NCBI GenBank assembly: GCA_976551045.1
Contig: CDPCPM010000022.1
Coordinates: 6,572,001-6,636,000 of the forward strand
Reading direction: 5' to 3'
From: Glaucostegus cemiculus
Lineage: Eukaryota
Length of the DNA: 64,000 nucleotides
This document shows, piece by piece, positions 1 through 64,000 of this stretch. Position 1 is the stretch's first letter. The number at the start of each line of letters is the position of its first letter. A program made the translations under genes and the position numbers. Below the pieces are notes generated by a model. That model saw nothing but the letters and a program-made list of their open reading frames with translations, did not search any database and was not told where the DNA came from.

Positions 1-443
1 TAGAGAGTATAGATCTTGAGGAGAGATTAAGGGAGCTAGGGCTTTACTCTTTGGAGAGAAGGAGGATGACGGGAGACATGATAGAAGTGTACAAAATATT
101 AAGAGGAATAGATAGAGTGGACAGCCAGCATCTCTTTCCAAGAGCACCAATGCTCATTACAAAAGGGCATGTCTTGAAAGTAATGGGTGAGAAGTTCAAG
201 GGAGATATCAGAGGAAGGTTTTTTACCCAGAGAGTGGTTGGAGCATGGAATACACTGCCTGGGGCGGTGGTGGAGGAAGGTACATTGGTCAAATGCAAGA
301 GATTACTAGATAGGCATATGGCAGAATTTATAATCGAGGGATATGTGGGAGGAAGGGGTTAGTTAGTCTTAGGCAAGGTTTAAAGGCTGGCACAACATTG
401 TGGGCCAAAGGTCCTGTATTGTGCTGTATTGTTCTATGTTCTA
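1..443 (+). mobile_element. CR1 LINE 3' end (ORF2 C-terminus + 3' UTR), cut by the window edge
   Basis: ORF 51-362 ERRRMTGDMIEVYKILRGIDRVD...RGRFFTQRVVGAWNTLP is the canonical CR1 ORF2 C-terminus. The element ends with the gggccaaaggtcct hairpin and a (tgttcta)n tail. Confidence 0.95.
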
Positions 444-3441
444 AAATCCTAGAAAATGGTTCACCCAACAGCCTACTTAATCCAGAGTAGATCGCATGAG
501 CAATAATTTCTGGTTGAAATCAAATCCATGGTAAAACAGAACCAAGTTCTTCTGTGCACTATTTTCATTGGAATGCCCAATATTTTTTCTGGCATCAAGT
601 GCATATTTAGTGATGATGCTTTTCAGGCAATGCCAATTTTTGTCTTATGGGGGAAAACTCAAGATCAAAGATGCAACCTTCAACTCTCATGGAATGTGCG
701 CTCAATAAAACCAAGAGCATTTTGTTCTTCTTTGTTGCTTTTCTCATTATTTAATGGGACACTGCTGATATTGCTAGATGAGGCACAACATTGTCTGATG
801 AAATGCCAGTGCACACCAGTGTAACTCATCTCTATGCAGTAAAAGATGAGATTTGTCCTGAACAAGGATACATTTGAATGAATGTTAGCAGGTTCAGAAT
901 TAAATGATGATTAAGTGGTCTCCACAACTTCGGTTGGTCAGGATTGTATGCATTGTCTGAGTACTTAAGAGAAAATTAGAAAAGGGCACAGGGTCAGAGC
1001 TGACGCAGAGAAAATCAGGGGCAGCTTGCCTTGGGAGTGAAGACGTTGAAGGAAAGCATTATAAGTTGCAGAATGAGCAATCCCAAGACTGCTTCTCTAG
1101 AGCCCAAGAACAACCCTTGGATCCCTTCTGCTGCAAACTCCTGAGCCAGCAGCCCCACAAATCCTGTACCCACCACAAATGAAAGATGGTAATTAAAGCT
1201 CATCCTACCAATTTCCCAGAGTTAGTTGGAGGCCTTGAAGCTGTATAGTTTCCTGCTGCCTCCCACTAATTTCCTGACCAGAGCACCCATCAGGATTTAA
1301 ATGACTCCAGCTTCTGAAATCAGCTATATCACATTTTGCTACTGACCAGTGGAGATTAGGTCATGATAAGTGTTCTGCCAAAAATACACTGACAATAAAA
1401 TTCAGGCAAAGGATTCTGAAAGAGAGGTAAGAGGGAAGAACAAACTAAGGTGCTCAAGGGAGAAGAAGATAACTGAGGGGAAAAGTTCAGTTATGAGTTA
1501 ATGATGGGGTCAGCTTTGGTACCACAATAGCTTGAGTGTCTGAACATGTGTATACTCCAGCAAGAGACTTCAGTGAAGAAAAAGATGACACCATCCAAAC
1601 TCCAAGTTACTATCACAATTTGTTTAGATAATCATCTACAATAATATTATGGATAGCAAGGGACCTTGCTCAGAAGTCAATGGACAGTATCTCATGAAAC
1701 ATGGAGAAGGCATAGATCAAGGACAATACATTTTAGGTGAGATTGGATCAGAAAAGTTGATTAGACAAATAGTGCTCATTGATTTGATAAAGGAGCTGGA
1801 GCAGTTATGATTAATATTCATGAAGAGCAACAGGATCTCTGGAAAATGTTATGTCAATGGAGTCACAAGGATAGATGTAGATTTATCCACGATGTATTCA
1901 AGCCTTAGAGTAGGAATGCAGAGAATGGCAATGGGTTAGAGTAGAGTAGAGGGAGACAGTATACCATAAGGTAAAAATTAAAGGTAGAAAGAGAAGCTGA
2001 TGGAAACATGAGCAGTAAAGCAAAATTCTTTGTAGAGAATCTGAATCATCAGTCAAAATTAGTATGTAAATAAACACAAAGGGAATTAAGGCTACACAGG
2101 CATTTCCAAGAGCAGGGGAGATAAATTCTGTCCATAAACAAAAGTTTGGAAGAGTGTGTAAAAATTCAAGTCAAAGGTCCAACTATAGGATGAAATTCAT
2201 GCAGGCAGATGGAATTTGCTTGAAGCATAGATGGAAAAATGTCCAGGTTCAAAGATAATTGCAGAGATAGGTGAAACAAGGAGTTGGGAAATTTGCAGAG
2301 AATCACTGGGTTCACTATTGGAGATTGTCCAGCGAAAAGCAGAGGAATTGAAGTTTCACAATGAGCCAGTGGAAGTTGATCTGGAGACCCAGTGGAGGGC
2401 ATTATTCCTCACTATAAACTTCGTTATGTTCTAATGTTTCTGCAACAGTGGCAGCAAACTGCCAAAAGGACTGAAATGACATTTCTTTTCCAGTACTTCC
2501 CCAGCACCAACACAAATATTCACCCTTTTTAAGCTTTAAAGTGCAGATAATTTGTGTGTTCCCAACATCAGTATTTTTGGGCATTTTGCAGATGAAGCTC
2601 TACATCTATTCCTTTTGTCATAGATTGCAACAAGCAATGATCAGAGCTGGGCTTTAACGGTACTGCACAAATTCTACTAAGTGTTCCTATGTGAATAACA
2701 AGTACAAAGTAAATCTTCCAGTTTTGAACATGGTACTGTTTTTTTCCATTTAGGGACGTTATTCACCTTTTGTTTTCAGTTACAGACACCATTCCTGTCT
2801 GCCTTCCTGTGTAGACTGCTTATTCTGATCCGCTCATGCATTGAAACTCACTAAGTCATTTGATCATGGCAAGTACATTATTTACTCTGTATAAAAGATG
2901 TTTGGGATAAATTACATTTTCCTATTCCCCACTGTGTCCATTTATAGCTGCAAAAGTAGCCAGGGAAAAGTGAAGGTAGCTTCTATACTCCAGTGGTAAT
3001 ACATTTGACAGGTTTTAAGAAATAAAAGCTAAAATGCTCTTTTGCAACCCTTAATGCACATGTGTCCACTACAGAAAACTGCTGTAAAATGCATGTTCTT
3101 CTTCTTAGGCAGTTAAATTACTTGCTTCCACTCCTGTTCTGAGCTGGCTGAATGTGGGACCTCCTTTCTCAATCTCTGCTCCCAATGAACTGACTGGAGA
3201 TTCTCAGTGACTTCCTGAATGCGCCTTCCCTACATTGATCAGTCACGGGTCAGTGAGGAAGCTACATTTTCTCAAGAAGACTTTGAGAACATCCATGAAT
3301 TGTTTTTTTTTTACCTCCTTGTAGTCTCTTGCTGCACCAAAACTCCAGCAAGCTACCTGCTTTGGGAGTCTGGAGTCTGGCATGTGAATAATGTGGCAGG
3401 TCAATCAGCTGACTGTGACTGGAGCCTCAGTGTCAGAGACA

Positions 3442-3560
3442 GAAACAGAAAACACTGGAAAAATTCACCAGGTCAGGTTGTATCTGTGGAGAGAGAAACA
3501 GTGTTAATGTAGGTTAATGATCTCTCAAAAGATTTGAAAAAGTTAGTAATCAAAGATATC
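3442..3560 (-). mobile_element. Degraded Penelope-type pseudo-LTR fragment
   Basis: acagaaaacactggaaaaattcaccaggtcaggttgtatctgtggagagagaaacagtgttaatg matches the arm sequence seen at 42440 and 50255 and, inverted, at 54530-54660. Confidence 0.55.
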
Positions 3561-3699
3561 TGGGCAGAAAAGAAGAGAAAACAAAAGAGATGGCCAAATT
3601 CAGGCAACACTGAACCGCTAGCTGAGGTTTCAACTGCCATCAGGCAGCATTGAGTGGGCATTTAATGTCTCCTAAGGCTTTTCTCAGCTCTGAAGAGCT

Positions 3700-4095
3700 A
3701 TGGGGAAGGGGGGAGGTGGGGTGTGGCTGAGGCAGGAGAGAAGAAAATCAAAGGGAAAGAGAGAAGAGAAAAACTGGACAGAAGAGTTGAGCCTGAAGAA
3801 AGGAAGAGGGAAAAAGAGAAAGAGCTGAGTGAAAGGGGTGAGACAGAAAATGAAAAAGGCATTGAGAGAAGGAGGGACTGATTTGAGGTGGGGGAGGCAG
3901 AGGTATGTGAGTCTGTATGTCTGTCTATCTCTGTTCATGTCTATATCTATGTGCCTGTGTGCATTAATTTACATGTGTGAACATGTGTTTGTACATGCAT
4001 ATGTGGTTGAGTATGTGTGTTTGTGTGCCTGTGTGCAGGGACAGGTATTTATTTGTGCTTGTTGATTGGCAGACAGATGTAGGTATGTGTGTTTA
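3700..4095. repeat. Low-complexity GA-rich tract followed by a degenerate (TG)n tract
   Basis: Purine run at 3700-3900, then TG/TGTA-rich sequence to ~4095. Confidence 0.8.
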
Positions 4096-4284
4096 CAGCC
4101 ACCTGTGCTTAGTATTCATACAACAGAGCCTGTTCTCCAATTTTCTTGAACTCCTTTGTTAGTTAAGTGAAGTTGCCATGCCAAAACCACACAGTGTGCA
4201 ACAAGCTTGTCAAGTAATAAGAAATCATTTCATTCACGGCATCTTCCACTCCTCCATATAAATGCACTGACTGACTGAGGCATT

Positions 4285-4574
4285 TAAGATATCTTTATTA
4301 GTCACATGTACATCGAAACACACAGTGAAATGCATCTTTTGCATAAAGCGTTCTGGGGGCAGCCAGCAAGTGTTGCCACACTTCCAGCACCAACATAGCA
4401 TGCCCACAACTTCCTAACCTATACGTCTTTGGAATGTGGGAGGAGACCGGAGCACCCAGAGGAAACCCACACAGTCATGGAGGGAACGTACAAACTCCTT
4501 ACAGACAGTGGCCAGAATTGAACCCAGATCGCTGGCACTGTAATAGCATTACACTAATCGCTACACCACCATGC
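4285..4574 (-). mobile_element. tRNA-derived V-SINE (HE1-like head/body) with Rex1-type tail, full length
   Basis: The minus strand shows A-box-like tggtgtagcgattag, B-box gggttcaattc, V-domain tgggtttcctctgggtgctccggtctcctcccaca and tail catttcactgtgtgtttcgatgtacatgtgactaataaag. Five further near-identical copies occur in the window. Confidence 0.93.
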
Positions 4575-6494
4575 ATGTACTATGCCACTACACAGCTGTA
4601 GTGACTCCTTGCAAAAAAACAAAGAGAAGGTGGGTGGGTGGGGGTGCATGCATTGTTAGCTTGTACTACATTACAGGTGCATATGTGTTCTTTGCTATTT
4701 TTATTGTAAAGGAATCTCTCTGGAGTGGGGGTGACCAATTTCAATAGTGGGATACCAATGATGTGGGTGGGATGTGATTTCTTCTGCAGAAGTTTGGAAA
4801 CTGCTGTGCCATCAAAAATCTGGTGGGACATAGCAGAGGAGCCAGCTTTCCATGTGGATTACTTGTAGGCTGGGAGGACCAGAACTGCTCCTTTGGATCC
4901 ACCAAATAATCTTTCATCATCTCCAGCCCCAGGAATTTCCTCTTCAGCTCTTCAGAAACTCTGTCCCACCATTGATCCCGTGCAGGAATCCTTTTCCTGT
5001 GATACTGACCTCTTTCCCAACTTTCTATTCCAACTTTCTATTCCTGTTCACCTGCTCTTTCTTCATTCCTGCTCAAAAACAAATGTAAATAAAGCCCTTG
5101 GGTCAGAAGGGTTTGGGTCAAATACCAAGGGCTCCTCAAGGGATCTCCACCTGCTCACAACTCCGCCATTTCCAAAATTCTCCAGGATATTGCTTTCCGA
5201 TTTGGATGTTTGAGAGACCTAGGACTAAATCTGAGGAAAATAACAATTTCTTCTGAGAGCAGCTTTGGGAACTAGACTCTCAACATTTCCACAACAACCT
5301 AGGTGGGCAGGGGCAGCAAATTACACAATACTGTCTCCAGCACTGTATCCTTCAAATGCAAAACAAAAATATTTCTATTCATTGGCAATGCAATATTCAA
5401 TTGCTAATTTTAAGTTGTTCAGTGATGTATATACAATGGGCTGATAAAGGTTTAAATAAAGCCTGGGAAATGATTATTTTGTTTTCACAGTCAATTATTT
5501 CAATAATTAAATGAAGTTCTAAGCAGCTCCAGCCAGCAGAACGTGTTGAACTGGATGTACTACCTTTGTTAAGAATTCTGATCAGTACTGCCTTCAGCTC
5601 CTTGGAATGTGAAAAATGGTGACTCATTCAGTATTTAAAAGCAACTGCATTAGAAGGTCTCTCGGGCAGTAGGAACAGTCTGGGATCTTAAAACAATATT
5701 ATGGTCTATGAAAAGATGAGAGCAAAATCTGAGAAGACTCTTGAGGATTCCAAGTCACAAGTGTTGACAGAGCAGTCAATCTATGCTGTTTTATGAATTT
5801 AAGTACAGTAGTGTAACCCCTAACCCTTTCACTTATGCAACGATCATCATTCTCAGTTTTATTGTTTCTTTGACACACATGCACTGTTTATTTGACTTGC
5901 TAGGTTGATGGAAAATATCTCTGTGCAACACTATGTATGCTATGGAACCATACTTCAAATTTGTCAATCATCAGCTTAAGGTTGGTAGCTGCAGCAAAAA
6001 ATTCAGCTGGAATATTTGTGATCATGTCGATTGAGTCTTGCTTCAAACTCATCAATAATAAGCCCTGTATATATGTAATGAGGTTCCCTTTCCAAGCACC
6101 CACTGTTTTAATATTAGAGCAGCAAGGGTGGGAATATCCAATTTCTCTTAACATTAAAGACATTGGAAAGTAATTCCAAGTCTATGACTATCATCCAGGA
6201 ACATTTGAAGCCTGACTTTGCACTGATCTCAGTTTATAATACACATAAGGTAAACCTAAAAAAAAATTCCTAGCTTGAGATCAATGCAGAACATGCTACT
6301 TAGGCAAATCCTAGGGGTCCCAAAGAAGTGGTGACAGCTCTCCCTAAACCACTGCAACAGGAGGTGCACAGTGGGAAGTAGTGAAAAAGGACAATCAGCA
6401 CAGAGCTCACACCAACATCACCATTCACATCCTGCAATAATTGTCCAAACAATACTATGTAACATGAAATGATGAACATTTCAAAATAATTAAA

Positions 6495-7245
6495 CAGAAG
6501 TACAAAGGGACTTAGGGGTGCTCGTACAGGATAACCTAAAGGTTAACTGCCAGGTTGGATCGGCAGTAAGGAAAGCGAATGCTATGTTGGCATTTATTTC
6601 GAGGGGTATAGTATATAAAAGCAAGGAAGTGTTGATGAGGCTATACGGGGCACTGGTGAGGCCTCACTTGGAGTACTGTATGCAGTTTTGGGCCCCATAC
6701 CTTAGGAAGGATGTGCTAATGTTGGAGAGGGTTCAGAGGAGATTTACTAGTATGATTCCTGGGATGAAAAAGTTTACATATGATGAGTGACTGTCGTCAC
6801 TTGGACTGTACTCGTTGGAGTACAGAAGAATGAGAGGGGACCTAATAGAAACGTACAAGATGTTGAAAGGAATGGACAAAGTAAATGTGGTCAAGCTGTT
6901 TCCCTTGGTGGGGGAATCCAGGACTAGAGGACACAACCTTAGAATTAGAGGAAGCAGGTTCAAAACAGAGATAAGGAGGAATTTCTTTATCCAGAGGGTG
7001 GTGAACCTGTGGAACTCCTTACCACAGAAAGCAGTGGAAGCCAGATCACTGGGGATATTCAAGAAGGAAATAGATAGATATCTAATTGGTCAAGGTATCA
7101 AAGGATATGGAGATAAGGCAGGGATTTGGACTTAGAATAGGTTTTTTTTTCTCTTATCCTCTTTTTCCCCACCCTCCCTTCCCTTTGGAGCAGACTCGAT
7201 GGGCCGACTGGCCTGCTTCTGCTCCATTATCTTGTGATCTTGTGA
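6495..7245 (+). mobile_element. 5'-truncated CR1 LINE, little decayed
   Basis: ORFs 6518-6790 (KANAMLAFISRG...LVRPHLEYCMQFWAP) and 6815-7135 (RMRGDLIETYK...FFIQRVVNLWNSLP) are in the same frame, separated by one TGA. The 3' end is gatgggccgactggcct plus a (tcttgtga)2 tail. Confidence 0.95.
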
Positions 7246-8634
7246 ATTAGGTAACTTCACTACTCATAGCTTGCATTGTTTCAAACTATAATCAGTAGTA
7301 TTTCACAGAGAGTTGAGTGTCTGTCTAAAGGAGGTTGAAAATCTTACAAAATGGCGTTTGCTTATTTGCCAGACAGCCATTTGTTAGCCTCTTCAGAAAA
7401 TATGTGTTCCCAGACAATTGGCAACTGCTAGCAGTGCCTGCAGAATTCCATATTTGTAGATTTCCTAAGTTAGTACTCAATAACTGACAGAGCAAACCTC
7501 TACTTAATTCAGGAATTAAGCACTGAATGTCAGCTGAGAACAGTATGCACACTAGTAATTCACATGAAACCAGCATCAGGTAATTGCTTCGAAGATTCCA
7601 GTCTTGACAACAGCAATAAACAGACTTCATCAGCAAATATTCTGAGGCCAGGCTTAAAAGTACATGCACTTTTTAACATTATTATAGACAACTTTGAAAT
7701 AAACAGAATGGATGGAATGTTCACATAGATGTAAACATCATTTTGAAAGATTAATCATATTGTTTTGTGTGGGATGAAGCATTAAATTAAAAAAGACCAC
7801 ACTTGAAGTACACATTCATACTGACGTTACTACTGCAATGGCCAATAAAGCAAGCCTAATGTAAGGGTTTTGTAATATTTTTCAAATATTCTCTATTTTT
7901 CATTAGTGACATGAGGTATTTCCTGAAGCAGACTCCTGGCCTCTTGAGGAAGATATAGTTTATTCAAGTGGAGCTGCATTATTGGCACCATTAAACATTA
8001 AGATATATAAATTCTTTTATGCTGAAGATGTCTTTGGGGTGATGGGCTCCTTATTTGTGTTGGCACAATAAAATTACTCATTTAGAACGATTCCGGTGTC
8101 AGAGAGTAAACCAAATTGATGACCTTTTGACCTGAGACTGCTCGATGAAAATTCAGTTTAGTTTTTGTTGATGGCTTTGATTTTTAATTTGATAACTACT
8201 CCAGCCTTTCATGTTTATTCTTTTCCTTTCATTCTGTTTTGCTTGGTTATGCAAGGGCTTGAACTATTTGGCTTTAATCAACTAAAACTCCAAATGAAGC
8301 CCCCAAAGACCTATCTGGAAATGTTTTCTTTCACTGTTAAAACGGTGCTGTCAAGAAATGTCATCTGTGCAAAATTTACATCTTCTTTTAGGAATGACTT
8401 GCATGAATTTCAAAATACATAAGCAAAGTATTGATCAATCCCATTTGTTGGTGGGATGGTGATGAAAAAGACCGGAAGAGTGAAAGCACAGACATAAATA
8501 GAGCAAAAGACAAAATATGCTTGAAGCTACATTGAAAAAATTGAAATATATGGAAGAAAAATTAAGGTAAAGCCTACACTTACATTTTTATTACCAATTT
8601 TGTTTTTGTTATCCTTTATGGAGACTGAAATTTG

Positions 8635-9480
8635 TAGAGTCAAAGAGTCATATAGCATGGAATCATGCCCTTCAGCCCAACTAGTAGGTGCCAACCAAGA
8701 TTCCCATCTGACCTAGTCCCATTTTCCTGTGTTTGGCCCATATCTCTCTAAACCTTTTCTATCCATATAACTGTTCAAGTTCATTTTAAATGTTTTTAAT
8801 GTACCTACCTCAACCACTTCCTCCGGCAGCTCATTCTGTATACTGACCACCCTCTGGATGAAAACTTTGCTCCTGAGGTTCCAAGTAAGTTTCTCCCCTC
8901 CTACTCTAAACCTATGTCCTCTTTTTCATGGGAAGAAGACTATGTACATTGATCCTATCTTTGTCCCTTATGATTTTATGCACCCCTATAATATCACCCC
9001 TCATTTTCCTATGCTCCAATGAATATAGTCCCAACCTGCTCGACTTCTTTCCATAACTCAGTCCTTTGATTCCCAGAGACATCCTCATAAATCTTCTCTG
9101 CATTCTTTTAAGTTTAGTGGCATCTTTGGAAGAGCAGGGTGACCAAAACTGAACACCAAATGCAGTCTCACCAATGTCTTATACAACTGCAACATAACAT
9201 CCCTGCTTCTGTACTCAATGCCCTGACCGATCAAGGCCAGCATGCCAAAAGCCTTCTTCACCACCTGTCTACCTGTGATACCACTTTCATGTACTCCTAG
9301 GTCCCTTTGTTCTACAACACTACACAGGGCCCTACTGTTCACTGTGATAGCCCTACCCTCATTTGTCTTCCCAAAATACAACACCTTGTACTTATCCAAA
9401 TTAAACTCCATTTCCCATTCCTCAGCCCACTTATCCAGCTGATCAATATTCCTCTGTAATTCCTGATAACCATATTCACT
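8635..9480 (-). mobile_element. 5'-truncated CR1 LINE
   Basis: ORFs 9085-9411 (MEFNLDKYKVLYFG...EQRDLGVH...KKAFGMLALI) and 8912-9103 (RKMRGDIIGVHKII). A CR1-type 3' end lies at 8635-8680. Confidence 0.93.
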
Positions 9481-11454
9481 TGATGTTGATACAACTTTTG
9501 AATGGAGTTTTTTAATAAGTCTACAGAGATGGCTTTTACAAAGAACTAATTAAAATAAAAACAAATCTCTAAAATTACCCAAAAGTGCAGAAAACAAGAT
9601 GAAAATTATAAATGTTATTTATTTCTCATAAGTATTTATCATTTTGCCATCACATTCCTCTCTATGTTTTGTGCATTTTTGGATTCTAATTGTTTTGTAC
9701 ATTTTTCCAATTTTGTGCTCTTTATTGTTCTATTTTCTTAACTTTACCCATTATTGTTTATGCCTTTTCTCTCTTTTTGTATGTTTTTCTTCTTGGTTTT
9801 CATTCCTTATTTCTAAATGATCAGCCTATCTGGAACAGGATTTCCCCTTATTTTCCCATGGCAAAATAACCCTTGGTAGGAATTTGATATGTTCCGATAT
9901 GTTCTCATTATTCCCACATAGAAACTTACTTGTGGATTTAATAAAAACTCAGATTGCTTAAGTTCTACACATATGAAAAATATAGATGATGTAAATAAAA
10001 TTATGGAGAAAATGCTTTGGATAAAAAGAAAAACAATTTAATAAATGAAACCAGTTTTAAAGTTAATACTTGGTCTTACGATTTAGTAACATAATTCTGA
10101 AATGAAAAACTATAAATTGAACAAGAATCAGACAGAACCAAAGTTCTTTTAGAGATTTAGGCTCGGAAACCACACCATGAGATATATTTCATTGATTGAT
10201 ATGTATTCAATGCACTTACAACTGTGATAGCATTGCGTTTGAATAATTACCATCTGTTACAAGGTTTAATGTATCAATTCCCAATCTGCATTGTCCAAAT
10301 TTCATTGGGAAAGAGAGCAGTTGTTTTATTGTGGTTCACCATGGAAAACAATCCTTACTGCTGGATATTGCATTGACCTAGAATTTTGAATTGGAGGATT
10401 TTTATGGCTTGACATAAAACTGAAGATATCTCCCAAGTAACAGCAAGTAATGGCAGCTTGTTGAAGGGCTGTAAGTGTGAGGAATCTTCTGGTGCATTAA
10501 GTAAGCTCGCTTCACTAGTGAGGTATTCTCTTCACTTCACAGGTACAAGGTATGCAATGGAATTTTAGTGCTAATTTCTGGTTCTGTACGTGCAAGATAC
10601 CAAGAGAAGCATTTCAAATATTGTGTAATCCAGATAACACATGGAGAATAAAAGCAGCTGTAGCCCTGTGTAGCAGGACTCATGAGATGATTAAATTTGA
10701 CATGATCTACACACCATGACCCAATACACAATTTTACATCCTTAAATGATATGCTATTGAGAATTCAGTGTAAGTGCTCACAAAGACAGAGACCAAACAA
10801 ATGTGGCCCCACTGAACTGTTAAATAAGAGTTAGTAAAAAAGAGAGTTAAATTTCATGCAACCTGAGGGAAAGGGACCAATGAAACATTGGAAGGAAAGA
10901 GGACTCTTGGAAAAAAATAAAAGAAAGGCCATTGGAGATGCAAAAAATGAAGTGAGAATGAGTAAATCTGTAGATTTTAAAGGCAGCAACAAATCATTTG
11001 TTGAACATCAGGTGTTTCATACTGAGGACAGCAAATGTATTTCAGACTGCTTTTTGTGCCCATCTGTGTATGATTTCACCCCAATATTTTTAAAGTTGAT
11101 GTTTCACAAATGTACTAAGTCATGCACTGTTCCTGTCTGGCCAGTTGAGTCTTACCAAAATTTTCTGTTTTTATTTCCTGCAGATATTCAGCAGAGACAA
11201 ATGTCTCTCATTATGGGAGATTATAAACATTCTTTTGCTCATGTGGTGAATAAACACCAAAGGGTATCAGTTGGAGTGAGTAATCACTTTCTCCACTATA
11301 ATTTTGATGTAATTAATCCTTTTTGTGTACCTTTATGAAACAAGAGAGGCTGTGAAGTGATAGTGGAAAAATGAAATGGCAGAAAATGCAGAGTGCAACA
11401 TTAATTTGTGTACAGTTGGTGGTGTAGACTAGTGCTTGGGCTACAGAATGTTCA

Positions 11455-11815
11455 CTGCTGAGATGGAGGCAAGGCTTTATGATAAATTTAATGCATTCAT
11501 GGGATGTGGACATTGTCTATCTGAGTTCCCTGGGCTATTTCAGAGGGCGGTTAAGAAGCAACCATGTTGTTGTGTCTGGAGCCAGATATACTCAAAGTGG
11601 GGTAAGGACAGCAGATTTCCTTCCCTGAGGGACGTAGGTGAACCAGATGTGCTCTTACAACAACTTGGTAGTTTTGTGGTCATTATTATTGATCTTATAT
11701 TTTAATTCCAAATTTATTTCATTAAGTAAAGCTAAGTTCCTTGATCTTGCTATAGGATTCAAATGTTGTCTCCTGATCTGTAGTCCAGAATTCAACAACT
11801 TACCCACATTCATAC
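11455..11815 (-). mobile_element. Old tRNA-headed SINE-like element (Meta-domain/SlmI-like by recollection)
   Basis: The minus strand contains catctggttcacctacgtccctcagggaaggaaatctgctgtccttacc...catggttgcttcttaaccgccctctgaaatag, homologous to 51675-51958. Confidence 0.65.
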
Positions 11816-11859
11816 CTTTTATTATTGTCTTTTTTTGAGTTTAAAACCATTTTCAGACC

Positions 11860-12430
11860 CAAGTCAAACTGAACATGAAATTCTTTCATGCTATGACTGT
11901 TCTTCCCCTGAGGATCCTTTACTATGGGATCATTAACTTATCCGGTATCCTTATATATTTCTAGTTGTAAAACCACATGTTCCCCAATGGTTTCCACAAT
12001 GTATTGTTCAAAGAAATTGTCCCTAATTAACTCCTCTTCATGGTAACCTATGCCAAATTGTTTTGACCAATCTTTATAAAGTATGAAATCTCTCAGGATT
12101 ACTACAGGACTGTTCTTGCAAGCCCTATGATTCATACTCCTAAAGCATTGCTGTGGTGAGGGACTGATTTTATTGTTGTTTATTTTCTCCACTCAAACTG
12201 ATTCCACACCTTCATCTTAAGAAGGAATATCATTTATCTCTCCTCCCCTATTAACAGAGCTAACATACTTCCTTTTTATTTCTGCATCTTCTTTGGAAAT
12301 GCTAAACACCACAGAGGTTTCAGTTCCCAGCACAGATCACCTTGCAGCAATATTTCTGATCTCAGATCATATCCAGTTGTACCTAGTTCATCCATCTCAT
12401 TATGAATGCTGTGTGCTTCCAGACAAATGA
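11860..12430 (-). mobile_element. Degraded CR1 endonuclease-region fragment
   Basis: ORF 11938-12192 VVILRDFILYKDWSKQFGIGYHEEELIRDNFFEQYIVETIGEHVVLQL resembles the CR1 APE motif VIMGDFNL.IDW...FLEQYV.EPTR..AILDL. Confidence 0.7.
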
Positions 12431-12554
12431 TCCTTCATTTTGTCATTTTCCTTAGTTTGACTCAATTTTGTAAGTCCACTCCCATGTGTGTATGCTCTGT
12501 CTCTTCCTATCACACTTTGACTACATTTCACCACTCTGCACCATCACCAGACTA

Positions 12555-12852
12555 TAAAATAAAATAAGCTATCTTGATTAGTAACATGTATATCAAAACA
12601 CACAGTGAAATACATCTTTTGCGTAGAGTGTTCTGGGGGCAGCCCACAGGTGTCGCCACACTTCCAGCACCAACATAGCTTGCCCAAAACTTCCTAATCC
12701 ATATGTCTTTGGAATGTGGGACCAAACCAGAGCACCCGGAGGAAACCCATTCAGACTCAGGGAGAACATACAACTCCTTACAGACAGTGGCTGGAATTGA
12801 ACCCGGGTTGCTGGCGCTGTAAAGTGCTACGCTAACCGCTGCACTACCGTGC
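12555..12852 (-). mobile_element. V-SINE with Rex1-type tail, full length
   Basis: Near-identical to 4285-4574. Confidence 0.93.
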
Positions 12853-13189
12853 TTTCTCTTTGCTCCATGCAAACCCAATGCAAACCCCTCTCCTTTTGTT
12901 CTGCTGAAATCTTCCACTCCATTGATACATAAATATTTCCTTCTAATTATACTAAATCCTGAGTATAACACAACCTAAGGAAGTAAGGAACTTTTTCAGG
13001 AACTACTCCATCTGTTCTCTTCCTGCCGCCAGCAATTCTTGCATATTGTGCAGTAATTGCTTTTGGGCAGATAATACATCTGCCCAAATATAAATGGATG
13101 TTATGAATTAGGTATAAACAGCAATGCTTTGTTTCTGGATTTCATATTATCTTTCCAGGGAGAAGCTATAATATTTAAAGAATAAGGGC

Positions 13190-13400
13190 AAAAACTGTTG
13201 GAAGCTACTCTCTAGATCAGCAACATCTATGGTGGGAGAAATAATTAATATTTCAGGAAGATGTTAGATGTGAACAAGGAAGGGATGGTTTGGATAGGTG
13301 CCAGGATATAGAGAAAGCACTATAGGAAAGGGTCTGTGATAAGAAGGAGGCAGGAGTTCTTAAATGACAAAGGGAATAACAGATGATGGATATATCTCAG
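13190..13400 (-). mobile_element. Old Penelope-like terminal fragment
   Basis: aaaactgttggaagctactc...cagcaacatctatggtgggagaaataattaatatttcagg resembles the pseudo-LTR arm and is followed by a purine-rich segment. Confidence 0.4.
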
Positions 13401-13659
13401 AGTTTATATGCAAAATAGTAAATAAAGACAAAAAGTTATTCTATTCAGCTCTCATTTCTTGATACATGGGCAAGTGACGTGGCTTCGCATTACAGAAAAT
13501 CATGATATGGACCATTTTCTAGGAACGCGATCCCTCTCTGTCCCCTGTAATGCAGGGGTTGCCTGTGTACAGAAAAAGATCCAATGATCAAAAGTCATTA
13601 AACGTAATGCTAAGAGTGGAAGTACTTGATAGTTAGATGGGTAATCTTATAGAGACACG

Positions 13660-14111
13660 TGGTCATACAGCATAGAAACAAGCTCACCAAGTCCACACTA
13701 ACTATCATGAACCCATCAACACCCATCTAACAATGATCCCATTTATATTTTACCCATATCCCCATCACTTTGCCCCAGATTCTACGACACACCTGTACAC
13801 TAGGGATATTTTACAGTGGCCAATTAACCCTCAACCTGCAAGTCTTTAGTTATCAGAGGAAACTAGAGTATCCAGAGGAAACACACAGGATCACAAGAAC
13901 ATGCATATTCCACACAAACAGAACTGTTTCAAGATTCAAGATTCAAGATTGTCTTATTGTCATTGAGCCGTTGAGACAACAGAACGAGATTTCATTGGCA
14001 TTCCCATGTCAGACAATAGGCACAGTACTTAAATATTAAATAAATAGAGAATAAATTAAGTTAGCTGAAGCTGTGAGGCAGCAGTTCCACCAGCTGCACC
14101 ATTGCGCTGCC
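13660..14111 (-). mobile_element. Older HE1-like V-SINE with CR1-type tail, interrupted at ~13928-14055
   Basis: Head ggcagcgcaatggtgcagctggtggaactgctgcctcacagc (14065-14111), V-domain at 13850-13920, and CR1-like tail (plus strand gtcatacagcatagaaaca) at 13660. Confidence 0.75.
13928..14055 (-). mobile_element. Short Rex1-like 3' tail fragment with (tcttgaa)n terminus inserted in the SINE
   Basis: The minus strand ends in gacaataagacaatc followed by (ttgaatc)3. Confidence 0.55.
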
Positions 14112-15019
14112 CTTTCCACAATTCCAGCCTTTTACAGTATTCTAACGCGCTACCATTCCAATATTTCACATGCTCCTATCAAAAATAGGATCACAGCATA
14201 TGTCATGCTAATCTGGGGAGCTTTGGCAGACGATGAAGAGATGGCAGTTTAGAACAATACCCGGCTGTTGTGCAAGAACAGAAGAAAAAAAACGAACTGC
14301 ATTTAGCAGCTTTGGAATAGCATTTCAGTGTTTGTTGGAAACATCATGCTGATATCATCACATGGTTTTCACTTAAGCATTAAACACCATGAAAGCAACA
14401 ATATATAAAGTTATTTAAAAGTGGTTCTAATTAATTTTGTGAAGACTGATGCAGATGGAACTTTTTTAACCTTAATAGATTCCTGATTAGAGATTTACCA
14501 GATGGCTCCTTGCCTACCTTATTGAACTCAAATATTTGTGGACCAAAAGAAATTAAATAATCACCTAAGAGCTCCATACCCAATTGCTAACCAATGTTTC
14601 ATTTTGGAACAGTGCACATACAGATGTTGAGTGTGAACAAGGTCAAGCTTTGATGTTCTAATGTCAAATAGCTCACTTAGGCTGAATAGACATTTGTACA
14701 AATTCATATGTCCAACAGTGAAAATTGCCCTGCAGTTATTCTTGTGCTAAATCAATGGCATTCACTCCAAATTATCATCCATCTATTTTAACATTAAAAA
14801 AAGTATGGGCAGCAAGTGTGTGGTTTCCTGATATTTGATTGCCGGGACTGATTCTGTTGTGGTAATGGGCAATGGTGAAATCAACCCTCAATTGCACAAA
14901 TTTGTACTTATACCTGTGAAAAATAACGGAGAATGGATTCCTAGAAAAGCAATGGGAAATTTTTGGAGGATATATTTTACTGAAACCAGAAATATTGGAG
15001 AATTTTGATTGGAGCATAT

Positions 15020-16096
15020 TAGCAAACTCATCACCAAACTCTGAGACCTAGGACTCAACACCTCCCTTTGTAACTGGATCCTTGACTTTCTGACCAACAG
15101 ACTGCAATCAGTGAGGATAGGCAGCAATACCTCCTGCAAGATTACTCTCAACACTGGTGCCGATAAGGCTGTGTCTTCAGCCCTCTACTCCCTATATACT
15201 CATGACTGCATGGCCAGAATCTGCTCTAACTCCATCTACAAGTTTGCAGATGATACCACTGTCGTAGGCCGTATCTCGATGAGTCGGAGTACAGGAAGGA
15301 GATAGAGAACTTGGTGACATGGTGTCATGACAACAACCTTTCCCTCAATGTCAGCAAAACAAAAGAGCTGGTCTTTGACTTCAGGAAAGGGGGTAGTGTA
15401 CATGCTGCTGTCTACATCAACTGTGCTGAGGCTGAGAGGGTTGAGAGCTTCAAGTTCCACAGAATGCACATCAGCAACAGCCTGTCCCCTTGGCATGTCC
15501 CCTTTGCCACTCACCAACTTTTATCAATGCATCATAGAAAGTATCCTATCTGGATGCATCATGGCTTGGTATGGCAACTGCTCTGCCCAGGACTGCAAGA
15601 AACCGCAGAGAGATGTGGACACAGCCTAGTGCATCATGGAAACCAGCCTCCCCTCCTTGGACTCTGTCCATACCTCTCATTGCCTTGGTGAAGCATAATT
15701 AAAGACCCCACCCACCCGAGTCATACTCTCTTCTCGCCTCTCCCATCAAGCAGATGATACAGAGACCGGAGGCACATACCACCAGGCTCAAAGCCAGCTT
15801 CTATCCCACTGTTATAAGACTATTGAACAGTTCCCTTATATGTTGAGATGGACGCTTGATCTCACAATCAACCTTGATGTGACCTTACATCTTATTGTCT
15901 ACCTGCAATGCACTTCCCTGTAGCTGTGACACTTTGTATTCTGTTATTGTTTTTATTTACCTGAACTACCTCAATGCAGTCTGTACTAACTCAATGTATC
16001 TGCACTGTGTAATGAATTGATCTGTACCAACAGTATGCAAGACAAGTTTTTCACTGTACCTTGGTACAAGTGACAATAATAAACCAAGACCAATAC
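15020..16096 (+). mobile_element. Rex1/Babar LINE, 5'-truncated, RT and 3' UTR
   Basis: Motifs [59 protein letters not shown] and FYQCIIESILSGCIMAWYG. The 3' end is ttttcactgtaccttggtacaagtgacaataataaacc. Confidence 0.93.
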
Positions 16097-16637
16097 TGAA
16101 TTGCACAAGTTGTCTCCAACTGATACAACTCCAGCCAACAATTAGTCTTGCTGACTCTTTTGCACATAATTCTGGAACTTAGAATGGCCAAAATATTTTT
16201 GACATCTGTTTTCACTGCTGGTTTTGTTGGACAAATTTATTTTGGTGAATCTAAAGAGATTAGTGACTTTGTTTCTAATCATTTTGTATTTAGTACAGAC
16301 TGGGATATTGTTTGTTTTCTTTTGCTTTCTGTAAGGGGAATTTTTCAGCCTAATAAGATACAGCAGTTCAATTGTAATCCAGAATTTATGTTTAGAGCCA
16401 CATCTAAAAGTCTGAGGTTAAATAAAATACTTTAATTACTGAGGTAAAATAGCTCAGAACTGACAACACACAGTATCAGTAGAAACAGTGAGCAGCATAT
16501 TGATGAGAACATAAAGTAGGATTACACACTTCCTACCCAATTGTTTGGCTTGGAAACCAAACAAATTTAGACAGGATGAGAGTAGGATAGAAGGATTGAC
16601 ATCAAGAAAAATAGTAAGTCTTCTCTTGAAAGAATGC

Positions 16638-16734
16638 AATCACAGAAAATTTCTAACATAGAAAGAAGCCATTTAGCCCAATATATCTGTGCTGGTCAAA
16701 AAGAGCAACCAGAACCAAATCCATTGGCCTGTAG
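16638..16734 (-). mobile_element. CR1 3' tip (host element, continues at 17935)
   Basis: aatcacagaaaat...catagaaagaagccatttagccca is the reverse complement of a CR1 3' terminus. Confidence 0.65.
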
Positions 16735-17795
16735 TTCAAGACTCCAGGACCTGGGAGTCAACACCTCCCTTTGCAGCTGAATCCTTAATTTCCTGATCAA
16801 CAGACCACAATCAGTAAGGATAGGCAGCAACACCTCCACCAAGATTATTCTCAATACTGTGTCCCACAAGGCTGTGTCATGAGTCCTCTACTCCTTATAC
16901 ACTTATGACTGTGCGGCCAGATTCTGATCTAACTCCATCTACAAGTTTACAAATGATACCACTGTAGTCGGCCGTATCTCAAATAACAAAGAGCCAGAGT
17001 ACAGGAAGGAGATAGAGAACCAAGTGGCATGGTGTCATGATAACAATCTTTCCCTCAATATCAGCAAAACAAAACAGCTGGTCATTCAGAAAAGGGTGTG
17101 GTGTATATGCTCTAGTCTACATCAAGAGTGCTGAGGTCAAGAGGGTTGAGAGCTTTAAGTTCCGAGGAGTGAACATCACCAATAGCCTGTCCTGGTCCAA
17201 CCACATGGCTGCCATTGCCAAGAGAGCTCACTAGAAAGCCTACTTCCTTAGGAGACTAAAGAAATTTGGCATATTCCTGTTGACCCTCACCAATTTTTTT
17301 GATGCACCATAGAAAGCATCCTATCCAGATGCATCACAGCTTGGTATGGCAACTACTCTGCCCGTGATCACAAGAAACTGCAGAGAGTTGTGGACACAGC
17401 TCAGCACATCATGGAAACCAGCCTCCCCTCCATGGACTCTGTCTACACTTCTAGGTGCCTCAGTAAAGCAACCAGTATAATAAAAGACCCCACCCATCAC
17501 AGACATTCTTTCTTCTCCTCTCAAGCAGAAGGTACAAAATCCTGAAAGCATGTACCACTGGGCTCAAGGACAGCTTCTATCCCACTGTTCTAAGAATATT
17601 GAATGGTCCCCTAGTACGATAAGATGGACTCTTCACCTCACAATCTACCTCATTATGATCCTGCATCTTATTGTCGACTTGCACTACACTTTCTCTGTAG
17701 CTGTGACACTTTATTCTGCATTCTGTTATTGTTTTACCTTGCACTACCTCAATGCACTATGTAATGAATTGATCTGTATGAATGGTATGCAAATC
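16735..17795 (+). mobile_element. Rex1/Babar LINE, 5'-truncated, inserted in a CR1
   Basis: Colinear with 15020-16096: PQGCV, YTYDC, KFTNDTTVVG, VESFKFRGVNITNSLSWSNH. Confidence 0.93.
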
Positions 17796-17796
17796 A

Positions 17797-17932
17797 GGTT
17801 AGAAAGTTGTGGGCATGCTATGTTGGTGCTGGAAGCGTGGCAGCACGTGTGGGTTGCTGCCAGAACATTCTACATGAAAGATATATTTCACTGTGTGTTT
17901 CAATGTACATGTGACGAATAAAGATATTTTAT
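17797..17932 (+). mobile_element. 3' half of Rex1-tailed V-SINE fused to the Rex1 3' UTR
   Basis: ggttagaaagttgtgggcatgctatgttggtgctggaagcgtggc...catgtgacgaataaagata matches the reverse complement of 4285-4420. Confidence 0.88.
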
Positions 17933-17934
17933 AA

Positions 17935-18550
17935 AAAGATGCATAATCTGACTTTATATCTCTGTATTTATGAAATTTGGTCTTCCTGCCAAGGGAACTA
18001 CGTCCTTACTTTACCCTCTCCAAGCTCCTCATAATTTTATACACTTCAGTTGTTGCCCATCAACCTCCTCTGTTCCAAGCCAAACAACTTTAGCTTATAA
18101 CAAAATTTCTTCAAAGCTGCAATTTCCAGGCTAGGCAACATGGTTGTAAATTTTCTCTGCATCACACCTTCCTGCATTGTGGTGACGAGAACAGTACATA
18201 GTACCCAAACTGTGGCAAAACTAGTGTTGCGTCCACTTTCTAACTCTCGTATTCTCTGCCTCAGCTAATAGAGGACACCACCTTTTGTGCCCTTTTAACA
18301 ATCTTATCAATCTGTCCTGCTACTTTGAAGTAAACTCAAAAGTTCCTCTCTTGCTCCACACATTTTAATATCTTGCCAATTATAGTATATTCTGTTGCCC
18401 TGTTGTACCTCACCAAATGTACATTTCTCAGGATTGAATGCATTTTGACACTTCTCTGCCAAACTGATCAAATTTTCTGCATTTAAACTTCTTTCAAAAA
18501 TTTCCTCTACATTGTCATCCACGTGGCAAATTATTATATCAACTGCAAAC
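17935..18550 (-). mobile_element. Degraded CR1 body (continuation of 16638-16734)
   Basis: ORF 18307-18630 contains KFAVDIIIC...LAEKCQNAFNPEKC, resembling KFADDTKI...WA..WQM.FN.EKC. The RGDL.EVYKI-like segment lies near 18030. Confidence 0.75.
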
Positions 18551-19499
18551 TTCTTTGTTGTTTTAGTCGAATGATTTTTCAAAGAAAATTCAACCAGTGA
18601 GGGGAAAAGAAGGGATGCAAGTCTTGTCAATGAGATTGGGCAGAGGTTAATTTAGAAGCTACAATGGAGCAAAACTCTTTGTTATCCAGCACAATTCATC
18701 AATCAGAGGTATAATGCAAACAAATAAAAATCTAGCCTTGACATTTTAAAAGATATTTTTTCCAGCTTTGTTCTTTGTATAGTGTTAGCATGGGTTACAG
18801 TGTTAGACACAAGGGTCACAGATTCATTATCGGTCTTTAAGGCTTCTTTGGGTGTTATAATGTTGATTGCCTGCTATTCTTCCCTCGCAATGCAGTCAAT
18901 GAGTGTCAGTTGCTATACCCTGATTCAGCAGGGCTAATTTAGCATGAGCATCCATAAACTACTTTCTAATCCAAGGCCTGTGCATCTAAATTAAACCTTG
19001 TTCCACTGTAATTCAAAAATCTTAAAATCACTGAACGCCAACCCTCCTCCTGCCATTGTACAGGTTGCTCAAATAAAATGGTTGCCTTCCTTTATATTAC
19101 CAAGTCTTCAAGCATTGGCTTCTTCAAGGCAAGAAAGACATTGACAGAGGTTTTTACTCTTGACAGAATGTTGTTTTGCCTGCATTAATTTTTCTGACTT
19201 GCCTTCACCTCAGAATTTCTACTTGTAAGTTCTGGTAACAGTTTTGTTTTCTGTTGCTAATTCACTTGATGGTCACTCTGGAAAATGTTTTTAAAAGATT
19301 TAATATGTTTTTACATTTAGAGAAGAAAGTGTCTTATTTTTGCAAGCTATGTGAAATCTTGCATATATTTCTGTTCATTTTTAAGACTTGTTTTATTGCA
19401 AAAAGATTCCCAGATTCTTTGCTATACAATTGTATGAATTACTTAAATTTGCAAAGTCGTTAGCAGAAGTCAGTGAACTACTTTAAAAACCTTCTCTTC

Positions 19500-20400
19500 C
19501 AAGTAAAAAGTAATGCCTTTATTATTGTGTGTAAGTTAAAGGGTATTCATATAATGATAAAATATATGAGCAAATGAAGGGTTTAATTCCCTTCCTGATC
19601 AGACAGAGGATTGGTTGTTTAAACCTTACCTAATAGTGATTAGATTTACATATGTATTACCTATGAGATCTACAGTTTGCGTCTCTAGATCTATACCAAG
19701 CAAGGACTTAGTAATTAATTAAACCCTACTGAATTAAACAACATTGCCAAATCAGTAATAATAGCTGCATGGACTTTATCATTCATCCCTCTCCTCTATT
19801 ATATTCCAGAGAACGAAAATATTATTATGTCAGTGTTGTGTAAGTATAACACTTCTTCTGGGATTGAAATTAATAGCTTTGGAAAATCCTTTTGCCTAAA
19901 TCTTAGTATATAACCTAAGTAAGATAGATCCTATAATAAATGGTCTCCAAATATCAATACTTTTTAACTTGTTTACACCTTCAATTTTGGGGGTTAAGAC
20001 AGTTTGACCACCTTTAATAAATCAGCAGTACTTTCAAATGTTTTCCTTTGGATTATAAATCTAATCAATAGCAAGAATTTCATTCCTTTAATGTCTTCCA
20101 TTGCATGAACATTGGGACCCAGAGCAGTATCTTTCTTAGGGGTTTTGAGTGCTTCCTTCTTCCAATTAACATCAATGAGACTGAATAAACCCTTGTTATT
20201 TGCTGGTTTGATGCATGAACTAAATATCTTAACATCAGCCTTATTATTACATTTGTAATATAGCTCCAGAACAGAAATCTGCAGGGGATATTTCACATCT
20301 GCAGGGCCCCTCTTATTGTGTCTAGCCAAGTTCTTCCTGTTATTGGGTAAAGTACCAGTGTCTCCTTAAAAATAGCCTTTTCCTAAGTATGCTCATACTG
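19500..20400 (-). mobile_element. Ancient AT-rich non-LTR retrotransposon RT relic (clade unassigned)
   Basis: ORF 19994-20329 EALKTPKKDTALGPN resembles (L..LK..K)SPGPDG. Downstream on the minus strand, VHAAIITDLAMLFN resembles DLSKAFD, followed by a GIK...LY.N-like segment near 19550-19590. Confidence 0.4.
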
Positions 20401-20960
20401 TGCTTTGAAGTTGTTATTCATCATTGTAATCCTTATTTTTTTTTCTAATTTTATTGATTTTGGTCACCTTGTTCTTATTTCTCTTCCTACTCTTGCTGAT
20501 CGTCATTATTTGGAAACAGAAAACTTGACTTCATTGATTAAATTTTGTAACTGTTAAGTAAAAGTCCTCTTTTATTAATAATGCTATCCTTAATATCTGT
20601 AACAGTTATTGATAACTCTTCCAATGTATTCACACTAACATTATTGTCATGACTAGAATTCATTTGCAAAACAAGAGTTTCTAATTCCTATTTATTGCCT
20701 TTAGCTGTTATTTTAAAGGGACAGATCACACTTCAACAGAATTGGGACCCAAGTTCTCACAAGAAGATTCACTAATGCTATGGTAAGAGGTTTACTAAGA
20801 GCTAAGCCAAGAGAGAGTACAAAAAAGCCTAATGTAGGCTTACAGCGTCTGTATATAAATATAAGAAATATATAGTGAGCTTCAGGCTTAATGGACCACA
20901 TGGGATAATGATGTCAAAGTAATAACAGAAAACTGGTTAAAAAGAGGGCAGGATTACCAA

Positions 20961-21020
20961 AGAACCATAGAACCAGCACAAAACAGGCCCTTTGCCCCAA
21001 CATGTTGTGCCACCCTTCAA
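20961..21020 (-). mobile_element. CR1 3' terminal tip
   Basis: agaaccatagaaccagcacaaaacaggccctttgccccaacatgttgtgcc is the reverse complement of a CR1 3' end. Confidence 0.7.
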
Positions 21021-22074
21021 ACCTTGTACAATTGTACGCAGGTTTTCAAGAAAGTTTGGTAAGGGAAGGAAGGAGAATGGAGGATTTTGTAATGTTGGAG
21101 AGAGATGGCCTAGTTTGTTTTGTGAAAGACTTAAAACTTAGCAAAACCCATGTATCTTAAGCCAAATGTTCATCAGGTTATTGGATACTAACTGTTAACT
21201 CTCTTGATCGGTTCAATGGCTGGTAAGTAGTATTTTGATATTATAGGATTGTTCATCAGCTTTATTGATAATATTACTGGAGTGAACCTTGATAAAATTA
21301 TTAAAACTTATGATTAGTATAACTGACAAAATCATTAAAATTTGTATGATCTGCAATTCAAATGATAAAATTGGTGTTAAAAATATTAATATTGTCCTTT
21401 TCCACAGCTTCCATTTTATTACATAGACTGGTTCCAGCTTCACCATAGCGGATCTCACTCTTTCTATAATTCTAAAATCATCTTGTTAGTTTAAATCATT
21501 AAGGAAACTATAGCCACCAGGTTTATAAGCTTCTTCACAGTTGGTACAATTAGCACCAATAAACCATTGATGTTACACTTCATGTTTGGCATGAGGACCT
21601 TCTTAAAATCCTTTCTATGCCCTAAAGTGCATGCCATTACTAAGCTTGGAGAAAAGGCTTGCTTCAGAAGTCTAGAGTCTAACATCCACATGACATAACC
21701 AGCCAGAGCAGTTGTTCTCAGTTGAACATTGCTTTGTGCTCATTTATTTAGTTCACTGTCTTTTAAATGTAACATCTCTCATAGACAGCTTGGTGTTTGC
21801 CCAGTGCCTTGAAGTGTTTGCTATGTGTGATCAACGTCTTAGCTTCGTACTGCAGAGAGAGGATAATTGCTGCCCAATAAATCATGAACTTCATTTCTAA
21901 TCCAAAGTCACTGTTGTCAAAACATGGTTTGCAGGTGATCAAAGATACCTTTGGTACTTTTGAAACCTTGTTGGATTTCCACATCAATACCAGTTGCTTT
22001 TGATAGACGTGGGAAATCCTTAACAATCACCAGTCTTGCCATGAATCTGAATTGCTGGAGCAGTGAACTTCTCA

Positions 22075-22320
22075 TTGGGGAAGATTATGGGAGAAACCAC
22101 TATTCTTCAAACCATGCCCAAGGATTGGGTGGCAGGGGTGATGAGGTGGAGGTGCAAGGACTGGAGTAAAAACATTCTTAGTTTAAAGCCTCATCTTTAG
22201 AATGGAACCTTCAAATGTGCACCACTCACTTGGCTTAGATAATGTAATAAAGTCTTGGTGTGGAGCTTAAATCCACAACCTTTTAACATAGAGGCAAGAC
22301 TGTTGATACTGAGTTAAGCT
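22075..22320 (-). mobile_element. Degraded Deu-domain SINE (SacSINE1-like by recollection)
   Basis: gtttaaagcctcatctttagaatggaaccttc...gtggagcttaaatccacaaccttttaacatagaggcaagactg resembles the reverse complement of a tRNA head plus Deu domain. Confidence 0.5.
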
Positions 22321-22605
22321 TGGCACAACAATAGACAAAGCAATAATGGAACAGTGTCAGAAAGCCCATTGCAGTTGATTTTAAAGGAGATAAAAAGTAA
22401 ACTGCAGTGTAACTTTTGCAATGTGTGAAACCCAAGCAGATGTAAACTTCCTGAGGTCATCACTGTTGAATATAATTTGCAAAAGAGCAGAGGCACAATC
22501 AAGCTTTGGGGTAACAACTTTTGTGGATAAAGGATAGATAATTTCTTCAACTGAGCCCCTCCTACAAGTAATAGGTTACCAGAGTGTAGCTCTGCAAAAT
22601 CACCA

Positions 22606-23603
22606 GAGGTAGTGCATTTTGTGGGAATCTTGAAAAGAATAAGACATATACCATGCAATGAATAATCTGTTGGAGGAACTCAGTGAGTTGAGCAGCATCA
22701 GTGGGAAGAAAGGAATTGTGGACATGTCCTGACGCAGGGTTTTGACCCAACATGTCGATGATTCTTTTCCTCCCACAGATGCTGCTGAGCCCACTCTTCC
22801 TCCAGCAGATTGTTAGTTGTTCCAAATTCAAGCATCTGCAGTCTCTTGTGTCTCCAAAACATATACCATGAATGGTTGGGCCCTAGGAAGTGTTAAAGGA
22901 CAAAGGGACCTTGGTGTACAAGTCCGAAGGTCCCTGAAGGTGGAGCACAGGTGGGTAAAGTGGTGAAGAAATCATATAGGATACTTATCCTCATTAGCCA
23001 GGACATAGAATATAAGGGATGGTGGTCTTCATACAATTTGGTAAAACATTGGTCAGGCCACAGCTGGAGCACTGTGTGCAGTTCTGGTCACCACATTATA
23101 GAAAGGTCATGATCACACTGGAGAGGGTGCAGAGGAGATTCACTCGGATGCTGCCTGGGTTGGAATGTTTCAGTTATGAGGAGAGACTGGATAGACTGAG
23201 ATTACTTTCCTTGCAGAAGAGGCTGAGAAGAGACCTGCTTGAGTGATATAACATTATAAGGGAAGAAATTGGGTAGACAATAAGAAATCTTTCCTTGTGG
23301 TAAAGTTGTCAAAGACCAGAGGGTTTATGGTGAGGAGTATGTTGTTTAGTGGAGATATGAGGAAGAATCTTTTCACCCAGGTGGTGGCTGAAGAAGGAAT
23401 GCACTGCCTGAGAAAGTTGTGGAGGCAGGTACCCTCTCAACATTGAAGAAGAATCTGGATGAGAACTTGAACCACCAAGGCATAGAAGGCTATAGAACAA
23501 TTGAGTAAATGGGATTGGAACAAATAAGTACTTGACATTTAGTATAGAAATGAGGAAAAAAAGGCTTTGTTTCTGTGTTGTGTCGCTCTCTGATTCTATG
23601 ACT
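22606..23603 (+). mobile_element. 5'-truncated CR1 LINE flanked by a 22-bp direct repeat
   Basis: ORF 23019-23246 reads KTLVRPQLEHCVQFWSPHYRK...LERVQRRFTRMLPGL. The tail is ctctctgattctatgact. gtgtag(c/a)tctgcaaaatcacca occurs at 22584-22605 and 23604-23625. Confidence 0.92.
22656..22858. mobile_element. Palindromic Penelope-derived mini-element with hammerhead-like core, inserted in CR1
   Basis: Inverted arms aataatctgttggaggaa (22661-22678) / ttcctccagcagattgtt (22797-22814). TSD acatataccatg at 22644-22655 and 22859-22870. Core ctgacgca-gggt-tttg-accc-aaca-tgtc. Confidence 0.85.
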
Positions 23604-23634
23604 GTGTAGATCTGCAAAATCACCACAGATCTAT

Positions 23635-23822
23635 GGAGACAGGTGAGACTGCAGATGCTGGAATCTGGAGCAACAAACAATCTGTCGGAGGAACTCAGTG
23701 GGTTGAGTTCAATTGTCAATATTTCAGGTCCTGATGCAGGGTTTTGACCTGAAATGTCGAGAATTCCTTTCCTCCCACAGATGCCACTCGACCCACAGAG
23801 TTCCTCCAGCAGTTTGTTTGTG
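23635..23822. mobile_element. Palindromic Penelope-derived mini-element with hammerhead-like core
   Basis: Arms caaacaatctgtcggaggaactc / gagttcctccagcagtttgtttg. TSD caccacagatctat at 23621-23634 and 23823-23836. Core ctgatgca-gggt-tttg-acct-gaaa-tgtc at 23731-23758. Confidence 0.87.
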
Positions 23823-24154
23823 CACCACAGATCTATCATATCTTTTGGTCTCTCTGCATTGATTGCTGTAAACCTTGAAATTAACAATGATCTTACTGAC
23901 TTGAATAGATTGGACAACTTGTCCTTTTCAAGGGATTTCTCTTGAAGTTGCTTTGATATGCATCCTTCAAGAAATTGGGCTTCAGTTCTCACACAAGAGC
24001 AGAAAACTCTCAGTTTGCAGCGAGTTTTCTCAGATGCATGTAATATTGATCAATTGTACCTTTTGCTTCTTTCCTTGTGTAACAGAACAGGTGTTTCATG
24101 TATCAGAATCCACTGTGGCGTAAAAGATGCAGCCAAAATTTTAATTTCTAAGTT

Positions 24155-24445
24155 AAGAAAAGATAAGATATTTATTTATTAGTAACATGTACACCGAAAC
24201 ACACAGCAAAATGCATCTTTTTGCCTTACTTAGAATGTGCTGCGGCACCCACAAGTGTCGCCACTCTTCCGGCACTGACATAGCATGTCCACAACTCCTA
24301 ACCTGTACACCTTTGGTATGTGGGAGGAAACTGGACCACCCGGAGAAAACCCACGCATACACACAAACTCTTTACAGACAGCAGTGGGAATTGAACCTGG
24401 TCGCTGGCGCTGTAATAACACTATGCTAACAGCTACACTACTGTG
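24155..24445 (-). mobile_element. V-SINE with Rex1-type tail, full length
   Basis: Near-identical to 4285-4574. Confidence 0.92.
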
Positions 24446-27400
24446 TCATACCATATCGAATTATCAGATGTCAATGAATCATAAAAATCCTGTATTCTTC
24501 ACCAGTTTAGAGCGGCCAAGTATTTTTTGCTTCTGATCTTTGCCCTTTCAAATTGACAAAGCCACCTTCCAAGCAGAACAGCTGGCTTGAAATCCATGTT
24601 GGATGGTATAAGACAATCAGATGGCTATGGACACTCCAACAGCTTGAAGTATAGCACAAGTGCATTCAAAGAACTAAATGTTGCTGTTTATTGAAATATA
24701 TATATGTTTGTTGCATGGCTTGCTGAGATTTGGTTCAGATGGATTTGGTGGGAAGATTTATTTCTCAAAAGCTGACTCAGTTTTGAAACATGAAAGCTGT
24801 AAGGAACCCACCATACTGAACAAAATAATAATCAACACCAAAATTTATCTTAGTTGGTATTTTCACACATATTAAGTGGCCAAACTGACAGCAACCTCAC
24901 TTCCAGTTTGTTTATCCTCAGCCCCAGGATAAATTTAACTATTTTAGCCCTTCTTTGTGATTACTTGTACAGATTCACTGCTAAGTACAATGTAAAATGA
25001 TGTGCTTTCCCCTTTAGCCACACAGAAGAATCTAGGAGTCTCAGGACTCCTCAGAGTGTCCCAGAAGAGGAAATGTACAGTGTTCTTAAAATCTAAATGG
25101 AATAATGTAATATGCCAGTAACATAACAACATGACACCACATTAGATCAGAACCAAAGCTCATAGTTTATGAGGCAGTCACAATTGTCTCTCTATTTAAT
25201 ACAGCTGAAACATGAACAGTGTACAGGAAATACCTCTAGGCATTGGAAAAGTGTCATCAATTCTGCAAGTGAATGGTAATACTTACTCTGATGAACCAAT
25301 GGCTGCATCCTTTCCCAACAACCATAACAATTACCAAAGTAATGATTATCTGACATCAATTTCTCTGGCAGACCATATCATGGGAATGTCAGACTTCAAA
25401 CTCTGAAGCCAGCCTTTTTCTCCAGAAACCTGTCTCAGAAACAAAAGTTCAGCCAACTCCACCACACCTGATCCTATCACTCATGACACTGCTGAATGAA
25501 GAGATGGCAAATTCAACCTTTGCACCTGAAGGAAAGCTGCCAGTTCCTCAGGCACCACCATGCAGCAAGACTGTAAGAAGAAAAATGTGTATGGACATCA
25601 GAGAATGAGGTACCCATCATTTTTGTTTAATAAAATAAAAGGCTGGCCTGATAGAGAGTGTGATCTGTACAAGTTTGGTCATCATATGAGAACTCTATGT
25701 AAATGTTTCATCTCCATGCAATCAGGTTCATTGGATTGCATGTTGTTGCAAGCTACATGAGACTATCAGTTTCTGTGCAATTGATATACTCCAAGATAAC
25801 AGTTATCCAACCAGAAAGGAGATTATACACACATTATCATATTGCTCTAAAGAATATTATTGTCAGGATAAGTGGTCATTACAACAAAGGCCACATTGAT
25901 GCCTTCTGAAAATATAATGAAAATAAAATATGTACAAATCTGTTCCAACCTATTGGCTTAAATTTTGTTAGGTTTGCTCAACCATTTCTTACATTACAAA
26001 ACATTGGAAAATAATCTTAGATGGTGGCTCTTATATAGTGACATGTTTACCTCCAATGAAGTTATTTATTTTGATGAAACCTTTTGCCAAGACTATGCAA
26101 AAAGTAGGTTTAGAGTGCTGACATTATGATTCGTAAACAAGGATGAATATAATATCACAGAGTTGCCATTGTTCTTCATTATCATGGCTCACCAACTGAG
26201 GTGTACATCCAGTAAAATATTACAATTTGACCAGTGGAGTAAGTGTGGTGCAAAAAATAAACGCACTCTCAATGCTGTGTTTTCACTTGTATTTTAAATA
26301 TGCAGTTAAGTATAATAATGTGGTTGGATTTTGAAATCTGGTTCTTTGTTACAGTGACATTCTATGAGATGTTTAAATAATATTTTAAAACTGAGAATTA
26401 TTCATCCTCATAAGGACATAACACTGCTACAATGTCCTCATTCTCCCCCCAACACTCTTCAACCTTGCAACCCCCACACTCCCCTCTGACTCTCCCTAAT
26501 TCTGAAAAAGGATCCAGTGTCTTTGTAATATGGTAACAGTACACTTAAACAGAAGAAAAATAACATTTTTCACTAATTTATTAAAGGTGTTCCTACCATG
26601 ATATAGTATCAAATGATACCTTGAAAGCGGGAGGGGGGCATAAACAATTAGTTTGCTCATGTACAAATTCTTCTTTCTTCTTAACGCAGACAAAAATATA
26701 CATCAGAAATTTTCAATTTTCACTGCACTATCCTTACAGATCTAACAAGTCCTGAATGTTAATATTGCCATGGCATGAAACTATGTTCCAGAGATACAGT
26801 GAAGTAAATGCACAAGAAATGTTATTAGTCCTCTGATGTAATCAAATACATGTACTGCTCAAGTACAGTTTATTTTCTATATTTTCCAATGAAATGATTA
26901 TGAAACATAAACTTTCCATCTGTATCTTCAAGGTTTCCTTTTTATATGGAAACACACTTACTGCCCTGTTGTTTCTTGGTCAGAATTATCCAGCACAATC
27001 ATTCATAATAAATACTAAATTGGATCCTGTTGTTCCAGACAGCACTGACACCATGTGAGGTCACATCCAGAGACTACATGGAGGCCAACAAAGCATGTTC
27101 CAAGCTGAAATATTGTTTTCTATAAAAGGATGTCAGTTGTTTAGTGATAGGTTTCACATTCCACGAGAGATTGTGTAAGGACTTGGCCCATTTGTTTGAT
27201 TTGTTTAAAGGAAATACACAAACGATGTAAACTGTTTTAACATCTATAAATATGGGTTCCAGCAAAACAGAAAATCTTAACACCATAAGAGTTCATAGGA
27301 CTGTTTTTACTCTACTTTCATTTAGCAAAGAATAAAGGGCCAAAGACCTGAGCCAAGAAATTGGATAGTGTGGCATAGTTTTTCTCTGCACTACGCAATC

Positions 27401-27682
27401 CAGGGTTGATTTATCTTGGAGCAGGTTGCACGAACTATCATTTCCAGGTAAAATCACACCAGTCACAAAATCAGAAAGGCACTGCTGTCTACTAGTGTGC
27501 CGGAACTTTTCCAGCCGTCAGGAGCTTACCTAAAGCTACCATTATTTGCCACTTTCCATTCTTGCCAACATAAATTTCAGCTCAAGGCTCCAGGTTCCAA
27601 ACATCATGAAACAGTCTCACTCAAAAGTTTCCTTCTTCCTTTGTCATATAAGGGAACACCTGGCTGACATTGGAAGACCTTA

Positions 27683-27977
27683 TAAGAGATCTTTATTAGT
27701 CACATGTACATTGAAACACACAGTGAAATGCATCTTTTGCATAGAATGTTCTGGGGGTAGCCCACAAGTGTCACCACGCTTCCGGCACCAACATAGCATG
27801 CCCACAACCTCCTAACCCGTACGTCTTTGGAATGTGGAAGGAAACTGGGGCAACTGGAGGAAACCCACGTAGATACAGGGAGAATGTACAAAATCCTACA
27901 GACAGCAGCCGGAATTGAACCCAGATCGCTGGCGCTGTAATAGTATTAAACTAACCACTACACTACTATGCCTGCCC
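27683..27977 (-). mobile_element. V-SINE with Rex1-type tail, full length
   Basis: Near-identical to 4285-4574. Confidence 0.93.
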
Positions 27978-28049
27978 TCATTGGGCAGCTTCACAACTAA
28001 TGGCAGACTATTCAGGTTTCTGGGAGACTATTAAGGGTGTGCCCTGGGA

Positions 28050-29900
28050 GACAAGAGTCCCTCCCTTAGTAGAGGCCACCATAATTATGACAACAACAGA
28101 TAGGAATGTGGTCCTCTCCATTCTTTGCCAGAATAACATGGCATTCACATGTGGTTCTCAGCAGAGAGGCTATAATTTTTAAGCACCACTCAATGTCTTG
28201 CCGCAATATATGATAAACATAGCATGAGAGTCTTTCTCAGTGAGGCATGGCAGAGTTTTCAGCAATGCCAGCGGCTGCCATGCCAGCTGTTGCCACACTA
28301 GGATCTATTAGCCTGGGATCTGGAGGTTGTACCAACAGTGAAACAGTCTGAGCTCCATCCAATTATTGCACCATTGTCTCTGGGGAGTTCTCAGATATGT
28401 GGGTTCAGGACATTAATGTCCTCTCTCATGAAGGCACCAAGTCACCTCCACTATGGTTTCACAGGGAGTATGATCACCCATGCTCCATGGCCACCCATTG
28501 TAGACTCCTCTTCCAACTTATCCTGAGCAACAGTCTGAAGCAGTCCACCTCAGGTAAGAACTTCTCGTGGATCATCAAGGACATCTATATGGTGGAGCAG
28601 TAAAAAGACTGTAGGCACAGAGAGAGCTCTGAAACATGGGACTAGGACAACTAAGACCTGCATATAAGGTCGTGAAACAGAAAAGACACCACAGTGTGTG
28701 ACTTTACACAAAATGTTATGATTTTCCATTAATGTATCATTTGTCCTGGCTTTGTCAGAATGCAATATTCTTAGTGAGTCCCATCTGACCCCTATATAAC
28801 TCTCGTCTGATGTCTTTGCATTCAAATCCTCTTGCAATAAAGCCAAGATGCCATTTGCCACCAGACTTATTGTACCGGCATGCTAGTATTCAGTGGTTTG
28901 CACACAAGGACAACCAGATCTGTCTGAATTCCAACACATTTCAATCTTAAGCAATGTCCTAAGTTTCTTTTTTTTCTCTGAAAGAGAGAAGTCCACACTG
29001 TATTCCATCTGTTATGTTCTTACTCATTCACCTAACCTGTATGTATCCCTGAAGTTTCTCTGTACCGTTCTCACAACCCACACTGCCACCTAGCAGAGTA
29101 TCATCAGCAAAGAGGTCTGTGAAAGAAGTGGAATGTGAGGCTTGTCTCTGCCCCTGCAGAAGGGGGAACCAGTACCTGTGTGCCATGTCTCTTGTCCAGG
29201 AGGGCAATTTGATCACGTGCAGCAGTCTTCTGTTTGTGTAGCGTCCTTTATTCCTGTGGAAATGACAACAGTTTGTGAGTATCATCTCTACGTCCACTGG
29301 ATGGCAATCTGCTCAGTGAGGAGACTGACCTGTCACGAGTGGCATATCACTGTTGTTCTGGAGCTTCAAGCTGTCCATCCAGCTGAATCAGGGCAAGACT
29401 GACTTTTGGGTGCCCTCCATCAATGTCTCCACTGCAGCTATTAGCTGAGTCAGTGGGTGCTTATTTTCTTGTAAAGGAGCTCAGGTGATATCAGAGTGGG
29501 GCACGTGATCTCCTGCCTGTGCACAACCTCCTGTGAAAGCAGGGAGGTGGAATCCTCCAAACTTCTTGTCAGCTCCTGCGAATGGCAACTCGCCATCCAT
29601 CTCACTCTGTGTCCACGTCAGCATTCTCATAAAAATGCCCCAGTTATAGCCTGCATCTGAGCCCTTTGGGCAGTATGGAAGCATAGACCTTCTCACTGAC
29701 CTTTCCCCAGTGAGCCCCTGCACCAGTTTTCCATGTTCCTGGTGCTAATATACAGCCTGCCAGTGGTGGGTATATCTCCCTCTGACACACATCCCTGTGC
29801 TTCGCCTCCCATATGCTGCCAGTCTCTGAGGCAATACTGATAGGTGCGAGATGCAGCAGTGCACTTTGTTCATTATTATCAGCATTTACATTCCTTCCCC
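28050..29900 (-). mobile_element. PIF/Harbinger transposase relic (pseudogenised), interrupted by a CR1
   Basis: The minus strand shows, in the expected order, degenerate equivalents of R.YPP (29760-29780), ISQ.VV...IK (~29250-29285), GFP.VQG..D..HI (~29130-29175), FH.L..QV (~28655-28680), RYPGS.HD...LR (~28548-28587) and G.LK (~28258-28270). All are frameshifted. Confidence 0.55.
28735..29115 (-). mobile_element. CR1 RT fragment inside the Harbinger relic
   Basis: FADDTLLGGSVGCENGTEKLQGYI (end of ORF 29028-29297) and ANGILA (ORF 28550-28861). Confidence 0.75.
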
Positions 29901-30477
29901 TCTGCCTCCTTCCAGTCTTCCCTCCTGCTTCAGATAAAGGCATTCTGAATGGGGAGAAATGAGGCTGAAATGCTGCAACAGCAAAGCAGGAGATAGTTGC
30001 TCTCGCAAGTTGCAGCAAAATACTTTTTATGATGATGAATCAGCATAAATTGGAATGAGGAAGTTTACTGCAGATCAAATCAAAGAAGGTGCAATCATCA
30101 CAATGAAGCACTGTTAGTTAATGCAGCTGCAGATTTCATATATCCTCTGCACTATGGCCTCTATGTCCACAAGGCTGTATGAATATAAGGATTGCTGATT
30201 CCCAAGTGATTGTGAGACATCAGCGGCCCTCCTTTTTTTTTGCTTCCTGTTTCGTCTAGACCAAGTGTGCTCGGTGCTGCAATATGGCTTCCAAACTTTC
30301 TCCTTTTAATCATAACTTTTTTTTGATGGATTAAGTCTTTGCTTTTATTGCCCTCTAATATGTGGGCAAGACAGTACTAAAACTTCCACCATTTAAATCA
30401 CTCTGGAATATTTCATAATGACTTCGACTCCATTGCCAAATTAAGATACATGAAAAATACTATGTACATTCTTGGTG

Positions 30478-31008
30478 ATAATGTGTTCAGTTCTGGTTGC
30501 CTCATTATAGAAAGGATGTGGAAGCTTTAGAGAGGGTGCAGAGGAGATTGACCAGGATGTTGCCTAGATTGGAGAGCGTGTTTTATGAGGATAGGTTGAG
30601 CGAGCTAGGGCTTCTCTCTTTCAAGCGAAGGGGGATGAGAGATGACTTGATAAAGGTGTACAAGATGATAAGAGACGTAGATTGAGAGGACAGTCAGAGA
30701 CTTTTTCCCAGTGCGACAATGGTTAATACGTAATTTTAAGGTGATTGGAGGAAGGTATAAGGGGGATGTCAGGGGTAAGTTTTTTACACAGAGAGTAGTG
30801 GGTGCGTGGAACACACTGCCGGCAGAGGTGGTGGAGGCAGATACATCAGGAACATCTAAGAGACTCTTAGATAGACACATGAATGACAGAAAAATAGAGG
30901 GCTGTGTGGGAGGGAAGGGTTAGATAGATCTTAGAGCAGGATAAAATGTCAGCACAACATTGTGGGCCGAAGGGCCTGTACTGTGTTGAAATGTTCTATG
31001 TTCTATGT
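30478..31008 (+). mobile_element. 5'-truncated young CR1 LINE
   Basis: PHYRKDVEALERVQRRLTRMLP and GKFFTQRVVGAWNTLP. The 3' end is gggccgaagggcct followed by (atgttct)n. Confidence 0.95.
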
Positions 31009-31599
31009 TGTAATGGCAATACATTGTTCAAAAGTTGTTTTTAAGTAAGAAACAGAGATACCAACTTCTGTACATTATTAGTTTATTTTAAATACTTTGA
31101 TACAAAAGCAGGAAAAATGCTACTTGGTGGTTTGTGCAATTCCTAAATTTGAATAATCCTGAAAAAATGTATTGTTATGTCTAGATGTTCTGTGATCAAT
31201 TGTTTTAAACAAGGTGCATAAAGTCTGGAATTCACTGTGATACTAATAATTTCCATAGGAATGGGTATAGGTATGATGTCTCACGATATTGACATTTAGC
31301 TACATATTATTTTGAAAAAACTAAGTGGACAATGTCACTTGTAAAAGTGAAAAATATATTTGTTCAAGTGTAAATTTTTGGAATTATTGTACCATTATTA
31401 AATCGCTATTCTGATTAAATCTCAAAATGAGAAATTTCAGAAGCACAGATTATTTCAAATTATGAGAGGGAAGGTTCCTTTACTCAAAGTAATTAAATTC
31501 ACATTTTCATATTAATTTAAAATGTTGCAGGAATCACAAGAAAGTTTAATTTTAGGATGAATAATTTGTGAATATTGTTGCCTGTAACACATCATGATG

Positions 31600-31780
31600 C
31601 ACCTGGAATATTGACTATTCCCTCTCTTTCTCCACTCTTAACAAATTTGTTTTCAGCTATCTATCCCCGTGCTCAGAAATTCCCTCCCTAAATATCTCTT
31701 CCTTCTTTCTTTAAAGACTTTTGTTTGACCAAAAGTTTGGGATCGCAGCTAATGTTTTCATTTCTGCTCTGTGCTCAGAT
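31600..31780 (+). mobile_element. Old L2-type 3' fragment
   Basis: ttttcagctatctatccccgtgctcagaaattccctccctaaa...tttaaagac...tttgaccaa resembles an L2 terminus (AFS...P.LWNSLP...FK..LK). Confidence 0.45.
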
Positions 31781-32860
31781 TCAGACAGCGAGTAGGATAG
31801 CATTATTTTATGAAGGATGGTCATCATTTACACTTTCCAACCCACAGACTACAGAAGTATATGAGTTACATCTCTCCAAAGTCTGATTGGACAAATATCT
31901 TGAAGAAAAACACCTGTCTCGTTAAAACAATGTATTGGATGAACGTATGGACGCTGAACTTCCTCCTCAACGTTCTGCCTGGCAATACTTGGACACACTA
32001 CACCAGAGCACACTCAGTCTGACCTGCCCTGACCCTGACCCTGCTGTGTTTGTAAGTTCACTTAATTCCTAAGGTCCAAGTTGCTTTCTGGCATTTAGTC
32101 AGAAGCCCAACTGCTGCTGCTGCTAACCTATCAGCTTTGCAGTACTACGAGTGTAGAGAATACTTAGAGGGAAATGTTTCATGCTGTGATAACTGCTGTC
32201 TAAGGAATACTGTCAGCCATTCAGTTGTGTCTTTCACACTCTGCCTTGTGTAGATATGAGCACTCCCCCTTGGGCAATCGCCTGGAAATTTCTGTATGCT
32301 TGAACAATAGTGCCAGAAACTGGATTTCACAATTCTGGTATGCTCAAGTATCATTACATTTAGCACTTCTACTGAGTCAGATCTTCCTGCAAAAAAAAAT
32401 TACAATGTAAGTCAAAAAGAAGTTGGAAATGGTATTAGAGTGGGTTACATGCAGAAACAAAAGCTAAAATGGGACCTGTGTGGTGCCCAATGGGAGCAGG
32501 CTCGATGAAGTGCAGCTGCCAGTACTTCACTGTTCAACAGTCACAGAAGGGTATCAGCCCTTAAAGGCATACTCCCTTTGACAGATCGACACCAGCAACA
32601 ACATTTATAGCTGCCTTTGAGGAAAGAGACCTGAGGCAAGAGGGCCATGATTTCCAGAAAGGGACATAGGATTCCTGCTTCACAAACCATGCAGCAGAAG
32701 GAAAGCCTTGTATAGTGGGAGTGGGTGGAGGAAACCTGACAGTGCCATGATTAGAAAAACCTGGCAGGAATGGCTGGAGTTGTCTTCTCCTGGACTTGAG
32801 AACGTCAGAAGCAATAATCAAGGAAATCTCAAGAGCTCACCAGAAGATTGTTCTTCTAAA

Positions 32861-32876
32861 CAAACACACACACACA

Positions 32877-32920
<44 letters not shown>

Positions 32921-32924
32921 CACA
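32861..32924. repeat. Compound microsatellite (CA)n(CACG)n(CA)n
   Basis: Directly visible. Confidence 0.97.
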
Positions 32925-34227
32925 GAGTTACTCTGCCCACAACTACCACATATCCTATCTTCCCCTACACCACCCACAGTCGTATGACCATTGACATTTT
33001 AGCACCGCAATTTGACACAGACATCGCGTCTTCAAAACGTAGGATAATGAAAAAGTTGTGCAATATCCCACATGTCCTGTATTCAGAGTAATACTGCAAG
33101 AAATCAGATGAGGCCACCCACACAGGAGGAAACTATAATGTACGGAAGCTGATGTCTCTGTTTCTTACCTAAAAACAACTTCTGAGCAATGCATTGCCAT
33201 TAATACCAAAAATGTCCATATTATTTCAAATGCATTTTAATTTGGCAGCAGACTCATAAATTATTGTGAAAGAAATAATAAAGGTACTGTGTCTGTTCAA
33301 ATTCTATAAGTTTCAGTGTTGTCTCATTGCCCAAAATTTATAGAGCAATAAAGGCTTAAATATGATTTAAAAAAATGATTAAAAGGGGAAATGTTGGACC
33401 CACATTGCAGAGCCAAGCAGGCTGGATATGGATGAACAGGCATAAAACAAAAGGGGAGCCACTGCAGTCTCACAACCACCTGGGAACAAGTAACTCTTAG
33501 ATTTATACACCCCAGAAGGGTGAAACTGATCCATATCAAACAGGCACTTAGCTCTGCAGGGGGTGGATAATGACTAGAAGTATTGACAAAGATGATAGTG
33601 GTCCAGGAATTTGAAAGCATTGCATCCATTTTATAGACACTAATTGGACACCCAGCATTCCAGTGTGACAATCAGGAATCATATCCTCATTATGAACAGG
33701 AAGTGCCTGACTGTCAGAAGATATACACTCATATACATTTCTCCACTGAAACAGGCTTTGGGTCTTTTTCGCAGAAATCTGAGAGGGCCTCTGTGTGTGA
33801 GTGGATTGCCTGAATAGTACTGGGACTGGTCCATCCACATTCAGGTTAAAAGGTACACATGATGCCCAACATATAGTCTTTAAAGTGCTTGTGGTGGACT
33901 GTCACCAACAGGGAAAGTTTCTCATATCTACTTGTGCAGAAGTACTTCTGTCACCTCCAAAAAAAATCAGGCCAAACTTCAACCATCTTTCTTTTTCCTT
34001 TCCTCCATTTCTAAACCTCACTGGACAAGCATAATCTTCTATCTATTGGATCAAAGTTCACAGCACTCATACTTAGGTTATAATGAGTCTTATAGGACAC
34101 TTCACTTAATAGGCTTATGCCCCACTCATCATCATGCCATCCAAGCACTAATGTGAGACAAGTGTCCATGATACTCTCATTCCCCTCTTACAACCTAAAG
34201 GTAAAGCTTGTCCATGAGAAATCCTTA

Positions 34228-34487
34228 GGGCAGCACGATAGCATAGCAGTTAGCACGACACTGTTACAGCGCCAGCGATCGGGGTTCGATTCCGGCCGCT
34301 GACTGTAAGGAGTTTGTATGTTCTCCCGTGTCTGCGTGGGTTTCCTCCGGGTGCTTCGGTTTCCTCCCACATTCTAAAAAGACATACGGGTAGGTGAATT
34401 TGGGGGTTTAAAATGGGCGGCGCGGACTCGTTGGGCTGAAAGGGCCTGTTACCACACTGTAAATAAAATTTAAACAATTTTAAAAAA
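34228..34487 (+). mobile_element. V-SINE with CR1-type tail, full length
   Basis: Head ggcagcacgatagcatagcagttag, B-box gggttcgattcc and V-domain tgggtttcctccgggtgcttcggtttcctcccaca. The tail gactcgttgggctgaaagggcctgttaccacactgt is followed by an A/T-rich end. Confidence 0.93.
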
Positions 34488-34902
34488 GAAATGGAACTAA
34501 AGAAGCGCCATCTTCTTTAGTGGGAAGTTGTGGAAGGTGGTGATGCTGGAAGTAAGGTGTTAGTTTGACACTTCAAATAACAGGACAGAGTGTTAGTCTC
34601 AGCTTCATGTTCTTTCTCAAAGTATTGCAATCCATTCATGTTGAGCAAACATTGCTGCAAATTAAATGTTCTTCTGTGTTTCATATAAGCTTCTTTCCTG
34701 AAAGAGCACCAGTCTCTTGAGAAGATCTACCCGGTGAGTTTCAAGGTCTGCCACATGGTAAAGCAATAGGCAATGGTGAGAATAAAGTTCTGGATCGGCT
34801 GAAAGAAAGTGTGCTTCTTGGCAACCTATGTCTTGAAAACAAGAAAGCTTCTTTGGGGAGCCTGTGCTGCTGACATGGGGCAAGAAGTATCTGAGTTTTG
34901 CA

Positions 34903-35055
34903 TCAATCTGCTGGAGGAACTCTGGGTCAAACGACAACTATGAGGGGAAAGGAATTGTCAATGTTTTGGGTCGAAATCCTGTCCTGATGCAAGGTTTCCC
35001 CCTTCAGCAGATTGTCTGTTGCTCCAGATTCCAGCATCTGCAGTCTCTTGTGTCT
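34903..35055. mobile_element. Palindromic Penelope-derived mini-element (internally deleted)
   Basis: Arms caatctgctggagg / ccttcagcagattg. TSD (t)ctgagttttgca at 34890-34902 and 35055-35067. ctgatgca lies at 34984. Confidence 0.83.
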
Positions 35056-38000
35056 CTGAGTTTTGCAAGCCACCTATTTCACTGGAGAAGGAATTTGGTT
35101 AGCTATAAAACAGCAAGCAGCACTTAAATAGAAACTTTCAAGAAAAAGGCATAGTTATCATTTTCATTTAAAAAAATAGACAAATGGATAGTGATCCAAA
35201 AAGGACGTCTTAGGATGAATAACTAAAACCTTGTACCTTGGGCTGTAATTTGGTGGAGAGATGAAGAGACAAAGGATTTCAACAAGTGGAAGACCTGCCA
35301 GTAGCAGGGACCATGAAGGCGATGCATAGATGCAGGGTGGAGATAAGGGTAACAAAAATGAAACAGCTTCACACGTGTTACAGCAAATGGAGCTCCAGCA
35401 TCCAGCCAGATTGCAACAAGGAACGTGATACAATCTGATACCTTGAAGGAGTATCACTTGACTGCTGCTTGACTGCTTTGTCAAGGAATACCCATTTATT
35501 TCCCTGTTATTCACTTGGATGTTGTTTTCTTCATATGACAACAGATGTATATTAAGTTTGTTAAGCCATTTCTGACACTAGAATGAGATTTTAGGGGTTA
35601 CATCAGTCCCACACACAATTGTGGTCCCCTTCTTCAACAGTGACTGCTTTGCACGATATTCCTGCCACAATAACAGCCCATATCTGGCTTGGACCTACAG
35701 CACTGCTGTCTCCAGCTAAAGGCTCATCAGTTCCTTGCTTTCATTACAGCCATTTATTTCCATCTGCTAAGTTCCTGCTCAGTATTTTCACTGTATACTT
35801 TTTATCAAATGATGATAATATCACATCCTTGCTTCAAACATATTTAACATTTCAGTCCTATTGGTATAACTGCTGGTGAGATTTACCCCCTTTTTCCATG
35901 AATGTTGCGGAAGTTATTTGATGCTTAGATTCCTGAAGGAGTCTGCCATCTTGGATTTAGCAGACACACCTTCCACTTCACCCCCATCAAGCAATCAGGA
36001 ATTTTGGGGTTCCAAGTCTTTGATGGGTTAGTTTGTAAAATGCAAGAATTTGAAGCATCATCCTTTATTTATTTGCTTATTTATTTGAGGGAACATTAAA
36101 TACAATTCTTCAAAGAAGCACAGCGTAGTTTCTCAATAGGAAATGTGATTTAAACCAGTGGTTACAAGAAAGCCCCACAGATATAGAGCCCAACAAGCTA
36201 TGCTTCAACAGTACATCATAATTAAATTCTAAAAAAATGTCAGTCAGCACTGGAGGCAAAAATAAGATTTGGACTTCTCTGCATGCACACAAAGCAGTTA
36301 CAAAGCATTTGTACTAGAGGCTGTTCTAATGTTAATTAGAGAAGGAAATGTAAGTAGAATCTGATTGTATCAACCAAAAAGACATCTGTTTTACTTAGAA
36401 CGCAAATGCCAAAGATCAATAAATAACTGACTGCAGCATGTGGTTACAGACACCACTTCCAGACAGCGAATAAAACAAACTGATTTTTACAGAAAATGAC
36501 TACATATGGAGGCATTGTCATTCGCCATCAGTATCACCGTGTATCGCGAGTGATTTTAATTAAATGCATACTGTTTTGACAATAATTCACCATGGATTCT
36601 GTGTATATTTTTCCAGCTACAAGAATCCTAACGCATCATTTGTGAATAGTAGGATTTATATTGAGGGATGATGGTAGCTCTGTCTCCACTTTTTGAAAAT
36701 AGAAATGAATATTACAGACAGCACATTTTACCTTGTTTCCCATATTGTGAAGTAATGTTACATGATTGTCTTGTATTTTACTACTCAACTGTGACTTAAC
36801 ATCTTACTTTAATGATAAAGCTCTAACCCCAATCTCTTGGTATGAAACCTGCAGCTAAATGCAGTCAAAACAAAAACAGAACTAATATTTACAATATTGT
36901 GGCAGCTGTTTGTTCAGCTGCAATGCATATAGAAAATGAGTGGGCCAGCAGTGTTTTCTTTCATAAGAGCTTCCAAAATAACAATGCATGATCACACTCT
37001 GTAAACCAGGAATGAAGTTTACCTGCCAGATTGTAATTGTGCTGCAAAAAAAATGCATAGTTCATTCTCCATTACAGAAATTTATTTCTTAAGAAATGGC
37101 CAGTTATCTTCAGAAGTGCCCATAGCACACATTTCAGAAACTTGAATTACCTTCATGTTCTGTGGAAATAAGATTGAATGAATGGCTGTTTAAAATCTGG
37201 GTTAGACAAACCTTCAAAAATTTGTTTGTCAAAGTAAATAATTAGATGCATTGCATCTGGTGCTTGGTCTGACATCCTTTAGGCAAATGAAAATGTTCAC
37301 TCCATTCAAGGATTACCAGGAATAATGATTGGTTGCTTCTTCAGTGACTGAAATCTCAGCCAATCAAAAGTACAAAAATGCTCACACATAATATTTGTAA
37401 GCTGAGGAAATCAAACTGGTTAGCACCCATTTTCATGTGCAAATTACACAAAATTCAAGTTACCTTGTGCTAGCAAACATTTCCTGGTGAAATCGCACCC
37501 ATCACAAGATTGGACAAGACACTTCCACACATAATCCTTGTCGTGTGCCTTTTCTCTGACATCAGAAGTACACCTAATGATAATGCTCTTTGTGCAACTC
37601 CCATTTCTGTCCTTACTGACACAAATTGGAGCTCAAAAAGGTGTGACCTACAGCTATTGTGGACAGTCTCCATACAAATGTGAGCTCATCGTTCTACTTT
37701 GTTGATTTTATCATTGTTTAAAGGCACACTCTGTTGACATCGGTCAACTGAACAGCTTCACAACTCAATAACCTTCCAAATAGTCACAGAGTATACTTAA
37801 ATTAACAAGGAGTGCTTTCTACAGTACTTAACTACTAAGATACAGATTCCAGGAATACCTTGATCGTGATGTCTCTTGCAGCCCTCAAAACATTTCTTGT
37901 TGAGGGTCCCTCAGGTTGCCAGCAGCTGACATATCAATTTTGCTTATCTCAGCACAAAATAAGATAAGATTACCCTAAATGAGGATGGATTTGAATAGTA

Positions 38001-38149
38001 TTAGTGTATTTCAACTTGTTTCAAGCAACAAAAAAAAATTGAACTGTGAAAATCAATAATTGGGTCTGAATTTTAATATGCTTTTGTATGTAAAGCTTCA
38101 TCATGTTTATATTCTTTTCAGTGTCCTAACACATCACAGTGTGCCCGCT

Positions 38150-39930
38150 CTGGATGCTGGTAAAAGGCTGCTCCCTTTATCTTTGTATCTGCACCATTGG
38201 CCTTGATGAGCCTTGAATCTCCTGCCCTATGTAGTCTCCCTTTGACTGATGCCCAGGGTAAACTGAAGGAGCATTCTTCAATGGCTGGCTAGGTGGCATG
38301 GTGAGCATGCTGCCTGAGAGGCCATGGCTGGAGGTGACTCGGCGTCCCCAAGAGGAGGAGGGACAAAAATATCCTGAGCCTGAACTTTTGGTGACTTCTC
38401 AGGGTAGTGTGTAGACAATGATGCAACAATTAGATAACGTTCACTCAGTTTCAGTCCTGTTTTATCCCCAGACCTGGAGCTGAGCTGGCTGACAGACCCA
38501 GAATCATACATCTCTGCTCCTTGCTGCGTTCAAACTTCTCAGCTGCCTATGCAATCCAAGCAAAGTTCTGCCTATGATGAAAAGGTGAACGTGATGAAAG
38601 GTATGTAGGGAGAGACATGTCACTGGTCCTGCAGAAGATAGACCAGTTCCCATTTACTACTTCTCTGGTCCTGCACAGAGTGATCTGTTAATGCATAGCC
38701 CTTTCCTGTTCAGGCAGTGGAGAACAACATCAACATGTAACATCTCTCTGTTAATGGAGAACAGCTAGCTGCTCACATGTAACATCTCTTTGCTCCTGTA
38801 GGACAGTTAGCTGCTTTTGAGTTACATCTAATGCTAACTGAGAACAGCAATCTGCAAACAGATGACATTTGCTAGATCTGGACTTCAAGCTGTTCCTGAC
38901 GTTGTGTTCCTTTAGAGCTTCAAATTGCTTTCAGGTGACGGAAAACAGACCTTGACAGAAATAAGGTAAGACTGCATGGACACAGAAAGGCTTTGTGTGG
39001 CTCCTGTCTGTGCCTTAATCAATGTATTGTCGCCAGTGTATTGTCTGTGTATTATCTGTGTATTGTCACCAGTGCCCAGCAAATAGTGCTCATGAAGCCC
39101 AGACTGGAGGTCATGATCTTCTGCGGGAAAGATGGATTTCTCCATGCTTTTGATTGGACAAGCCTGACAATGTACTAACCACCTCACTGTGCACTTGCAT
39201 CAGCCCTCTACTGAATGCACTTCAATTGTTGTCCTCATCCATTCATTGAAAACACAGACCAACACCCTCCCCCACCCACCTCACCTGACTCATCCGCAGC
39301 CCACTTCTGTCCAATGTGACTTGTGAGCCTCCAGTCTCATTTGCACATCCCTCCTGGCCCAGTCACTGAGATGGTGCTTGGGGTGTCAGGCACAATGACG
39401 CAGTGTGAACATCCACATCACCTGCATCATCCACCTCCTCCTCCTCCTCCTTCTCTTTCTCCAGAGCCCTGACCTGCTCCTCCCACTTCTCCTGTTCATT
39501 ATATTCTTCTGGGGAGAAAGAAACATGTTGCCTGTCCTAATACCCAGCTAAGGCAAAACAGAAGATCATGGGATTCTCATTCCTGGCCAAGACTGTTGAG
39601 GTTACCACCTGCCAAAGTCACCTACTAAAGGCCAGGGTCCTCACTTTCAACCAACACTGGTACACTGTACATTCCTCCTGGCCTCTTTTCCTGCACTTGG
39701 ACTTCATATAACGTTGCATGCATTGTGGAGCTCTCCCTTCTCTATAGTCTCTGTCTCCTCCCTGGTGGCAGTCATTTAGTGTCATGGGGAGTGCTGCCAA
39801 GGGGAGTGTACCTTTAAAGACCGATGCCATTCTAAAACTGGTGTACATCAAAGTCTGTTAAACGACTGCGCTAAATTGAGTGTGGTTTTGTAGGTGCCAC
39901 AGGGATCCTGCTTTAGCACAAATTTCTAGG
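38150..39930 (-). mobile_element. Probable Harbinger Myb/SANT-like (ORF2) relic with element terminus
   Basis: Minus strand 39570-39745 gives GRAP...EVQVQE...ARRNV...LWQVVTSTVLARNENP, resembling R.APRF...LV.EV..RR.VL...W..VA..V.A...PR. An acidic gag-repeat tract lies at 39430-39460, and aaatttctagg at ~39920-39930 looks terminus-like. Confidence 0.4.
38732..38857. repeat. Degenerate 42-bp tandem repeat (about 3 units)
   Basis: acatgtaacatctctctgttaatggagaacagctagctgctc / acatgtaacatctctttgctcctgtaggacagttagctgctt / ttgagttacatctaatgctaactgagaacagcaatctgc. Confidence 0.75.
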
Positions 39931-40029
39931 TTTAAACAGCCCTGTGCTGTTTTAAATGTCATTTTGACTAAATTCATATATTTTTTGTGAGGGAGCTGAT
40001 TTGTATTAAACCTGTTCCTGATTGAGCAC

Positions 40030-40112
40030 TCCAAGTTGTGGGGACATGTTCGGCACAGCTTTGTGGGCCGAAGGGCCTGAATGTGCTGTAGGTATCTATG
40101 TTCTATGTTCTA
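40030..40112 (+). mobile_element. CR1 3' terminal tip
   Basis: ggcacagctttgtgggccgaagggcctg...ctatgttctatgttcta. Confidence 0.85.
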
Positions 40113-40499
40113 AAACAAGAGTGAAATCTGATTTCTGCACTGCAATTTATTGGGTTTTAAAGAAGTTACATTCACAAAAGTAAATCTCAGGGCATCCAAT
40201 TTTCCATGAGTTTTCCCTCCCAGGGTCATTTTATGGATATAACAGGGAAACGTTACTCCCCTTGACAAACATCTCCTCTTGTTCACCACTATCATATTTC
40301 TTGCCGAATTCTCATTGGCCCTCACTTTCAAAAGTTTCCTCAACCATAACAAACTATACCATGCTCCAGTAATGAAGAGATTTTGTTTTCATGTTTTTAA
40401 TCATAAAATTGTCAACAGCCTCAAAAATCCTAAAGCTGTGCTTCACCCCAGAAATCTCACTAACGTGCTCTCCAATGTTCATCCAACTGTATTGGGACT

Positions 40500-41110
40500 A
40501 GCATACGTAAGAACACAGGACAAAGGGGCCAACACTGTCCACTACCACCGCACATCTCTCTCCTCCCATCCCTATACAAGCTCTGCTTCAACACTTTCCC
40601 ATTTTATCTCTTGATCCCCTCAGTGCGTGAAAATCTATCTGCCTCAGTCTTGAATATGTTCAACAACTTGATCGTCCACAATCTTAAGGGGAAGAAAATT
40701 CTAAAAATTTACAACCCTCTTACTGAAGAAATTCTTCTTCATTGCACATTTGTATGTCCAAAGTCTTATTTCTGATAAATTACCACAAGGTCTAAACTCT
40801 GATAGGAGTAACAAGTTTCTTAGGATCTACCAAATCAAACTTTTTAACAATTTTATACATGCCAATGAGAACGCATTTCATTCTTCAAAAGGCCCATTCC
40901 ACTCAACCTCCCTTTACAGGATTGCTGCTACTTCCCAGGATTTAGTCTTGTGAACTTTTATTGCATTCTGTCGAAGAAAGTGTATGATTGTTTAAATATA
41001 GAGACCAAATATATAAATTGCTACTGATATGGTCACACCAGAGCCCTACATAATTGTGGCAAGGCTTCCTTACCCTTAAAATGCAGCTAATGTACTCAAG
41101 ATTTACCTTG
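40500..41110 (-). mobile_element. Old CR1 3' fragment
   Basis: The reverse complement has a catacgtaagaac-type terminus, gaagaatttcttcagtaagagggttgtaaatttttagaattttcttcccc (FF...RVVN..N.LP) and L..LV.PY-like sequence. Confidence 0.7.
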
Positions 41111-41431
41111 CTCATTGATTGCTGTTCATCCATATTGATTTCCTGTAATTCATGAGGAAGGACACTCAAATTCCTCTAAATTAAGTGCAATCTCCTCATA
41201 CATTTATTAGTCACATAAATGGGATTGTCCAGAAAACCTAGGTGCTGAGAGTTCTCTTCAGTCCCTGTTCCTCTTCTGCAGCAGCTCGTACTACACTGCA
41301 CGGCCTCAAGTCTTCCTTCCATCTGTCCTGCAGAGCATGGGTCAGCCCTAGCAAGGTAGCAGTGACTAAGTACTCCATTTTTCCAGATGACTCCTGTAAA
41401 GTATTCAGCACAATACAACAACAGAGCATCC

Positions 41432-42109
41432 AATCATGTTTGTGAACTCAGAGAGTAATATCTCCTCCTCGCTGACAGTCAACACAGGCGAACCTCAAGG
41501 ATGTGTGCTTAGCCTACTGTTCTACTCCCTCTACACTCATGACTGTGTGGCTAAACACAGCTCAAACGCTATCTTTAAATTCGCAGATGACATCACTATT
41601 ACTGATAAAATCTCAAATGGCGACGAGGAGGCGTACAGGAGTGAGATAGATCATCTGGCTGAGTGGTATTGCAACAACAACCTCACACAATGTCAGCAAG
41701 ACCAAAGAATTGATTGTGGACTTCAGGAAGCAGAGGTCAGGTGACTACACGCCAGTCCTCATTGAGGGGGTCAGCGGTGGAAAGGGTGAGCAGCTTCAAG
41801 TTCCTGGCGTCAACATCTCAGAGGATCTATCCTGGGCCCAACACATTGATGCAATCGTGAAGAAGGCAAGCTAGTGGCTCTATTTCTGAAAGGTGTATGG
41901 GTAGGATAATTTGGGGGTTAAAAATGGGCGGCGTGGACTCGGAGGGCCGAAAGGGCCTGTTACCACGCTGTAAATAAAATTTTTAAAAATTTTAAATTTT
42001 AAATTTTAAAAAAATTTAAAATTCATTAGGAGTTTGAGGAGATTTGGTATGTAACCAAATTTCACATCATACTGTATGTCAGTGATAATAAACCTGATTC
42101 TGATTCTGA
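41432..42109 (+). mobile_element. Rex1/Babar LINE fragment with internal deletion and SINE insertion
   Basis: ORF 41436-41744 reads [40 protein letters not shown]. The 3' end is gtgataataaacctgattctgattctga. Confidence 0.92.
41893..42022 (+). mobile_element. 3' part of CR1-tailed V-SINE with expanded (aaaattttt)n tail
   Basis: gggtaggataatttgggggttaaaaatgggcggcgtggactc...gggccgaaagggcctgttaccacgctgtaaataaaattt matches 34388-34470. Confidence 0.88.
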
Positions 42110-42439
42110 ATTTCCTAGAAAGATTTTTGGAGTATTGAAGTGTTCTCTCAACGTGTCTCAAAGTTCCTCTTCAAACACCAGGTGGTCGATCATCTCCACT
42201 GTCATTTGAAAAACAAAACTAAGGCAACACTCAAAATCTTCTGGGGCATGTTCACTTTACTCTGCCCCAGAGTTAGTGCTACCGACCAAATGATGTGCAA
42301 ACATCAGCAGTTAACTTGATTATCAGGGAAGTCCTTAATGATGCTCCAGTTGATCATTACTAATGTGAAGTTTGAGTCCTTCGCTGAGAAATTGTTGAGC
42401 ACTAAACATGGACTGAACTGATATTGCAGGTGAAGATAG

Positions 42440-42648
42440 AAACAGGGAATGCTGGAAATACTCAGCAGGTCAGTTAGCAAGAAAGGAACAGAGGCAATGT
42501 TTCAGGTCAATAAGCTTTCATCAGAACTAGTTCGCTTGAGAAACTTTAACTCTGTGTCTTGCTCTGGAGAAATTGTCTGGTCTGCTGAATGTTTGTAGCA
42601 TTTTCCGTTTATCTTTCAGATTTTCGGCATCTACAGCCTTTTATTTGT
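42440..42648. mobile_element. Older palindromic Penelope-type pseudo-LTR pair
   Basis: Arms aatgctggaaatactcagcaggtcag / ctggtctgctgaatgtttgtagcatt. The minus strand carries ctgatgaa-agcttattgacct-gaaa-catt at ~42496-42525. Confidence 0.75.
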
Positions 42649-43756
42649 CAATTGAAGCTAAACATCTTATTTTGGCCTCTCCAGAAGTTCTTAAGCCATT
42701 AAATTATCCAAAGAATATCAGCCCACCACCCCCCTCCGCCCCAGGCCTCTTGGCTAGATATAAATCCAACTACTCCCCTCTGAACTTCTTTTCTCAAGGG
42801 CTCTATATCAACCAATATTAAAAATGCGCACATCACTTAGAATGAAGCTGTGCCAAAGTCTTTTAGGAATGATATAGTATATCTTTGTTTTACATTTGAT
42901 CAGACTTATAAGCTCTCTATTTGCTTTTATTATAATCCCATAGCTCCATTTGGAAACCTTCAGATATTCATATGGTATGACAACTTGCGTACAATGAGGT
43001 CTTTCTCCTGTCAACATCCTGAATCTCACATGGTGTGTACTTGTATTTCAATATGTAAGCACTATGCTGTGCTGTGCTCAATTCTGGCAGTAGTGTGGAG
43101 CTTATGCCCAAATCATTTCAAACAGCTTCCTGTTCTCTAAAATTGTGTCAAAACAATGACAGGATCATAACTGCAGCATTGGATCAAGGTATAAATTGCT
43201 TTGTATATTTTAGACTGAAAACACAAGCAATGCTCGACCAGCTTATCCCTTTAATGGATACTAGAAACCTGTCACATGGAGTTATTCAGACAACGAATCA
43301 GTCGTTCACATAACTGCATTTCACCATCAATGTGCAGACTGTGGTTATTCATTTAATTGTTTTCACTTTTTTCCACTTTTTGCAAGCATGTTTATTATCA
43401 AGATGTAAGACATTTCCCTGCTTGTGATTTTCTTTTCTAAATTAAGAACACATTCCAATTGAAAATTCATGGGATGCACTGCTTGGAAATTTAATTTTCA
43501 TTGTACTCTTCTTAATGGTAAAGCTTGATAATGACTGTTTTTGGCTCCCTTTGTGTTACTTGGAAAATTCCTGTTGGGAGCCACCCCACAATTTCTGCAT
43601 CCGGGCTCCATATGAGGATTTTATTCCCAATGCAACAACCTTTTTGGAGCACTGCTATAAAACTTGGATCACATTGCCCTGGGGATTCCCATTGTTAGGC
43701 TTGAGAGACAACCTAGTCTCCAATCCCAACCTGGAATCAAATATGGAGGGCTGATC

Positions 43757-44786
43757 CCCCTTGCCAATCTTCAACACAGGTGCACCTCAAGGCTGCGTGC
43801 TTAGTGCCCTGCTCTACTATCTATACACACATGACTGTGTGGCTAAGCACAGCTCCAATGCCACCTTCAAATTCGCCAATGACACAACTGTTGTTGGATG
43901 AAACACAAGAGGCGATGAGTTAGCGTCCCGGACTGAGATGGGGCACCTGGTTGAGTGGTGCGGTGACTACCATCTCACGCTCAACATCAGTAGAACTGAA
44001 AAGCTGATGGTGACTTTAGGAAGGGGAAGAAGAGTGAACATGGGGGATCAGCGGTGGAGAGAGTCAACAGCTTTAAATTCCTCGCCGTTAACATATCAGA
44101 TGACCTCTCCTGGGCCTAGCACTTAGATGTAATCATAAGGAAAGCACACCAGCTTAGGAGGTTAAGGAGGTTCAGCTTGTTACTGAATGCTCCAACAAAC
44201 TTCTACGGATGTACTGTTGAGAGTATCCTGACTGCTTGCATCATGGTCTGGTACAGCAATTCAAATGCACAGGAATGTAAGAAGCTGCAGAACATAGTGA
44301 ACATAGCCCAATACATCACAGGCACATCCCTCCCCACCATCGGTAGTATCTACACAAGGCGTTGCCTCAAGAAGGCAGCATCCATCATCGAAGATCCCCA
44401 CTATCTGGACCATGCCATCTTTTTGCAGCTACCATCAGGCGGGAGGTACAGAGGCCTGCAATCCCACACCAGCAGGTTCAAGAACAGCTACTTCTCTTCA
44501 ACCATTCAGCTCTTGAACCAACCGCTAAACCCTAATCACTACAGTTTAGCAACACTATGACCAGTTTGATTACTTTGCACTGAAATTCTTTGTTTTACTT
44601 TTGTTCTAATTGTGTTCTTTCTTGTAAAAATTGTGTGTAATTTATGTTTAAGTTGTGCTTTTCTTATGAATGCTGCTTAAATGATTCTCTGTGCCTGTAA
44701 TGCTGCTGCAAGTAAGTATTTCACTACACCTGTGCATACGTGTACTTGTGCAGATGACAGTAAACCTGACAATAAACTCGACTTGT
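43757..44786 (+). mobile_element. Rex1/Babar LINE (second subfamily), 5'-truncated
   Basis: NTGAPQGCVLSALLY, KFANDTTVVG and ORF 44177-44560 FYGCTVESILTACIMVWY...LPSGGRYR...RFKNSYF. The tail is gacaataaactcgacttg. Confidence 0.93.
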
Positions 44787-44787
44787 T

Positions 44788-45080
44788 TAAGATAAGATTA
44801 AGATATCTTTATTAGTCACATGTACATCAAAACACACAGTGAGCTGCATCTTTTGCATGGTGTTCTAGGGGCAGCCCACAAGTGTCGCCATGCTTCCTGT
44901 GCCAATGTAGCATGCCCACAACTTCCTAACCCATACGTCCTTTGAAGGAAACCAGAGCGCCCGGAGGAAACCCATGCAGACACGGGGAGAATGTACAAAC
45001 TCCTTACAGACAGTGGCCGGAATTGAACTGGGGTCACTGGCGCTGTAAAGCATTACATTACCCGCTACACAACCGTGCCT
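44788..45080 (-). mobile_element. V-SINE with Rex1-type tail, tail-to-tail with the Rex1 copy
   Basis: Near-identical to 4285-4574, with a small deletion in the V-domain. Confidence 0.93.
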
Positions 45081-45087
45081 GCATTTG

Positions 45088-45497
45088 TGAGGTCAGACTG
45101 GAGAGTCAGGGTTTATTTCCTTGGAACTGAAGAGGCTGAAGGGGTATTCTGACTGAGGGGCACAGACAAGGTAGATAATAGGAAAGTTTTCCCCATAACA
45201 GACATGCCAAAAACTGAGGACATAGGTTTGGAGTAAGGGGGAGGCAAGATTGAAAGGGAATCTGAGGTAGGATTTTTTCACCCAGAGGGTGGTAGGAAGC
45301 TAAAACACACCACCTGAGAGAACAGATACTCTCACAATATCAGGAAGTATCAGGACAAGTACTTGAATTGACAAGGAATGGAAGATCATGGATCACATGC
45401 TGGTAAATAGTGTTAATGTAGATGCAGAAATACTTGACGGTTGGCATGGTCACTGTGGGCGGCAGGACCTATTTCTGTGCTATAACATTCTATGACT
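45088..45497 (+). mobile_element. CR1 3' fragment
   Basis: RLES.GLFSLELKRLKG, FFTQRVVGS and tail tgtgctataacattctatgact. Confidence 0.85.
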
Positions 45498-46216
45498 TCT
45501 TCAAAGCTTTGCTTCCCCCTTAATCCCAGCATTAAAAGTACCCTTGCCCAACAACCCCAATCTCCGCGACCACCACTTCCTCTCACAGGCTGATCTCCTG
45601 CCCTCCTATTGCACTGCTCCACTTCCTTTCCACACAAAAATAGTGGTGGTATGAATCTTTATCTGCACAACCCCACCCTCCAACAACTCTACAGTGATCG
45701 CGTTCCTCTGCCCATGACCAAAGTTTGGCCAACTACGTCAGATCAAGCCAGTTGCCAACTTTCGAAATTTGGCTTGTGAGAGAAGGAAGCAGACAGTATA
45801 TTTGTAACCATGAAACCGAGGAACATCCTGGTCTGTTCAGAATGAGGGTTCAGGACTCAGTTAGAGAGGGACTGTATGTACTGGCCTTGTCAGTGCTGTC
45901 ACACTCTGAAAAAGTAACAGGATTATTATTCAAATATTGAAATTAATCTCCTGAACTTTAAAACAAATGAAAGGAAAATCTGTGGTATGTGATTCACTTA
46001 TTGTTTTCCTTCAGTCCAGATGACATTTAAAGCAGAGGTAATAAGGATGAAAATTGACTTCACACCTCAGCTTAGAGAAAAAATCATAAGATTCAAGGGA
46101 TGCACGTAAATAAAAGAAACGACATTCTGCCTTTCTTAATATCAAAAGCAAGTATAGGCAATTATTTTTATTTTATTTATTCATTTTCAGGATATGGGCA
46201 TTGCTGGCAAGGTTGG

Positions 46217-46789
46217 TATTGGTATTGGTTTATTATTGTCACTTGTACTGAGGTACAGTGAAAAACTTGCCTTGCGTACCAATCGTACAGGTCAATTCAT
46301 TACACAGTGCAGTTACATTGAGTTAATACAGAGTGCCTTGATGTAGTACAGGTAAAAACAATAACAGTATAGAGTAAAGTGTCACAGCTACAGAGAAAGT
46401 GCAGTGCAATAAAGTGCAAGGTCACAACAAAGTAGATTGTGAGGTCATAGCCCATCTCATTGTATAAGGGAATCATTCAATAGTCTTATCACAGTGGGAA
46501 AGTAGCTGTCCTTAAGCTTGCTGGTACGTGCCCTCAGGCTCCTGTATCTTCTGCCTGATGGAAGAGGAGAGAAGACAGTATGACTCAGGTGGGTGGGGTT
46601 TTTGATTATGTTGGCTGCTTCGCCAAGGCAGCAAGAGGTAAAGACAGAGTCCAAGGAGGGGAGGTTGGTTTTGGTGATGTGCTGGGCTGTGTCCACAACT
46701 CTCTGCAGTTTCTTGTGGTCCTGGGCAGAGCAGTTGCCTACCAAGCTGTGGTGCATCCAGATAGGTCAGATAGATCAAATCCAGGTTCA
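46217..46789 (-). mobile_element. Rex1/Babar 3' fragment with 8-bp TSD
   Basis: ORF 46457-46756 reads GNCSAQDHKKLQRVVDTAQHIT...LPSGRRYRSLRARTSKLKDSYFP. The tail is (ccaata)n. aaggttgg at 46209-46216 and aaggctgg at 46790-46797 flank it. Confidence 0.93.
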
Positions 46790-47494
46790 AAGGCTGGCAC
46801 TTATTGTCCATTCCTGATTGTCCTCAGAAGAGCATTGGTGAGCAACCTTCTTGAACAGTTGCAGTCCTCCTGGGAAAGGTACTCCCACAGTGTGTTACAG
46901 TAGGGAGCAAATATTCACACGCTTGGCCAGCTATGCTGAAAGCACAGCCATATATTTTACAAGTCAGAATGGCATATATGCTGGAGGAAAACTGCACTAG
47001 GTGGTGTTCCAATGCACCCACTACCCTTTTCTCTTTGGTCGTTTGGGTGGTGCTATTGGAGTTGCCTAGGTAGATAGTACACACTGCAGCCACTGTGCAG
47101 CAGTGGAGGGAGTGAATGCTTAGGGTAGTTGATGGGGTTTCAATCAAGTGGGATGCTTTGTTCTAGATGGAGCTGAGCTTCTTGATTATCATTGGAACCC
47201 CATTTATTCAGCAGGTAACTGCAGTGCATTTGATAGATGGTCCAGACTGCAGCATGATGTGCTGGTAGTGGATGGAATGAGTATTTAAGGTGGTGAATTG
47301 GATGGAGCTGTCTGGGCATTTTTCCACATTTTCAGGTAAATGCAAGTATTGGAACTGGGACAACTTGGTTAGGGCTGCATCCTCTGTACTACAGCTGGGA
47401 TGTTGTCCGTTTCCAGAACCTTTGTTGTATCCAGCGCTCTCAGCCATTTCTTGATACCATGCAGAGCAGCGCAAATTAACTGGACTCTGTGATG

Positions 47495-50045
47495 ATGGGG
47501 ATCTCAGGAGGAATGGAGCAATCACTCTGTTGGGAGTGTACTTACAGACTTCCCACAGTATTCTACAGGGTATTTCTACAGAGTATTCCACAGATTTTGG
47601 AAAGGTGCAAAAATAACAGGGTTGTTGTCAAGGGTGATTTCATCCTCCCTAATATTGATTGACACCTCCTTAGTGTAAAGGGGATAGAAGGGGCAGAGTT
47701 TGTCAGGAGAGTCCAGGAAAGATTCCTGACACAGTATGTGGATAGGCTGATGAGAGGAAAGGCCATTCTGGACCTGGTACTAGGCAATGAGCCTGGTCAG
47801 GTTTCAGATCTCTCAGTGGGACAGCATTTTGGAGACAGTGACCATAACTCCTTGACCTTTTCCCTTAGCCTTGGAGAGGGATAGGAGCAGACAATATGGG
47901 AAAGTATTTAATCGGAGGAGGGGGAATTATGATGCTATTAGGTAGGTACTTGGGAGCGTAAATTGGGAACATATGTTCTTGGGGAAGTGCACAATGAATA
48001 TGGAGGTTGTTTAGGGAGTACTTGCAAGGGGTTCTGGACAGGTTTGTCCCATTGAGGCAGGATAGGGACGGTAGAGTGCAGGAACTGTGATTGACAAGAG
48101 ATGTAGAATATCTTGTCAAGGAGAATAAAGAGGCTTACCAAAGGTTTATAAAGTAAGGATCAGACAGAGCTCTGAAGAGTTACAAGGTAGCCAGGAGAGA
48201 CGTTAAGAATGGACTTAGGACAGTGAGAAGGGGACATGAGAAGGCCTTGGAGAGCTGGATTAAGGAAAACTCCAGGGCATTCTATACATATGTGAATTAT
48301 AGGAAGATGACTAGAGTGAGGGTAGGACCAACCAGGGATAAAAGAGGAAACATGTGCCTGGAAATGGAAGAGGTGGGGTAGGTCCTTAATGAATTCTTTG
48401 CTTCAGTATTCACCAGTGAGGGAGACCTTGACATTTGCGAGGATGGCGCACAACAGGCTGAAGCATGTCGACTTGAAGAAAGAGGATGGACTGGAGCTTT
48501 TGAAAAACATTAGGATACATATGTCACCAGGGTCAGACGAGATATATCCAAGGTTATTATGGGAATCAAGGGAAGAGATTTCTGCACCTTTGGCAATGAT
48601 CTTTGCATCCTCACTGGCCACAGGAGTAGTGCCAGATGATTGGAGGGAGGCAAACCCTGGGAATTACAGACCAGTGAGTCTTACTTCAGTGGTGGGCAAA
48701 TTACTGGAGAAGATTCTTAGAGACAGGACTTACGGGCATTTGGAGAAGCACAGGTTGATTAGGGACAGTCAGCATTGCTCTGTGAGGGGCAGGTCATGCC
48801 TCACAAGCCTGATTGAATTCTTTGAGGATATGACAAAGCACATTGATGAAGATGGAACAGTGGATGTGGTGTACATGGATTTTAGTAAAGCGTTTGATAA
48901 GGTTCCTCATGGAAGGCTCATTTGAAAAGTCAGGAGGCAGAGGATCCAGAGAAACTTGGCTGTGTGGATTCAGAATTGGTTCGCCCATAAGAAATAGAGG
49001 GTGCTTGTACATGGAGAGTATTCTGCCTGGAGGTCAGTGACAAGTGGTGTTCTACAGGGATCTGTTCTGGGACCCCTGCTCTTTGTGATTTTTATAAATG
49101 ACTTGGATGAGGATGTGGAAAGGTGGTTAGTAAGTCAGCAGATGGCACGAAGGTTGGTAATGTTGTGCATAGTGTAGAAGGTTGCTGTAAGTTACAACAG
49201 GACATTGATAGGATGCAGAGCTGGGCTGAGAAGTGGCAGATGGAGTTCAAACCAGATAAGTGTGAAGTAGTACAGTTTGGAAGATCATCTTTGAAGTCAG
49301 AATACAAGGTTAATAGCAGGACTCTTGGCAGTGTGGAGGAACAGAGGGATCTTGGGGTTCACATCCATAGATCCCTCAAAGTTGCCTCACAGGTTAATAG
49401 GGTTGTTAAGAAGGTGTATGGAGTGTTGGCCTTCACTAGTTAGGGTATTGAGTTCAAAAGCCATGAGGTAATGTTGCAGCTCTATAGAACTCTGGTTGGA
49501 CCACACTTGGAGTATTATGTTCAGTTCTGGTTGCCTCATTATAGGAAGGATGTGGAAGCTTTAGAGAGGGTGCAGAGGAGATTTACCAGGATGCTACCTG
49601 GATTCAAGAGCATGTCTTATGAGGATGGGTTGAGCGAGCTAGGGCTTTTCTCTTTGGAGCAAAGAAGGATGAAAGGTGACTTGATAGAGATGTACAAGAT
49701 GATAAGAGGCATAGATCGAGTGAACAGTCGGGGACTTTTTCCCAGGGTGAAAATGGCTAACACGAGGGGATATAATTTTAAGGTGATTCGAGGAAGTTAT
49801 AAGGGGGATATCAGAGGTAAGTTTTTTACACAGAGAGTGGTGGGTGTATGGAACGCACTGCCAGCAGTGGTTGTGGGGACAGGTATATTGGGAACATTTA
49901 AGAGACTCTGAGATAGCCACATGAATGATGGAAAAATGGAGGGCCATGTGGGAGGGAAGGGTTAGATAGATCTTAGAGCAGGATAAAATGTCAGCACAAT
50001 ATCATGGGCTGAAGGGCCTGTACTGTGTTGTAATGTTCTTTGTTC
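47495..50045 (+). mobile_element. Long (2.55 kb) CR1 ORF2 pseudogene: partial endonuclease + RT + 3' UTR
   Basis: [89 protein letters not shown] and LVGPHLEYYVQFW. It has many stops and frameshifts and a CR1 3' hairpin and tail. Confidence 0.96.
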
Positions 50046-50254
50046 CAAGCTGAGACAAATCATCTAGAGTGGCACTTCTGGTTGAACATGATTGTGAACT
50101 CCTCAATCTTGTCTTCAACACTCAGGTGTTGGGCCCCAGTATCATTGAGGATGTAAATGGTTTTTGGAGTCTGCTCCTCCATTTGCTGTTTACCTGTCCA
50201 CCATTATTTATGACTAGACATAGTAGGATTTCAGAACTCCAATCTGATATGATC

Positions 50255-50379
50255 AGGTGGATCTGTGGAAGGAGAACAGAATTAACATTTCAGGTCCAAG
50301 ATCCTTCATTCCTGCTGAATGTTTCCAGCACTTTCTGTTTTATTTCAATTTCCAGAATATATAGTTATTTTGATTTCCA
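50255..50379. mobile_element. Deleted Penelope-type palindromic fragment with 8-bp TSD
   Basis: atctgtggaaggagaacagaattaacatttcaggtc...ctgctgaatgtttccagcactttctgttttatttca. atatgatc occurs at 50247-50254 and 50380-50387. Confidence 0.65.
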
Positions 50380-51387
50380 ATATGATCCATTGTATCCAAA
50401 AAGATCGCTCACCACCACTTCTCAAGGGCAATTTGGCTTTGTCGATTCTGCTCTTGTTGCCTAGTATGCATTTGGTCTCATGTTGCAGCTTCACTAGGCT
50501 GGTATCTCATCATTTTTAGGTACACCTGATACTGCTCCCGACATGCTTCCTGTACTCCTCATTGAGCCAGGATTAATCTCCTGCCTTGATAGTAAAGGTA
50601 GTGTAAGGGATGTGCCGGGCCATGAGTGTACAGATGTTAATAGCGTATTTTTATGCTGTTGATGATGAGGTGCAGGACTTCATGGATGTTCAGATTTGAG
50701 CTGCCAGATCCATTCTGCATCTATCTGTCTTCACACAATTCAGTTGTCACATGACACAAAGTATGTTGTCCTTCGTGTAAACATGGGACTTTGTCTCAAC
50801 AAGGACTGTGCAGTGGTCACTTACACCAATGTTGTCATGGACAGATGTATCTGCTGTAGGTAGATGGGTGAGGATGAGGATTGGTTCACTTACCATGTGC
50901 TGGTCGCAGTCTTGCAGCTGGGCCTGTCAGGACTTAGTCAGCTCCATCTGTAGTGGTATTACAAAGCTATTCTTGATGACGGACATTAAAGTCCCCAATC
51001 CAGAGTGCATTGTGAGTCCTTGCTACTTTCAGTGCCTATTACAAATGCTGTTCAACATGGTGAGCACTGACTGGCCAACGAGGAAGGACGGTAATCAGGA
51101 GATTTCCTTGCCCTTGTTTTACCTTCTACCACAAGAGTTCATGAGGTTTGGAGTTAATGTTGAGGACCCCAAGGCCCACCCTCTCCTACTGTGCTGCCAG
51201 CTCTAGTGAGCCATCCTGCCAATGGGACCATGTCAGGCTGTTGTTTGATTACGTTCCCATTGTAGACAGCAATCCCCTAATGCTTATGAGGACTTTGCAA
51301 GACCAACTGCGCTGAAAGTGACTTTGTTGTGTCCAAGTACAATGCCTTGGTTGATACAAGGTCTTCTGTCCGGACTTATTCTTGAAC

Positions 51388-51672
51388 ATAAGATATCTTT
51401 ATTAGTCAAATGTACATCAAAACACACAGTGAAATGCATCTTTTGCATAGAGTGTTCTGGGGGCAGCCCACAAGTCTTGCCACGTTTCTGGTGCCAACAT
51501 AGCATGCCCACAACTTCCTAACCCGTACCTCTTTAGAATGTGGGAGGAAAACCGGAGCACCTAGAGGAAACCCACGTCGACACAGGGAAAACGTACAAAC
51601 TCCTTACAGACAGCAGCGAGCATTGAACCCGGGTTTCTGGTGCTGTAATAGCGTTACACTAACTGCTACACT
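51388..51672 (-). mobile_element. V-SINE with Rex1-type tail, inserted in the LINE 5' region
   Basis: Near-identical to 4285-4574. Confidence 0.93.
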
Positions 51673-52671
51673 GGTAAAAGTACAACTGAGTGGCTTGTCA
51701 TGCCACTTCAGAGGGCACTTAAGAGTCAACTACACAGAGTAAGCAAGACCAGAAAAGGATAGCAGATTATTTGAGAAACTGATGGGATTTTACAACAATT
51801 TGATGGATTTTGTAATCAAGTTACTCATTTTTGTTCCAGATTTTGAACTGAATTCAAATTATACAGCTGCAGTGCTGTGACATGAACTCATTGCTCTGGA
51901 TTGTGGGCCCAGACCTTTGGATTATTTGTCTGGTCATTTAACCACTGTGCCACCACCATACTACAGTTCATCACACTGAAAGGTAGAGATGTTGCAGATC
52001 CTCCCTCTCTTGCATCTCTATCTAAAAGATATCTGATGTTTTAGATGGAGATGCAAGACATGGAGGATGTTCAAGAATTAAGCAGATGGAAAGGGTTTTC
52101 ATTCTTATTAAACAAAGGCATCTGTGGGAACATACAAGCACAGCAAATGCTGAAAATTTAGTTTTTTGCCATAAAATTATGCCATCAGGCACATCATGAT
52201 GTTGCATGCAATCTTATATGTTGATATTTGTCAGTGTCTACATTGCTGCTTCTGAAACCCAGCAAATGAACTTCCACTCAAAAAACTGACACGCTCTTGG
52301 GATGAATTTCCTTGGAACCACTTTTGCTCTGCTGCTGTAACTTCGAGAGAAGACTAGTAAAAGTTCTGTTAATGGGTCCGGAGTATTGATGTTGAAGTTA
52401 CTGCAGTGGAGCAGGGAAAGCCCAAGGAAATACACCCTTCATGTTGATTTAATGTTCTGTCCTATTATACTTTAAAAGATACAGTGACCTTTTTTTTAAC
52501 TACTTTTAATTGTGAAGTCTACTTGCAATGTTATATAAACATTAATTCTATGCAAGGAAGCATTTATTAGACTCTTGACCATAAATGTGTCCATTGTCAG
52601 GTTGCACTTACATTTTCTGGGAGCTCGTTTACTCTTGATTTAATACCTTTGCTATGTAGATTTACACAGAA

Positions 52672-53010
52672 AATAACAGAAACATAAAGAAAAAGGAGCA
52701 GGGAAGGCCATTCAGCCTTTCAAATCTGTTCTACCATTCAGTACAATTATGGCATCTATTCACCTCTCTCAACATCATATTCCTGCTCTTCCACCCATCC
52801 AACTTGAAGTTTTTTTTATGTCATGAAATTTACCTATTTCCTTCTTCAATATATTCAGCAAATTGACCTCTGCGGCTCTCTGTGACAATAAATTCCACAG
52901 GTTCACTTGCTTATCATAGTCCCAAATATCTTCTCCTGTATACTGATCTGGGACCCCTTGTCCCAGACACTTCAGCCAGAGGAACTAGCCTCCTCACATC
53001 CAGTCTGTCA
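52672..53010 (-). mobile_element. Old CR1 3' fragment
   Basis: aacataaagaaaaaggagcagggaaggccattcagcc is the reverse complement of a CR1 3' end. VNLWNLLSQRAAEV appears on the minus strand. Confidence 0.75.
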
Positions 53011-53236
53011 GAATTAATTATTTTATGTAAACTATATGGATAGAATCTTTTCTGGTGAAAGAAAATTTTATCATATAATGTCAAACTGCATTCTCGTCAT
53101 AATAAAAGCTTTATATTGTACATCACCACGTTAATTTTAACAATAATCAGGAGGAACACTTTCAACTGTTCATGTCTGCTGACAAAAAGATGGATTGGTG
53201 ATTCCAGTGGCTGGATAGGACCATCAGCACTCGAAT

Positions 53237-53990
53237 TCAAAGGCAGAATACAAGGTTAATGGCAGGACTCTGAGCAGTGTGGAGGAACAGAGGAATCTTG
53301 GGGTCCACATCCATAGATCCATCAAGGTTGCCACACATATCATTAAGGTTGTTAAGAAGGTATATGGAGTGTTGGCCTTCATTAGTCAGGGTATTGAGTT
53401 CAAGAGTCGCAAGGTGATGTTGCAGCTCTATAGAACTCTGGTCAGAGCACACTTGGAGTATTTGTGTTCTGTTCTGGTCACTTCATTATAGAAAGGATGT
53501 GGACGCTTTAGCGAGGGTGCAGAGGAGATTTACCAAGATGTTGCCTGGATTGGAAAACATGCCTTATGAGGATAGGTTGAACAAACTAGGGCTTTTCCCT
53601 TTGGAGAGAAGGAGGATGAGAGGTTACTTGATAGAGGTGTACATGATGATAAAAGGCATAGATCGAGTGGACAGTCAGAGACATTTTCCCAGTGCGACAA
53701 TGGCAAACACAAGGGGACATAATTTTAAAGGTGTTTGGAGGAAAGTATAAAGGGGATGTCAGGAGTAAGTTTTTTTACACAGAGAGTGGTGGGTGCATGG
53801 AACGCACTGCTGGCAGAGGTTGTGGGGGCAGATACATTAGGGGCATTTAAAAGACTCTTAGATAGCCACATGAATGATAGAAAAATAGGGGACTACGTGG
53901 GAGGGAATGGTTAGATAGATCTTAGAGCAGGATAAGATGTCAGCACAACATCATGGGCCAAAGGGCCTGCACTGTGCTGTAGTGTTCTGG
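53237..53990 (+). mobile_element. 5'-truncated young CR1 LINE
   Basis: EEQRNLGVHIH...LYRTLVRAHLEY and ARVQRRFTKMLPGL. The 3' end is nearly identical to 30478-31008 and 49300-50045. Confidence 0.95.
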
Positions 53991-54364
53991 CACATACTGG
54001 CCGCCTGATATTCAACATGCTCTGCAGGTTTTCACTCTGAGCATTTCCTTGGGCGTTGGAAAACCAACAGCTTGAAACAAAGTAAGAAGAGCTTCACTGT
54101 GAATCTGTGCCCTCACAGCTCTACTTGTAGATGTGTAGGATCTGGAATTCTTTTCACCAACTTCCCTGACCACACACAATGACATCCAGGGTAAGTAATC
54201 AGCCATCTCTTTTCATGATTAGTCTTCACCTAGGATTTTGGATTTGACACTTCCCTTCCTGGAACTGGATTCCACACTCTTCCAACTGGGAACTGGAAAC
54301 TGGACGTGTCCTCAGGCTCAAACACACGCTGAGATCAATGCAGCACCCCCCCCCCCCCCCCACC

Positions 54365-54660
54365 AGGTCCTGAAGAAGGGTCTTGACCCAAAACGTTGAC
54401 TGCCTGCTTTTCTCTACAGATGCTGCCTGGCCTGCTGAGTTCTTCCAGCGTCATCAGTGTTTTTCATCTAGGTTCCAGCACCTGCAGTCATTTGTTTCCC
54501 TGGGGTCGTGATCAGATAACCATCTCTTTGACAAAGAGTTTTGACCTGAAACATTGACTTTGTTTCTCGTCCCACAGATGCAGCATGACCAGCTGAGTGG
54601 TTCCAGCATTTTCTATTTTTAATTCAGGTTCCAGCATCTGAAGTTTTCTTTTGATTTTCA
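54365..54660 (+). mobile_element. Two tandem Penelope-type pseudo-LTR units
   Basis: Unit 1 (54365-54500) and unit 2 (54528-54660) share gacc.(g/a)aaac.ttgact...acagatgc...gctgagt...tccagc...tccagca.ctg.agt. A poly-C run at 54346-54361 precedes them. Confidence 0.8.
54367..54400 (+). ncRNA. Minimal type I hammerhead ribozyme motif (one core mismatch)
   Basis: Stem I gtc(54367-69)/gac(54398-400), core CTGAAGA(A), stem II gggt-cttg-accc, AAAA in place of GAAA (CpG decay), palindromic stem III acgt and predicted GUU cleavage site. Confidence 0.65.
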
Positions 54661-57054
54661 GCGACCACTGCGGTCAGGGAACAGATCACTTCTGGAATGA
54701 AGGCCACTTTTCTCTGCCTGGGTCAATGACTGGATCTAGCACATCTGCTCCACAGTACTCCTGACTCAACTGAAAGTCAAATCTGTCAATCTAGCTGAAT
54801 CCAATTGAATCATCAGAATCAATCATGATGATTAAGTTGTCCTAGTGTGGAAGGAAATCTGGACTTCTGATTTTCCATCAGAAACTCCATCCTATACACT
54901 GATGTATGCAACATGCCGCTGTTGACAGCAGAGCTTCCTTTTCAAGACCATCTAATCATCTGGTTTTTAAAACCCTGTCACGTGGCCTCCCAGTTGTTGC
55001 TACATTTTCTCCTTTTTATTACTCCCTGCAACTTTTGAATGTTGTGAGCTTTAACTTTAACTTTTTACTTTAATGCTTGAGAAAAAGAATTAATCCTGCA
55101 CCTTCATCTTTATCATTTGATGTTGTGGCATCAGCTGTAAGGACTGGCAAAGGATATACTATATGAAACAGATGAGTGGAACAATCTTCTGGAAACAATC
55201 GCCTGCAAGAGGTCACCAAGCAATTTTGCTAAAACAGTTCAGAAATATCCTCAGCAGAGAAAATACATCTAGCATTCCCCGCTACAGCATAATGCCATTG
55301 AGATGGAAATGATGCCCCTAAACAATAGGTAATAGATTTTTCACTTTGGGGAGTTAGTACTTCTTGTAACTTTTTTCATTCTGATTTCCTTTCATGAAAT
55401 TCACAAGAGCTCATGTACTTCTTCAATTCATTTTATCAAAAATGTTCTGCAAGAAAAGAAAACCCTATTTCAAATATTGTTTTTGTTGATGTAAGAACAT
55501 GTTAAACATAATACCTTAACAGTTCAGATCTCCAAATAGAGATTAAATGAGTTCACAAACTAATCAAATAAAAGTAGTTAATTTGATATAAAAATGTAAC
55601 ACCTTCCAGCATGTACATTTTTTTCCAACCAGATGCCTCCCAAAAGCATTATTAACAGATTCTAGAATCTCCTCACACTCTGTTAAATATTAGTTATGGT
55701 ATTGTTGGACCTTTAAAAAATTCACAGGTCTAGAAATTCATTGGCACTCTGACCATTTTACAAGTATAAAACAGGTGTGTTTGTCTCTAATTCAGCTCCC
55801 ACCTACTGCTCATTGGTAATAACCAAACCAGATCCTGCAACCAGCCTCACTGGGCATGCATAGTAACCACTGCTCCAGTACTGCACCCTCTCCAGTCCAC
55901 AAATCTAACACCAGCAAACACATGCATAAATACACCCAATTCACACATGGTCCAGTGTCTGGTCCCCAATCTCCTCAGCTTGTAATCTTTCTTTAAACAT
56001 TTGTCCTGTAAGATAACACACTAAATTTAATACTGCAGAAAAATTCTGTAATCTTTCAATATGGTCCTCTCTTCTGTGTTCATACATAATTGTGAGCATG
56101 CATATTATTCAAACTAAGTCAGATGAATTAACTCCTGGATAATATCTCTTCGACTTCAAGGAGCAGCTGGGAAATGTAATGTTCAAACTTAAAAAGGGGA
56201 ACTCTTCCAGGGCCCAATAGCCTGCCTCGTCTGTTGCTAACACATTTTTGGGCAAAGTTCTGAGCTGACCTCTGGTCTACAATCAGTAGTGGGAATGCCT
56301 TGGTTCCCTACCCTGTGGAAGAAAGGGAAATATCCTGCTTCTCTTCACCATCCAGTGAACCCAGCTCTTTGCATTTCATTTGGCTGCTCTGTGAAACTCC
56401 ACAGACACAGTCTCCAAGCCTCAAAGTGCCCAAAGCTCAGCCCACAGGCATGTGTAGCATCAGAGTTCCGACAATCTGGCCTTCCTCACCCAGTTACTCT
56501 GTTCCACTTTTGCTGATAACACTTACTGGCTGTCATGTTAAAATGAATTATCTTAAAATCAGGAACATTGCAGGTAAGCACCATTACTGACCTCCACCTG
56601 TCTCTCAGGCAGTGCTCCCATTGATGAAGTGCTGCACCAGCAATGAGTTGCTGATTGATTACCCCTTGAATTTAGTCATGGCCTAAACAAAACAGTAGCA
56701 CAGCTGTTTGTTTATCACAGCCAGTAGCCTTTGCCTCTGGGAATAGAGTCAGAAACAAAAAAAAAGTGTGGAAAAGTCCCCATGCTGCCAAAGGTGCTGG
56801 TGGCAAGGCCCACTTATTAATATGACACTGCCATTCAGGGCTGTCTACAACCTTCAATGGCAGTACTCTGATGAATGGCACTTTAATATGACACTAAAAA
56901 TCCATAATTCAAGTGGGAAGAGTTCAGCCACAGAGCTAGTCCAATTGGTTTCAGATTTGATACAATATGTGCTAGAGAATGGATTAACAACAGCAGCGAA
57001 GTGCTGGATTTTTGTGGAGAACTTTGCAGCAAAACTTTTTATTTGTGAAATAAG

Positions 57055-57232
57055 ATCACAAAATTCTGGAAACGCTAAGGTCAGGCAGCAACTGTGTTTT
57101 CAGATGTTGGAATTTCATCAGAACAGACCTAAAACACGTGTAAATTCTCTTTTTCAATGGTTGGTGCTAAATAACTGAAGCATTTTCGGCTTTTATTTCA
57201 GATTTCCAGCATCCACTTTTATTTTGCATTCT
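57055..57232. mobile_element. Highly decayed palindromic Penelope-type fragment
   Basis: acaaaattctggaaacgct..ggtcaggcagca...tttcatcagaac...gcattttcggcttttatttcagatttccagcatc, as at 42440-42648. Confidence 0.55.
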
Positions 57233-57544
57233 TTTCGCTTCAGATTTTCCTCAGTTTTGAGAGCAACATCACACAAGCCATCAATTTTTATAGGGCATTG
57301 TTAACTCATACACATGGGTGACACATTGACCATAGGCAGTGTCATAATATCACAAAAATTTACCTGGTAAGAGGGTATCCAAGGTGTTAGAAACTACCTC
57401 TAGAGGATGAAGTCAATGTACTCAGTTCACTGGCTTTAGGTTGCTTAAATTATAAGATTCTATCCAATGGTATTTTCTCAAACCTTGGAACTCAGCCCCC
57501 AAGTATGCACAAGCATTATAAGTGTCTGCATTTTGCAGCAAGGT

Positions 57545-58770
57545 CACCTGAGGTTCAGGTGACCTTGGTTCCGGAGTGCCACTGCTGGAGGTTGAACAGC
57601 TTCCCATTAAGTTTCTCATTAGTTCTGAAGATTAGCTCCACTCCCACAGGAGGCTTAGAGGAGGTGTGTGTAACATTGCAAGAAATATTGAGAACAGTAA
57701 TGGGTTTGTTTGACCCCTGTCTCCACTGAGGATGGTTCTGTTGTAGACCCACTGATTACTATCATGGCTGGAATACCATTGTGGAGCAAACATAAAATGG
57801 AGATGAATTTTTTGGATTGCTGAGTTTCAGGAGAGTGTTCCATAGTCCCTCTCAATTGATGGGGTCAAAGGCTTTAGTGAGAAAGACCTTGTAGTACGGC
57901 TGGTGTTGCTCCCTGCATTTTTCTTGGAGTTGTCCAATATTCCTCCAGGTGGACAGAATCCAGACTGTGATTTGAGGAGCAGCACATTGTCCACTGGGAG
58001 AGGACAACTGAGGAGGATTGTCTTTCCCTGTGAATGACAGAAGAGAGAGCCCATTGTGTTACCAAGGTCAGACTTGTCTCCTTTCTTGAAGGTGATCTTG
58101 ATCATGGCATCTCAAAGTCTCCTGGATATCCTCCTCTTCCTGGCGGTGACAATGAGATTACGGATTGTGCTGTAGCCATTCAGTACCGAGTTTTAGGATT
58201 TCAGTGTGGATTCCACCTGCCCCAAAGACTTTGTTATTTTTGAGTTGGGATATAGCCTTTTGTCTTCTTGTCGATTAGGAGAGGCGTGAATTGGTTGCTG
58301 TGGAATGGAGTCCAGCGTGCTCCCTTCAAGAACAGAATCATAGTTGAGGAGCTCTTCAAAGTTTTCCTGTTGAAATCTTGACTATCAGCAGCAGACATAT
58401 CAAAGCTCATCACCAATGATGTCTCTGCAAAATTCTCCATTTTCATTAGAAGAATAAGCAAACCAATGTCAGCAACCCCTCCCAGACCAATATCTTCAGC
58501 ACTGATACTCTAGTTACTCTCACTCAACAACATTGAACAGGACACATCTTCTGCATGCCCAACACCAGCCTCACAAAACAGGCATTCTATTCGAAGTTCT
58601 GTCTTGGGAGAAGATGACGAGATGGACAGAGAAAAAAGATTCAATGATGCGCTCAACATACGGTATCCTTGATGAAGTGGAACACCCCCACCAACTCCAG
58701 GGAAACTTTGGTCTATAACTGCTCAAAGTGAGAAGGAGCATTTGAAATGTTATTGAGAACCTCAAAGGCA
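57545..58770 (-). mobile_element. RTE-clade LINE RT relic
   Basis: IKITFKKGDKSDLGN (ORF 57827-58105), KKFISILCLLHNG...GSTTEPSSVETGVKQ (57655-57855) and GVELIFRTN..GKLFNL (57555-57752) are typical RTE ORF2 motifs. Confidence 0.8.
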
Positions 58771-60069
58771 TACATCAGTAATATAAAGTAAACAGCAAAT
58801 GGGGCGGAGCCTCTTATGAATTAACCAACCCACCCACCCTTCCTGTTACTTGCTGCCCCATTTGTGAAAGAGCCAGCAGTTCCTGCACAGGTTTTATTCG
58901 TCACCCCAGAACCAATGAAACTGGAGTGGAACAAGTCATGCTTGATCCCCATAGGCTGCCTCAGAAGAAAAAGAATATTCCCAAATAATGCAATTCTGTA
59001 AGCTAAATGAAATATAACAGCTGTATTAGAAGATATTTTTATCTTGAAGGTTTTTTAAAGAACAGATAAATGATATTCAATATTAACTCTGAAGATCTGT
59101 TCCATCAAATGCTCAGATTTTACGAGTATTATGGAAGCAACTCCCTGGCCATTTCCAATTAAATCCACAGAACCTAACTCTGTCTTGTAACAACGGAAAT
59201 CATGCATCTTCCAACTGCAATATACCTTTACTGGAACAGTGACAGGAAATGGAACAGCACATGAAGATTATACTGAGCTGAATCTCCCATGAGATCGCCT
59301 ATGACAATGTAAAAAGTACCAAAGGACTATTCAGCTGCTGCATAAACTACACTGCAATATAAACAAGGCAGTTGTTTTAACAGCTGTGTTTCATGGAGCC
59401 TGTATTGGAGAACTACTTCCTCCAGCAATTCCCCAATAAGGCAGGTCTTGGGAAAATAAAAACTAACTCTTTCCAGATCCCCTTCTTCTACCCAGTAAAT
59501 TGCCCATTAACACCTTATACTCCACCCTCCCCCATCTCCTGTCAGTGAAAAGAATCTTTTGTTCCCAATTACTGCTATTAATTTCTGATTGTCTCAGAAT
59601 TGCCAGGGGTCTGACTACTTGAAACAATGACATATTACAAATCCACTGGAATGAATAGAACTGGAGTAATTTGTCTTTCTTTATGGGAAAATTCACAAAA
59701 AAAGGTTACATGTTTTACAAATTAAAGCAACTGTCACTGGAAATATGTCAGACGTGACAAATCCATGTCTAGAAGTTATGAAGATTTGTAGTTTTTCTAC
59801 ATTGACATAACTATGGCACGTAATGCAAAGGCTAAATATGAAAAATATTAATTCCTTCACAATGGAATCCTTTCCAGCACTAAGGAGTTTCTGTGTGATG
59901 CATTCTCTGAAAAAGCTGGCACTTTACCAAGAATCTGTTTGCATGTTTAACAAGAGGTAATGTCTAAATACTAAAAAAAGATTCAAAGCAAAGGCATTTA
60001 TTTTTTTTTATTCAGCATGCAAACATAGAACCAACACACTTCTAGATCTTCAAAAATAAATCTAATAGT

Positions 60070-60125
60070 GAATGCAAAGTGATTATCTCAAGGAATGGAA
60101 AGTGATTATTTCAAGGAATGCAAAG
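60070..60125. repeat. 23-bp tandem duplication (2.4 units)
   Basis: gaatgcaaagtgattatctcaag / gaatggaaagtgattatttcaag / gaatgcaaag. Confidence 0.85.
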
Positions 60126-60164
60126 GTTAAAAGTCCAGGTTGAAAACCGAAGAATCGGAAGGCT

Positions 60165-60495
60165 GGATGGGTAACACAGCAAGTAGAGTTGCGGCCTCCC
60201 AGCACCAGAGCCCAGCTTCAGTCCTGCCTTCCAGGATGGAGTGTATACATTCTCCCTGTAACCCATGGGTTTTTACCAGTCCTCCAGCTTCGTCCTAAAG
60301 ACATGCAGGCTGGTAGGTTGTAAATTATCCCTAGTATGTAGATGAGTGGTAGAATTGGGGAGTGAGTGTAGGGTGGGAGCTAATTGAATGTGGGGGAGAA
60401 TAGCTTACAGGAAAAGTTAATGGGGGAATGGGATTGCTCTATGAGTTGGTATAAACCATTCCCAAAATGGTTTCCTAGTATGTTGTAAGATAATA
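60165..60495 (+). mobile_element. Older HE1-like V-SINE
   Basis: Head acagcaagtagagttgcggcctcccagcaccagagcccagcttcagtcctg, V-domain acattctccctgtaacccatgggttttt...aaagacatgcagg, then gtaaattatccctag and a CR1-like end. Confidence 0.7.
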
Positions 60496-61029
60496 TGAAA
60501 TGATCAGTACCTGAACTTCCCTGCATCTGAGATCCAATTATCTTCATGGTAACCTTGTCATGTATAAATTGCACAGTATTTAGAATAAAAGAATCATTCT
60601 AAAACTACTGCTCTCAAATCCTTGACTACTATCTACCAACCTATTTCCACCAGGCAGATATTTTGCTTCAAATTCTTTGCTATGCAGGATGTAGCTGTAA
60701 AAATAACAATGAGCATAGGCTTATTACTTAGAGTGTGACTTGTTGAGGTAGAAGAGCAAAGCAACACAGAGGAAATGATAGACCAGGAGGCATTGGATGA
60801 GGGAAACTATTCTTTTTATGACCAAGTGATACACAGCAAGACAGAAGGAAGGGGTTACAGAGAGTTGCAAAACAACTCAAGAGCTATGATTGGATGGGCA
60901 GGGAGGGAAGGCGAGATATCAAAGGACTATCGAATTTATAAATAGGTAAAGCTGCAGAAATTTTGTAAGCAAGAGAAGTTGAAGAATCAAAGGGATCTGA
61001 TGTTAATGGCTAAACCTTAGGGATATGGG

Positions 61030-61200
61030 AAGCTGTTGGACATTAACAAGGAGATAGATAACAGAATGCAGATATAGTTGGAAATGATGCCTTGGAACAA
61101 TTCAAACATGAAAAGGAGAATCTTATAACCAAGGTGTAGTTGGACAGAAAGTGAATCAGAAATGGTGCAGTGATTAAAATCAAACTGAATAAGAAGTAGG
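61030..61200 (-). mobile_element. L2 LINE ORF2 C-terminal fragment
   Basis: ORF 61017-61235 LSVQLHLGYKILLFMFELFQGIISNYICILL resembles the L2 motif LPV..RI.FKIL.L.FK.LHGLAP.YL..LL. Confidence 0.55.
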
Positions 61201-61374
61201 AATTTACGAAAGCTTGCATGAGCAATATGGTGCAAGTTTGGATGTAGGCAGTTGTTTTAAATGAATGTTTATTTATCAAGGGTAAAAGATAAGGAATCCT
61301 CAGGTCTGGCAGTATGCGTGATAGTCTCAGCAGAACAACTGAGATGGAGTAGTGCTTGGAATCAGCTTCACTCT

Positions 61375-61990
61375 ACACAAGTAACATCCGTGTCACAAGG
61401 GTGCCAAGCAATGATTATCTCCAACAAGGGAGATCCTGGACACCTTTCCCTAACTTTCAACGGCATTATCATCCCTGAATCTTCCACATCAGAATACTAG
61501 GAACCATCATTGACCTGAAACTTGGCTGGATCAGCCACATAAATGCCATAGATAGAAGAGCAAATCATAGGCCAGGTATCCAGTGGCACATGACTTATCA
61601 CCTGACATCTCACAGCCTTTCACCAACAAGAAGACACCAGTCAGGAATGTAATGGAATACTCCCCACTTGCCTGAATAAGTGCATCCTCAACAACTCTAA
61701 AGAAGCTCAACACAATCAGTTGCTTGATTGCCATCCCATCCAGCAGCCAAAACATCCATTCACTCCATCATCAGCACACAGTGACTGCAGTGTGCACCAT
61801 CTATAAAATACACTGCACTTACATACCAGGCTGCTCTGACAGCACCCTACTCAACATAACTGTGGGAGTATCTTCAGAAGGACTGTAGTGGTTCAAGAAA
61901 GTGGCTCACCACCACCTTTTCAGGGCAATTAAAGTTAGGCAAATAATAGCTGGCCTTCCCAGCAGTACCCAGACCCTCAAAAACGAACAT
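61375..61990 (+). mobile_element. 3' part of the CR1/L2-group LINE family seen at 46165-51958
   Basis: caagtaacatccgtgtcacaagggtgccaagcaatgattatctccaacaag..., gtcaggaatgtaatggaatactccccacttgcctg (VRNVMEYSPLA) and tail ggttcaagaaagtggctcaccaccaccttttcagggcaatt...aataatagctggcctt. Confidence 0.85.
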
Positions 61991-64000
61991 TGTGTGGTGT
62001 TACATCACATAGTCCTGATTACTATCACAGTTAACAGCTTTTAGTTCCAAACCTCCATCTTGTCTACTATGCAGTTTGTTATTAAATAATTTAAGTTAAA
62101 TTAATATTGAGAAGTTAGGTAATCAGGCACCGGTCCTCACGTCTGGCAGACTATCAGTAAGGCCTTCCTATGCCAATGGTCTTCAGTGCCCACTGCTTGA
62201 TGCTATATAAAATACAATGCCTTCACTAACAATCTGGTACTTGACCATAAGATAGCATGGAAATCAGTGGTGTCAAAAGACTGTAAATTACTCCCATAAC
62301 CTACTAGTTTCAGATGACTGTCAAAGGTAGTACATCATGATCCTATGCACATTACATATCTATGCTGAGAAATTTCCACAGTGTGAAACAGCAGGTATTC
62401 TACTCAAACTGAAAGTTCATTTCCCATCTAATCTTTGGGAGTAATTCTTTGTGCTCTCAGTCAGAACCTCATCCATGAGTGTTGCATATCAGAAATCTGT
62501 GTATGTGCTGCTCATATTTTTCATTCTGTGCTAGTGAGAAACAAAAGCCCCAGACTTTAGTATGGATTCAGAAAGTAACTCTAATAACTTTGCTCTTGTA
62601 AAGCGCATTGATGTTGAAAGCCAGTTTTGGCAATGTGGTATGCCTCTGACAATGACCTGCAAGCCAAGTGTTCCTTGGCCCCTGAAGGGGCCATCAAAAC
62701 CAACATCAAGTTCCTCCAAAGAACCCTGCAGGGATCACTGTTTCATTAGCACAGTAAATAAAATGAGGTAGTAGATTTACATTTAGCATCAATCTCCAAA
62801 AACCTAAGCAAATTGTTTTAATGTTACTTTCAAAAGCAAATGTTTAGCAAACTGCCAGTGATATTTGAGTCAATTGCTGGAACTTCTGTCAAATTAGTTT
62901 GTGATGTGTTTATGTTCATAAAAATAGGTTTTGTCCTCAATTTTTGTTGTACAACACTAATTATTATCAGAGCATATGATCGAGGTTCAATGATATAAAA
63001 TACTACGTGATGTAATACGACAGAGCACAGACCAGAACTTCCCAAGTTCAATGTTCACTTTGTATTGTGCTAGCTGTTTTCAGTCAAGTAGTATTGAGTG
63101 ATATAATTGGGCCAAGTAAACCAGGGTTAAGGAGGGCAATTATCAGCAAGTGCTATTGTACCTGTTAACTGTACAATAACCCCTGTTGAAAATGTATGTG
63201 TATGGGCACTGCCAAAGAGCAGCAGTTGCCTTGCTTATGGTGTTCTCAAGCATTCAGTCACCACCTGGCACTCAGTGTCAAAGTTACAACATGAGGAAAT
63301 ATCCTTGGCACATGTTATCCCTAACATTTTTAAAATTATGCCCTAGCAAAACTCAATTGTGGTGAAATTGGTTTAGTTGTGCATTGGCAGCCAGTTCCAC
63401 AGCATAACTGATATTTTTGTTCCACTGCCCTTAATGGAAACAAAAATAAATTGATAAGATGTAAATTTAATTGAAAATTTGAAAGAAGAATGTGATTGAA
63501 CTAACAGCTAAGGATTATCAATAGCCCATATCTTCATCACCACCAAAATATCAGGCTGCAGGTAAGTATAATGCAGTCATTCTTCTGCCAGTGTTAAATA
63601 AATATAACTGTTCACATATTCCTAATATCACCATCAGCTGTTCCATTGGTCTCTCTGACAGCAATTAACCATTTAAAGTTAATTTGCACTGAATCATTGC
63701 CAATTTCCACAGTTGAACTGTGTTATAGAAATTCTCTAAATGCACTTCATTTGCAATGGAAACATTAAAGACCACAAATGGCAGAGACTTTCCTCTTATC
63801 AGTGCACAGTGGGTTTGCACACAAGGTCTGAGGCAAAGGCCATCTAGTTCTACAGTTGAACCCAATTAACAGATTCTTCTTCCATTAATTGTACGTAAAC
63901 AATATTTTGTGTATTTTATGTACTTAGTGTTTCAGTAACATAATAATCCACATCTCATGACAATTATTTTGCAAATGTGCATTATAAGTTTTCAAAAATA

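Follow-up and report, generated by a model that had tools for sequence, protein, structure and literature searches.

Three hairpin-type insertions in Glaucostegus cemiculus are best explained as head-to-head pseudo-LTR copies of a Penelope-like element

In the 64,000-nucleotide stretch of Glaucostegus cemiculus DNA analysed here (the window; about 40% GC, non-coding and rich in LINE fragments), three insertions of 150–200 bp, E1 (22656–22855), E2 (23635–23822) and E3 (34903–35054), form one subfamily of hairpin-type elements, raising the question of whether they constitute a mobile RNA family in their own right or the remains of a known kind of retroelement. A sequence-only reading had taken them for a dedicated, non-autonomous, retrozyme-like fold-back family mobilised by a Penelope-like element (PLE). 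Our analysis indicates that E1–E3 are independent head-to-head insertions of PLE pseudo-LTRs (pLTRs), a reading to which we assign a probability of about 0.8. Under this best explanation, the three elements are now inactive, each truncated to two pLTRs, and were made by an endonuclease-bearing PLE of cartilaginous fish. The PLE link is well supported, and a retrozyme-like fold-back family is not supported. A head-to-head pLTR pair with a tail and a target-site duplication (TSD) is already described for ordinary PLE insertions and does not represent a novel type of mobile RNA.

Only E1–E3 reached E values below 1e-20 when the window was first searched with a profile. The flanking direct repeats are exact and 12, 14 and 13 bp long for E1, E2 and E3, respectively, much as the sequence-only reading had described, and random boundary pairs gave a direct repeat of at least 12 bp in 2 of 3,000 trials. 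The duplications are long and variable in length, as had been claimed, but their individual lengths needed revision: for E1, 15 bp with one mismatch is a better reading than 12 bp, whereupon E1 and E2 terminate on the identical base, and that of E3 is 11–13 bp because of microhomology at the element ends. TSD length is thus variable among the three elements (15 bp with one mismatch, 14 bp and 11–13 bp). The host of E1 is a 5'-truncated LINE fragment, which we take to be of the CR1 type. When E1 and one TSD copy are excised, the site aligns unbroken to the CR1 copy at about 49240–49440, confirming that E1 landed inside a CR1. The CR1 fragment has its own TSD of 22 bp with one mismatch (22584–22605 and 23604–23625), the right copy of which is overlapped by the TSD of E2 by 5 nt; with E1 lying within the CR1 fragment, the three insertions are therefore clustered at a single original site (22584–23625). 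As a TSD-clock control, convincing TSDs were sought around six SINE copies and four other CR1 copies, and none was found. The SINE-like repeat of about 290 nt, presumably an elasmobranch SINE, is present in 7–8 copies (4284–4577, 12555–12852, 17795–17934, 24153–24445, 27682–27975, 34232–34406, 44787–45081 and 51385–51672), mostly 72–86% identical and without clear TSDs.

Table 1. Insertions E1–E3, their host site and related pLTR loci in the window (starts are given in the pLTR numbering defined in the text)
Feature	Position	Strand	Description
CR1-type LINE fragment (our label), host of E1	22606..23603	+	5'-truncated; own flanking TSD
E1 left TSD	22641..22655	+	15 bp, 1 mismatch; exact 12-bp core 22644–22655
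E1 short (tail-less) arm	22656..22725	-	starts +27
E1 tail-bearing arm	22726..22855	+	starts +1
E1 minimal hammerhead remnant	22726..22759	+	16/19; C at position 9; G12 and A14 lost
E1 unpaired tail	22820..22855	+	36 nt
E1 right TSD	22856..22870	+	15 bp, 1 mismatch vs left copy
E2 left TSD	23621..23634	+	14 bp, exact
E2 tail-bearing arm	23635..23730	-	starts +19; internal deletion of 18 nt; tail about 23635–23671
E2 short arm	23728..23822	+	starts +1; 3-nt overlap with other arm (microhomology)
E2 minimal hammerhead	23728..23761	+	best preserved of the three; 17/19; 0.2 per shuffled window; C at position 9
E2 right TSD	23823..23836	+	14 bp, exact
E3 left TSD	34890..34902	+	11–13 bp
E3 short arm	34903..34981	-	starts +10; only 3' half of hammerhead
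E3 tail-bearing arm	34981..35054	+	starts +1; deletion of about 55 nt removes GAAA and cleavage site
E3 right TSD	35055..35067	+	11–13 bp
Head-to-head pair, other subfamily	42432..42640		10-bp palindrome at junction (42524–42533); no TSD found
Related head-to-head pair	50255..50366		most of centre deleted
Solo pLTR, other subfamily	54367..54500	+	canonical A9; best minimal-hammerhead match in window; preceded by pyrimidine run ending in AG
Older related head-to-head pair	57046..57213		short arm starts +1, tail arm about +19

Once co-oriented, all six arms of E1–E3 are the same sequence of about 130 nt, and each element consists of two such pLTR arms joined 5' to 5' with their 3' ends outward. 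The arms were numbered from +1, the first base of hammerhead stem I, with the predicted cut after +31. One arm per element overhangs by 36, 37 or 39 nt (the tail), while the other arm stops short by that length, so the arms are not terminal inverted repeats. At the central joint the arms overlap by 0–3 nt, and the junctions differ in all three elements, with the second arm starting at +27 in E1, +19 in E2 and +10 in E3. The +1 start belongs to the tail arm in E1 and E3 and to the short arm in E2, and E2, judged by its tail, is oriented opposite to E1 and E3. The short arms of E1 and E2 have pLTR end points that agree to within 1 nt. A MITE or fold-back DNA transposon would likewise be short, non-coding, TSD-flanked and built of inverted arms; the 36–39 nt overhang in place of a terminal inverted repeat, the TSD length varying from 11 to 15 bp, the variable centre, the solo arms present in the window and the PLE-type ribozyme motif argue so strongly against it that we can virtually discount such an origin. 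The earlier preference for retrotransposition over cut-and-paste movement is upheld by the long, variable TSDs and the lack of terminal inverted repeats.

The inverted arms had been credited with the ability to form long hairpins. E1 folds well beyond its shuffled counterparts (z −9.2 and −6.8), as does E2 (z −6.0 and −5.0), but E3 folds no better than shuffles (z −1.4 and −1.3) because its tail arm lacks about 55 nt. In the full hairpin, 6 (E1) or 7 (E2) of the 8 positions from GAAA to the cleavage site are paired to the antisense arm. The probability of stem I is near zero even when the antisense arm is left out, so silencing of the ribozyme by the hairpin cannot be deduced from folding alone. 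Rfam searches of the whole window and two sub-regions gave only weak, sub-threshold miRNA-hairpin matches. Weak miRNA-hairpin matches only were also obtained for an 83-bp imperfect palindrome at 51992–52074 (39-nt arms, 85% complementary), which is unrelated to the pLTR.

A hammerhead descriptor of 19 features, built from the minimal-hammerhead consensus given in PMC4209133 and scored on both strands, returned eight matches of at least 16/19 in the window, four of them pLTR arms, including the top two. The best match is the relative at 54370, with 18/19 and 0.03 expected per shuffled window, followed by E2 (Table 1). A score of 16/19, found for E1 and at 42524, is background on its own, since 4.2 such matches are expected by chance. 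The hammerhead motif previously quoted for all three elements is complete only in E2, one of the three: E1 has AACA in place of the required GAAA, and in E3 the motif is split, with the 5' half alone on one strand and the 3' half alone on the other. An intact core (CUGANGA, GAAA, UH) is present in none of the six E arms; the E2 core misses only A9, plus one broken stem I pair, and the E1 core is without A9, G12 and A14. The Rfam hammerhead models gave no match to the whole window or to two sub-regions. Covariation in stems I and II, the absence of which the earlier reading had named as counting against it, was not found: in a low-power comparison of nine decayed arms, both partners had changed in a single pair, whereas shuffling gave a mean of 2.2 such pairs. 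The damage to the hammerhead is mostly due to CpG decay. Across 11.1 and G12, the CG has become TG in five arms and CA in three, the stem III palindrome reads CG, TG, CA or TA (CG or its deamination product) in 9 of 9 arms, and A15.1–U16.1 is kept in all nine. The state of the stem III palindrome suggests that the ancestor had GAAA followed by a self-complementary ACGU, which would permit the dimer pairing of minimal PLE hammerheads and matches the model in PMC4209133. Taken together, the descriptor scores of 18/19 and 17/19, the one-ended tail and the head-to-head shape bear out the proposed origin from PLE pLTRs with a minimal type I hammerhead.

The four E arms that include position 9 of the core all have C there. 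By contrast, the relatives at 54370 and 42524 have A, as do 44 of the 44 rows compared of the published alignment (PMC4209133), the compared part of which contains no chondrichthyan row. A search with a pLTR-peptide query lacking the hammerhead core and derived mostly from the E arms yielded 15 matches, comprising one named skate model and 14 short unnamed ORFs. Six of these 14 ORFs reach the core, and all six peptides translate as C9 would. Its occurrence in the E arms and in these six ORFs makes C9 look like a subfamily-fixed trait rather than the result of decay. A literature search for an 'A9C' hammerhead found no relevant report.

Since each of the six E arms begins before the predicted cleavage site, none derives from cleaved RNA. 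According to PMC7229834 and bioRxiv 10.64898/2026.07.22.740005, retrozymes consist of tandem units, arranged head to tail, that carry two or more hammerheads on the same strand; they are related to pLTRs and have been reported in the sole chondrichthyan sampled. That relationship, together with a type I hammerhead-like motif, a non-coding length of 150–200 nt and long TSDs, would suit an animal non-LTR retrozyme spreading via self-cleaved circular RNA. The tandem finder, however, detected no head-to-tail same-strand units at the E sites, the two ribozymes of a pair occupy opposite strands, the motif belongs to the minimal PLE type and not to the canonical type with loop 1–loop 2 contacts, and the GAAA-to-cleavage-site stretch is paired in the hairpin. 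All 6 arms also extend upstream of the cut. We consider a retrozyme very improbable, and this part of the sequence-only reading is not supported.

A profile of all arms (nhmmer) revealed seven further loci of related subfamilies, three head-to-head pairs and four solo arms, bringing the pLTR-derived loci to ten in 64 kb, or about one per 6–7 kb. The weakest accepted arm had E 0.005; one match near 11150 (E 0.001) and all matches with E above 0.4 were excluded, and the best match in the reversed-sequence control had E 1.4. One arm starts at stem I in five of the six head-to-head pairs, and the centre of the sixth is deleted. No TSDs were found at the related loci, except for a weak 8–11 bp candidate at 50238–50386. 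A head-to-tail arrangement is seen at 54367–54655, where about 160 nt separate two pLTRs that share 66% identity and come from different subfamilies. No other same-strand pair in the window could form a ribozyme dimer in cis, and the first of these two pLTRs carries the best-preserved hammerhead. On the minus strand at 3428–3900, a solo arm and the roughly 350 nt of pyrimidine-rich sequence before it are possibly a longer 3' fragment of the parent element; a motif scan recognised no coding remnant there. A further decayed solo arm lies at 13185–13257 (minus strand, E 5e-7). A possible exon following a pyrimidine tract was noted at 11180–11270, next to a weak pLTR-profile match (11125–11181), and no homolog of this candidate exon was found, nor did it reveal the host gene. 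An exact 20-mer scan of prokaryotic genomes gave two bacterial matches without extension (about 1.1 expected by chance), and blastn against plasmids and phages gave no match.

No PLE reverse transcriptase (RT) or GIY-YIG domain was found in the window by Pfam analysis of 67 of the 77 ORFs of at least 90 aa, which returned three RVT_1 matches, all in LINE fragments, and one weak unrelated match. The RVT_1 matches fall in broken reverse-transcriptase fragments (41400–41741, 48326–48922 and 49111–49440) that we take, from their motifs, to be LINE-type and not Penelope. A motif scan of the window for PLE protein gave nothing convincing. The 15 matches to the pLTR-encoded peptide include neither a long RT protein nor a long protein starting inside the pLTR frame, and a protein search with one of the unnamed ORFs, P0003, returned only P0003 itself. 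Judged from translations only, P0003 and P0010 read through head-to-head copies with other junctions, P0003 apparently retaining almost the full palindrome, and P0005 and P0007 enter the pLTR from upstream sequence that is not inverted. At 54420–54500, an open frame of about 30 codons extends from an ATG to the tail end, and pieces of this frame are seen in the E arms. In two arms (22762–22780 and 23764–23782), a pyrimidine tract is followed by CAG and ATG, resembling a splice acceptor. The only named relative found is a gene model of the little skate (Leucoraja erinacea) containing the same pLTR peptide; in this model, PCGF5-B isoform X1 (P0001 residues 159–183), an in-frame insert starts exactly at the CAG/ATG site and runs to the tail, a predicted exonisation of the pLTR. 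CR1-like and Penelope-like elements have been reported as expanded in whale shark introns (bioRxiv 10.1101/443036).

A palindromic pLTR–pLTR master, transcribed as a hairpin and retrotransposed whole by a PLE with its centre deleted later in each copy, would explain why none of the three E copies contains more than head-to-head pLTRs and why their outer ends are near-identical. Deletions do hit palindrome centres, E2 and E3 carry further internal deletions, P0003 seems to preserve nearly the whole palindrome, and non-autonomous PLE derivatives exist, MRC1 being the example in PMC8557442. Against this, the side keeping the ribozyme start flips between E1/E3 and E2, the junctions differ, and one arm always stops exactly at stem I, which is unexpected from random centre deletions. 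The same pLTR is also found without inversion (P0005 and P0007, from their translations). A master with diverged arms further predicts that tail–tail and short–short similarity exceeds tail–short similarity. Comparison of non-CpG mismatches between elements revealed no such signal (tail–tail 22/99, short–short 29/168, unlike arms 50/269; within elements 25/121): like arms of different elements are no closer than unlike arms, and arm-specific diagnostic bases were not seen in the three copies. The differing junctions, the side flip of E2 and the lack of arm-class similarity thus point to independent events rather than copies of one fold-back master, which we regard as quite improbable, and the dedicated family proposed earlier is not supported.

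The arms differ from the majority sequence by about 7.6% at non-CpG sites (33/437). RNA editing was rejected as a source of this divergence, as A>G accounts for 1 of the 33 changes. In E1 and E2, arm-to-arm non-CpG mismatches amount to 16/97, compared with 1/40 in the TSD pairs (Fisher p=0.023, a small post hoc comparison); the p value is 0.01 with the TSD of the older CR1 added and 0.11 with the tails used instead. E3 was left out owing to poor alignment near its deletion. The higher divergence of the arms hints that two different RNAs served as their templates; alternatively, imperfect palindromes may have survived preferentially, or the discrepancy may be due to chance. It bears on a sub-mechanism of PLE origin, the snap-back, in which the first cDNA or an antisense template folds at short microhomology and is copied back: arms identical at insertion should diverge no more than the TSDs, contrary to what was observed. 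The 3-nt self-complementary overlap at the E2 junction, the 10-bp junction palindrome of the pair at 42432–42640 and a few CpG changes common to both arms of one element are what a snap-back would leave, and self-priming is the proposal made for palindromic PLE junctions in PMC3846280. Snap-back alone does not account for a short arm that terminates close to a constant position, at a distance of one tail-length from the end, and we hold it to be possible though doubtful.

Inversion by two-ended priming, an analogy with the anole PLE Poseidon (PAc, Anolis carolinensis), has in our estimate roughly even odds. The purified Poseidon protein, a predicted dimer, cuts the two target strands and extends each of them; it initiates reverse transcription at two sites bracketing the tail and uses uncleaved RNA, ribozyme cleavage being dispensable (PMC11167929). 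By this model, a PLE RT/GIY-YIG protein acting in trans would have cut both target strands, and the staggered double cut, read from the sequence, would have given the 11–15 bp TSD. Both free 3' ends may then have primed cDNA with uncleaved pLTR RNA as template, one at the tail end, the other farther in by the length of the tail, so that the two RT start sites would define the tail. The cDNAs would have run toward a template boundary at stem I, which is the +1 boundary visible in the arms, and would have been joined head to head with 9–26 nt lost from one arm. The hairpin would be a by-product rather than a functional RNA, burying GAAA and the cleavage site, and would since have decayed by CpG loss and deletion. 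At 54367, the pyrimidine run and AG directly before stem I would suit a 3' splice site at the +1 boundary and recall the D. virilis intron ending at helix I (PMC4209133); a transcription start is equally possible. The start at stem I in five of six pairs and the shared short-arm end of E1 and E2 could instead reflect a short dedicated template.

Weighing against the PLE reading are the lack of a PLE protein, of an Rfam hammerhead match and of covariation in our searches, C9 in place of A9, and a sample of three copies only. A more elaborate account, which we consider unlikely, is that of an abundant ORF-less elasmobranch PLE subfamily with a fixed C9 core, each insertion of which arises from two different pLTR RNAs, paired via the hammerhead palindrome or a dimeric PLE protein, primed from both target ends at two tail-defining RT start sites, on templates that begin sharply at stem I. 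If so, the motif would be kept as a dimerisation or template-boundary signal and not as a catalyst, and the copies would be a genomic record settling the origin of PLE inversions and tails, still called undefined in PMC8557442. Whatever the mechanism, this is an elasmobranch PLE pLTR subfamily that annotation pipelines could mislabel as a MITE or pre-miRNA. The insertions are minimal, have clean TSDs and are dense in the window, so the genome would give many junctions to separate two-ended priming from snap-back, and such junctions could test whether cleavage by the ribozyme is required for a PLE to spread. The two leads for a genome-wide look are the C9 core and the discrepancy between arms and TSDs. 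No earlier description of this shark/ray subfamily, or of ORF-less head-to-head pairs as a family, was found in the literature; the search covered papers, and Repbase or Dfam may well have it catalogued.

Comparison with known systems places E1–E3 among PLE insertions. Inverted 5'-truncated copies and a tail of 30–40 bp on one end only are listed as standard PLE features in PMC8557442. In A. vaga, as described in PMC3846280, the inverted 5' pLTR of Pen2a overlaps the direct one and is accompanied by a 31-bp tail and a 9-bp TSD, TSDs there are 8–10 bp, and head-to-head is the commonest arrangement. Like these endonuclease-bearing Pen2/Pen2a elements, E1–E3 have head-to-head pLTRs, a short overlap or palindrome at the junction, a one-ended tail of 30–40 nt and a variable TSD; unlike them, they have no ORF between or behind the pLTRs, the whole insertion being 150–200 bp, and their TSDs are 11–15 rather than 8–10 bp. 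The minimal PLE hammerhead consensus (Cervera and de la Pena 2014, PMC4209133) has one additional base between positions 9 and 10.1, and its 15.2–16.2 is palindromic. The E motif shares with the hammerheads in that source the 3-bp stem I, this additional base, the G10.1–C11.1 pair and the loopless, palindromic stem III of the GAAA-CGUC type. It differs in having C9, or alternatively an additional base inserted between G8 and A9, and in a short stem II of 4 bp. Pairs of minimal hammerheads on opposite strands, 100–700 bp apart, were already noted there in Schistosoma, and scattered single motifs were read as probably truncated PLEs. The in vitro behaviour of Poseidon predicts the anatomy of E1–E3; the likeness is one of behaviour, and the family may belong to Poseidon, Neptune or another clade. 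With animal non-LTR retrozymes, as characterised in the sources above, the elements share a short, non-coding, pLTR-related structure, a type I hammerhead and long TSDs; retrozymes are same-strand tandems with canonical ribozymes and circular RNA, whereas E1–E3 are inverted pairs with minimal, decayed ribozymes. In L1 twin priming, a 5' inversion with a TSD results from priming at both target ends, and the inverted and direct parts do not overlap. In E1–E3, by contrast, both arms cover the same sequence, so two templates or two passes are needed.
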